Assembly: GCA_965112735.1 (NCBI GenBank)
Contig: OZ218964.1
Span: 434,001-498,000 of the forward strand
Direction: 5' to 3'
DNA: 64,000 nt
From: Phaeosaccion multiseriatum
Lineage: Eukaryota; Protista; Ochrophyta, other classes
Below, piece by piece: positions 1 through 64,000 of this stretch. Position 1 is the first letter of the stretch. The number at the start of each line of letters is the position of its first letter. Both the position numbers and the translations under genes were made by a program. The notes under the pieces were generated by a model. It was not told the origin of the DNA. It searched no databases and saw only the letters and a list, made by a program, of their open reading frames with translations.

Positions 1-142
1 ACCTCCCGAAGGTCACGCCCTCGTGTTCTCGCACGGCGTCGTTGAGCCTGTCCGCGATCGAGAACTCATCCGCAGAGAGCACGAGCATTTTATTGGCGAT
101 GTTGTTGGGCCTGACGAAGTCCTCCTGTCAGCGTCCCGCACG

Positions 143-173
<31 letters not shown>

Positions 174-434
174 GGGGAGGGTCGGTGAGGGGAGGCGAAG
201 AAGTGCGCTTAGAAGCGGAAGGGGGGCGACGCTACTCTGTGCTCTGTGCTCTGTGCTCTGTGCTCTGTGCTCTGTGCTCGACACTCACCGTGATGACCCG
301 GACCTTCTGCTCGAAGAATTGGGGCACGCCCGGCAACACAAACACATTCTCGCACTGGAGAATGGGCCACTCCGCCTTGCCCTTGCCCGGAGACGGGAGA
401 CGCAGCACAGCCCGCTCGGGCAGGAGAGCCATCT

Positions 435-467
<33 letters not shown>

Positions 468-870
468 TGGTGGTACAGCAAGCATCAAGCAGCAGCAGGA
501 CGGGGACACGCGCTTAGGAAAAGAGGACTTTTACAGTTACAGCTGACGGGGAAAAAAACAAGACAGCCACTGACCTTGAGCTGCGCCTCCGTGAGCCCCT
601 TTTGGTCCTGCACCTTGAATGCCGTCACGAGCTTGCCGAGCATCTCCTCACTCTGTGTGATGGGCTGCCCCAGCGCCGCCCCCACGGCCTTGATGGTGAT
701 GTCGTCGTGAGTGGGGCCGATGCCCCCCGAGGTCAGCACGATGTCGTAGGCCTGCGCCTGCTTGCGCACCTCAGCGGTTATGTCCTCGAGGGTGTCACAC
801 ACCACAGTTACTCTCTGAGAGGGGAGGGGAGAGGGGCACCATGAGGGAGCATTGCCACAAATTGGAGGGC

Positions 871-904
<34 letters not shown>

Positions 905-3362
905 GGAGGAGGAGGAGGAGGAGGGGACGGGAGATGGGGGAACTCAGGGCAGCACGGGGGACGCTGGAGGGGGCGCTGGTAGTCTCTTGGTGCGGTAGGC
1001 GGGAAGGGGGCGGGCATAAAGGGGAGCGGTGGAGGCTTTTGGCTGGTCCCGGCACGAATAGCAAGAGAAATTCACAACCACGCGGATAACAAAGACATGA
1101 CCGATACCCGATACACCTGATAGTGTATGGTCCTACATGCACCTACCTGTATGGGGATGCCTCGCTTCCAGAAGGCCTCCGCCGCGAATTTGGTGTTTGA
1201 GTCGACGCACTTTCCCTTGAGAATCTCGTCCCCGACTATCACCAGCCCCACAGACTTGCAGCTCAACCGCCCGGGCCCTCCTGCGCATACAGACCCCAAG
1301 TTATCGCCGCAAGCAAGCGTCAAGGGACTCCACAAGAACGGATGAATGACGAGCTATCGTACTTGAGCAGAGGCAATACAGCAGCCTCCATGACTCTCCG
1401 TCCTGCCCTGCACGCCCCCAAGACCCACCTTCCCGCTTCTCCTCCTCCTCCTCCTCCTCTTGAGCAGGAGCCACAGCTTCAGCCTCGTCGTTCTTCTCGC
1501 CCTTCTTGAGCCGCCCAGCTCGCTCCAAGTCCCAATCCACAAGCATATGGGCTGGGTAGTATCCAGACCCGCCCGGCCGCTTGAGAGCTGCCGCAAATGA
1601 AGCGTGCCATAAGCACAAGCGAGTAGTACGTCCAATCCAAATAGGGGAGTGTGAACGAGGTGATGGAAGGCAGGGGAAGGCTGGTTTGGTCACGGGCCCC
1701 TTCTGTCACTCACTCCACTTACCTGGATTGGGTTGGGTGTCCTCCACAGAGCCCAGCGACGTGTAACCCTCGTCGTACAGCGAAGGGTACGGGAGCTTGA
1801 ACTTTCTCAGAAAGGTCCAAATCTGTCCGTAGTCCCAGTCGATGATGGGGTTGACGCGCATGAAAGGCGGCATCCAGTCGCTGCTCGGCGTAAAGGGCCC
1901 CTGCGTGCCGCAGTTGGGGTCCCCCTTCCTCGTCCCCAGGGTGAAGGCGAAGGTCCCGCCGCCCAGGTCGGACATGCATTGGGTCAGGCCCTGATTGGGG
2001 GTGATTGGGAGGGGGGACGTGCGTGTGTGTGCGGGCGTGCATGTGCGTGCGAGTGTGCGTGCGAAGTAGTATAGTACTCAGTAGTGCTCAACAATGCAGG
2101 CCTTGCGGAGCAAAGGAGGGTGGGCGGTGTTCACCGACCACTGACACGGACCTTGACAAATCCTGTGTCGTAGGTGAGGACGTCGAGGTCGTAGTCCGTC
2201 TTGGAAGCTTTCACCAAAGCCTTTATCTCCGGGAAGTCCTGAGTAGAGGAGAGTGAAAGGGGAGGGCGGATCAGAGACAAGAGAATACAACGCTCCACGC
2301 CGAGAGCGCACGTACAAGGGGAAAAGAAGCAAGCAAACAACGCGAACAAACCAAAAGCGTATCACTCACACCCACCTTGGGGTTCTCGAAGTAGATGACC
2401 CTGGCCCTGTGCATCCTACCCCTGTCCAGGCTGTACTTGGCGACGGCTGCCCGCTGTAGATGCATAATCACCACGGCGTCCTTTCCCCCATTGTAAGACC
2501 CCACAAGCTTCTCGGGCCCGTACAGCCGCAGCGCGTCCGCCAGCCTCTGGAGCGCCTCTGCCACGCGCAGCGCCAGTTCTGCTGAGCCCTCCGAGAGGCA
2601 GCCTATCCCATCCTTCTCTCCCTCCTCCCCTCCCCGCACCCCTTGGACGGCGTCTTGTCCGCAGCCGGACGCGATGAAGTCCTGAAAAGTGTAGTACAAG
2701 GCGAGGCTTTGCGAGAAGGCTTCTTCGTCGACGCCGTCTGGGTTGTCCAGCTCGGCCACCACCCGCATCAGCTCCGGGGTGACATCGCCCGGTGCAGCAC
2801 TTCCCACTGTGCTGCTGCATCTGGGGCCGCTATGTCCCAGTCTACGGGAGTTTGCTTTCTGCTCCTCACCCGCCACGAGGAGATTCCGTGCTTGCGGGTG
2901 GAGCGAGAGAGAGGATAGGGTCGGGTCGGCCCCTACACACCGTCGAAGACGCATGACCGACGAGTGGGGTCGCACGAGAGAGAGAGAGAGAGATAAGGAT
3001 TGGGAACCGCGTGTAGATTACAGAGCAACGTGGTGAAGGACAGGTAGGCCTTCGTGCACCTCATTCCTTTACCGTAAAATGGGGGGGAGACCTTCTTCCT
3101 ACCGAGCACGCCTGCTGCTCTATCACTCACCCGGCAGTAGCCAACAGCGGCTACTGTCCGCCCTCCTTCTCTTCTTCCTGGCTCCTGCCAGCGCAGCCCC
3201 CTCTCCATCCCACGCACCACCGCGCCCTCGCAGCCCTACTGCTGCTCCTTGAATGGCGTGAGCTGTGCTGGCGGTGCGGGGCACAAAAGCCTCTACACCC
3301 TGACCCTGCAACGAGAGGAGAAGCGTCAAAGTCAGGCCTGTCGCACGCGGCCAAGCAGCCAT
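1..3362 (-). CDS. FLAD1: Bifunctional FAD synthetase: PAPS-reductase-fold FADS domain followed by a molybdopterin-binding/CinA-like domain, with a bipartite plastid-type presequence; 3' end lies outside the window
   Basis: Phase-consistent GT-AG exons 3362-3131, 2890-2376, 2238-2152, 1990-1723, 1587-1429, 1280-1147, 814-575, 432-289, 124-3 (next donor at 2-1). FADS motifs: SYNGGKDAVV, LGTRKGDP, FMRVNPIIDWDYGQIWTFL, YPSLYDEGYTSLGS, ERAGR. Molybdopterin-binding motifs: VIVGDEILKGKCVDSN, TSGGIGPTHDDIT, VFVLPGVPQFF. Confidence 0.93.
235..278. repeat. (CTCTGTG)n 7-mer tandem repeat, intronic
   Basis: About 6 copies just inside the donor at 288. Confidence 0.9.
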
Positions 3363-3710
3363 GGTGGAGACCTTGTGAGGTGCAAAATGGTAAATGAAAA
3401 ATGAAATATGATTGACCCACATGATCCACACATGTTGGTGGCATTTCAAGCCAACTGTGAGTTTTTGACCTCACACACACACACACCACACACACACACA
3501 CACATTCACACTTTCAAGTGATTCCTAAGTCAATTTCAACACCTTTTTGCTTTGAAAGACGGTCCTTAGTGACGGCGAAGGAGCCAACATTGTACCCCGA
3601 GGGTAGGTGGAATGTAATTGGGGCATACATGTCGCGGAAAGGGGGTTTTGCCCACGAAAGAGAGCCCTGAAAATCGAAGATGACGTCGTAAGATTACATA
3701 ATAAATACAG

Positions 3711-5135
3711 CTATGGCGCCTCCGCAGCAGCCTCTTCCCCCTTGGCCTCCCTCACGACCTCCTTATCGAACGCCCACGCCACCTCGGCGGCAACGTCGGC
3801 GTCGATGCTCTGCGGGGCCGCGACCATGATCTTCTTGTTGACCATCAGGTACTTTATCACCTCCCCCACCTGGGCATATGGGCAACAAACAGCATGCACG
3901 AAGGGGAAAACACATTAGTGTGTGTGAGAGAGCGAGGGAGCGGGCGGGGAGGGAGAGAGGGAGAGAGAGAGGGAGTGAGCGAGTGAAAGTGAGCGAGGGA
4001 GTGGGGGAGTGGGTATGTGAGAGAAACACGGAGTGAGAGCGTGGGTGAGCGAGAGGCAGAGGGAGTGGGGGTGAGGGAGAGACAGAGAGACATATCAAGA
4101 GGACACATGTACTAAGGGAGGAGGAGGAGGAGGAGGAGGAGGAGGAAGAAGAGGAGGAAGAGGAAGGGGGAGAGGAGAAGGAAGTGGAGCAGGACGAGGA
4201 GGGGGTATATAGGGGAGGAGACGGAGAGGGAAGAGAGGAAGAACGACGACGACGACGACGACAACAACGACGACGACGAGGAGGAGGAGGAGATGATGTA
4301 CACATCCAGCTTCCTTTTCAGCGAGACACAATAGCAAGCCCTGTGCTTGGTGCAGCACCTTCGCGCTGCCCGCGCGCACCCCAGCAAACTCGACCCACAG
4401 ACGGAGACGGCATCTCCTCCTCCTCACCTTGATGTCCATCATGGTGGCGAGCTCAAACACGGTGACAGTTGGCTCGAGCAGAGACACAGGCTTCGCGGGG
4501 GGGGGCGGTTCCACCTTCTTTGGAGGGGGGGGGGGGCGTTTTTGGCCCCCTCGAGGCTTTTTCTTCCGCCGTTTTGGCCTGTGGGGGGAGGGGTGCCCGG
4601 GGGACGTGTGCGTGCGTATGAGTGCGTGCGTGCGTGCGTGTCAGTTAGTTTGATGGATAGACTGAGTGCGGTTTGAATGAAGTGCGCGTGTTGTTCGTGT
4701 GACCTCCCTCCAGCCCCTCCTCCCCCCCTCCTCCCTCTCCTCGTCCTCCTCGCACCCCTCCTCCTCCTGCCCCCTTCGTCTCCTCCACCACCTGACCCAC
4801 CCGGTTTTCTTGGCGGGCGGGGGTGTGGCATAGCCTGCGTCATTGTCGCTGAACACGTCTGAGGGTGTGTTGTCTGTTTCGGGGGGGTTGTAGGCATTTT
4901 TGGTGGCGAGGAGAGTCCGTGCTTCCCGGTGAAGCGGGAGGGAGCACGGCGCCGTGCTACTGCCGAGCGGTCGTCGCCCCATTGGCTCGGCGCCTTGCAG
5001 CCCTGCCGCTGAGACTGCTCCTTGAATGGCGTGGGCTGCGCTGGCGTGGCAGGGCACAAAGGCCTCTACGCCCTGGCCCTGCCGCCAAAGGAGCAGAGCC
5101 AAAGTCAAGCCTACTGCTCGAGGCCCCGCAGTCAT
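3711..5135 (-). CDS. 214-aa protein with signal peptide plus transit-like region, a Lys/Pro-rich linker and a single IF2_N (translation initiation factor 2 N-terminal)-like domain
   Basis: Exons 5135-4801, 4578-4428, 3869-3711 (645 nt, in frame, TAG stop). The C-terminus VTVFELATMMDIKVGEVIKYLMVNKKIMVAAPQSIDADVAAEVAWAFD fits the IF2_N pattern. No GTPase domain precedes the stop. Confidence 0.8.
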
Positions 5136-5545
5136 CCTCGTCTTGCTCACTCCACTCTCTCCTTTTTTTTTCTTTTTTTTTTCTTGATTTCTTGGTCCAC
5201 ACCTATCCCACCCTTCACGCGTTGGTCGTCCAATATTTGCCAGCCGGTTGTTTATTCCCCGCCTCCTCCATACGCCTCCATCATAATTCCTCCTGCTCGA
5301 AGCAAGATCGTACGTGACCGGGTGATATGTCAACAAAGTTTACGTTCGCTACCACCTCCTTTCTTCCCCTCTCACCATAATAATCCCGTGCCCCTTGCAA
5401 GCTGCTCACGGTAAACTCACTTCAGACCTTCCGCGTTACTCAGGGAGTTAGGAGGATAGGGGGCTCCTTGCTCCTCCCTCCCCCCCCCCCCACTGCTGCT
5501 GCGCCCTATTAAGACCCGAGGTCTTTTCGAGAGACAACGTCCGCA
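5136..5545. promoter_or_regulatory. Putative bidirectional promoter/5' UTR region between the IF2_N gene and the membrane-protein gene
   Basis: Divergent start codons ~410 bp apart, with lower GC than the exons. No specific site identified. Confidence 0.5.
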
Positions 5546-8500
5546 ATGAAGTGCAAGACGATAATGTTCAGGATTGTGCAGGCGACCAGGGCGGTGCTCA
5601 ATGTGTGGGACACATTCACTGACCTTGCGGTGAAGGTCCTGTTCCTCGTGGTGAGTGTCGGCAAAGTACGGGTTTTCACCCGACGGCGCTATGGATCCTG
5701 GGTCCCTGCAGCTCCGCCGGTTCCGTGGCGACAGCGGCGTAGTGGATGTCTGTGGTGTCGGCCGCCATGTAGATGGCGGTGTATCGTCGGTCAAGGCGGT
5801 TTCATCTCTGTCTCTGGCGTGCTTGCCTCACACTGACTCCATCCCCCTTCGCAACGCGTTCATTCTTTCTCCGCCGCTAAACCCAACCTAACTTCCCTAA
5901 TTTCCGTCACATCTAAAAATTGCCGTCCGTCCATGCAGGTGGCAATTTCGATGAGGAGGCTGACGGAGGAGTACCATAACTACAGGTAGGGTGGAGGCGC
6001 AGTTTCTTCCCGCCCCCCTTCTTCTCCTTTCTTCTTCCTGCAATCTCACAACTCAACTCCATTCCCCCCCATCACGCCAGTGGGTGCGAGGCATGTTGCC
6101 TGTGCCCCCTTGCTGGCTTTGGGCTGGATGCCTGCACCGGGAAGGAGACTCTGGAGGGAGAGTGCAGCCGCTGGGTGGACTGCGAAGGGCTCATCAACTT
6201 TGACAGGGCCCGGCCTCAGATTGTGGGCACCATCTACAATCCGCTGGACACGACCGAGGAGAGCTGCGACCTCAACAAAGTGGCCTCTACGGTGTTCCTC
6301 GATGAGGGCGCGTCCGACGAGCTCATCAGGGAGTGCAAGGACGGCACTTTCCTCACCTACGGGCTCATAGCAGGTAAGAGACGGAAAGAGGGGAGGAAGA
6401 CGGGGGGGGGAACCAGGGTTGCCTCCTTCTCTTTTGGGGATGTAGTTCGCGACATGGCTCACGCACACACTCTTCCTTCACTTGTTCTCTGAGCAGGCGC
6501 CACTGCTATTCTGCTGGCCTCCATCGTTCTGCCGGTGGTGAGGCACATGCTGCACAAGAAGGAAAAGAAACACCCCGACTACGTAAGTGATTGGCTGTCC
6601 TCTCCTCTCTACGCCTCGACTTGCCGCGTTGACATTGCTGACGTTCTCACTCGGCCCATATGCCTTTGTCCCCTACCCTGCACCCCCCCCTCTCCTCAGT
6701 CCGAAAGGTGGTACACGCAGGCCACGGCAGTCAACATCTTCAGCGGAGCCTGGTGGCTCATGACACTGCTTTACATCACCATCTCCAAGGTAAGGAGACA
6801 GAAAGTGGGACAGGGGAGGCTTTCCTGGGGCTGTCGGTCTGGCCTTGGGGGTGAAGTAGCTCTTTTCGTCTGACCTTGTCTTCCCTCCCTTCCTTCCTTC
6901 GTTCCTCCCTTCCCTCCCTCGCTCCCTCGCTTCCTTCCTTCCTTCCTTCCTTCCTTCCTTCCTTCCTTCCTTCCTTCTTTCCTCCCCTCCCTCCCTCCGT
7001 TCGTTCGTTCGTTCCTTCCGCCTCTGCTGTCCAGATGATGCTGGAGTCCATCCGCACGACGGACGAGGGCAATGAAGACTCTGTGTGCCCCGCCTTTGGA
7101 GACACGGAGTTCACCCTCATGACTGCGCTGTGGGTGTTGGTGGTGCTCTTTGTCTTCTGCGGGGGGGGCTGCTGCTACTCGATGATGCTAAGGCTGGGAA
7201 AGCCTTACAGCGACAGCTATAGCGAGAGCAGCACCAGGAGCTTTGGCAGGGGAAGCAGCAGCAGGGGCAGCAGCAGGGGCTGTATGTCCTTGGGCAAGGG
7301 GCTCCTCTTCTTGCTCTTCGCCATCGCCGGCGTGGTCATGTTCTTTGCCATCCTTGCCGTCAACGCTGCCCTCTTCTTCGTGCTGAGCAACGACATCGAT
7401 ATCTCCTGGATTACACTCGATGTGCAGCGCATCGGCAAGCTGCTCGTTAGCCTCAACGTGGCCCTGCTGCTTAATCAGCTCACGGCCAAGCTGCCCAAGA
7501 TCATTCTCGGCGTCTATGTGGTGGCTGTGACGTACCTGCCCATCTGCAAAGACGAACCCGCCGGGCAGGCGGAGGGGTCCGCGCTCTCTTCCCCTCGCCA
7601 ATCCCTCTCTGCCAAGAGGGGAGGAGGGGGAGGAGGAGGAGGAGGAGGAGGAGGAGGAGGAGGCAGCTCGGTGGGGCTTATCAAGAAGAGTCCCGAGAGG
7701 GGCTCAAGCAGGCCAATGTCTCCCGTCACAGCCCCGCCCCAGATGGAGGCGGCGGGTGGCAGCAAGGCCAGGCCCCAGTCCTTGAGAGCCTCAGCTCCCG
7801 CGCCCTTGGGCATGGGCGGGCGGGGGCCCGCTCCAGCGGCGGTTGCTGCTGTCGCGGCTGCTGCTCTTGCAAAACCATCTGCTGCCCCGCTTCGCACAGC
7901 GGAAGTGCCGAGCCGCAGAGCCCCTGCTGGACCTGCCGCTGTTGCCGCTGTCGTTGCTGCCCCCCAACCCCAAGGTACGGCAAGATACTCTTTGGCTCCT
8001 GCAGGCTCCTCCAGGCTCTTCCAGATTCTCTTCTGCGAGAGGCCCTGGGGGCAGGCCTGCCTGGAGGCACCGGCACGGTGTATGTGGACACTGTCCTTTG
8101 TCCTTTGTCCTGGGTCTTGCGTTGGAACACATTGTTCACTCTCTCTACTCTTTCCCTGTTTTCGCGCCCCCCTTCCTGCAACCCCTCCTCGACAGGCGAG
8201 AGGCAGCACAAGAAGAAGTCCACTGCCAACCCCGTGCATAGGCAGCCCCCGCCGGCACGAGACGCCCGACAACGTGCCGCCCCTTCCCCTGTCGTGACCC
8301 CGTCGCACCAGCGTGGGCCCGGTGTATCACCCTCTGCCACACCAGATAGAGAAGGAAGGGAAAAAAAGGCGATGCTGAGGCCACAACCTTTCGCTGTCGA
8401 CGCCCCCAGGAGGAGAGGAGACGGAGAAGGGAAGAAGGTCTCACCAGTCCTTCCTAAGGCGGCATCACGCGAGATGGATATTCTCCCCCCTCCTGCTCCT

Positions 8501-9685
8501 GCGCCCGCCGGCCCTCCCGTTACTGAGTCTGCCGCTGTGAGGAAACGAAATAGTAGAGCCACCAGAGACTTGCAGCAACGGCAGAAGGAGCAACGGCAGA
8601 AGGAGCGGCAGGAGGAGGACGGGGTGGCCAGAATCGCGGCGCGAAGGGCAGCGCAGCAAGCTGTGTCCGCCGCGCCCGCCACAGGCCGTTCCACTCCGGC
8701 GGGGGGTGGAACTCCAGCAAGGAGGAGGCGAAGCATCGCTTCAGAGCAGAAGCAGCAGCAAGAGAAGGAGGAGGAAGGGCGCCAATTGACCGAAGCGCCA
8801 GCAGCATCAGGAGCAGCACCCGCAGTAGCAGCACCAGTACCGGCCGCGCCAGTCACGCCACCTCCACGAGCGACAGCAGGAGCAGCGCCATCATCACCTA
8901 TGATGGATGGAGGGGCGGTGGATGAAGACGTCGTGTCCGTTGCCAGCAGGGGGCGCAAGCTCATGTCCCCGGGCTCCTCGGTACCGTCTCTGTACGGGCG
9001 GGGCGAGTTCCCCTCTGTGTCTGGGGTGGGTGAGTACCAATCGAGCGTGTACAGCTTTGGCATGGAGGAGTCAAACTTTGGGGACGACGGCAGCTCAAGG
9101 TGGGGGACAGCGACCTCGGCCATGTTTGTACTCGGACCGGCGGACCTGGACCGAAAGGCGCAGCTCGATGCTCACTACGCCAACAATGGGGCCGACCACA
9201 AGGAGGACGAGTCGGTGGACGACTTGGATTTGGACGACGAGGATGAGGAGTTTGAGACCGCAGCTGCGCGCAACCGAGGCCGCAGCGGGTCTGGTGGAAG
9301 GGCGGACGAGACGTTAGGGGGGCGGCGAAAGAAGGGAGGTGGGCTGTCAGCGGCGGCGGTGGCAGCGGCAGCGGCGAGGGATGAAAGAGCAGCGGCGAGA
9401 GACGAGAAAGAGCAGCGAGCGGCAGCCCTGGCCAGAGTGGGCCTGACGCCCCAGAAGGTGGTGAAGCCGCAGCCAGGCGAGCGTGCGGACCCCTCGGGCA
9501 CCTCATTGCCCACCGCGCACCCTCCTGCCTACCACGATGTCATGGCCTCCGCGAAGGACTTGGTCAAGGATACCAAGGAGAGGGGCTTGGTCAAGGAGAG
9601 AAAGGACAAGCCTCGTGCCGCCACCGCGGGCAGGGGCACACCTGCCACCGGCCACAGGGATTCGTCGCCTTTCCGGAGAAGATGA
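5546..9685 (+). CDS. Hypothetical ~1016-aa multi-pass membrane protein (about 6-7 hydrophobic helices, Cys-rich loop) with a long low-complexity C-terminal tail
   Basis: Phase-consistent exons 5546-5650, 5939-5985, 6081-6373, 6497-6582, 6700-6789, 7035-7974, 8196-9685 (3051 nt). Hydrophobic segments include FLTYGLIAGATAILLASIVLPVV, FTLMTALWVLVVLFVF and LLFLLFAIAGVVMFFAILAVNAALFFVL. No family recognised. The start could be 5546 or 5564. Confidence 0.7.
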
Positions 9686-10235
9686 GGGAGGGAGGTGCTA
9701 AACTTAGGGCGAGCTTTGCGTCTACATAATGAGTCTTGAGTTTTGCTTGCATGTTTAAGGAGGGGGGATTTAACTTAACGTGAGTATTATGTTCAATCGA
9801 ATCCATTCTTCCTCGTGTCAGGAGCTGTAGCTGTTGATGGGTGGGGTGAAGGCGGGACAAGCAGCAAGCGACAAGGAGCAAGAAGACGGACTGGGGGGGG
9901 GGGCTTGCTCCTCGTCTACGAGAGGCGGGGACGAGAGGCGGAGGAGCTGTGTCTGCGTGTCTTGAACTAAGCGCAAGAAAAGGAAGAGAAGGCGTTTACA
10001 CACTTACACAAAGAGAGGATGCACACGTACGTACAAGCAGAGTATACACAGCCCGGATCGGATCGCCACTTCATTCCCGTTACATGCTTTTTCCTGACCT
10101 CTCATCCGTTCCGTCATCTGTGACCTTGATCAGTTGCTGACTGACTGTGTTCCTCCTTCACAGCAGCGGCTGCGGCTCAAGGGAGTTTGAGTTTCAGACT
10201 CATCTGAAGTGAACTGTAGCTGACATCTCACTTAC

Positions 10236-13200
10236 TTACTTGCTTACAGCATCTTCCTCGGCCTTGGGCGGCGCCCCCTCCACCCTCCACACCAGCACCG
10301 TCCGATCACCCCTGCCCACAGTGATGCAATACTTATCGTCGCATGTGAAGCGCGCCTTGCTCACACTGCCCACGTGGCAGTGGGGAGACACTTTGCTCTG
10401 AGGCTTGCCGGGCAGGGCCGGGTACCGGAACAGGCGGACACTGCCGGTGTTGTCCGCTGCTACCACGATGCTCTCGTCGTGGGAACGGTGCACTGTTGTA
10501 TTGTGTTGTGTTGTGCACAAAGGAGAGAGGGGAGAGGGGGTAAGAGGAGAGAAGAGGGTGACGAAAGCCTATGCAAGAGGGGGCGGCAAAAAGTGTGTGT
10601 GTGCGTGTGCGTGCGTGTGCGTGCGTGTGCGTGCGTGTGCATATGTGTGTGTGCGTGAACGTATCCTGCCCTCACCCACCTGCGGTGACCTCTCGGTCCT
10701 CTTCGCGCACCACTGCCCCAGCCCTGCCCCCCTGCTGCTTGTTGTACACCGTCAGATTGGCATGCACCCCCTGCACGGGCCATCCGAAGGGACACGTCCA
10801 AGACGCCCACTTTAGGTGCTTGAGCTGAGCGGCCACATTAAAGGCCGTCCCGTCGGTGCTGTTGTGGTGGTGGTGGCTGAAGCCCAGGCAGTCGCTCTGG
10901 ATGGTGTTGCTGTCGGTACTAAAGTCCATGGCGATGACTTCGTTGCTGTGTTGCTGGCACTTTGACCTGTTTGAGCAGGGGCACAAGAGAGACACACACC
11001 ATGGGGTGGATGCAGCGGCCCAGCGCGAAGGCGTAAGAGCAGGGGCACTCGACGACCCCACTGCACCCTAGTCCACCGCTCCTGACCGCCCTCGCCCTTC
11101 ATCACGCACGGCCACACTGCCCTTCATGCTGTCATCCCACTCACCTCAGGGCATACCCATTGGCGTCGTAGAGATAAATCTTGTGGTCGGCGGAGGCGAG
11201 GGCGAAGGTCGTGCCGTCCGGCGTGAACTTGACCTCGCGGATGTAGCTCCGGCTATCTCGGCCTGGAGGTGCAAGAGAGTCAAGGGTGCGACAGAGCCGA
11301 GTAAGAGTGAAGTTCAAGTTCAAGTTCAAGTTCCAAGTTCAAGTTCCAAGTTCAAGTTCAAGTTCAAGTTCAAGTTCAAGTTCAAGTTTTAGGTTCAGTT
11401 TCCCGCCGCCTGCGCCTGCCTGTCCTCCCTCCCTCCCTCCCTCACTGACTCACCTTCGTAGGCAACCTTCAAGGTCTCTGCAGACATGACGAGGAACGCG
11501 CCGTCCTTGCGACTTTTCTCTCCCGTCAGAGACCCGCCCAGGCCCACCACGATGTGCTGCCCCGAGGGGGACCACGCCACGGAGCGGCAACACCCGTCCA
11601 CAAGAGCTTTCCTGAGAAGGTGAGAAGCAGCAGGGCAGAGAGGGGGTTGGGGGGTGAGAGGGCAAGTGATGAGAGGAAGAGGAGAGGAGAGGAGAGGGGA
11701 GGGGATGGACTACGCCAGACTCACTCACTTGATCATTCTCCGCATGCCCACGCTCCACACGCGGACAGTCTTGTCATCCCCGGCGGTGACGAAGAGGTCG
11801 GGGTCGGTGGGGTGTGTGTCCATGCCCCACACCTGCCCTTCGAAATGCCCCTCCTGCAGCAGCAGCATGGAGCCGCTCTGCCGAGAGATCTCGTACGTCT
11901 CGCTGCCCTTGGTCCCCTGAGAGAGAAAGAGGAGGAGGAGGAGGAGGAGGAGGAGGAGGAGGAGGAGGAGGAGGAGGAGGAGGAGGAGGAGGAGGAGGAG
12001 GAGGAGGAGGAGGAGGAGGAGGAGGAGGAGGAGGAGGAGGAGGAGGAGGAGGAGGAGGAGGAGGAGGAGGAGGAGGAGGAGGAGGAGGAGGAGGAGGAGG
12101 AGGAGGAGGAGGAGGAGGAGGAGGAGGAGGAGGAGGAGGAGGAGGAGGAGGAGGAGGAGGAGGAGGAGGAGGAGGAGGAGGAGGAGGAGGAGGAGGAGGA
12201 GGAGGAGGAGGAGGAGGAGGAGGAGGAGGAGGAGGAGGAGGAGGAGGAGGAGGAGGAGGAGGAGGAGGAGGAGGAGAGAGGGAGGGACGGAAAAAGGGCG
12301 GGGGAGAGAGAAAGAGAAAGAGAGAGAGAAAGAGAAAGAGAGAGCAAGAGGGAACGACAGAATGAGAGAGAGAGAGAGCGGCACAGCTAAAGATGGAGGG
12401 TGCCAGTCAGGCCTTCTGTACAGAGAGGAGGAGGGACCGGCATTAGGAAGGAGGGCACACGTGCACACGCAGCCACGACAGGCATGCATCAGCAAACAAG
12501 TCACACACGTATTCACACACTCACTCACACGGTACGCACGCACTCACTCACTGTAACGCACGCACACACGCCCTTCCTCACTTACCACGAGCAGTTTGAC
12601 CACAGTGGAGCCCGTCTCGTCGAGGCAGGCGCTGACGCTCCTCACGGCCTTGTTGAGGGGGGGCACTGCAGCCTCCGCCATGTCGTACGTGTGGAGATGC
12701 TCTAGAAGAGAGCTCCACAGCTTGACGCACCCGTCCTTGCCACCAGACACAAGCCCTCCCGCGCAGTAGAAGAGCGAGTTGATGCAGCGGTGATGGGCTC
12801 TGACGATCTTTTCGAGCCAGCGGCCCTTCCAAATGTAGAGGTGCCCCGACACAGAGCCCGTTACGAACTTCTTCTTTGAGTGCACGGCCTGGGGGGGGGG
12901 GGGGGTGGGGGCAGGAGGGAGGTAGGAGGGGGGAAGGGGGGGGGTGATGGAGGGAGAGCGGGCGGGAGGGCAAGCGGGCGGACAAGAGCGAGGGAAGGGA
13001 GGAGGGAGGGAAGGAGGGAGGGAGGGAGGGAGGGAGGGAGGGAGGGAGGGAGGGAGGGAGGGAGGGAGGGAGGGAGGGAGGGAGGGAGGGAGGGAGAGAG
13101 GAAGGAAGGGAGGGAAGAGGGGGGAGAGCAGCGGAAGGTGAGGGTGAGGGAGCGAGGGAGGGAGGGAGGACGGAGTGTGCTTTCTCACCGTGCCGCAGAG

Positions 13201-16200
13201 CATGGTCTGCCTCGCGCCGATTTTGCCGAACACCCCGAGCTGCGCCGTGAGGGAGGCACCCGTCAGAGTCCACATCTTCACGTGGTTAGTACCGCCAGAC
13301 ACCAGGGCCGCGGGACTGCCGGGGGAGGTGAAGGCGGCGAAGAAGACTCTGGTGTGGTTGTCCCCCTTCTTGGTGGGCACGTCCCCCTTGGCCGAGGTGA
13401 CGTACGTTCCGTCGAACCACTCACCGCTGCACGACTGCCAGATCTGCAGAGGGGGCGTGGGGGGTAGAGGAGGCGTGGGTGCGTGAGTGACTTGGGAGCG
13501 TTGGCTCACTCACTCTCTCACTCACTCACTCACTCTCTCACACTCCCTCCCTCCCTTCCTCTCTCCCTTTCTTCCCCACTCACTCACTCACTCACTCACT
13601 CACTCACTCACTCTCTCACACTCGCTCACTCGCTCACTCCCTCACTCCCTCCCTCCCTCACTCCCTCCCTCCCTCACTCACTCGCTCACTCACTCACTCA
13701 CTCCCTCACTCACTCCCTCCCTCACTCACTCGCTCACTCACTCACTCCCTCTCTCTCTCCCTCACTCACTCCCTCACTCACTCACTCACTCACTCACTCA
13801 CTTCCTCACTTCCCCACTCACCACTATGCTGCTGTCGACGTCCTTCCCCATGGAGGCAAGCCTGTGTCCGTCGCTGGAGAAGGCCAGTGAGGAGATGCCC
13901 TGTCTGTGCGCCTCACAGAGGACGACGATCTCTTGGCACGAGGAGGCGTCCCAGATACGCACACGGGGGCGGACTCCGATCTGGGGCACGCACACATACA
14001 CAACATACAAACACATACACAACATACAAACACATACACAACATACAAACACATACACAACATACAAACACATACACACAACACGCACACACAACGCACA
14101 CACACGAGGAGAGTCAGTTTGGCGGGAAAGAGCCATGCGCTGAGAGAGCGGCAGAAAGGCAACAACGCGCTAAGAAGCTCTTACGTCTCCTTCCTCCCCT
14201 CCCTCCTTCCCTCCCTCACCTCTCCCGTGGCTACAAAGCGGCCATTGGCTGCCACCGCCAGGCTGGAGATGGTCCTCCCCTCCCCCCTGTAGAAGCGCTG
14301 CTCGTCGCTTTCCTTGCTGTACACCACCCCGTAGCTGCTGCACGCATACACCACCCCACCCCCCTTGTTGTACCCCATACTTCCCCTCACCCCCCCCTCG
14401 TGTCGCACCGCCCCGTGCACATTGAGCAGGCTTAGGCCCTGATCAGGGGCACTCGGATCGTTGCCCAGAATGGCCGCATAGGACGGTTCAATGACTTGCG
14501 TGACCCAGGCCCTTGATGCCGCTGACGCCTTTTCCACCGCCGCCTTCTCCAGCTGCTCCCCTCCTCCCCCTCCCCCTCCCCCGCCCGCGGCATGAGTGGC
14601 AACAAGAGCAAGGTCGTCATCCTCCTCCACGTCGGAGTCTCTGTCCTCCTCCGCCAGCCCCGCCCCGTTCATGTTCCTGAGCTTAATGTTCTCAGACACG
14701 GCCACGTCGTCTCTCTCGTGCCTCCACTGCATCACGCAGCGGTCGGTGGCCCCTATGGAGACGAGGTGTGAGTCTCCTGCCGTCCATCTGCACCGAGCGA
14801 CGAGCCCTCCGTGTCCACGGTATGCCTTGCAGGCAGCAGCGCTGAGAGGGGATGGATGGCAGTGGACGGGAGAGGGGGGATGGCGGTGGAGGGACGGGGG
14901 GGGGGGGGTTGGACGAGGAAGAATGGACTAGTCAGGAGCGGTAAAGGAGAGCTATGCAGAGCCTCCAAGGTCCCTCCCCAAGGGAGAGATAGACTGACTG
15001 ACGGGCAGACACAGAGAGAGAGAGAGAGAAAAGAATGGAAGAGCGAAGAGGCGGGCGGGAGGGGGGGCGAGAGCAGGACCCACTTGCACAAGACCCGCTT
15101 ACTCACCTGTCGATGCACGGGTAGCGGAATAGCCGAATCCGGCCGAAGTTGTCGCCAGCTGCAATGCACTTGTTGATGTGCTCCGTGCGGATGGTGGCGT
15201 CCGCAGTGTGCACCTGAGGGAGGGGGGCAGAGGGGAGAGCGGGGGAGGGGAGTGGAGGAGAGTGTGCAATACAGGGGGTCAGGACGGGCAGGGAGGAGCG
15301 ACTCACGACTCCACAGAGCCCTGATCACCCCCTCGTATCATCAGCGGACTGATATTGACTAAAACTGACACTGACACTGAACCTAACACGGTGTGCCAGG
15401 ATGAGTCCCATTGACATAGCCTCCTCTCACTGACTCACTGACTCACTGACTCACTGACTCCCTCCCTCCCTCACCTGCGTGCCGTCGTTCTCCATGGGCC
15501 ACACCCCCTGACTGTACCAAGAGAAGACCACTGTGTGCGTGGCCCACTCCACGTTCTTGAGCCTGGAGGCAGCAGGGATGACCATTCCTGTGTCTGCCTC
15601 GAAGTAGAACAGCTCACACGCCCCGCACACACTACGCAGGTACCTGAGAGAGAGAGGGGGTGGATTGGTGGTGCTTTCCCTCACTCACTCACTTACTATC
15701 GGTGAACGAACGAACCAACTAACGAAGTCACTCAGTCACTCAGTCACTCACTCTCTCACTTAGTCACTCAGTCACTCAGTCACTTACTCACTCACACCCT
15801 CACTCACTTACTCACTCACTCACTCACTCACTCACTCCCTCCCTCCCTCACTCACTCACTCACTCGCATTCTCACTACTCGCGGACTCTCTCCCCCTGCC
15901 CCTTACCTCCCATCCTGCCTCGTCCATATGCCTATACCCTTCCCATACGCCTTTACTACACCGACATGCCCTTACCTCCCGTCCTGCGAGAAGTCCATGG
16001 CGAGTATGAAGGAGTTGTGAGTAGTGATCATGGCGCACAGCGAGTAGTTGTTGGTCACGCTGTACACGTATATCTTGTTGTCATAGCTGCCCATAGCCAG
16101 CAAGGAACCGTCTGGCGACCACTTGATGTCTGTGATGTGCTTGCTGCTGTCGCGAGCCTCGTGGATCACTGAGTGAGTACACACGTGTGAGAGGGGGTCA

Positions 16201-17085
16201 GAGGTGTCAGGACAAGGTGGTATAAGCCAGAGGGGTCAGAGGTCAGAGGCGTCGGGACAAGGAGGTGTGGAAGCTAGTATTAACTGTAACTGCAACCTGC
16301 GATGCAGCAGGACAGACGATATTCCCCTCGGCACCCACCTCCCCTCCCCTCCCCTTCCCCCCCACCCCCTCCTCTCCTTCCCGTCCCCTCCCCTCCCCCT
16401 CCTCCCACTCACCTGTGAAATCGTCCGCATCCATGACGAGCCACTTGCCATCAAACTGCTTGGCGCTCTCCTTGCTGGGCATGCCGTACCCTACCGCGAG
16501 CTTGGTGCCGTCCCACGAGTACTCCACCGCCCTTGTGACCATCTCCAGCAGATGTGTCTTGAGCAGCTTGTGCGTGTAACAGTCCCACACACGCAGCACC
16601 TATGGGGCATGCACATGGGCAGGCATATGGGCAGGCATATGGGCAAGCATATGGGCAGGCATATGGGCAGGCATATGGGCAGACATATGGGCAGGTATAT
16701 GGGCAGGCATATGGGCAGGGGCAGGGTGAAGAGGTGAAACGCCGAGGGGGGGGGGACTGCTTGTTAACATCACGTTGCTCGGCCATAGTTTTCACCCCAT
16801 GTGCCCCCCTTCTCTCCTTTCCTGCTTGCCTTGCTTCTCCCGCCTGATCCACCCACCCATCTATCCACGAACGAACGCACACACCCACACCTAGCCAAAC
16901 ACACACACACACATACACACACACACACACAGCTACCTTGTCTTCCCCGACGGTGCAGAACTCCGGAGAGACAGGGTTGGTGGCCATTCCGTGCAGCTCC
17001 TTGCCGTAGTGCCCCTGTCACAGGCAGTGACATTGAGAGAGGGTCAGAGAGGGTCAGAGAGGGTCAGAGATGGGGCGGGGATGAT

Positions 17086-17124
<39 letters not shown>

Positions 17125-20100
17125 GTGGACACACCTGCCCCAGGGGGGAGCCGTCGCCGTTGAGGCTCTCTCCGCTGGCGGCCGAAAACTCGTACATCTG
17201 AGGCCGAACAGCGAAGCGAACGAACGGCATACACAGGGACAGAGGAGGAGGGAAGGAGGCTACGGGTGGTCAGTCAGTAATTCCCCCAAGTCAGTCAGTC
17301 AGTTAGTCGGCATACATCCTACTTCCATACGCCTCCACCCACCCACCCACCCACCCACCCACCCATCCGCATCCACCGAACACCCATCACGTAATCATCC
17401 ATCCACCTCCCCGTTACCCACCCGTTACCCACCCGTTACCCACCCGTTACCCACCCGTTACCCACCCGTTACCCACCTGGTTGCCCCTGGTGCCCACGAG
17501 GAGCTTGTCTCTGGCAAGGTCCCAACATACGCCCCGCACCGCCATGCCCCCCTCCGCCTGCACAGAGGAGGCCCCTGCATTCAGCACTCCTTGGGCCATG
17601 GACTGCGACGCCACCGCTGCCACGTTGATCTGGTGCCGCAGGGACAAGTTGTGGCCCCAGATCTTGACGAAACCGTCAGCCCCGCCAGTCACCATGCCTG
17701 GGGGTGGGGAGGGAGGAAGAGGGAGGGACAGGAAGGCACAAGACACACATTAGTTCCTAAGCGGAGTGGGACATGGCGACCGCCTTGCAAAGAGGTCGTG
17801 AGAGAGAGGAAAGCCAAAACAGGCACACAGATACATACAAATACATATCCATACAACACACGCATGTGTACCGGCATGCACACACACACACCTTCCGTGG
17901 TGCTGGAGATGGAGAAGACCTCCCCGTTGTGCGCCTTTTTCGTCTTCTCGAGGCGCCTTCCCAAGAAGCGATACAGCATGCCGTCGAAGGTGCCAAGGAC
18001 GGGGGCGGTGCCATCCCAGCCGATGGAGAGGAAGGGCTGCAGCTTCCCCTCCTCGCCGAGACGGGCGGGCTTCTTGAACATATTGCGGCCCTTGGGGGGG
18101 GGGGGGGGGTAGTCATGGGGGGGGGGTGTGAGAGGGAGGGAGGCAGGGATGGAGGGACGGAGGAGAGAGTGCGAACTGAAGGTTCCAAGTCTCTCTGCTT
18201 CCATCTCAATCACCTCACACGCCAACCACCCAACTGTTACAGTGAACTGTTAGCCCAGCAAGCCGACTCCACCCTCGCTACCCTCGCCAGCTCACCCACT
18301 CACCCACCTACCCAGTGATCCACCCAGTGATCCAAAGCCACTTACCATGATGGTCCAAAAGTTGAGGAGCTTGTCGCCCGCCTGGATGAGGCCCTGTCCG
18401 TCGAGGGTGAAGGCGAGGGCCAGCGTCTTGCCAGGGCCCGAGCGCGTGACTGCGGCGACTCGGGAGCTCTCCCAGTCGTATACCACAATGGAGTTGTGGG
18501 GATCGCATCCCGCGCTGGCCAGGAGCCGCCCATCGGGGGAGAAGGCGAGCTCCGTCACCGCCTGTGGAGGGGAAGAGGTGGATGTGTGTGTGGGGGGGGG
18601 GGGGGGCGGGGTTGGTTGTTGTTGACCCCTTCGATTTCAGCCCCTTCTCTCGCTCACTCACGCCCTCACTCACGCACGCACGCACTCAGGCACTCACCCT
18701 TCTGTGTAGGCCCTCGAACATGCGCAAGACCTTCATTCCCTTGAGCCCCCACACAAAGAGCTTGGGCACCTGGGCAAGGAGCAAGGAGCAAGCAGAATAT
18801 ATATTATATGTATATATATATTCTATATATTGGAAGGACACACTCAGATTCTGTCTCGGGGAGGAGGGGGGGGGGGGGTACAACAAGACTACTGCTTTGC
18901 CACGTAAAGAGACAGGCTACGGCTGTAGCGCAAGTGGGCCCCCACCCCCCAAACAAGACAAGCAAGCAAGACAAGCAAGACATGACTGGATGTCGGCCTG
19001 CCCCTCACCTTGCCCCTCTGCCCCGTGGCGGCGATGGCCCTGTTCGGATGCAGCGCCAGACACAAGACATCATCCGTGTGATGCTGGAAGTACACCTGCG
19101 TAGGTGTCTTCTTGGTGTGATCCAGCTTCACCACCACCGACCCACAAAAGCTTAGCACCTCTCCCTCCTCCGAGTAGCGCAGCTGGCCCCTGCAGTCGTG
19201 CGCTCGGAAGCCGTGCACCCAGTCCAACACAAGGTCGTTGTCGGGCTCTCGGTTGTCCAGAGGCGGCGCCTCGCTGGGAGTGGCCACTGCGCGATGCCAG
19301 GGCTTGACTGCACTGAAGGCCTCGTTGCCCTTGCCGTTGTTAGTGTTGTTGTGGTTGTTGTCGGCGGAGGGCCCCCCTGCCTCCTCCATGGCCATGATAA
19401 ACTTGACGCTGTTGTTCTTCACTAAGTCCGTCTCATCGCTCTGGGCGGGGGGGGGGGTCGGAGCACGCAAGGAAGCAAGGAAGTAAGTGGGAGGGTGTGG
19501 TGTGGTGTGGGCGTGTATGTGCATGAGACGGAGTAGGGCTGTAGGGTTGCTGGAAGGGTTGCTGGAAGGGTTGCTGGAAGGGTTGCCGGGCTGAAGCCTA
19601 TCCCTCCCTTTCTCCTTCCCTCCCCTCCCTCCCCTCCCTCCCTCCCTCCCCTCCCTCCCCTCCCTCCCACCCTCCGTCCCTCCCTCCGTCCGTCCCTCCC
19701 TCCCTCCCTCCGTCCCTCCCTCCCTCCGTCCCTCCCTCCCTCCCCTCCCTCCCTCCCTCCGTCCCTCCCTCCCTCCGTCCCTCCCTCCTTCCCTCCCTCC
19801 TTCCCTCCCTCCTTCCCTCCCTCCCTCCCTCCCTCCCTCCGTCCCTCCCTCCCTCCCTCCCCTCCCTCCGTCCCTCCCTCCGTCCCTCCCTCCCTCCCTC
19901 CCTCCCTCCCTCCCTCCCTCCCTCCCTCCCTCCCTCCCTCCCTCCCTCCCTCACCTGCTCCCACACCGACGCAGGCCTGAGGTCCACCGCCTGTGCCCTG
20001 TCCTCTGGCGGAATGAGCACCTGCTTGACCATGCTGAGCTCCGTTTCGTTCTCCACCTCAAAGGCCCACTGCAGCACGCTGTTGTCCAGCCCCGATGACG

Positions 20101-23100
20101 TCAGGAGGTGAGCGTCGTCAGCTGTGAATACTGCTCCTCGGACAGGCCCGCCGTGGCCGCTGCGGAGGGTTGGAACAAGGAGGAGGAGGAGGAGGAGGAG
20201 GAGGAGGAGGAGGACGAGGAGGAGGAGGAGAGGAGCACGAGACGAGGAGGAGGGTTAGAACAATAAAGACGGCACACTCCTCCTCCTCCTCCTCCTCCTC
20301 CTCCTCCCTGGCCCGAGTCCCCTTATTCCCACCTGTACTCGTAGTAGTCCTGGTCCTGCGCCGTGGCGGGGTAGCGAAACACTCGAATCCGGCCGAAGTG
20401 GTCACAGCTGGCGAGTTGCTCCCCCGAGTTGGTGCGTGCGGTGGCGGTGACCACACTCCCGTCGGCGTGAGGGCCCCAGGTAGCCTGGAAGGGAAGGGAA
20501 GGGGATGGGAGGGAAGGAAGGGAAGGGAAGGGAAGGGAAGGGAAGGGGAGGGAAAGGAAGGGAAGGGAAGGGAAGGGAAGGGAAAGACATGAGGACCCAC
20601 CTACCACGCGACTGAAGACACTGAGGACACCAATGCAGGGCGGGGAGGGGGCTCTGTTCCACAAGTGCCGCATGCAAGCACGCACGCACCCACAGACCCA
20701 CCCACCCACAGACCCACCCACAGACCCACCCACCCACAGACCCACCCACAGACCCACCCACCCACCTGCACGGGCCAGCCGAAGACGGTACTTTGCGTGT
20801 CCCACTCGGTGTTGCGCAAGTTCGAGGGCGCCGTTTGCTCTCCCCTCTCCGTGTCGAAGAAGAGCAGCTCTCCGGTGAGTAGCGAGGCCGTCTGGAGGAA
20901 TTGACTGTCTGCGGCAAAGTCAAGGTGCGTCACACCACCCTTGTGGCCCACGCACTTGGCCCTGAGGGAGGGAGAGAGAGAGTGTGTAAGAGAGAGTGAG
21001 AGAGTGAGAGAGAGTGAGAGTGTGTGTGTGAGAGAGAGAGCGAGTGAGAGAGAGTGAGAGGGAGTGAGAGAGAGTGAGCGGGAGTGAGAGGGAGTGAGAG
21101 AGAGTGAGAGGGAGTGAGAGAGAGTGAGAGTGAGAGAGAGTGAGAGAGAGTGAGTGAGGGTGTGTGTATGAGAGCGAGAGGGAGAGAGACATGAGGGTGT
21201 AGGTATGTACCTGTATCACCCACTGCCCATCCTGCCCAATGTACCACCAACAGCTCAACTGCCCACTCACCTTGCGACAAAGTCCCCTGAGTTGTAAACG
21301 TACACGCTGTTGTCGGCGGAGGCGAGAGCAAGTGCCCCTCCATCCGGCGCCCAGCGGATGGCGTGGATGGCTCTCTTGGAATCCCTCGCCTCGTGCAGGA
21401 TGGTCAAGTCTTTCTCCTTTAACACCAGGTACCCGCCCTCCTTGCGGGGCCGTTCCTACGCAAGTTGGTTGTTCGGCAGGCAAGCAACCGGGAGCAAGCA
21501 GGTGGCGGGCAAGCAGGAAGTGAGCACGTTGGCTGTTCGTTCAGCCGCATGTAGCACGTAGCTGCCGCGCTTGCAAGGGGGCGCTGCGGGTCATCCATGG
21601 ATGGCGGAGTGCTGTCCGTCTCGTGTGTGTGTGTGTGTGTTTCTGGCCGCCTCTCCTCCTTCCCTTAGGCTCTTTCCTTTCCCACACTGCCTGTCCACCG
21701 AAAGAGGCCTCGTCGACTGACTCACAGCAGGCAATCACCCCTTCTACCCACCCTCCCTCCCACCCACCCACCCTCCCACCCGCCCCTCCCCACTCACCGG
21801 TCCCCGCTCTAGCCGCTCCGCCTCCTGCCGCCCCTGCCTTGCCCCAACAAGGGGTTGGCCCTGGTCCACCTCCACGCCGCCCCCAAAGCCCACTGCGATC
21901 ATGGTGCCGTCGGGGTTGTAACACACACTCAGAGCGGGTGTGTTCAGCGTCACCATCTTGACCAACTGGTGGGTGGAGGGGTACGGGGAGCGGGTAAGTA
22001 GAGGCGTATGGGGAGAGAAGAAGGGACCAATAACGAGTGGTTGGTAGTAGAGCGGCCATGTGTCTGTATGTGTGTGTGTGTGTGTGTGTGCGTGAGTGTA
22101 TTTGTGTGTGTGTGTGTGTGTGTGTCTGTATCTGTGTGTATCTGTACGTTCATGTGTGTGTGTCTGTGTGTGTGTGACATGGAAAAGGGAATCGCTTCTT
22201 CAGGCGAACAGCAGTTGGTGATACACAGCAGTTGGTGGTACAGCAGACAACCCACCCACCTTGTGCTTCTTCCTGTTCCACACCCTGACGGTCTTGTCCG
22301 ACCCCACCGTGACGAAGAGATTGGGATTCTCCGGGTGCACCGCCATGCCCCACACCCCCAGGCCAAAGTGCCCCACCACCACGGGCCCCTTGTGGATGGA
22401 GGTGCCGTCCACGTCGGAAACCTCGTACATCTGACAGCTGTCCATGGCCAGCAGCATCTTGTGGGAGGCGGAGTCCCAGCACAGGCTGTGCACAGAGTGA
22501 CTCATGCTGCGGGCGTGTGTGCGTGCGTGCGTGTGTGTGAGTGTGTGTGCATGTGTGAGGAGGTTTCCGTTTCCGTTCGTTGGCACGGAGGGAGAGAGAG
22601 TGCGAGAGAGAGAGAGAGAGGGAGAAACAGCAAGAGAGTGAGAGGGAGGGAGGGAGGGAGGGAGGGAGGGAGAGAAAGAAAGAGAACGAGAGGGATGGAG
22701 AGAAAGGGAGAGAGGGAGAGAGGGAGAGTGAGAGGGATGGAGAGAGGGAGAGAGGGAGGGTGGGTGGGTGGGCGGGTGGGAGGGAGGGAGGGAGGGAGGG
22801 AGGGAGGGAGAGTGAGAGGGATGGAGAGAGGGAGAGAGGGAGGGTGGGAGGGAGGGAGGGAGGGAGGGAGGGAGAGAGGGAGGGTGGGAGGGAGGGAGGG
22901 AGGGAGGGAGGGAGGGAGGGAGGGAGGGAGGGAGGGAGGGAGGGAGGGAGGGAGGGAGGGAGAGGCGAGGAGCGAAGAGAGGTACCCCTCCCATCCAAAG
23001 CGCTCCATGCAGAGATGCCCAATCCTGCCTACCTGCCGAGCGAGCGCAGATCGAAGCAGGCTCCCATCTCCAGGTTCAGCGTCCAGAGCTGCAGCTTGCC

Positions 23101-26100
23101 GTCGGCACTGGCACTAGCGAAGCCCTCGGCCCCGCCCCGGGCAAGACAGGTGATGGCAGCGGTGTGGGCCTTGACGCAAGCTGTGCAGTTCCTCCCTTCC
23201 CACCTGTAGAGGTGGCCGCTGGCGGATCCCGACACCAGGTAGCCGTCCACCGCCAGCAGGCAGAGGAGCGTCTGTAGGAAGCCCTTGTTGCCGAAGATAC
23301 CCTGCTCCCCCTTGAAGGTGCCCCCCACTTTAGTCCACACCATCATGTGGTCCACGCCGCACGTGCCGAAGGAGTCAATGCCGCAGAATTGCACATCCAT
23401 GACCGGCTGAGCCGTGGTCGGGCTGGTGAACAGAGTGGTGTTGCTCCTCCAGTGGGATACTGCAACTGAGTGTTGGGCATCCATACCCATGCTCAACAGC
23501 AGGGCTCCCCCGGGGGCGAAGCTGAGGAGGAGAGAGGCAGACAGAGGCCGAGGGGGGTAGAGGAGAGGGGTGAGAGATTCCGCGCCACTATCCGGGCATC
23601 AAGGGCTCGTAAGACTTTAGGCATAGGCAAAGAGCTGTCCGCTGTCCCTCTCACTCTCACTCTCACTCGCCCCCATTTCCTTCGCGCCCTCTCTTTGTCC
23701 CACACAGACATACATTCATTCAATCTCCCTCTCCCTCTCCTTTGTCTCCTCCTACCCCCCCCCCCTGCCTCTGTCACCCCCTGCCCCTCACCTGACGTGG
23801 CTCACACCCTTGACATGGAAACCCCTGATGCAGGCAAGCACCTCTTGCGTCTCCACGCACCACACGAGCACCTTTGGCCGACAGCCCGTCTCCCCAGACG
23901 CCGCCACGCTGGGGTTTATGCACTTGGTCGCTTCAGGGCCAAGAAGATCATCCTCGCCCTTCTTGGGTACATACACGGTGAGGCATCGGATGGAGTCCGA
24001 GTGTGCCACGCAGTGCATCTGTGAGTCCGCGGAGTGGTTGTACACCACTCCTGTGGAGCCGCTCGGGTACACAATGTCACCAGAACGACTGAGGAGAGCG
24101 AGGAGGGGCGAGGAGGGAGGGAAGGATTAGTCATTCAAGTAGTCGCCAAGAGGACCAAGCCAAGGCCTTGTGCGGGCAGCAGGGTTTCTGCTTGCTCATG
24201 CTCACGCATACTCCTCTCTCTCTCTCTCACTCACCCGAGGTGCACGCAATTTCGAGACGCGTTGGTGTTGAAGCCGTACGCCCATTCGAGCTCCATGCTT
24301 ATCATAGGGGCCCTGCGCAAGGTTGGGGGTCAAGGTTGGGGGTCAAGGTGGGGAGCCAATGTTGGGGGCAAGGGAAGGTGAGAAGAGTCGGCTGGGCTGG
24401 CTCCCTCCAACTCGGGTGATGGCAGCAAATGAAAGGCATCAAAGCAAGCGCAAACTCAAACTCACGTCTTGGTGAGGTCGGGCACGACGGTGGGCTCAGT
24501 GAAGGCCACGGTGTTCTGCCACGGTTGCTGAGGCTCGATGTCCACCACCAGCCCTCTGGAGGGAGGCAGTGAGACGAGACGTTGGGGGGCGCGAAGGAAG
24601 ACCCGAGGAGCATCAAGGTCAAGGAGGGGGATAAAGATTAAGAAAGGAGGGGGTGAGAAAGTGAGTGAGTGAGTGAGTGAGTGAGTGAGTGAGTGAGTGA
24701 GTGAGTGAGTGAGTGAGTGAGTGAGTGAGTGAGTGAGAGTGAGTGAGTGAGTGAGAGTGAGTGAGTGAGGGTGAGTGAGTGAGTGGGTGAGCGGAACGGA
24801 AGGGACAGCATCACCCCTCCGGGAATCTCTGTTCTCTTTGAGGATTTCCGAGTCTTGTCACCCTCTCACTCGAACTAACCTGTCCTCCACGGCCCTTCTG
24901 AGGAGAAGGCCCCCGTCCAAGTCTGTGCTGGCCATGTGCAGTCCCTCCACGCTCTCTCGCACCGTCTCCTCCTTATCCACTAGGTCCTTGGCCGCTCTGT
25001 CCACAAAGGTGGGCCGAGCGATACCCAGCTCCACCACGCGGCAGTACTCCACCCAGGATACCACCTAAGAGGGGACGGGCCGAGGATGGTCAAGGCCGAG
25101 GGAGTAGGGGGAAGGGTCGTTGTTGTTGTGCAAGAGGAGCCAACCCAATCAACCCAATCCTCGGGCCAGCACAAGCGCTGTATCACTCGAGCATCCCCGC
25201 TAGGAAGGAAGGAAGAGAGAGCGAGAGCCGGAGATCGGCCGACACATGAGCCCCTGAGCCCCTGAGCCCCTTACCCTACCCAGAGATTACGTCCGTACCT
25301 CCGGGGTCTTTCTGCAGAAGGAGATGAAGTCGTCAATGCTGATTTGACTATCACTCTCCTCGCCGGCCTTCATGCGCGAGGAGGAGGTGTCAAACGCGCT
25401 CATGGCCACAGACTCCAGTTCCGTCTCCAGGGGGGGGTCGATACCGCAGAGCTTACAGATACCGCTGATGGTGCTGCGCATGGCGAGGATCATTTCGTCG
25501 ATGCTCAGCATACCGCTCTCGTCAAAGTCGTAGATACCGAACACGTAGCGAATCTGAGCAAGAAAGAGGTAGGTAGGCAGGCACAGAGTCGCGCGCTCGT
25601 GTGTGTGAGTGCGTGAGTGAAATAGAGAGAGGGACGAGAGGGTGGGGGGTAAGCTCCAGAGGAACTAGAGGGAACGGAATCGGTATCAACAACTGGGTCG
25701 CTCGGGGGTTCCGCATCTAACCTTCTCGTCCAAAGACATGCCCGAGAGAATGGCGAAGGAGGCCAGAAACTCTAGCGCGTCGACGAGGTCATTCTCGTCG
25801 TCGTCGAAGGCGCTGAACACCACCAGGGCAATCTCCTCGAGATGCGACTCCGTGAAGGCCAGGTGCTCCTGCAGTAGGAGGGGGGAGGACGGCAGAGTAA
25901 GAGCAAAGGGGGCTGACTCTGTGTACTTTGTAGAGCAAACAAGAGCATGCATGACCCCTCACCTTTAAAGAAGCTCTGAGGATGTCCTTAAACTCCTCCA
26001 GTGTGAGCCCGAAGCCCTCCGCTACATCGTTAAAGGCCTCCCACAAATCGTGAACACAGTATCGAGGGACTGAGAAGGAAGGAGAGAGGAGAGAGGGCAT

Positions 26101-26378
26101 GATGATGAGAAGAGAGCAAGAAGCGAGTGGCATGTGTTGGAGAAATGTCACGGCAAGGTGAGCGTCAAGGCTTCGGCTAGTGGTAAGGCAAGTCTACAAG
26201 CCTTAGGTTTCCGGACTGAGGCACGATGAAGAAGAAATAAGCACTCACTCCTTTCCACATCTGGCATAAGGTGCCAGCAATGAAGTAGCTTTGCAGCAGC
26301 TTCAGGAATGAACTTACGGTTCGTGATGAAGACGATCTCCGGAGAGACTAGGGGGGCTCTCCCGATTGTCTGACCCAT
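10236..26378 (-). CDS. EML6: EML5/EML6-like echinoderm microtubule-associated protein (three HELP + WD40 tandem-propeller units) with an N-terminal EF-hand module, ~2381 aa
   Basis: 35 GT-AG exons totalling 7146 nt in one frame (first 26378-26318, last 10492-10236). HELP-like motifs ELEWAYGF (~24290), [20 protein letters not shown] (~19230) and LSLLNVHG (~14430). Three copies of the EML end motif: [39 protein letters not shown]. Also W..W/Q...FGWPVQG/A motifs and EF loops [12 protein letters not shown] and [12 protein letters not shown]. The symbol denotes family resemblance, not proven orthology. Confidence 0.92.
11309..11387. repeat. (AAGTTC)n hexamer repeat, intronic
   Basis: About 13 near-perfect copies. 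Confidence 0.9.
11929..12276. repeat. Perfect (GAG)~116 trinucleotide tract, intronic; reads (CTC)n on the transcript, abutting a 3' splice site
   Basis: 348 nt uninterrupted; acceptor AG at 11918-11917. Confidence 0.95.
13505..13820. repeat. Mixed (CACT)/(CCCT) microsatellite, intronic
   Basis: Reads (GTGA/GGGA)n on the transcript, starting at the donor at 13821. Confidence 0.9.
13995..14080. repeat. 21-mer tandem repeat (ACACAACATACAAACACATAC-like), intronic
   Basis: About 4 copies next to the acceptor at 13981. Confidence 0.85.
16611..16719. repeat. 12-mer (CATATGGGCAGG)n tandem repeat, intronic
   Basis: About 9 copies adjacent to the acceptor at 16600. Confidence 0.9.
17411..17476 (-). 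repeat. (GTGGGTAACGG)x6 beginning exactly at a 5' splice site
   Basis: Six perfect 11-mers; the first GT is the donor of exon 17697-17477. Confidence 0.92.
19602..19952. repeat. (CCCT)n-type tract; reads (GGGA)n on the transcript directly after a donor
   Basis: About 350 nt. Confidence 0.9.
22587..22962. repeat. (GGGA)n/(GA)n tract, intronic
   Basis: About 375 nt, purine-rich on the plus strand. Confidence 0.9.
24661..24790. repeat. (GTGA)n tract; reads (CTCA)n on the transcript
   Basis: About 30 copies in intron 24879-24556. Confidence 0.9.
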
Positions 26379-26757
26379 CGCTCCTCGCTGTGTCAGGCAA
26401 TTTCCTTCACCCTCAAAAGTATAATCTCACTTATGGCTGCGTGGGCTCAACGAGCATGACTCAGGTCCCCATTGAAAAGAAAAAAAGTAAGTCTCCTTTC
26501 ATTTGTAGCCCGAACCGTTGGCAGTTTCAGTGCCAGTTTGGAGATGAGTTTGAAGTTTAAATTTGATCTGTCGAAAAATCAACGCGCCGACGATGTCCTC
26601 TTCACCCCCGCTCCCTCATCTTACGTGTATATTTATACCTCCTCTCCATGCACTGTCTTGAAGGAGAGAGGAAGGCGGCCAAATGAAAGTTTTAATTTGA
26701 TTTTGCATCAGGGAGTGAGGGCAACTCGCTCTTCCGGGGTTGGAAGAGAGGGAGACA
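26379..26757. promoter_or_regulatory. Putative bidirectional promoter/5' UTR region between the EML and VPS13 genes
   Basis: Divergent ATGs 379 bp apart; the region is AT-richer and repeat-free. Confidence 0.55.
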
Positions 26758-29700
26758 ATGAATCCCGTTAGCAGGCGGATGGCGGCGTGGCTGGGCAGGC
26801 ACCTGCGGAAGTTCGTGGAGGATGTCGACGAGGAGCTTCTGCAGGTCGGTAGCAGCTAGTATGGCTCTCATCCGTTGCACCAGAGAGACTTGACTTGGAC
26901 GCGTTGGGGGAGGAGGGCAACAACGTCGGAGTTAGCTTCTGAGCCGTGGCCCTTTCTGAAGGCGGGGAAGGGATGCACCTTCCTTATACTGTGTGAGCGA
27001 TGTAGGGAACCGGGACTTTACGCCACTACTCACAAATGTCCCCACCTTTTTTTTCCTCTGCTCACAACCCTCATTTCCTTGTCCTCTTTGCTTTGTCTCG
27101 CTCGACGCCGAATATATAACCAGGCGGGCATGTGGTCGGGGGACCTCTTGCTGGAGGACCTCGTCGTGCGGAGGGACGCCCTTCGCCGCACCATCCACGC
27201 GCCCGTCCTCCTCTGCCTCGGAACCATTGGCTCCATACGCATTCAGGTACTGTGCCTCCTACTCAAACGACAGTGAGCAAGAGGGGTAGTTGTGATGTCC
27301 AATCGAAGTGACCTCCACACAAGCAGCAGCAGCCCAAGAGAGAGAGGGAAGGAGGGAAGGGAGGGTCTGTCTCTTTGCCGAGCGTGCGTATTGATCTGGT
27401 CCCGCCCCACTCAACGAATGATTGAATGAATGCTTGTGCTTACAGGTGCCCTGGAAGACCTTCGCCAGCGGCCGCGTTTCCTTGTGCATCAGGGACGTAA
27501 CGCTGGTGATGGAGCCGCTCGGGTCTGACATGTACGAGGAGGAGGTGGAGGAGGCCATTCGCAGGGCCATCTTCGAGTGCAAACAGGTGAGGGAGGGAGG
27601 CACACTTTGATACCAAGCGCTCTCTGTCTGCCCATTGCATTACCATATTTGCGTGGCAGTGGCCTGTGCTCTCGGGCCTTGTTGTTGGATTGCTCTTGCC
27701 CGCCCTCAGTCCACCTCATCTCATCTGAGCCTTACCTGCGTGCCTTTGGCAACCCCTGCCCCACTGTCACTGACGCACAGGCCAAGCTCGCCAAGGCGGA
27801 GGCGCTGCTGGCGGGTGTGCGCAAGTCGGGAGGGTGGCTGGGCAGGCTGGTGTCAGGACTGGCAGGCTCGTTCATCTCACGCATCATCCGCCACCTGAGC
27901 ATCGAGGTACACAACGTGCACGTGGTTTGGCAGCAGCAGGTGAGAAGGGAGGCCGAGAGAGAGAGAGGGAGGAAGGGGATGGGCATTGGTCGGGGGCTTA
28001 CGGCTGGCGCGCGAGGCTACCATTAAGGGAGGAACCCACGTAACGGGCCCCTCCCGATCTCCCTATCCAGTGTCTTCGTCGAGCCGTTTTCGCGTCTTAC
28101 TTCCTTTTTATCGCCTGTCACCCACCACTCAGTCCCCGTACGACACAAGCGTGATGACCGCCGTTGGGCTGCATCTTGAGAGCTTCGAGGTCACACCCAT
28201 CGCTGCCGCACCCGTAGCAGAGGGAGGGGTGGATGGCAACAGAAGAAGCCAGGCCTCGGGCAGCATGGCCGGGGATGCATCGGGGCGGGCAGGGGCGGTG
28301 GCGGCGGCAGCAGCGGGAGAGGAAGTGGAGGCGACGGCAATTCGGGCTACCAAGGCGCTCAAGGTGGAAGGCCTGAGAGTGTACGCGAAGGGTAGCACAG
28401 CAGAGTGGTGGGAAGGCGAAGACTTTGCTCCCTTCCCGCCCCCGGTGAAAGAGGAGAGCACAGGGAGGGAGACGTATATACTCAATGGGCTTCATGTGGA
28501 GGGGTGGGTTCAGCTGAGGCAGATTTCTACTGGCGTGGCTGCTGTGGCCGCTGGAGGGGCAAGTGTGGTAAAGGCCACCACAGAAGCGGCAACAGCAGTG
28601 ACGAGTGTTGCAGCAGACAAGGCGGTGGAGGAAGCGGAAGAAGGCGGGGCAAGGAGGCGAGTAAGCGGATCCGATAGCAGCAGTAGGGGGCCCTCGCCAC
28701 GCCCGCCAACAGCACCGCCTGCTTCGGCCTCCACCGGAGAAGAGCAGCAGCGGCAGGCATCGTCCCCCCCGCCCCCCGCTCTGGTGGCCATCTCGCTGAG
28801 TGCCGCCCCGTGTCGCCTGTGTCTGACCACGCGCCAGTTCGGCGTGCTGTGCGACGTGGCGACGGCTCTGTCCATGGCCAAGCAAAGGTGGCGCTTCCGC
28901 GGAGAGAGGCCCATGGTCGGGCCGATGGAGGAGCCGGGGCAGTGGTGGCGGTACGCGTGTGCGTGCGTGGTGCGCGAGAGACGGACGAGGGAGGGGGGGG
29001 CGTCGCTGGGCATGTCTTGGGAGTCTGTGCTCAAGCGTGCGAAGCTGCGCAGTGGGTACATGAAGCTCTACAAGAGGCTTCTCCTCTTTGGCATGGCTGA
29101 TGACGACAAGGAGGAGCAGCAGCAGCGGCAGAAGAAGCAACAGGAGAAGGAAGGAGGAAGAGGAGCGGGGGAGGGCAATGCGGGGATGACTTTTAGTTCT
29201 GAGGAGGGAGACCAAGCTGCCCCTGGGGTGGTGCGAGGGGAGGAGCTGGAGAAGCGGGCGAACACCGTGAGGGGCAAGTCGGAGCAAAACGGTCACACCC
29301 TCTACAGCTCGGACAAGAGAAGGTGGGTGGATTGTCAACTGCGGGTATGGTGGCGATGTGCAATTGTCAGCCGCAGAGACGGTGCCGGCGCATGAACTGG
29401 AAAGGTCCGACTGCCCTTGCGAACCTCGTCTTGCTGTTGTTTCTCTTTCTCACTCTCTTGCCTCTGCCTCTCTCTGTCGCTGTCTCTTTCCCCTGCGTGT
29501 TGCCCGACACCGATAGGAGTATGGCAGTGCGGGCGTGGGAAGTGCGCGAACTGTTGGCTATGGAGGACGTGCTGTCCATTGAGGAGATCTTGCTGTACAG
29601 AGGCGTCACGCGCTCCAGGATACAGGAGAGGTCTTCTTGTGGAGCCGGCGCCGGACAAGGCTACTTGGGCAGGGCATATGGCTGGCTCACGGGGGGGCGC

Positions 29701-32700
29701 AAGGAGGAGGAGGAGGAGGAGGGGGAGGGGGAGGGGGCTGGGGGTGCGGGCGGAGGCATCAAGGGAAATGATTGGGAAGCGTGGACGGGTATCGACAAGC
29801 GAGAGTTTGATAAGGTAGCCTTGCTCATCCGCAGACACTGGGTGGAGCAAGAAGGGGGGGAGGGGGCAGATAAACAGGTGGGGGACCGAGGCGTGGATGC
29901 AACTCCGATCATTTCTCTCCACCTGCGTGTACCGGAGGTCCTCATGGAGCTGAAGGGCCCGTCTTCGATGGCGAACTATGGGTCGTCGTTTCTCTCCATG
30001 CCTCTCAGTGCTTCCTCGTCGCCGAGAGTGCAAAGACGGCAAGGGCGCTTCGACGATGAAGGCGAATTTTGCTCAGTCGGGCAGCAGCAGCAGCACCACC
30101 ACCACCACCACCACCAGCAGCAGCAGCAGCAGCAACAAGGAGAATCATCAGCCTTCTTTGCGTCCATGCCTGCGGAGGCCTCGCGCCACGAGCGGCACCT
30201 GCGTGCGGGAGGAGTGCCCGCGTACACGCAAGAGTATGTCATCTTCTCCGCGGTGGTGAGTGACATCACGTGGAGAAAGAGCAAGTTTGTGACCGGGAGG
30301 TCGGCCGGAGAGGCCTGCATCGGAGACGTTGTGGCGAGAGGCCTGGACCGACAAGAGCTCTTCTCCGTGCGGAGGAAGCGGGGACTGGAGGGAGCGTCCT
30401 CCAGTGCTGTTCGAATAAGTCTCGGCCTTGCTCCAGCGGACATGGCAGTAGAGAGTCTAGAGAGCTTCGCAGCGGCTCTCGCGGAGGATGAAGCTGGCAG
30501 CGACGGAGTACCAACTGCCGGGGAGAACTCGTCCTCGCTACTTTACCGCGCTGTGCGCAGGATGGACGTTTCTCTAGCCATACACGCGCAAGTCATGGAG
30601 GTGCACATGCGGCCCTCCTCCATCCAGGCCCTGTGCGACTTCGCCGCCTCCTCAGAGGTGCTCGTGCCCGGAAGCATAATGCTCCAAGTGCCTCGGCAGT
30701 ACGAGCGGCTCCGGCACATGGCCGCTGCTAGAAGAGCCGCGGCTACCACAGCGTCGGGCAACGCCGCTCCCGGGAGACTGGGTCGGCGCAGCATTGACGT
30801 TCGACTTGCAGGCGTGAATCTCGAAGTCGATCTGGGCTTGGCCAGCGGCAGCCTGAGCGGTGAGCTCAGCGGCGGGCCCTGCGGGGCAGGGGGGCGCGGG
30901 GAGCGCGTGAGTAGGGGCGTGGCGGTGAGAGAGGAGAAGACGGCCGACAAGCTTCGAATGTCTGACGGGCTTGCAGGCCGCCTTGGCGAGGAAGAGGGGG
31001 AGGAGGAGGAGGAGGAGGAGGAGGAGGAGGACGATGAGGGGAAGGAGGAGGTGGGGAGCGAAGCAGGTGACGCAGATGTGCGTATTGGTGGAGGAACCAG
31101 CGCCCGCGGCGCTGATGGGGTGCTGAAGTGGGGCAAGAAATCGAAAAGAGCAGAGGAGCCACTATTGCGTGCCAATGCGCAGAGTGCGTTGAGCAGCAGT
31201 ACCACGAGGCAGCCGGTGGCCATCCGACTGTCATTGGGGCCTTGTGTCATGCTTTGTTCAGGTCAGGAGGATCTGGAACGGGTGGAATGCACAGCAGCCG
31301 GGGTAGGAGGAGGAGGAGGAGGAGGAGGAGGAGGGGAATCGGCCCCCTCTCCGACATGGGCTCTTCTGGCAGACCTTGCTCCGTCCCAGTCAGCCCGAGC
31401 TCTGCTTCGCTCTCTGAAGTCCCCGGTGTGTGAGAGCGTGTATGTTCGTGTAACGCATCTGATGGTGGACGTTGTGTGTCAGGCTTCTTCTAGTGTCAGC
31501 GCTTCGTCTCCGCATGCCCAAGGCACACCCACCGAACGCGGGGGAGGCATTGGTGCTGGTGCACGCAGGTGGGAAGGCGGGCTAGGGGCGCCGGTCAGGA
31601 CCCACAGTGCGCCCAGAGGTGCGGTCTGTTCTGAAGAAGCTGCGTCGCGCCGCAGCTCCATGCCTGTTGCGGCGGCTGCGGCTGCTGCCACGCGGCGGTT
31701 ATCCGCGGACAATGGGACGGGCTTCTTTGCAGGCCGCCGAAGCAAGGGACTGATGATGGTAGGGGCAGCCTCTGACGGGAGCCTGCCGCACGATTTTATT
31801 TGCGTGCCGGTGACTCTGGGGGCTGAGGGCTGGGGAGGCGAGGTGGTGTTGACGTTGTGTACCGTCGGAGGGCACCCCTCTCTGCCCGCTGTGCGAGTCG
31901 ACGCCATGCTCGAACCCTGCAAGCTCATGGTGTGTGCGGAGCTCCTTGCCGCGGCCACGGCCGTGGATACGAACGTGCGAGGCATGCTGGGCACGCCAGA
32001 GGCTGAAGACGGGGGAGGGAGGCCAAGAAGCGGTGCTGTCAGCCCCACACATGAGCCCGAGGTGTCAGGTACCGAGCACACCGCCTTGGACGTGAAGATG
32101 CTACCGCCCCGCATCGCCCTCTTGAGCGACCTGAAGCAGCTTCGTGTTGGAGTGGCCCTGTCAGGGCTGGAGGTGCGGCTCATGGGCCGTCTGTCCGACC
32201 TGGCCATGCCGCACTTGTCGAGGCAGAAGAGGGAGAGGCGCATGCGGACGGGGGTGGGGTGGCGCAACACTCGCTCCAAGGAGTGCGTGCAGCGCCTCGC
32301 CGCCACCATTTGTGAATACGGGACGGTGGACATTCCCGGGGTGGCCTATGCCTGCGCCATCTTCCTGGATAGTCTTGAGTTCTTTGGGCACGACAGGGCA
32401 CGAGTGGAGGAGGCACTGGCGCTGCTGACTCGCGAGGTGGGACGGCTCTGTGATTTGCATGGTGGTGCTTCAGGACAGGGGGGGGGGAACTCTTCGCCAC
32501 CACCGCCGCAGGAGGAGGAGGAGGAGGAGGAGGGAGATCAGCAGCAGAGAGCGGCGAGGGGCGGGCAGGAGCCAGGGGAGGAGGATTCCTTGCCCTCTCG
32601 CAGTGCCGAGCTGCAAGATGTTGTGCTACAGGCGATTCGGCTCCTCGCACAGACCAATGGTGCGGATGGAGGAGTGGAAGGGAGGGGAAGAGGTGGGGGG

Positions 32701-35700
32701 AGAGAGGGAGCGGAGCGGACTAGGCCTGGGGGCTCATCTCCGGGGCCCGCAAACGCAAGGGGAGGCGACACCGCCGCCTCCACCTATTCATACGCGCAGT
32801 ACTGCAGCGATGTGCACGAGGAGCTGCAGCTGCACGACATTCTCGTGTTAAGGGCAAGTGCGCTGTCTGTGGCTGTGACGAAGCTGACGTATGACTTCCG
32901 CGTGGAGGGCAGCGTGGAGGAAGCCGTGCTGCAAGACGCCGACGGGATGAAGATCGCCCGTGTGTGTATTGGGAGGGAGAAGGCAAGGCAAAAGGCCCAG
33001 GCTGATGCCGTTGTAGCGGCGGCGAATGCTCTGAGCGAGGCGCAGGGTGCCGGCCAGGGTGGCGGTTCGTTGTCGTCTGCGTACTGGAGCAGGGGGGGAG
33101 ATAGGCCCCCTATCAGTGCGGTGCGTAGAGGGAGTAGTCTTCGCTCCACATCGGCCTCTTCCGTTGGATCAGGAGGAGGTGGAGGAGGAGGAGGAGGAGG
33201 AGGAGGAGGAGGAGGAGGAGGAGAAGGAGGGGGGGCGAGGGCAAGGGCGAGGCGGGAGACTCAGCAGCGCCACGACTCCGAACAGGTACAGTTACAGTGA
33301 GGGGCGTTTGGGTACACTTCACTGTCACGTCGTGAACCGAGAAAATGTCCCGCCCTCGCGCACTGCTCCTCTCCTCTCCGTCTCCCCCGACATGTTGTCC
33401 ATCCGTCCTCTTGTAAAATCTCCCTCCCGCCCACTGCTCCTCTGATTTCGTCTCCTCTCTCTCCCCTCCGGCCCCCTAACCTGTTTTCCGCCCCTCCTTT
33501 TCTCTCTCAGGCGAAGCAGACGCTGGAGCGAGCGGCGGCCAGTGCGGCTCAAAGCCGCTCCTCAGAGGCGGCTCTCTCGGTAACGGTTGTGGGTCAGGAT
33601 GCAGCGCACATCTGGGGAGTAGGAGGGAGCCCCCCTTCCACTCTTGCTCGAGCCACAGCCCTCGCTCTTGCCTCCGTACACCCTCGCCAAGGCAATTGGG
33701 GTCCACCGCCCGATCCCGCCCTGCTCAACGCTCTGAAGCGAGACCGCGAGCAGCACCTGACCTTCTCCATCGGGGACGTGCACCTGGTGAGTGAGCCCGA
33801 CAGCCTCACACACGTGGTGATGGCCTTGCATGCGCTGGGGCAGGCGGGCAAAGAGGCCCGGCTGAGGCACCAAAGGATTCGCCGGAGGTGGCAGCGGCGA
33901 TGGCAGCAGCAGGGCACCTACCGCCGCCACAGCGGCAGCGGCAGCGTCGAGGGCGACAGGGGCGGTAGCACCAGCGGCGTTGGCCTGTACAGTGACCGTC
34001 ATGCTGCGCCTGCCATGTCTTGGCAGAGCGACAGTAAGCTCAGCGCGCCGGCGCCGTTCTTCTTCCGGGCGGCTGAAGACAGAGATGGAGACAGAGATAG
34101 TCGCAACCCTCAGGAGCAGCAGCGCCAGCAGAGGCCCTTGTCGCTACGCGAACTCCTCCCCCGCTGCTCTCTGACCTCCGTGTGGACGGTGCGGGTGGAC
34201 TGCTTCACGCTCCTCATGATGTTGCGGGGGCGCATGTTGGCCCGATTGGGAGTGGCAGGCGTGGCGGGTGACGCTATGCTGCAACAAGCTTGGAAGAAGG
34301 AGACTCCTCTCGGACCTGGAGCAGGGCCGCGTGTCAGGACAGGGGAAGGGAGGAGAAGGTCGTCTTCAGGGAGGGAGGGCGGGGAGGGCCGGGAGGGCCC
34401 CCCTCCTTTCGAGCGCTCGACGACTCTTACTTCGTTGGGTCTCACAGTTGACGACTGCCAGCTGCTGGATTTGTCTCCGGATGGCATGCTGCACCACGAG
34501 GTGATTTGTCGGAAGGGGTCGAGGGGAGATGTGTTTGCGCCTCCTTCTCTGCCCAGGCCCTTGGATGAGAAGATCAGCCGATTTCCCCCCGTCCACAGCT
34601 TTGGCACCAGTCACAGTGGTGGTGGCGGCGGGGGCCGTGGCGTGCGGGGATCTGTGCAATCGCCGTTGTCCCCACCCAGGCAGTACGCAGACGGGCAGGC
34701 AGGAGGCGACAGGGGAGCAGCAGCAGCAGCAGGAGGAGGAATCCCCGCTGCTGATGCTTCTTCTTCCCGTGCTCCGGCCTTGCCCTTTCTGGGGCTCGAT
34801 CTTCGCCCGCCGCCCTCCAACAAGTGTGTGCGAAGGTGTAGCTCCACCAGTGCATGTGCGAGCGCGAGTGCCGATGCCGATGCCGGTGCCAGCATCAGCG
34901 AGCTTTCTGTGCCGTCCCGAGAGCTCAACGTTCGGCTGAGCGGCGTCCGCGTGACCTTCCTGAACCGCTTCCTGCTGGAGTTGATGGAGTATGCCGGGCG
35001 GTGGGGTATAGGGCCCGTGGTGGCACTCGTCAAGGACCCTCACAGTGCGGCAGCGGCTCCAGCGCTAGCGGCGGCGGCAAGGCGGGCGTGGCGGAGGTGC
35101 GTAAGTTTATTTTGCCTCCTCTGCCTCTCCGTCCCGCCTTCGTTGGTGCCTTGCCTGTCTGTCTGTCTTCCTGTCTTTCTGATTGTCTGTCTTTCTTGCT
35201 CGTCTATATGTCCGACCGAAAGGGCCTGCATCTACGTGACGTCCTTCTCCTGACTCCTCACCCCCCCCTCCTACCCGCGGTCGTGGCATGTTCTGTCTTC
35301 CTTCCCTCCTTCAGGTCAAGTCATGTGCCGAGTACCAAGAGGATCAGTAAGGACGACCGTGCGGGTGCTGACGACTCAGATGTGGACTCACTTGGCGACG
35401 GCGGCCACGCTCCGGACGTGAGGGATGAGGAGGCTGGGGACAAGAGCAGCAGGATGGGCGAGGGGCGGCTGAACTCGGACGAATCCTCCAGCTTTGGGGG
35501 GTGGGGAGAGGACGACGAGGAGGGCTTCTACGACGACGATCAGTCGACCGCTTATGATAGTGAAGATGAGCAGAGACTCCTCATACAAGAGGAGGAGGCT
35601 GCTGCACTGGCTGCTGCTGCTGCTGCTGCTGCTGCTGCCGCCTCCACCGCAGCTGCCACTGCTTCGGGAACTAGTGGGGCGGAAGGGGGCCTTGCGAAGA

Positions 35701-38700
35701 ACGAACGAGGGGAAGCGGGGGGTGCAAGTAAGGCCTCCCTGCATCTGAAAGTGACCGTGTCGGACCTGATTGCGGTGTGTCCTCGTAATACGCAGTGCCG
35801 GGAGGCTGCGGCCGTGGTGGTGCGTGAGGCATTGGTTGAGATGCGCAAAAAGAGGGGCACTTGGAGGCTACCCACAGACGGGAGGTCCGTCAATGAGCGG
35901 CGGAGGAGCCGGAAGAGGCCTCGCCCAGAGACTGCTGCTGGGGGGCCGAGTAGCAGGAGCGGCAGCGGTGGCGTTGACGCGGGTAAACCGCCCCCCCCTC
36001 CTTCCCCAGCGGCCTCGCCCTCCCCTCGGAAGGTCCGGGTGATGAGCAGCGCACCTGACGAGCAGCAGTCCTCCCCACTCACCCACGCCAAGCTGGCAGG
36101 CCTTGCCCCCCATCTCTTCAGTGAGGGGAGCGAATGGGAAGGAGGCGAGTTAACTCCCGGTCAGCTTACCTCCAACTCATCTTTCAAGACGGCGGAAGAA
36201 TGGTTGAGTGCAAAGGACGCAAGAGAAGGGAGCGCGCTTGAGGATTTAGACGACTTCTTCGATGCATTGCAGGAGGAGGAGGAGGAGGAGGAGGAGGAAC
36301 AGAAGGCAGCAGACGGCGGAAACAGCAGGGAGGGCGTGGTTATCGGTGGGGTGGCGGGAGCAACGGAAAGGAGGGAGAAGGGTGACGGGGAGGTGGATGA
36401 GAATGGTGCTGGGAGGGAAGAAGGCGAAGAAGAGGAGGCTCCCTTCCTTCCGCGGGCGTGGGCGTGCGACGACGACGAAATGAGTGAGTGGGAAGCCTCA
36501 CCCCCGTTGCCAAGGAGAGACGCACCGAACGCTGCGCGTGATGATAGGTACCGCCGAGAGAACAAGGACGGCAATGGTCGCACTGGCGGTTTCGGCGGTT
36601 ACGGCGGTTACGGCAAGGAGGCGGATGCTTTGGACATGAATACAGAAGCGGAGAGGACCATGGCAGTGCGGCGTATTGGGGTACTTTTGAAGGATTTTCG
36701 CATCTTCGTGGCACTTCTTGACGAGATTGAGGCCCCGCTCGGGGACATTACCACATCCACAGCACAGTCACAAATGGCGCAGACGCCGTCTCCCGGAGAG
36801 GGCGAGCCCGCCCTTCCCTGTGTCCCAGCGACAGCCACAGCGGTGGCGGCTCCTCTGCTCAAGCGAGACTGGAATGTTCGCGAAGGCGGGCGGGTTTACG
36901 CCCTGTCCCGGCAAGAGCGTGTGAGGCTACGTAGAGCAAAGGAGGCAAGAGAAGGGGGGCACTCTCCCTCCTCCCCGCCGCCAAGGAGGAGAGGGGACGC
37001 AGAGAGGGAAGGGGCTGCAGGGGGGCAACAACGGCAGACACGGAGAAGCCAGAACAATGGCCCCAGCGGCGGCGTCCGACAGAGCCCTGGCCTTGGTATT
37101 GGCGCAGCGGCTGCGGATGCGACTGAAGCACCAACGGAGGAGGCTGCTGCTGCTGGTGTTGCTTGTGCCAGGGCGGGCCGTGGTGGGGTGGACTCCACTT
37201 CGTCATTGTCGGCATCCGCCTCTTTGTGCTGGAAAGAGATCACCGAGGAGCCCGCCGACATGCTCTTGTACGTGGATATGGGGCTGGGGAGAGCACGCAC
37301 GCTCATTTCCATGCCCGAGTACTCGCAAGAGGAGGCGGAGGAGAGAGGCAGGAGGGGCTTCAAGCGGCCCAAGGGCCTCTATCTGCGCTGGAGCATGGCC
37401 CAGTACTGTCAGGTGGGCAGCAGCCCAGCGTCATGAAGTTCAATCCTTCCATCATCATGGCTGCCTGCCACGCCACCCTCTTTTATGCTGTCTCTTGTTT
37501 CCCCTCACCAATCCTCGCCTCCCTCCCTTCTGCAGGTGCTGAGCGTGTACTTCGACAACTACTGTGAGGTGCCATCTTTCTTCGGCGCACTGCTGGGGGA
37601 GTACTACCCCGCCGGTCCGGTGGAGGCGAATTGGCCGCCCTATGGCTCCTTTGACATGATCTGCCGAGTGCTGCAGAGGCTCCCTCGGTGGGAGTTCGCA
37701 GTAAGCGTGCCAGTGCTGGAGGCTGCGGTGAGCATGGATGCCGCCTACTTCGGCAAGGGCAAATCGCCGGGCAGTGTGTGGATGGCCCAGCAGGCACGTC
37801 ACATGTTTGGCGGTGGCCCCGACAGCGAAGCGCATGAACAGCAGCAGTGGCGGCAGCGTCAAGAGGGGAAGGAGGACGGCGGCGAGAAAAAGGTGGAGGA
37901 GGACGAGGAGGAGGGAGAGAGAGGAAGGAGGAGAAAGCGCAAAGAGACGCGGCGAAAGGAGGGGGACACAACAGCAGCTTCGGCACCCAGAAGGAAACAA
38001 GACAGCGATACGCCGCTTACGCTGGAGGAGTACGCTTTGGATCCCCGCAAGGTGCTGCCCTTCGCGCGGATCCGCTTCGTGAATGCGTGCATGCACATCA
38101 ACGGAGGCACGGGCGTGCTGCGGTTGGTGGTGGCGGCGGGGGACGTTGCCGTGGCGGACGAGCGGGTACCAAAGGGGACGCTGCACCCCATTGTGCTGCA
38201 CGCAGGTTCGAGCCCTGCTCGGCCGTCTGAGGCGGTAGGAGGAGGAGCAATTGGCAGTACAGCAGCAGCGACAGCAGCAGCAGCAGCGGCAGCCCACTCA
38301 CGGCAAGACAAGACTGCTACTGCACAAGCACCTCCAGCGCACTCAATGATGCACTCCTCTCTGGTCCCCGCTTCGCCCCGTGGGGTGACGCAGGGGTACG
38401 CTGACGTACAATTCGGTTACATGTATAACAAACACGCCGTTTCGGAGCCCCTGCCCCAGGCCGTGCAGGTGTCGCTCGTCATGACAGCCCCGGACCGGTG
38501 GGTGTGCGTCAACGTGGGCGTAGACCGGCCTGCTATCCTTGCCAAGGACCTTTCGGTGGTGTGGCTGGTGGTTGACTTCTTTAGCCTGTACCACCGAGAG
38601 GAGGGCTATGGCTGTCCCTTCTATGGCTTCGTTGCTGACGAGGAGAGCGGAGGAGGGCAGGCCTCTACGGCCAGCAGCAGCAACAACAACAATAAGGAGG

Positions 38701-41700
38701 AGGGGGAGGGGGAGGAGGAAAAGGAGGAGGAGGAAGAGGAGGAGGAGGAGGACCACTCGAGCAGCGCCCTCGGAGGGGAGGGGGGAGGGGGGGGCGCCTA
38801 CAAACTCTCTCTGGGGGACAACGAGGGCAGGGGCACTGCAGGAGAAGGAGTAGGAGGAGCCCACGGAGATGGCACGGCGGGACTGGCGCTAGACGAAGGG
38901 CTAGAGGAGGCGCCTCCTCTCCCCCCCCCTCTGCCTCCTCGCAACGTGGACGTACGTGTGTGGGTCACCAGGCCCCACGTGGGTATGCTGGAGCAGCCGG
39001 GCTCGAGCCTCACCCCTTCCTCGCTGCTGCTGGAGTGCGACGAGGGGCTGTACTTCCGCTATCAGTGGATCGCGATGCTGCAGGTGCTCCACATGGAGGC
39101 GGTGGTCAAGGGGTTGGCGGCCGTCATCGCGCAGGTTAGTGGAGAGGACTGTTGCGGGTGGGTGCAGGTGTGGAGGAGGAGGAGGAGGAGGAGGAGGAGG
39201 AGTGGGTAATGGCGATAGCGTTACTTTCGTTCGCTGTCCCCCTCGCTGAAAGTGTGTGCCCAACCCTGCATCTTGTACATACTTCACATTACGTACTGTC
39301 TCTCGTCTTTCATCCGCAGGCGTACAAGGGGCCGCAGGTCATGCGAGGCGTCAGGGGCACCTCCGGTAGCGGCAGAGGCGTGCGAACAATGGTGGAGGGC
39401 TTCTCCCTGGGGCTGCAGTGCGACAAAGCCTTCACAGAGAACCGTCTCGAGGTGTACGCGAGAGCCCCTCTGCAGATGGACACAAGAGGGGGCAGGCATC
39501 GCCAGCGGGGAGGCGCCAGGGGCTGGGGCACTGGAGGAGGCGTTGGTGATACGGCAGCAGCAGAAGAGGCCCGCCGAGACGTTGTGCGAGATGTACGTAA
39601 GCACGGGTGGGCAGGGGCCCCCTTGGAGGAGGGAGATGTGCAGGTTCTTTTCCCTCGGCCCAGGGCGGTGCAGCCCAAGAAGCGGCCGGGTAGGGACTTG
39701 GGGCCACGCTGCTGTGACATTGTCACCTCACACGAGGATCTCATATTCGCGGCGGCCTCCTTCGTGGTGTTTGTGGGGCCGCCAGTGCCGCCGAGTCGCG
39801 TGGAACTTCTGCGGCAGCAGAAGGAGCAGCAGCAACCCGGAGACAGAGAAGAAGCCGACAAGGCTACGGAGGACGAAGACGGCGCGGACGCACCTCCGCT
39901 CGGCCCTCCTGTTGGTCCCGATGAAGTAGACAGAGAGGGCAAGGCCTTGGAAGAGGAGCTATTTAGCGAGCCTGTGTCTGCACTGAAGGGAGCAAGTGGA
40001 CAGAGGGGTCGGCTCCGATCGGGAAGTGGCTCTGGAGGGGGGGCTGCTTTGGCTGATTTTGGAGCTGAAAACATTGGCCGCAAGCTGTCTCAGACGTGGA
40101 GCTCGTCTGCCGGTTCTGTGGGTATGTTGGAGGCCCTAGGGGATGGTGATCCAATGTCACAGATGGCGAAGGAAGGCCCGGGGTACAACAGACAGCGCAG
40201 GAGGAGAGCGGGCCTGAGTGAACGGGTCTTGGCGCAGATTGCCCTGCAGCAGGCGAGCGACGACGGCTCGGAAACAGAGGAAGAGGAAGGCGATGGTTTC
40301 GACCTTGACCTGGTGGACCACCCAGAGGACGAGGAGGACGAAGAGGAGGACGACGATGATGACGATGAGGACGAGGCTGTGAAGATCGACGGTGGCGGTA
40401 TTGCGGACGAGGGTATCATCCGCGGCCGTCTGTGGCCGACGGACGACGAGGAGGGCGGGGCCAGGCCAAGAAGCTCCACCGTGTCAGGGGGCTTGGGAGG
40501 TGTCGACGAGAAGGGGGCGGACGACGAGGGGGAGAGAGGGGGTCGACTGAAGAGCCTTACCTCGAGCCGGCTGAACATTTTCAGCTACCGCAAGAGAGGA
40601 AGCTTTGACGGTTGGAGGGGGGACGAGGTCGACGTCAAAGGGGAGGGATGCGGAGGAGGAGGAGGAGGAGGAGGAGCGGCGCGAAGGAGGAACAAGAAGA
40701 GCACCACCCTCGTTGCTGCTGGTACTGGTGGCGCTACCGAGAAGGGCCGAAGGAGGTACAGCCTTCGCCGCAAGGCCAGCGCCAACAGCGCCAACGCCAA
40801 CGCGGTAAGCAGCACAAGCACCAAGGAGCAGCACCACCGCGACAGAGAACAGTTCCAGCTGGCGCCGGAGCTGGAGGCGGAACTGCTCGCGGCCGACGCG
40901 GCCTTGCGGGCGCAGGAGGAGAGGGACGCAGCGGCGGTGGAAGCCAAGGCCCTGGCCGATGCAGCCGATGCACCTGCCCCACCCACCATGACGGTGGTGC
41001 TGCGCCTGTCAGGAGTGCGCGTGTTTGTGGCGGATCAGATTCTGGGCCTGCATTTGCCCGTACTGCGCATGTGTGTGGGGGACCTTGCTGTGCTCGTTGA
41101 GCAGCGTCTCCGCTCCGACTGCGTCAAGCTCGAGAGGGAGCTGCTCAACCCTGGAGGGGGGCTGTCGCCGAAGGGGGGGCTGTCCTCCTCGTCTCTGCTC
41201 GCCCGACAGCAGCGAGACTCCCACCACACCCACCACCACCACGGCGCCTCAGGCGGTTCCGCGGACGCGTTCCGGGGTGGAATTCACCGCGGAAGCTATG
41301 GCAGCTACAGCCCGCAGCAGCAACAGCATGGTCATTATCGTCACCATCACCATCACTACCGCCGGAGCGGCTCTCGGGGGGAGTCCCCCTCAGAGCGCCA
41401 CGAGAGGAGGAGAGTCGAAGGAGGTATTTTGGCAGCAGACGGGGGGGGGGGAGGAGCCGAGGCCGACCAACGGCACCGGTCGTCGGTCAGGGGGGATCCA
41501 GGCAAAGAGAGGAGTGGCGCAGATGCTGCGAATGGAGGCGAGGGAAGGGCCGTGACCTTCGCGTCCCCAGTGGGGCAGGGCCGGTCAGGGGAAGGAGGCA
41601 GGGGTGCCCGAGCATCGGCAGCACCGCGTAAGCATAATGGCGGGTTGAGCGTTGTTCAGCAGCATCATGCCAACGCAAGGGCTATCGCAGCCATGGCGGA

Positions 41701-43603
41701 GGAGGCAAGGGCGGTGACGCTGACTGCGACGGTGCGCACTCGTGTGTGGGTGGACTACTTCAACAGCACCCTGCGATGCTGGGAGGAGCTACTCTCGCCT
41801 CTGCAGTGCTGGGTGCTTCTCGAGGGACGCAGCAGGAGGGGGCGAGGCTTGAGCATTCGGGCTGTCAGTCCCCTACACGTCAACATCACTGGGGTGAGTC
41901 TGAGAGGCCAGGGGGGGGGGGGGCTGTGTCCAAGGGGAGGGCCTGGCCAGCAGAAGAGAAGTTCATGGGTGTAGGGGCGGACTAAACTCGATGCGCCCTC
42001 TCCTTCTGGCGAAGGAAGCTCACGCTACTTGCTTCCTTCCCTCCCCCCCCAAGGCGCTGCTCGACACGCTGAGTAACTTCCTGCACCGCATGGAGGGCAT
42101 CGCCATGATGGTAAGTAGTACTAGTAGTTTATCTCCTCTGGTCCCTCTGTCCTCTCTGCTCTCTTCTCTCCGCTCTCCTCTGCCCTCCCTCTCTCCTCCC
42201 CCCCCCCCTCCCCTCTCCCCTCCCTACGGCCATGATGCCAAAGCCTCCCTCCTCCCCTCCCATGGTGTCGTCTTGCCCGCCGAGTGCCGAATGCGTGACT
42301 GTGACATGCTCTTCCCTCCCTCCCTCCCTCCCCTCTTATATATATATATATATATATTATACAGCTCAATGCGGTCTACTTCCGCCGCCGAGTAGAGGCC
42401 ATGCGTGCCCCAATCGCCAGCGTAGCACAGGGGCACCAGCAACAGCAGCAACAGCAGCAGCAGGAGCAGCAGCAGCAGCAGCAGCAGCAGGAGGAGGAGG
42501 AAGGGAGGGGGGAGCGGCACACTCGTTCTAGAGCCCGACAGCAAAAGCACCGCCACCACCAGCAGCAGGACGAGCAGGCTTCTGAGAAGCTGCACAAGCA
42601 GCTGCAGAGGGAAGTTCATTGGCATCGGAACTGTCTAGAGCTACACGAGCTGTGTACCGAGTGCTTGAGCGGTGACGAGGAGGAAGAGGGGGGGGGCAGT
42701 CAAGAGGGAAAGCCCGCGGCCGCACCAGAGCCTGCTACCGCTCCTGAGTCCTCCCCGCCCCCCCCCCAGTACCAAAACTACTTTGGCAGTGGACGGGAGC
42801 TCCTGTCGCCGCCCTACCTCCTCGGATCGAGCCTGGCCACCGCACCCTCGCTGTCTCGCTCAGGAAGCTTGATTCGACGAGGGAGCGGCGGGGGGGGTCC
42901 GGCAGGAGCGCACAACTTTTCTGTGTGCCACCAGTTTTATGAGAACCTTGATCTCGATGCGAGAGTGGCCTTCACCATCCTCAACCACACGGGTCAGCGA
43001 GTGCGCTACTTCCAGCCCAAGTTCAACGACGCCACTCGCCACCTCCAGTATCTGCAGCACAGTGAGAGGGGCATGTTGCTCTTCGGGGCAACTCGCACCG
43101 TTGTGCGTGGCGGCAAGGTGTGTGCTTGTTATTCATTGACTTGCTGTCTACGTCCCTATCGTAACTCACTGACTTACTCACTTGCGGCGTGCGATTCCCC
43201 CACAGGTGGCGGAGGTGGAGTTCGACGTGCAGAGGGAGGTGTATGCCGCCTCGGAGACCGGGGGGCCGGCGGCGCCTCCTATGTCAATGATAGGCCGAGG
43301 AGGGGGGCAGACCAGAGAGGGCAACGTGCACACGGTGGCGGTGCAAGTGTGTGGGTATCGGTGGGTACCCCAAGTGTTCGCAGACAAGCTCGGCACTCGC
43401 GCCCTCCTCCTTCACCCGCTTGTGGGAGTGCCCTCTGCCAAAGCGCTGTGCCACGACGCCCGCATGGTGTCTGCCCTCTCTCTAGTGACCGATGTGCAAC
43501 ACCTCAACGGAGGAAGGCAAATCACGCTGCGCTCCAGCTTTCGCCTCGTCAACTGCACGGACCACATGCTGTCTGTGCTGTGTCACCCCGACCCTCGCTA
43601 CGG

Positions 43604-43638
<35 letters not shown>

Positions 43639-44451
43639 GGCACCGGCATTCGGAGCCGGCAGGGCATGTCATGGGGGGGGCCTCCGAGCAAGTCGCTCTG
43701 GAGCCCGGTAAGGTACTCTACCTACCGCTCCTCCTGCTACAGACAGCGATGGAGCAGTCCAAAGGGCAAGACCTTGGGGCTTTGTGGCTCAAAGCGGAAG
43801 GAGCAGTGACCTTCCTGAGCCGGCCGCACATCGTCAGGCGGAGGGAGGACCTGGTGAGGCGGAAGGTCGAGTTTCCGACGGCGCCCATCGAGCTTGCTGA
43901 CCTCGTCCGGGATAGGTGGACGGAAGAGGGGGGGGGAGGCGGAGGAGGAGGAGAGGGAGGAGGAGAGGGAGGGGCGGGCTTCGTTGTGGCCTGCAGTGCC
44001 CGTCCAAGCGAGTCGGACGGCCGCGAGGGGGGTGTGCTCCTCCCTCCCTTCTGCTACTGTATAGAGGTGCGCAGGAAGGCGCTCGACACGGCACTCGGGG
44101 AAGGTAAGACCCATGTGCACACCGGAGAGTGGGAGGGGAGGGGAGGGGAGAGGAGAGGAGAGAGGGACAGAGTTGTGTCCAATACATGTGCATGGCAGTT
44201 ACACATGTTCCACATGACAGTTGCCAATTCTCCCACGTGACGGCACATGTTCCCTCCTCTCGCTCCTCTCGCATGCCGTGCCTGTCTGGGCCTGTCTTGT
44301 CGGGTTTTTTGTAGGTTCCGCGGCCGCTGGTGGTGGTACTGGTGATTCATGTGGTGCGGGTGTTGGTGATTCGGCTGACATCCCTCACAGCTCGGTGCAT
44401 CGGCAGCGGACGGTCTCAAAAGGGCGGGCGGGAGGAGGGGGGAAGAAGACG

Positions 44452-44482
<31 letters not shown>

Positions 44483-44727
44483 GAGGAGGAGGAGGAGGAG
44501 GAGGAGGAGGTTTAGGGGGTGTTGGGCCGGCGAGGGGAGGAATAACCTCTGAAGGGAACCCTCGCTTCGGTGGCCCGCACTTTACGGATGCGACGGCTCC
44601 TCCTGCCTTGCACCAGCCCTTGCCGTTGCCGGCCTCGTTTGGCGACCGCCGTCCCAGCCCCGACCATCTGCGCGATGCGGCTTCACTCGATGGTGGCGCA
44701 GGCGTTGAGGCCTTTGCCCAGCAACAG

Positions 44728-44764
<37 letters not shown>

Positions 44765-45431
44765 TGCAGCAGTTGATGATACAGCAGCAAGCCGTTGACC
44801 CGATCGAATACACCCTCGTCGTGCACCCGCCCATTGTGGTGGAGAATCTGCTTCCTCACGATGCTGACTTCGAACTCGTGGATGCTACCCGAGGGGTGAG
44901 TGAGCGTTACACCGCCCCCCCCCTCTGGAACATGTCTGTCTCTGTCTCAGCATCATCTGCTCTGCTCTCTCTTGTCTCCAACTCCGTGTTAGTTTCTCTC
45001 GCTGTCTCTCGTTCTGGAGGGCTCGTCTCATCCCGCCGCCTGCCGCCCCCTCGACACTCCTGTAGACTGAACTGCTCTCCCCTCGTCTCCCTGTTTGCCT
45101 TTTGCCCTTCTCTCCTCTCCTCTGCCCTCTCTCCCCTTAGGTACTGTGGGAGGGGCGGCTATGTAGCGGGGCGAGCACGGGCGTGTACACCGTAGGCTTA
45201 GACACGTACCTCACTCTATCCGTGTGTCTTGGCTTCTGCAAGTCTATTAAAGGAGCGCTTGTGCACGACGGCAGAGGACTCGGGGCAGGTACGCAGTCAG
45301 TCAGACCGGTCCTTCATTGACTTCAGCGAGACACGCCAACTTGGCGACCCACATTCTCCAGTTGGTGCTCCAGTTGGTGCTACAGCTGAGCTCTCTCCTT
45401 CACTTGACTCGACCTTCCCCTGCTGTGGCGC

Positions 45432-45462
<31 letters not shown>

Positions 45463-48400
45463 TGTGTGTCCTTCCTGTCAGACACCAACGCGACTGTCCC
45501 GACCGCCACCGAGGGTGGCCGGGAGGGGAGAGAGCAAAACGACAGAGGGGAGAGGGGAGAGAGAGGAGAGCCCCTGGCCACCAGCGTTACGGTTACGGAC
45601 GCCGTCGGACAGCACATCGTGCTCAAGATTGAGAACCGCAGGGGCGGGGGCGGGCAGCGGCGCCTCACCATCTTCTGCCCGTACTGGATGGTCAATAGCA
45701 GCCACTACTGCCTCCGGTACCGGCAAGACGGGAGCAACCGGCTCCCCGCAGGTGAGTAGGCTTAGTACAAGTGTTTCACACAAGGGTCTGAGCTCCATCG
45801 CTGAGTCTCCATGCCACCCATGGCCATCCGTTGCCATCCGTGTCTGCGGCATTCCTCCTCGAGGTTCACCCCCTCTCACCCCCCTGAACCCCCCTCTCTG
45901 CCCACGCTGCCAAACCATCCATCCCCCCTTCGCCGCCCTCACCGAAGGCTCCGTGGGCAAGGCCGGAGACGGAAGTCGGTACTTCAACGCAGCGCATCGG
46001 ACCCGTCGAACCGCCTCCGACCGGCCCAAGCACAAACACAGGCCCGTCTCTCGCTCTCCGCTAGGCTCTCCGTCCCTAAGGCATCACCACCGCGTCGCCT
46101 CCCGTGGAGAGGGCGTCGGGTCGGCAGAGTTGGGGTCCGAGGGGGGAGGAACGGGCTCCGGGTCGAGAGGTGGGGTAGGTGTAGGGGCATCGGCAGGGGC
46201 AGGGTACCACAGCGGCAGCCTCTCTCCTGAGAGAGACAGGGGCGGCAGCGGTGGTAGCGGTGCCAGCGGCGGTAACGACACTGGCAGGAGCATAGGTAGC
46301 AGGCGGCGTCGGGCAGTGGCTCCTGACCTCGATGTTGACGACGAGGAGGACAGCGCAGACGCCGACGACGACGAGGAGGAGGAGGAGGAGGGAGAATACC
46401 CTTCCTTGGGAGGTGGGCACAGAGCCTCGGAGTTACCTGGAGGGGGAGCGAGTGGGGGCTGGGGAGCGGCGGCGGGGGGAGCCTTCGGCAAAGTGTTTGC
46501 GGGCATGCCTGGTCCGATGAAGGCCGCGCTGGAGGAGGAGGGCGGGGGCGGGGTGTCTGTGGGCAGCCTGTGGAAGGAGGAGCTGAGCCTGGCCAAGCTC
46601 ACCCAGATGGCCTACATGTTCAACTTCCACCAAGGGGAGGGCGGTGGGAGCAGCATCCTCGGCTTCGGCGACAAGAAGGCAAGCTCCCTCCGCCCGCCTC
46701 TTAACGTAGAGTTACAAAGCCCCCAGTGTGGAGTCACAGCCCCTAACGAACAGCCTCTCTCTCTCTCTCTCTCTCTCCAGGTGTGCGTGCAGGTGCAGGA
46801 AAGCGAGTGGAGCAAGCCCATCAACCTGGAGGGCATCGGCATGAATCAGGTCAGTCACTACGCTCAGGAGTAGGAGTGTGTCGATGTCGATGTATGGGGG
46901 AAAACTCAAACTCAAGCTGTGCCCTGTGCCGGTTGCGCACCAGGTGATTCGCACCCGGCTCCACGGAGAGTCATTCGAGCTCGGCTTCAACATCATCGTC
47001 CCTCCGGGCAGGCTCGGCCAGTACACTAAGGTGATGTAGTGTAGCTTCTTGTCTCAGTGACTGGGGGTCGGGGGGGGGCAAGCCAAGGGCAAGCGAGGAG
47101 TAAGTGCTGAACACAAGTCTGGTGCATGCGTGCGTGTGTGTGTGCGTGCGTGCGTGCGTGCGTGCCTTCCCTCAGGTGGTGCAGTTCTGGCCCCGCTTCC
47201 TGGTGCACAATCAGCTCGAGAGCTCCCTCACGCTGAAGCAGAATGTCACTCTGCGGAGGGGCAGCAGGCCTGTGACGAGCACGCGGCCCGGCAGGCAACA
47301 GCCCTTCCACCTGCCGCAGGTCAGTCACTCAGTTACAGCCCATCCAGTGCCTTCCATCCATCCGTTTAGTGCCTTCTGTCCATCTGATGCCATCCATTTA
47401 GTGCCTCCATCCATATAGTGGCATCCGTCCTTCCATCCATCCATCCAGTGCTTTCCGTCCAGTATCGAACCCGAAACAAACCCTTTACCGTCCGCTGCCA
47501 TCCCACAGTCCAACGGCGAGCGCGAGCTGCGTCTGTCTATCCCCGGGTACCGCTTGTCATCCTCCTTCCCCGTCGACGTGCATGGAGAGTATACGCTCCG
47601 CCTCAAGCCCAAGGTACATACCCGTTACAGTTACAGTGACAGTTACAGTTGCACTTCCAGTTCGTTATCCCCCGCTTCACGTCGCCAAGCCACCTTTTCT
47701 TTTTGTGTTCTGATCGAAAGTGTAGTGTATCTGTTACTGAAACTGAAACTGTGCTCTGCCGTTTGCTGCCATTCATTCATTCAGGTGCCCTGGTCCCGTC
47801 TGCGGCACATCACCACCCGCACTGCCCCGGAGTACGAGGTGTGGCTGCCCCCTTTGGCCGAGCTGGGCCTGTGGCTGGAGACCGACTGGTACCGGAAGAA
47901 CGTCGTGGTCAAGGAGGTCCGCAGGAACAGTTTCGCCTTCAAGGATACTGATGTGAGTGCGTGTGTGCGTGCGTGTGCGTGTGTTGCGTACGTGCGTACA
48001 TCGAAATGGGGGGTCCCGGGGGGGCAACGCCCGTTTTGGGAGGGAGATGTGGCATTTTTTCTCCTGAGTCTGACTCCGACCCCGACTCCGACTTTTGTCT
48101 TTTGGCCGCCCCCCATCCATTGCCATCTATCCCCAGATCCAAGTGGGGGACGTGCTGCTGGCCATCAACGGCACGCCAGTGCGGGGTAAGACCTTCAACG
48201 AGGTCATGGCCATGCTTAAGGAGCACATACGCAGGTATCATGCACAGGCATACAGGCATGCGGGTGTAGGGCATGGCTAGAACTTGGGGAAGGAGAGACA
48301 GGAACAGTAACGGTGTTTATCAGCGCACTCACCCCACCCGTCCTTCTCGTCCCTCCCCTCCCCCAGTGACAATGCCAGACACAGTATCGGCTCCGTCAAT

Positions 48401-49801
48401 CTCGCTGCCACTCTCAGAGGCTCCCCAGAGGAAGAGGACGAGCCCCCCGGGGGGGCGCAGCAGGGTGCAGAGCCGCAAGAGGAGCCGGAGGACAGCGCGC
48501 TTGGGCTCTTGGACCCCCCTCCTGCGGGCTTGGGGTCAGAGTCGGCACAGGCACACACCGAGAGCCACACACCTCCTCCCTGTGTGGACGAGGCATCGGG
48601 CTGCTCCTTGCGCTTCCGTACTATGGAGGAGTTCTACAGGCTCCTCCGGATGAGGGCCCTGAGGCGGCCGGGGCAGACGCTGAGTGGCACCATGACCCTG
48701 GGGGGCTCCACCCCGGGGGGAGGAGGGAGACGCACGGGGGGGGGGGGAGGGAACAGCGACGATGAGGAGGACAGCGACGAGGGAGGGGTGGTGGCAATGG
48801 GGATGGGGATGGGGATGGCAACAGATGGAGGGGGGGCAGGGTTGATGGGGGGGACGGTAGACTTCTCTTCGACATGGCGTCGAGGGGAGGAGGAAGGCGG
48901 TAGCGACGAGGAAGGAGGAGGGGACTCGTTTTTGGACGAAGGCGGCGGAAGGCGCGGTAGCATGGCCCACCAGCCGCGGCACGAGCAGCATGTGGCCAGG
49001 CAGCTGGGGGCGTCCTTGCCAGCAGGCCTGACTCTGGGGGACATGTCCCTGGACAGGGCGAGCGCGAGCATAGAGGCACGGAAGTCGCGCAGGGCCTTGA
49101 GAGAGGGATCCAAGAGGGGCAGCGCCGGCCCGTGGAGCCAGGGGGGGGGCGGGATAGAGAAGGAGGAGAAGTTCGTCCGTGTGGATGTGCAGCCCGTGGC
49201 GGCTTCGCTCATGCTGCAGGTGAGCTGCAGTTGAGATTGAGACGAGGAGAGGCGCTATTACTCATTGGCCGCACTCACCTCGCTTACCGTATCACCAACT
49301 GCTGCGTCTGACTTACGGTCTGCCCTACAGGTGAAGCCTTTGGACAAGGCCGAGACGCCCTATGTGGTGGACAACAGCGACACCTCGCACGTGGTGTACT
49401 TCCGACAGAAGGGGGCAGAGACGCACCCTTGGAACAGTGTCGGCCCCGGGGAGAAGGTGAGGAAGGTAGCGCATGGCGCAGTCGATGGCAGCTGATGCTC
49501 ATCTGACCCTGACCTCGACCGCGTCTTCTCCTTTCTCCTTCCCTCGTGGCAGCTCCACGTCACCCCCCCCCCCGCCCCCCCCCTGACTTACCACCCCTGT
49601 CTGCCCCTCCTTCCCCCCCTGCAAGACCGGGTACGTGTGGGAGGAGCCGCTGTCCCCGCGGAAGCTTCTTGTTCGCGTCGGACCCGTTGTGGTGCGCATG
49701 GCGGGCGTGCAGAGGTGAGGTCCGCAGGGGGAAGAGCGTTGTCTTGAACAAAGCGCCCACGACCGTTGTGTTGACATGCTGAAGCGAAGACGCTTTGCCC
49801 C

Positions 49802-49832
<31 letters not shown>

Positions 49833-51380
49833 AGTCTGTAACCTGCATCCTCCCTCAGCATCACTAACGCCTCTCTCCACATACGCGCACGCACACACAC
49901 GCACAGAGACGTGGACGCTTTGGACGATAAGATGGGGCGGTTACAAAGGTTGGGTATCGGACTCGTAAAGAGGGAGGAGCAGGGGCAGGCCACAGGACCT
50001 GTCAAGGTCGTTGCACTGGACCAAATCGGCCTAGAAGAGACCCTGGAGTGCCCAGTGCCCACGGAGGGGGACAGCAGTGGGGGGCGGGGGAGTAGCGGGG
50101 GACGCAGCAGGAGGGGCCCTTCCGAGGGGCAAGGAGGCCCAGAGGGGAGCACGGCCCAGGGGCGGGGGGGGGGCGACGGCAGGCATACGGGCAAGGCTAG
50201 GAAGAACCCTTCGATTAGTGTGTTCTGCAGGGTGGCGGCGGAGGGCCCCACGCGTATCCTGCTGGTGACCAGCCACAAGGACATGAAGAAGACCATCCAG
50301 GGCTTCAAGCACAAGCAGAGGGAGCTCAAGGCACAGCTCAAGAAGGTGGGTGTGGGTGCGTGCGTGCGTGCGTGGTGGGGGGAGGGGGTCCCACCCCGCA
50401 GTCTGGGGGGGGCGTCTTTTTTTTTCCGCAGCATTTTCGCTCCTCTCCTCTGCCAGTGAGACAAGTCCTCCCTCAGCCTGACCCTGACGCCCTCATGCCT
50501 GACTCGCTCTTTCTGTCGGTCTGTGCCTCTCTCTGTGCCATGGGATGGGATGGCAGTCTCTGGCCGTACTGGACATGTACCGCTGCTGGCTGGACGTGGT
50601 GGAGGAGGAGCAACGCAAGAAGATGGCACGTTACGGCTCGCCTCTGAGCCGAGCTCTCACCATGGGCCGCATACCCGCGGGAGGGGGAGGGCCCAGCCCA
50701 GCCGAAGGGGGGCCCCTTCCCCTTCCCCTTCCCCTGCTCGTGGATCGCACTATGCCCCTGCACATGACCATGCGCGAGTCTTCACCAGTGCTTCAGCTTC
50801 CGGCGCCGATACTCGCCTCTATGGGGGGCTCAGATAGAGACAGAGACAGAGACAGGGGGGGCTCTCGGTCGCCTGTCCCTGCCTTCATGGGTGGGGGTGG
50901 GGGTGGAGAGGGTCGTGGAGCTGTGGCGCCGACTTCGCCTCGAATGGAGTACATTCGAGAGCTCCAGAGGGCGTACTCAATGGCAGACTGCCAGTCCACT
51001 CGCTCCAGTCACAGCGACGCCGCGCAGGGGAGAGAGGGGAGGGAGAGCAGGGCGGTAGGAGCGGAGGCTGGAGGTGCCGAAGAAGAAAAAGGAGGAGGAG
51101 GAGGAGGAGGAGGAGGAGGAGGAGGAGGAGGAGGAGGAGGACCTTCTCAGGGCTTGAGGGCGTACTTGGGAAGCCCCTGGAAGAAGCCTCAGGGCGGCAG
51201 CGGCAGCGGTGGTGGTAGCAGCGAGCCGCTCTTGGAGGACGAGAGGATGCTTAGGAGGGAGGTTGAGGAGACGGGCATCACTGCGCCGGACCAGGTGAGG
51301 GCATATGGACAGGCGTGTGGAGGGAGGGTGAAGTTCGCGACCTGCCCACTCTCTTCGCTGGACTTTTTGACTGAGTGCGC

Positions 51381-51411
<31 letters not shown>

Positions 51412-52851
51412 TGTATACATACATGCAAGCGTCTCTCTCTCTCTCTCTGACTGCGTCTCTCATCTCTCTACCGGCTGTAGGTGCTGGTGGAGCTTCTGGG
51501 GGCAAGGGGACTCCGCCCAACAGATCTTGCGGTGAGTACGCACCGAGGACACTGAGGGCCCACACCTTCTGTCCTGACACCTCTGAGGGCCCACACCTTC
51601 TGTCCTGACACCTCTGAGGGCCCACACCTTCTGTCCTGACACCTCTGAGGGCCCACACCTTCTGTCCTGACACCTCTGAGGGCCCACACCTTCTGTCCTG
51701 ACACCTCTTGTTGTGTCCTGCTCCTGCCCAACCGGTCTGTCTGTTCTGCCCTTTGTCGTGTAACCGTACCTCACGCTACACCCACCCCTCCTCACCCCTC
51801 CTCACCCCTCCTCACCCCTCCTCACCCCTCCTCACCCCTCCTCCCTCCGTCGCTTGTCCCTACCGCTCTTACTGTTGTTGCTGTTGCGCAGGGCGGTGCT
51901 CAGCCCTACTGCGTGTGCTACCTCAAGGTGCCCAAGGAGCGGACGCGCAAGGGCAGCCCCTATAATGTAAGGCTATTAGTAGTCTGTGTCTCTGTCATCT
52001 GTCAATAACTGACTGACGGTATCTCACTGCCCCTATAATGTAAGGCTATTAGTAGTCTGTGTCTCTGTCAATAACTGACTGACGGTATCTCACTGCCCCT
52101 ATAATGTAAGGCTATTAGTAGTCTGTGTCTCTGTCAATAACTGACTGACGGTATCTCACTGCCCCTATAATGTAAGGCTATTAGTCTGTGTCTCTGTCAA
52201 TAACTGACTGACGGTATCTCACTGCCTAGCTGAGCAACCTATCTATCATCCACTGCCATCCCCTCAGGGCCAGCGGGCGGTGACGTACGTGTGCGAGAAG
52301 ACGACCGCACCTGCATGGAGGGGTCAGGTGAGAGGGAGAAAGCGTGGGTGCGTGCGTGATGCGCTCTGTGCCCTGTCCTTCCTTCGTTGACTCCCCTCTC
52401 CCCTCCCATTCCCCTGTCCCACGCACTGCAGCGCTTCGTGTTCAACGTGCCGAAGGAGGCGGCTCAATCCAAGCGCGGCTTCGCGGTGAGGGTGCTCGTG
52501 CTGTCCAGGTATGTTGTTACGTATGTTTTTACGTATGTTTTCACGTACGGTTGCGTTGTCTTCTGCTTGAGAGAGGGAGTCTACGCCCCTTGGTGTCCCC
52601 GGCAGTCGCCTTTGCTTGCTTCTCTCCCCTCCGCAGTACTGACACCCCCCCCCCCATCCACTGCCATCCCCCTCCCCCCAGGGAGCTTTTCCGCTTCAAC
52701 GTGTTCCTTGGTCAGGCAGACGTCCCCCTGTCCCTGCTGGAGAATGAGGAGGAGCGCTGTGGCTGGTTCAATCTCAACCGCCGCAGCAGCCGTTTCATGC
52801 ACCTCGGGGCGGGGGACAAGATCAGCGGGAGCGTGCATCTCAGGGTGCAGG

Positions 52852-52883
<32 letters not shown>

Positions 52884-53342
52884 TGTGTGTGTGGGTGCGT
52901 GTGTTGGTGCGTGTGCATGTGGGTTCATGTGGGTGGGTAGGTGGGCATGGATCATCCGCTCGGCTTTCGTTTGCTTCCGCAGCAAGAGGAGCTGTTCTGC
53001 TCCTCCCTGCCCATTTGTGACTGCCCCTTCCCACGCAACGCCAGACTCTTCTCAACCCCCCCCCCCCCTCCCCCCCCTGTGACAGTGGATCCACCGCTCC
53101 AGCACCTTCCTGAGGTACCGTAGCCTCAGCCTCGCCGCGCTGAGCATGCGGCTGTCCCAGCGGCTGGAGCGGACGGAGTGGCTCCTCACGCACTTGCAGA
53201 GAGAGCAAGCCAAGACATCCAACAAGAAGGGCTGGCCACAGGTGAGGGAGGGAGGAGTGTGTAAGTACGGCACATGACCACGGCTCTCACACGACGGATG
53301 CCATGCGACTCTGCGGGGCCTTGGTCTGCCTGTATGCTTGTT

Positions 53343-53377
<35 letters not shown>

Positions 53378-56300
53378 CCGTGTGTGTGCGTGCGTGCAGG
53401 TGTACGGTGGGATGCAAGGAGACGACAACCGCATGAACCGCATCAAAAGGGCCTTTGAGCGCATGGGCAAGCTCGCCAGCAATGACGCCAATGACACACA
53501 CGGCACTGGCCTCGACTTGCACAGGACAGCAGGGGCATTGCATGGGGCAGGGGCAACCTCGTTGTCGGACTGGAGAGCCTCGCAGCGGCAGGGGGGGGCG
53601 CACCTCTCCAAGGAGCAGCAGCACCAGGCCGCCGCCGGAGAGGGCAGCAACCGCAGCAGCAGGGAGGGCTCTGCCTCAGACGCAGAAGGGGGGGGGGTGA
53701 GTCGCAGGCGGGCTGGAGTGCCCTCCTTGCTGTCCCGCGGGATGAGTCCGACCGAGGCGGTGCGGCAGCACATCAACAACCTGCCCACGAGGAAGCCTTC
53801 GCACGCCCGTGCAGGGAGCACGGGTGGTTCGCGTGGGAGCATGCGCATGAGAGGAGGCGGTTTGGGGGGCGGCCCTAGACCCAAGCTGACCATGCAGCAG
53901 CTACAGCACCTCGCGGTGAACCACGCGCAGGGAGGGAGTGTGACTGCAGAGCTGCTCAGTGCGCTCGACGGGGGAGGGAAGGGGAAGCTCCACAAGAGGG
54001 CGGATAGTGATGGTGCCGAGTTGGTGATACACCAGCACCAGCAGAGTGATGCGGCATTGCCTCTGCCTCCGGGGAGGGAGCGTCAAGCGGCTGCGTCCGT
54101 CAACCTCACTCGCAGAGCTTCCTTCCACCTGCAGCAGAGACACGCCAACCAATCCAACCCTGCTTCTTCCTTCCCCTCTAGCGGCAATATGCTGACCGGG
54201 GCAGGCATATGGGCAGGGGCAGGCCCAGGCGTTGTACCGGTGGGCCGCCCCAGGGGGTCCAAGCATGCCTCTCGGGTCGGGTCTGGGTCTGGGCATCGGC
54301 GGGTGGGCTCTGGCAGCCACGGAAGATTCCCTTCCGGACACTCCGCCCACGGAAGCCTCAACGGTCGATCGAGGTATGTGTATCCAAGTATGTGGGGTGT
54401 GGGGTCCCTCAGGAGATGGCAGTGGATATGCAGTGGATGGCGTAACTCTTGCCATACTCTCAGTTGCACTATCTCTGAGACGCTGTGACGCTGACCTTTT
54501 GCGTGTGCCTTCCGTTTGGTTTTATCACCCCTAGCTCTGTGTGACCAACTGCTGTATGACCAACTCCTGTATGTGCCTCTCAGGAGCAGCTTGCACGTGT
54601 CGCCGGTCCCGCATCTGTCTCGGCGCTCTCTCGGCCGCCACGTGTCAAATCTCGCCTCGTGGGGCACGGGTTCAGGCCAGAGAGGAGCAGCAGGGGGCGG
54701 GGTGGGCTTTCCACTCCTGCCAGATCAGCTCGACACCGCCGGGGCCCTCAACGGAGGGGCGATATTGCTTGGGACAGGGGCTGTGTCGCCGCGGTCCTCG
54801 CTGGAGAGGGAGAGAGAGAGGTCCGAGGAGGAGGAGGAGGAGGAGGAGGTGCCGCACCCCCCCCATGCGTCCTTGTTGCACGCGGCGAGCGAGCTTGCGG
54901 TGGTGCGGCGGATGCCTCTTGGGCTGCTCGTGGCCAAGAGCAGAGGGGCCTCCCTCTGTCACATCAACCTCAGCCACAAGAGGGTGGTGGACACGGGCGG
55001 GCAGCTCACCATCCGGCCTCTGCAGGTGTGTGTGCGTGTGTGTGCATGTGCGTGCGTGTGTGTGCATGTGTGTGTGGGGGAGGGCGCTCCCCCCTATACC
55101 TCATCTGCTGTCCTCACCGCCATTCCCCCCCCCCCCTCCTCCTCTTCCAGGCGCTGAACCTGCCAGACACGAAACACCGCGTGTATGTTGTAGTGCAAGC
55201 CAACCTTGCCAAGACGTACACAACAAAGTGGTCGAGCCGACCCGTGCCCGGAAGCATCGCCCCCAGGTGGGACTTAGAGCCTTCGCTCTCGTCTTCAAGT
55301 GGTGCCGTTGCTGTGTCTGGCGCTGTGTCGGGGTCTCCAGGGGCGGGGGGCGACACGAGTGGAGAGACTCGCGGCGGCAGTCGCGGAAGTGTTGTGTCGG
55401 GTGATGGTGCTACTGGTGCTGCTGCTGGTGCTGGTGCTGGTGCGGGCGGGGGCGGTGGAGGGGGCGCAGGGGGGCCTGAGGGAGGCGACAGGAACAAGGA
55501 CAGAGCCTCGTCCGACGACGGCCTCGCCCAGGGGGGCCAGGCGGGAGACCGCACGAGTGGAGGCAGCACTCCGGGGGGGGGCTTGCCTTCCACTGCCATC
55601 CCCAAGCAAGGCAAGTGCGTGCTGGACGTGGGGGCTCTGGAGTCGAGCGGCATTCTGCGCGTGTCTCTCTTCGCGGAGGCGTCCAAACTGTCGTGGAGCT
55701 CGGACGTGGAGCTGGGTCGACTCGAGGTGAGTGGGCGGGCAACAAAACAAGCAATCATGCAACCACGGAACAAGCAATCCTGCAACCACGTAGAGAAGGC
55801 CTGGGCCGGGCTCTTGCTCTCGCTTGCTTTTCGCTTTTCGTGTGCCTGCGTCGTCCGCTCGCTCGCTTTCCTCCCAAGGGAAGGGAAGGGAAGGGAAGGG
55901 AAGGGAAGGAAATGAAAGGGAAGGGAAGGGAAGGGAAGGGAAGGGAAGGGAAGGGAAGGGAAGGCTCAGACAGAGACCGAACCCGACCGTCCTCCTCACA
56001 TCGTGCGTGTGCCTCTAACATCCTCGTGTTCTGTGCCTGTACTGTACCTGTACTGTGCCTGTACTGTGCCCGTACTGTAGGTTCCATTGGTGGAGCTTGT
56101 GGACTGCTGCTCCTACCGCTCCTCCGGCGTCAAGGGCAAGGAGTACACAATGTGGTACCCCGTGGCATCCACAGGGGAGGGCTTAGCAGCGGCAGGGGCT
56201 GAGGGCGGCAAGGGGGGGCGGCAGGGCGGGGAGGGGGGGCAAGCAAGGGGGGCAGGCAGGCAGGCACACGCTGCCCCCGCCAGTGCGGCAGTCACGGCAG

Positions 56301-59300
56301 CTGCTGCGGTGTCTTCCTCCCCCGCGGTGCTGCTCGGTCGACTGTTTGAGGGGGCACATTGGCCGCCCTGCGCAGAGCAGAGAGAGGCCACGGACTTCGT
56401 GCGTAACCTCCCTGTCATACAACTGGCGGCGTCTTGGAGGCCCAGCAGTAACAGCAGCTCCAGCTCGGCCTACGAGGGGGGTGTGGCCGGCAGCGGCGGC
56501 GGAGGGGAGGACGAGCGTAGTAGTGCCGCCGTCGCTGCTGCCGCTGCTGATGGTGGTGGTGCTTGTGGTGTCGCTGCTGCTACTGCTACGGCTGGTGCAC
56601 CGGAAGCGGGAAGCGCAGCAGCAGCGGCGCCATCAGCCGCATCAGCTGCCGATACAGCAGCCGCGGCGGCAGTAGCAGCAGGGGCGTCTCTGAGATCCAA
56701 TGGCGACGGCGGAGCGGCAGCGACCGAAGGGGGGGGGGTGTTGACTCGCACGCACATGAGCATGAGCCTGCCCGAGGTTTCCGTGTCACTAGTGGACAAC
56801 CTCCGGGCCAAGGAGCTCCTGCACCTCACCATCAAGCAGGTGCGTACATGTGCTTTTTTTGGGTGTAGGCATATGGGCATGCGAGCATATGGGAAGAGCT
56901 TGCGGACTTCCCTCTCTGGCCTTCTCCTTCCCTTCCCTTCCCTTCCCTTCCCTTCCCTTCCCTTCTCTTCCCTTCCCTTTCCTTCCCTTCCCTTCCCTTC
57001 CCTTCCCTTCTCTTCCCTTCCCTTCTCTTCCCTTCCCTTCCCTTCCCTTCCCTTCCCTTCCCTTCCCTTCCCTTCCCTTCTCTTCCCTTCTCTTCCCTTC
57101 CCTTCCCTTCCCTTCCCTTCCCCTCCCTTCCCTTCCCCTCCCTTCTCTTCCCTTCCCTTCCCTTCCCTTCCCTTCCCTTCCCTTCCCCTCCCTTCCCCTC
57201 CCTTCCCTTCCCTTCCCTTCTCTTCCCTTCCCTTCCCTTCTCTTCTCTTCCCTTCCCTTCCCTTCCCTCCCCTTCCCTTCTCTTCCCTTCCCTTCCCTTC
57301 CCTTCCCTTCCCTTTCTCTTCCCTTCCCTTCCCTTCTCTTCCCTTCCCTTCCCTTCTCTTCCCTTCCCTTCTCTTCCCTTCCCTTCCCTTCCCTTCCCTT
57401 CCCTCCCCTTCCCTTCTCTTCCCTTCCCTTCCCTTCCCTTCCCTTCCCTTCCCTTCCCCTCCCCAGAGAGCTGAGTGGCCTCTGTGGCCTCTCGGCCCTT
57501 GCTTATTATACCCCGTATGCCTGCCCCATATGCCCCATATGCCTGCTAATGTATGCATGTATGCTCTGTCTCTCTCTCTCTCTCTCTGGCAATGCACAGG
57601 TCGACTGCCGCTACGCCGAGTCTCGCGAACACACCCGTGTAAGCTGTGTGGTGGGCGGGTTGCAGCTCGACAACCAAACCATCCAGCCCAGCGCCCCGGT
57701 GGTCATGGCGCCCACCCCGGTACCCTACCCACAGCCCACCCTCCAACTGTCAGCGGTGCGCAACAATGTCAAGAGTCACGCACACCTTCATCACTTGGAG
57801 TATGCCGGAGTCTTGCTACAGGAGGTGGACCTGACGCTTGAGCAGGCTCTCATCACAGACCTTGTTCAATGGGTGGTTGACAGGATGGACTACGCCTTGG
57901 AGTCGAGGGGCAGGAACCTGTTGGCAGAGCAGGCAGGAGGGTGGGGGGGTTTGGCGCACAAGAGAAAAGACGTGGGGGGCGGCGACGCAGGCAGCGGCAG
58001 CGGGAGGGGCGGCGGCCGGGGGGGCGACTGGCGGGGTAGAGGGGTCGCGAAAGGAAAGAGGGATGGGAGGCGGGGAGGAGGAGGAGGAGGAGGAGGAGGA
58101 GGAGGAGGAGGAGGAGGAGGAGGAGGAGGAGGAGGAGGAGGAGGAGGAGGAGGAGGAGGGGGGGGGGGGGGGCGAGGGGAAGAGGAGGCGGGGCCGGGCG
58201 AGTACAAGTACGACAAGGACGCGGAGGAGAAGATGCACCTCTACATGGAGAGCCTACAGCTCTTCCCCGTCAAACTCAACATCTCCTTCATCAAGAACAG
58301 CAACATTAAGGACCTATTCACGCTGCTGGCCAGCCGCAGCAGACAGGAAGAGTGGAGCAGTCAGGGGGGGGGCGGCGACTTGTTCGGCTACGGAGAGCTC
58401 GGACTGCTGCAGGGGGGTGACGATGCCAATCTCAAGGTCAAGACGAGTGCTACGGGTAACATCGGTCGCTTGCTGCTCGAGTTCATCATCAACCTCACAA
58501 ATGACATCAGGTGTGTCTCCATGTCAATGGAAGCACGTGTTTGTGGAAGTGAAGCGCCTTCGTTCAATTCCGTCGGTCATTCCGTCACGCTCTTGTGTGC
58601 CCTTGTAGCTTAACCTTAAATGGCCTTGGCTTTCCTTGCGGCATTGCCACCCGCCACTCTAGCGTCGAGAGACCGCGTGTTGAGCATCCTCCCTCCCTCC
58701 CTCCCTCCCTCCCTCCATCCATCCATGTCCCCCCCCCCTCCCTCCCTTTTCACAGCATCTCCCCCGTGCGCCTCAACGGCAAGCACATTCCCCACCTGTG
58801 GAATACCCCGCAGCAGCTCCTTCAGGCCCTACAGAGCCACTACGTCGGCGCCGTGGTGGGACAACTCTACAAAGTAGTGGGGTCCTTCGACTTCCTTGGT
58901 GACCCTTTGGGTGCCCTGAGCGAGCTGGGCACGGGTGTCAAGGATTTCTTCTACGAGCCCTCTCTGGGCCTCATGCGCTCCCCCACGGCCTTTGGCGTCG
59001 GAGTGGCCAAGGGCACGTTGTCTCTGGTGGGCAACACCACCTCAGGGGTACTCGGATTCACCACCAAGGTCAGTGAGTCAGTGCCTGATGTCAGCCAGTC
59101 AATCAGTCAATACCTGGTGTCCGCCAGTGCCTGGCTCAGACCGCCTTTTCTCGCGTTGAGTGACTTAGTCGCACCCCCCTGGCAAGTCCGCTCGGAGCCT
59201 TCCTGAGGAGCCTTCCTGAGGAGCTCTCACCCTGAGCCCTTCCCTTCCTTTGTCTCATCTTCCTTCCCTTCCTGTTTCTCATCTTCCTTCCTTTCCTGTT

Positions 59301-61933
59301 TCTCTTCCTTCCTTTCCTGTTTCTCATCTTCCTTCCTTTCCTGTTTCTCGTCTTCCTTCCTTTCCTGTTTCTCATCTTCCTTCCCTTCCTGTTCCTTGCG
59401 TGACCCGTCTTCTCTCTGCCTCTGTGCTCTGCCTCTGTACTCTGCCTCTGTACTCTGCATCTGTGCTCTACCTCTGTGCTCTACCTCTGTGCTCTACCTC
59501 TGTGCTCCACCTCTGTGCTCTACCTCTGTGCTCCACATCTGTGCTCTGCCTCCGTGCCTTCCCTCCGTATGTGTGGCTCTCACCAGATTACGCGCTCTGT
59601 GGGCGGTGGCGTTGCAGCACTAACCCTCGACGAGGAGTACCAGGAGAAGCGCAATCAGAAGCGCATCCGCACAGAAACCGGCTGGAGGGGCGCCGGCAGG
59701 TGCGGCAGTTATGGGGTGGAATGGGACGGCAGCTCATGGGACCGGTCATCCTCCAGCAAGGAGCTCAGAGGAGAGAGGCAGGCCATGTGCTCTGCTGCTG
59801 TATGCCGCCATGTGCTGCGATGTGCTGCCATGTGCTGCCATCTGCTGTCCACATCGACCGATCCATCCATGCATAACTGACCACTCACTCACTCACTCAC
59901 TCACCTCACTCACTCGCTTCACTGCACTGTGTACTTGATCACGACACCCTCCCCCCCCCCCCCCAAACAGACTCATGTACCGCTCGGGCAGCGACGTGTT
60001 CAAGGGTGTGTACTTCGGGGCCGCGGGGCTGCTCACAGAGCCCTACCACGGGGCCAAGGAGGAAGGACTGTGGGGCTTCGGGAAGGGACTGTGCAGGGGG
60101 GTGTTTGGTCTCGCACTCAAGCCCCTTGTAGGGATACTTGACGCCATCACGCACACGGGGGAGGCCATGAGGGAGATGGCGGGGGGTCTCGTGCAGGGAG
60201 AGCAGGTGGGGAAAGGAAAGGCATTGATTGATTGATGGCATTGGGCATTCATTGCATTGGGTAGTGTATTGGGGCACAGGTGGAGTGGAGAGGGAACAAG
60301 GAGCGCTGTGGTGATGTTGATTTCATTTGATTGAATTGATTGATTGAGTAAGTGCTAAATTCATTTGATTGTGATTTAATTGCTTTTGATTGAATGGGTT
60401 GGTTCATTAAATTTGATTAGTTGACTCATTTGCACTGATTGCAGCCTCCCCTCCCCTCGACTGATCGACCTCCTTTCCCCACACACGCACACGCACACGC
60501 GTACACGCACATGCACACACGCACATGCACACACGCACATGCACACACGCACTCACACACGCACTCACACATGTTGGTGATACACAGCTCCCCGAGGTAC
60601 GCCGAACGCGTCTCCCACAGCCCTTCGGTCCCGACAAGCGCATGATGCCCTACACCGCCGACACCGCCAGGGGTGCGCTACTGCTGGCCCAGTTCCCACC
60701 CTTCGGCAAGGTCAGGGCTGTCCACACCAACCTCGACTACGTCAAGGCGCGGGACGTCATTGGGGTCGGGGGCCTGGTTGGGGGGGTGGGCCACCAGGTG
60801 GCGGCAAGGAGGGAGGGAGGCAGGGAGGGAGGCAGGGAGGGAGGCAGGGAGGGCAGGGACGTGCGGCAGATGAAGGAGGGCGAGCATCTGCACGGGGAAA
60901 TCATCAACAGCCCCGTGGCCAGCTCCGGCTCTGCTCTCAGAGGAGGGGCGTTCTCGGCCATCAACGAGGACGAGGCGGAGTACGGTGGCATTGAGCATGT
61001 GGGGGCAGGGGGGGGGAGGCACGGCGCATTGGCCACCACGCCGGCTCGGTCACCCGCTGCTTCTACATCTTCCGGGCAGCGCTTTACCGGCGGGCAGCGC
61101 TTCCACAGCACTCGGGCACGGCTTGCCTCCGGAGAGTGAGTACCCAACTGGCTGACTGACTGGCTTGACTCACTGAGTACTCGACTGACTGACTGACTGA
61201 CTGACAAACTAACTTGCTGGCTGACTGACTTGACTCACTGAGTACCCGACTGACTGGCTGACTGACTGACTTGACTCACTGAGTACCCGACTGACTGACT
61301 GACAAACTAACTAACTAACTTGCTGGCTGACTGACTTGACTCACTGAGTGCCCGACTGACTGGCTGACTGACTGACTTGACTCACTGAGTACCCGACTGA
61401 CTGACTGACAAACTAACTTGCTGGCTGACTGACTTGACTGTCTGACTGACTGACTGACTGACTGACTGACTGACAGACTAACTTGCTGGCTGAGTGACTG
61501 ATCGACTTGCTGATGACCATGAAGACTTGCCCCTCCCTCCCAGTCCTCACCAAGCCCTCCTTCCTCTCTACTTGTGCTTGTGCAGGCCCAAGGCTGCGAT
61601 GCGCATGTATCAGGCAGGCAGGGCCAGCAAGGGCAGGTGAGTGAGCACCACACCCAACTGCATCCATCGTTTCATTTTGCTCACCATCTGTTGCCATCTG
61701 CTGCCCACCTTGTGGTCTTTAGGAACCGCCCCGACTTCGTAATCATGGCGGAGGCCCTGGTGAGGGCACGCACAAAGTGGTGGACCGTCGTGGTCATCAG
61801 GTAAAGAGGAGTGAGGAGGGAACATCCACTGCCTTCCCATCGACTGCGTTCCTTTCAACTGCAATCCCATGCTCATGCCCGTGCGTGACTTGTGCTCCTC
61901 CTCCTCCTCCTCCTCCCCCTCCTCCTCCTCCCC

Positions 61934-61965
<32 letters not shown>

Positions 61966-64000
61966 TGCAGCAACATGCGCGTGCTGTGCCTGCAGGTGTC
62001 CGTGGAGGGCGAGCGTTACAGAATGGAGGTGGAGTGGGAGGTCATGCTCGACGCACTCACCACGTGCCCCACGCTGCAGCAGGAGGCGGCGGGGGGGGCA
62101 TCGCTCTTGCTCACGGTCAGTACCCAGGGGGGGTCAGTACCCAGGGGGGGTCAGTACCCAGGGGGGGTCAGTACCCAGGGGGGTCAGTACCCAGGGGGAC
62201 AGTGCGAGGGGTAGCGAGGGGTAGTGGGCTTGTTGGAGACAAGAGCGGACGGGGCCAACACACACCCACCCACCGAGAGAGAGAGAGAGAGAACTCCCCC
62301 CCTTTGTTTGTTGTTTACCTAATGAACGTACGGACTGTTAAGACTGATAATCGATCGATCTGTCATGCGACTTGTGGGATGACAGGTGGCTGCAATGAAT
62401 ACGCGGCGGATGCGAGCAAGCCAAGTCAAGGGCACACAGGGGGGGCAAGCAGCCATGGCCCGAGGAGCAATCGCCAGGGGGAGGGACAGATCAAGCGCTG
62501 CCTTGTCGGGCCTCAGGAGCAAGAGCAACACCCCGGCCAGGAACAGAGGCAGAGGGGCCTCTGGATGGGGGGACGAGGGGGAGGGCGCCTTCTCCATGGG
62601 CATTGGGGGGCGTTCTCCCTCTGTGTCGAGAGCGTCCACACCGAGGGGGGCGGCGTCCCCTTCAGCTTCAGCATCTCGAAGCTCACGCTCCACCAAAGGC
62701 AGCTTCGGAGGGACGGCGGACGGAGCGGCAGGGGGGGGAGGGGGGGTATGGCATGAGACCTTCACCGTGACTAAGCGTGTGTCGGGAGACTACAGCCAGC
62801 AAGGCCCCCTCAGACGCATGCACGTGTTGCTGACTTGTCTGGCGCAGGAGCGGGGCCTACAGGCAGTGGAGGTGCCTCCGGCGGCGCTGGGGGGGAGAGT
62901 GCTGGACGGCTTGGGTAGGGGGCTTGGCGCGGGGGGGGAGGGGTATGGGTGTTATGGGGCGGGGAGCAGCGCGAGGGCAAAGGATTTGGTCTTCAATGGA
63001 TGGGAGTTCGCCTCGCCCTTCGCGGCTCGGGAAGACGGGAGGTGGGTGGAGGCGTATGGATGGGGAGGGACGGGGATGGCAGTTGACGGCAAGAAGGGCC
63101 GGGCCGTCAGCCTTCTCTCTCTCTTGTTCTCGCCTTCTTCGAGCCTCACTCACTCACCCCTCCCTCCTTCCTTCCTTCCCTCCCTCCCTGCCTGCCTGCC
63201 CGCTGTGTGCCCCTCCTCCCCCATGCGTCGCCACTCCTCCTCCGCACAGGGGCTCTCTCTCTCTCGGGCAGGACAGCCCCCGCAGCACCAGCCCCTCTCT
63301 GTGGGTGCTGCTGCGCTACCCCGTCCCCCCTGCGGCCCGGGCAGGAGCCTCAACCGTCTTGCACCGCCTCTCGGACTTGGCCTTCGAGATGGACGCGGTG
63401 TCATGGCAGGATGGGCCGTCTGATCCCAAGGGAGACAAGGGGCCAAGATGGTTCACGGCCTCGCATGTGTCCTTCTTGCAGGCGCCGAGAAAGGTGAGGC
63501 ATCGAGAATAGAATAGAGATGATCGATGTTGACTCTTCTTGTTCTGCTTGCAATGGTCTTTCCCCTTTGTTGGTGTTGGTGTTGGTGCTGGTGCTGGTGC
63601 CCCTTCTTACTCACCTCTCTCTCTCTGCATCTATCTCAGATCCGCAAGCTGCTGACTCTGTCGGAGCCGTGCCCAGGAGACAGCGCAAAGATGTCCGGTA
63701 TTAAGGAAGACCTTAGGGCGGGAAAGGTGAGTGGGGTGGGAGTGGGCATCCATGGCGCATCACAGATGGCGTATGGGGCTTAAGTCGGGCCATGTCGCGG
63801 TGCAACGCTTTCCATCACAGATGGCGGATGGTGTGCGCCTGTGCGCCGCTGCTCTCTCGCTCGCGCTTGTGTGTGTGTGTGTATGTGTATTCACGTGTCT
63901 GACGCCCGCCCTTGCGTGTGTGTGTGTGGGGGGGGGGGGGGTCCATTCGGTCCTTGGGCTTTGCTCTGCGCAGATGGCCGCCTCTGTTTTCCTCCGCTTT
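26758..64000 (+). CDS. VPS13: Giant VPS13-family bridge-like lipid transfer protein (Chorein_N, extended channel, VAB repeats with inserted PDZ, two C2, APT1/VPS13_C, ATG2_C, PH-like); 3' end lies outside the window
   Basis: 49 phase-consistent exons from 26758-26844 to 63640-63726 sum to 26400 nt (8800 codons). Chorein_N: WLGRHLRKFVEDVDEELLQAGMWSGDLLLEDLVVRRDAL...GTIGSIRIQVPW. Other VPS13 motifs: VDYFNSTLRCWEELLSP, ITLRSSFRLVNCT, VHPPIVVENLLP, IFCPYWMVNSS, YVWEEP, AEGPTRILLV, LQLDNQ, LYKVVGSFDFLGDPLG, GVKDFFYEP, LTLDEEYQ, GFGKGLCRGVFGLALKPLVGILD. Confidence 0.93.
47785..48620 (+). other. PDZ domain encoded within VPS13
   Basis: LAELGLWLETDWYRKNVVVKEVRRNSFAFKDTD|IQVGDVLLAINGTPVRGKTFNEVMAMLK contains the classical PDZ signature GD.LL.ING. 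The final strand is probably CSLRFR, after a low-complexity insert. Confidence 0.85.
51552..51706 (+). repeat. 31-bp minisatellite x5 (CTGAGGGCCCACACCTTCTGTCCTGACACCT), intronic
   Basis: Five perfect head-to-tail copies with no spacers. Confidence 0.95.
51956..52223 (+). repeat. ~66-bp minisatellite x4 spanning an exon/intron junction
   Basis: Copies start at 51956, 52029, 52095 and 52161 (73, 66, 66, 63 bp); each contains GCCCCTATAAT|GTAAGG. Confidence 0.95.
54990..56165 (+). other. Second, insertion-split C2-like domain within VPS13
   Basis: GQLTIRPLQALNLPDTKHRVYVVV...SIAPRW [Gly-rich insert] GILRVSLFAE...DVELGRLEVPLVEL...EYTMWYPV. Confidence 0.7.
55876..55963 (+). repeat. (AAGGG)n pentamer tract, intronic
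   Basis: About 17 copies with one interruption. Confidence 0.9.
56926..57462 (+). repeat. (CCCTT)n pentamer tract, intronic
   Basis: About 535 nt of pure pyrimidine. Confidence 0.95.
59250..59552 (+). repeat. Compound minisatellite: ~24-mer (TCTCATCTTCCTTCCTTTCCTGTT)n followed by ~13-mer (CTCTGTGCTCTAC)n
   Basis: Two adjacent arrays in intron 59069-59586. Confidence 0.85.
61137..61500 (+). repeat. Higher-order (CTGA)n-based repeat with recurring TGAGTACCC and CTAAC
   Basis: Fills most of intron 61136-61585. Confidence 0.85.
62116..62198 (+). repeat. 16-17-bp repeat x5 (GTCAGTACCCAGGGGGG) beginning at a 5' splice site
   Basis: GT at 62116, 62133, 62150, 62167 and 62183. Confidence 0.92.

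Follow-up and report, generated by a model that had tools for sequence, protein, structure and literature searches.

Two unrelated tandem genes of Phaeosaccion multiseriatum open with homologous signal-peptide-like leaders

Two tandem genes and their leader repeat

The window, the whole 64-kb stretch of DNA that was analysed, carries two tandem genes of unrelated product on the minus strand (Table 1). Gene A encodes an FAD synthetase (FADS) in which a PAPS-reductase-like domain (PF01507, 1.3e-15) is followed by a MoCF domain (PF00994, 8.9e-14). The same domain order occurs in a FADS homologue on a 16.9-kb metagenome contig of 43% GC (locus L001). Plant AtFADS1 likewise combines its FADS domain with a C-terminal FAD-pyrophosphatase-like domain (PMC9678776), and gene A resembles it in placing a MoCF/MPTb-type domain after the PAPS-reductase-like FADS part. 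In gene B, the IF2_N domain scores 34.2 bits against a cut-off of 25.3 and is detected only once intron 2 is removed. The stretch from a stop at 4641 to the IF2_N exons offers no in-frame ATG, and the start codon for the domain must come from an exon further upstream.

Table 1. Features of the two genes and their leader blocks, in window coordinates (a slash marks a splice or cleavage position within a motif)
Feature	Position	Strand	Description
Gene A	3362 to about 232	-	Eukaryote-type FAD synthetase with C-terminal MoCF/FAD-pyrophosphatase-like domain
Copy A leader block 1	3226..3362	-	Residues 1-45 of the FADS-like precursor: ATG 3362 in CCACCATGG context, signal peptide, VEA/FVP, transit-peptide-like start
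Gene A predicted exon 1	3131..3362	-	232 nt, 77 codons + 1 nt; donor CGG/GTGAGT
Gene A predicted intron 1	2891..3130	-	240 nt; in-frame stop 3125-3123, in-frame ATG 2954
Block 2, gene A	2876..2913	-	Pyrimidine tract, AAG and 15 nt past the best in-frame acceptor (2891/2890)
Gene A exon 2	2376..2890	-	N-terminal FAD synthetase (PAPS-reductase-like) part, SYNGGKD motif
Gene A remainder	232..2375	-	Further exons; borders approximate
Gene A PAPS_reduct end	1975-1706	-	Domain match
Gene A C-terminal MoCF_biosynth	1335-1072, 805-485, probably about 432-232	-	
Gene B	5135-3711	-	Spliced CDS 645 nt, open, 214 aa; IF2_N the sole recognisable part
Copy B leader block 1	4993..5135	-	Residues 1-47 of the IF2_N-domain precursor; ATG 5135 is the first in-frame ATG of the ORF; VEA/FVP as in A; 6 nt longer than A
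Block 2, gene B	4907..4944	-	Inside the open exon-1 reading frame (..SLPLHREARTLLA..)
Gene B predicted exon 1	4801..5135	-	335 nt; donor CGG/GTGGGT
Gene B exon 2	4428..4578	-	Basic, proline-rich linker and first half of IF2_N
Gene B exon 3	3711..3869	-	Second half of IF2_N and stop codon

In both genes, consensus GT..AG introns allow the leader to be spliced in frame to the rest of the coding sequence, which suggests that each leader is translated and joined to the body of its gene. For gene A, the G/GTGAGT at 3131/3130 is the sole consensus donor, and the 240-nt intron that it opens joins the leader in frame to the FADS ORF. This intron would end in AAG, which is unusual for an acceptor, and there are three alternative in-frame acceptors, with which the next exon would start at 2932, 2854 or 2806. 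Four sequencing runs contain 96% of positions 1-6000 of the window with introns included and hence cannot tell exons from introns. As a side observation, almost none of the long ORFs of the window has a Pfam match.

The original prediction held that the two genes share a duplicated plastid-targeting presequence. When we recomputed the alignment, 3362-3241 and 5135-5014 were again identical at 97/122 nt without gaps (blastn E 7.7e-27), and a repeat search of the window returned the pair as 121 nt at 80% (family D6). The copies form a direct repeat spaced 1773 nt apart, each starts at an ATG, and the encoded peptides, whose translations match those first quoted exactly, are identical at 31/40 residues. 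Two further parts of the prediction also held: similarity begins at the ATG, with none in the promoter/5' UTR regions upstream of both start codons (best local score 16, null mean 22), and the mature proteins are unrelated (PAPS_reduct and MoCF_biosynth versus IF2_N), with no blastn or tblastx similarity between the gene bodies outside the leader blocks. Similarity had been thought to fade after a few codons, which proved too simple. Past a 6-nt indel it runs on for 19 nt at 16/19 (A 3244-3226, B 5011-4993), and a second block, colinear with the first, matches at 32/38 nt with an alignment score of 46 against null maxima of 30-43 (three sets, 3000 trials each). The leaders of the two genes are homologous at the DNA level.

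The window holds two copies of the leader only. A search with a 30-nt degenerate leader core, allowing up to 3 mismatches, found two places, both of them the leader copies, where shuffled sequence gave an expectation of 0. A further candidate at 56095-56235 (tblastn E 4e-4) contains a stop and has a DNA score of 22-25 against a null maximum of 30, and was rejected. A profile built from both leaders and run against 1.84 billion protein representatives returned just four marginal, unrelated matches (E >8e-5), and a degenerate DNA pattern for QGQGVEAFVP had no match in metagenome contigs; these libraries lack the window's own proteins and are no test of the organism's own genome. Since the surroundings are rich in simple repeats, the segment might be read as a dispersed or regulatory DNA repeat that is open in one frame by chance. 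We consider this very unlikely, given the low copy number within the window, the absence of matches in either library, the frame-specific constraint described below, and the fact that both copies begin at an ATG, in one orientation, directly upstream of genes.

Selection on the leader and its targeting features

The original prediction proposed comparing dN and dS between the copies. In the leader frame (frame 0) dN/dS is 0.27 with a dS of 0.54; in frame 2 it is 1.6, and frame 1 contains stops. The leaders differ by 9 residue changes where 14.7 +/- 1.9 are expected if both copies were neutral (P about 0.003), and within QGQGVEAFVP there are 3 synonymous and 0 non-synonymous changes. The leader pair as a whole is under purifying selection in the leader frame, a pairwise result that speaks for the pair and not for constraint on each copy singly: when one copy was simulated as neutral and the other as conserved, 7-9% of runs yielded no more than 9 residue changes (P 0.07-0.09), and such a model is not firmly rejected. 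The earlier suggestion that both copies are functional thus stands as a statement about the pair, for which the intact QGQGVEAFVP also speaks, and does not extend to each copy alone. A dS of about 0.54 indicates that the leader pair is old and maintained rather than fresh, and the idea that the locus offers a snapshot of a targeting signal in the making has to be given up. Divergence of this order also predicts the absence of flanking similarity, from which the original breakpoints can therefore not be read.

These simulations leave some room for a reading in which a single copy is in use and the other is a decaying relic. The likelier relic would be copy A, with FADS starting at ATG 2954 or at an internal Met near 2792 and lacking a signal peptide. 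Gene A does contain alternative in-frame ATGs, of which ATG 2954, within predicted intron 1, could be a leaderless FADS start, and the AAG acceptor of intron 1 also suits this reading. Against it, copy A retains an ATG in perfect CCACCATGG context, a frame that is open to the consensus donor, and an in-frame junction. Moreover, all seven FADS homologues with N-termini open with hydrophobic, signal-peptide-like segments (for example P0007, ..FVCEA/FSS..), and copy A is the sole candidate for such a segment upstream of FADS; homology to the closest of the homologues (P0001) starts at 2801 in exon 2, upstream of the internal Met. The gene B domain, for its part, has no other possible start. On balance we think it improbable that either copy is a relic.

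Synonymous differences are spread unevenly along the leader, with 10/25 codons affected in the signal peptide and 1/15 after the cleavage site. The parts held constant are the cleavage motif and the opening residues of the transit peptide, and the hydrophobic core has drifted. The uneven spread could mark a conversion tract, and the tandem arrangement and shared orientation of the copies would suit either independent leaders homogenised by gene conversion or alternative first exons of one gene. Gene conversion, however, presupposes homology, and IF2_N exons and a stop codon lie between the two copies. The model of alternative first exons was rejected because splicing B exon 1 onto FADS exon 2 breaks the reading frame and leads to immediate stops. 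We give these two readings next to no credence.

Algae with four-membrane, red-derived complex plastids use bipartite signals of the ASAFAP type. Such a signal consists of an ER signal peptide with a short, positive n-region and a hydrophobic core, a cleavage motif in which small residues occupy -3 and -1 and an aromatic residue, Phe, occupies +1, and a transit-peptide-like region that is net positive, rich in Ser/Thr/Ala and poor in acidic residues. Both leaders have the features of an ER signal peptide, each carrying an Arg at residue 6 ahead of a hydrophobic 11-mer (TGLTLTLLLSL in A, mean Kyte-Doolittle 1.77; AVGLTLALLLW in B, 2.25), an assignment that is descriptive and made from charge and Kyte-Doolittle hydrophobicity. 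The Phe at +1 after the signal peptide, as originally predicted, is present in both copies: V-E-A/F-V-P, a cleavage-type motif that was matched by eye, is identical in A and B with synonymous differences only, and places V at -3, A at -1, F at +1 and P at +3. In the first 25 residues past cleavage, A has 3 K/R, 0 D/E and 9 S/T/A, and B has 0 K/R, 1 D/E and 10 S/T/A, with its first Arg at about +32. By composition A would thus fit a transit-peptide-like region well, and B would fit weakly. Indirect support for plastid targeting comes from the ..CEA/F.. leaders of FADS homologues and from look-alikes by sequence features among small plastid precursor proteins, although the latter matches are weak (scores <0.9) and serve as leads only. 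Judged from these features, the leaders would probably carry both gene products via the ER into a red-type complex plastid. Riboflavin synthesis is plastid-targeted in ochrophytes (PMC5462543).

The copied unit and the direction of copying

Block 2 of gene A is contiguous with the exon that encodes the FADS catalytic domain. Because the block spans the predicted intron-1/exon-2 junction of FADS, the copied unit appears to have been a 5' gene fragment rather than the tidy presequence that the original prediction had in mind, with similarity reaching the start of FADS exon 2. A and B differ in length by 258 nt, an exact multiple of three. The evidence supports a local duplication that would have placed the same leader, a signal peptide with a transit-peptide-like start, before two unrelated tandem genes.

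We propose that a 5' gene fragment was copied about 1.8 kb away with its orientation kept. The fragment would have run from the start codon through the ER signal peptide, the Phe+1 cleavage motif and the transit-peptide-like start as far as the beginning of the next coding exon. Two unrelated tandem genes would then have come to open with homologous bipartite leaders, the donor most likely being the FAD synthetase gene and the recipient the IF2_N gene. In a second step the upstream copy, that of gene B, would have lost 258 nt, or 86 codons, in frame. The donor site and the bulk of the intron, if not its entirety, would have gone with this loss, leaving one continuous first exon in gene B fused to IF2_N-specific sequence. 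Taken as a whole, with FADS as donor, IF2_N as recipient, the 258-nt loss and functional leaders, we regard this proposal as probable.

Within it, FADS as donor is moderately favoured, on the grounds that its homologues carry signal peptides, that no IF2_N relative was found and that the 258-nt difference is in frame. The direction of copying, which the original prediction did not specify, is argued from parsimony and from searches that found nothing but had limited sensitivity. Word-index searches with the exon-1 ORF and with the spliced 74-aa domain, together with a metagenome locus search, recovered no IF2_N orthologue, within a sensitivity limited by length windows and an exact-word requirement. 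The metagenome contig with the FADS homologue carries no IF2_N gene and is too distant for synteny. Traces of a larger tandem duplication were sought as a copy of the IF2_N exons on the upstream side of B and as fragments of FADS within gene B, and only microsatellite matches came up. If the true acceptor of gene A were that at 2932, block 2 would be exonic in both genes and the argument for former intron sequence in B would fall.

Copying could have run the other way, with the leader native to IF2_N and its first 229 nt copied before FADS, where they replaced an older leader and later underwent a 258-nt insertion or intronisation. The homology, being symmetrical, would allow this, and in both genes the breakpoints fall inside coding sequence. 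For this course, however, an intron that is precisely in frame and has a consensus GTGAGT donor would have to arise anew in a fresh copy, where copying from FADS requires just a deletion. FADS, with homologues that already carry signal peptides, had no need of a new leader, and the lack of detectable relatives fits gene B as the younger gene. We therefore consider copying from IF2_N to FADS unlikely. The original prediction that one gene gained its targeting by local copying is borne out as to local duplication; as no IF2_N orthologue was found, the leader may be either a gain or the replacement of an older one. The orthologue comparison suggested for polarising the pair was informative on the FADS side alone, through the signal peptides of the homologues.

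Presequence reuse in other systems

How nuclear genes come by two-part leaders for passage across four plastid membranes is a question usually approached through intron positions or statistics. At the present locus the putative donor and recipient still lie side by side and can be aligned as DNA, making the proposed mechanism of partial 5' gene duplication, intron loss and in-frame fusion directly testable at one locus. That presequences are reused by way of partial gene duplication is known and established in plants, and this pair is a further case. More tentatively, and with the odds somewhat against it, the pair may be the first in-cis donor and recipient for a complete bipartite complex-plastid leader, in which a copied 5' end of an ancestrally plastid-targeted FADS gene, fused to neighbouring IF2_N exons, would have yielded a lineage-specific plastid protein.

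In Populus and other Malpighiales, nuclear rpl32 took its chloroplast transit peptide from a duplicated gene for plastid Cu-Zn superoxide dismutase (SOD) (Ueda 2007; Cusack and Wolfe 2007; as cited in PMC8018952). There too an unrelated gene has a leader homologous to that of an existing plastid-protein gene, through duplication of the donor's 5' part. The plant leaders are 49-63% identical at the amino acid level, versus 78% here, and concern a primary plastid and a simple transit peptide, whereas the whole bipartite signal is involved here. The rpl32 recipient had newly moved from the plastid genome, whereas our putative donor and recipient are still neighbours, and that case is backed by transcripts and experiments where ours is known from sequence alone.

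Plant cytochrome c1 similarly obtained its mitochondrial presequence from GapC, whose 5' coding part was copied in a case of exon shuffling (Long et al. 1996, cited in PMC7456531). That example differs in organelle, in signal type and in having its borders at introns. At our locus the homology breaks off, on its 3' side, within a coding exon, as would be expected of a partial gene duplication and not of shuffling through introns.

Another case is the Plasmodium peroxiredoxin PfAOP (Prx5), whose apicoplast bipartite leader sits on an added first exon (PMC5361646, PMC5354554). As predicted for our pair, the leader belongs to a red-derived complex plastid, occupies a separate first exon and is joined to an unrelated enzyme. 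Excerpts of those reports name no donor gene with a homologous leader, and localisation of PfAOP was shown experimentally. A further parallel is the hypothesis of Kilian and Kroth (2004) that presequences of diatoms and other secondary algae arose by exon shuffling from plastid-targeted genes (restated in PMC3017844), which shares with our locus the kind of organism, the ASAFAP-type signal and the proposed mechanism. According to the papers that cite it, their argument was made from intron positions near presequence borders, whereas the present locus offers a candidate donor-recipient pair with DNA homology.

A leader shared by two neighbouring genes

The original prediction held that two unrelated neighbours, a FAD synthetase gene (FADS; gene A, ATG 3362) and an IF2_N-domain protein gene (gene B, ATG 5135), share a duplicated plastid-targeting presequence. 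Our recount of the gapless leader alignment reproduced the reported 97/122 identical nucleotides and the encoded peptides (31/40 identical residues), and blastn of the leader of gene A (copy A) against that of gene B (copy B) gave an E value of 7.7e-27, making the match real and beyond chance. As both segments lie on the minus strand, the copies form a direct rather than an inverted repeat, 1773 nt apart. A repeat search returned them as a two-copy family (121 nt, 80%), and a 30-nt degenerate core (up to 3 mismatches) occurs only in these copies within the 64-kb window, with 0 expected in shuffles. Microsatellites, (GGA)n, (GA)n, (GACGAC)n, (GCGT)n and (TTCC)n, crowd introns and spacers at 3900-4300, 4640-4800, 6870-7020 and 11900-12000; because they raise local-alignment null scores, they were left out of significance tests.

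The reported start of similarity at the ATG held, with no similarity between the sequences 5' of the two ATGs (best local score 16 versus a null mean of 22), but its reported fading a few codons later did not. Beyond a 6-nt indel a further 16/19 nt match, and a second block (block 2), colinear with the first, matches at 32/38 nt. The local score of block 2 was 46, compared with maxima of 30 for random window segments as target, 43 for random segments as query and 32 for a shuffled query, each set comprising 3000 controls. Between the blocks, gene A is longer by 258 nt, exactly 86 codons. Block 2 spans the pyrimidine tract, AAG and first 15 nt past the best in-frame FADS acceptor in gene A, and lies within open exon 1 in gene B.

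Coordinates of the shared segments and predicted exons
Feature	Coordinates	Strand	Remarks
Block 1, copy A	3362-3241	minus	
Block 1, copy B	5135-5014	minus	
Match past indel, copy A	3244-3226	minus	
Match past indel, copy B	5011-4993	minus	
Block 2, gene A	2913-2876	minus	
Block 2, gene B	4944-4907	minus	
Gene A SYNGGKD exon	2890-2376	minus	tblastn with homologues
Gene B predicted exon 1	5135-4801	minus	donor CGG|GTGGGT
Gene B predicted exon 2	4578-4428	minus	basic, proline-rich linker
Gene B predicted exon 3	3869-3711	minus	

Coding constraint and putative plastid-leader features

A comparison of dN/dS between the copies, proposed as a check on the original prediction, gave 0.27 in the ATG frame (dS 0.54, dN 0.14), versus 1.6 in the second frame; the third contains stops. 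The leaders differ by 9 residue changes, compared with 14.7 +/- 1.9 for two neutral copies (P 0.003) in simulations that fixed the number of differences at 24 and kept the frame open, and the ten codons of QGQGVEAFVP carry 3 synonymous and 0 non-synonymous changes. Both favour the earlier claim that both copies are functional. Against it, when one copy is modelled as neutral and the other as fully conserved, 9 or fewer changes arise in 7-9% of runs, so that constraint on both copies is likely but not proven. Nucleotide identity is 70% in codons 1-18 versus 88% in codons 19-40, the hydrophobic core being least conserved. Synonymous differences (3243-3362 versus 5016-5135) are unevenly spread, in small numbers, over 10/25 signal-peptide codons versus 1/15 just past the cleavage site, which could reflect a gene-conversion tract or nucleotide-level constraint.

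Both leaders comprise an Arg-containing n-region and a hydrophobic core, then V (-3), A (-1), F (+1) and P (+3), followed by a Ser/Thr/Ala-rich stretch of 20-25 positions with no acidic residue in copy A and one in copy B. Judged by eye from established knowledge, we take this anatomy to be an ASAFAP-type bipartite signal. The transit-peptide part is weaker in copy B, which has lost Arg at +4 and lacks Lys/Arg for 25 residues. Several further observations would support a plastid leader indirectly. All FADS homologues with an N-terminus (7/7) open with a hydrophobic signal-peptide-like segment, one (P0007) reading ..FVCEA|FSS... Similarity to the closest FADS homologue (P0001) begins 11 codons upstream of an internal Met of gene A, and translation should therefore begin further upstream. 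Ochrophyte riboflavin synthesis is plastid-targeted (PMC5462543). For both exon-1 peptides, the look-alikes picked out by a language model are small plastid precursor proteins, leads only as all scores were <0.9.

Gene structures and direction of copying

The frame of ATG 3362 (context CCACCATGG) is open for 77 codons up to G|GTGAGT at 3131/3130, the sole donor to fit the consensus when every in-frame GT..AG pairing is considered. In-frame acceptors of the predicted intron 1 give exon starts at 2932, 2890, 2854 and 2806, of which 2890 follows the best pyrimidine tract, although its AAG is unusual. On the minus strand 3' of copy A follow PAPS_reduct (1.3e-15) and then MoCF_biosynth (8.9e-14), the domain order of plant AtFADS1, a FAD synthetase that carries a FAD-pyrophosphatase-like domain at its C-terminus (PMC9678776), and of a homologue on a 16.9-kb metagenome contig (L001, 10001-12800; 43% GC). 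Within predicted intron 1, an in-frame ATG (2952-2954, minus) opens MRLRRCVGADP.., Arg-rich and without a hydrophobic core; a transcript beginning there would yield FADS without a signal peptide, making a second enzyme location a possibility.

Joined, the predicted exons of gene B form an open 645-nt coding sequence (214 aa). IF2_N, interrupted by intron 2, scores 34.2 bits (cut-off 25.3) on the spliced product only, and as no ATG stands in its frame between the stop at 4641 and the domain, an upstream start exon is needed. The exon 2 linker (KRRKKKPRGGQKR, then PPPPP and PPPP) is strongly basic, resembles a nuclear localisation signal and is encoded with C12 and C9 homopolymer runs, prone to length errors. 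A divergent plus-strand gene (5546-6370) has its start only ~410 nt away from the ATG of gene B, on the upstream side, and a bidirectional promoter region probably serves both genes. A single gene with the two copies as alternative first exons is rejected, since gene B exon 1 joins FADS exon 2 out of frame, with immediate stops.

The original interpretation is partly supported: the shared leader under coding constraint stands, but block 2 extends the copy into the start of the predicted FADS exon 2, contradicting a copied presequence alone. Judged from sequence, a fragment from the 5' end of a gene was copied, with its 3' limit inside a coding exon, which points to a partial gene duplication and a subsequent in-frame fusion rather than to tidy intron-mediated exon shuffling. 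Because neutral flanks would no longer align at dS ~0.54, the sharp start at the ATG would reflect selection, not the original breakpoint.

We moderately favour FADS as the donor, since its homologues elsewhere already have signal peptides and homologue searches detected no relatives of gene B. Copying from the IF2_N gene to FADS is less probable, as it requires a new in-frame intron born inside the fresh copy, whereas with FADS as donor a single, simpler in-frame deletion in copy B would remove donor site and intron. If the acceptor at 2932 is used, both genes have block 2 in an exon, and this argument loses some of its force. The IF2_N gene may have gained plastid targeting or may simply have exchanged leaders.

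Precedents and other features of the window

In plants, presequences have been reused through duplication, rpl32 having the transit peptide of a plastid SOD (PMC8018952) and cytochrome c1 a presequence shared with GapC (cited in PMC7456531). For complex plastids, Kilian and Kroth 2004 proposed such reuse (cited in PMC3017844), and it was inferred in the case of Plasmodium PfAOP (PMC5361646, PMC5354554). A limited literature search found no complex-plastid alga with a donor and a recipient that are homologous in their DNA, an absence that is not proof of novelty; the shared leader is a good fresh example of a known mechanism, not a new kind of thing.

Elsewhere, very long plus-strand open frames (1325, 554, 860, 574 and 940 aa) run through 29323-41974, where the G+C content of the window is highest and GC skew is positive; they have no Pfam match at E 1e-4 and may together form a single giant gene that lacks known domains. 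An ORF at 12544-13509 (minus) has a sub-threshold EML-type beta-propeller match (59 bits, cut-off 88).
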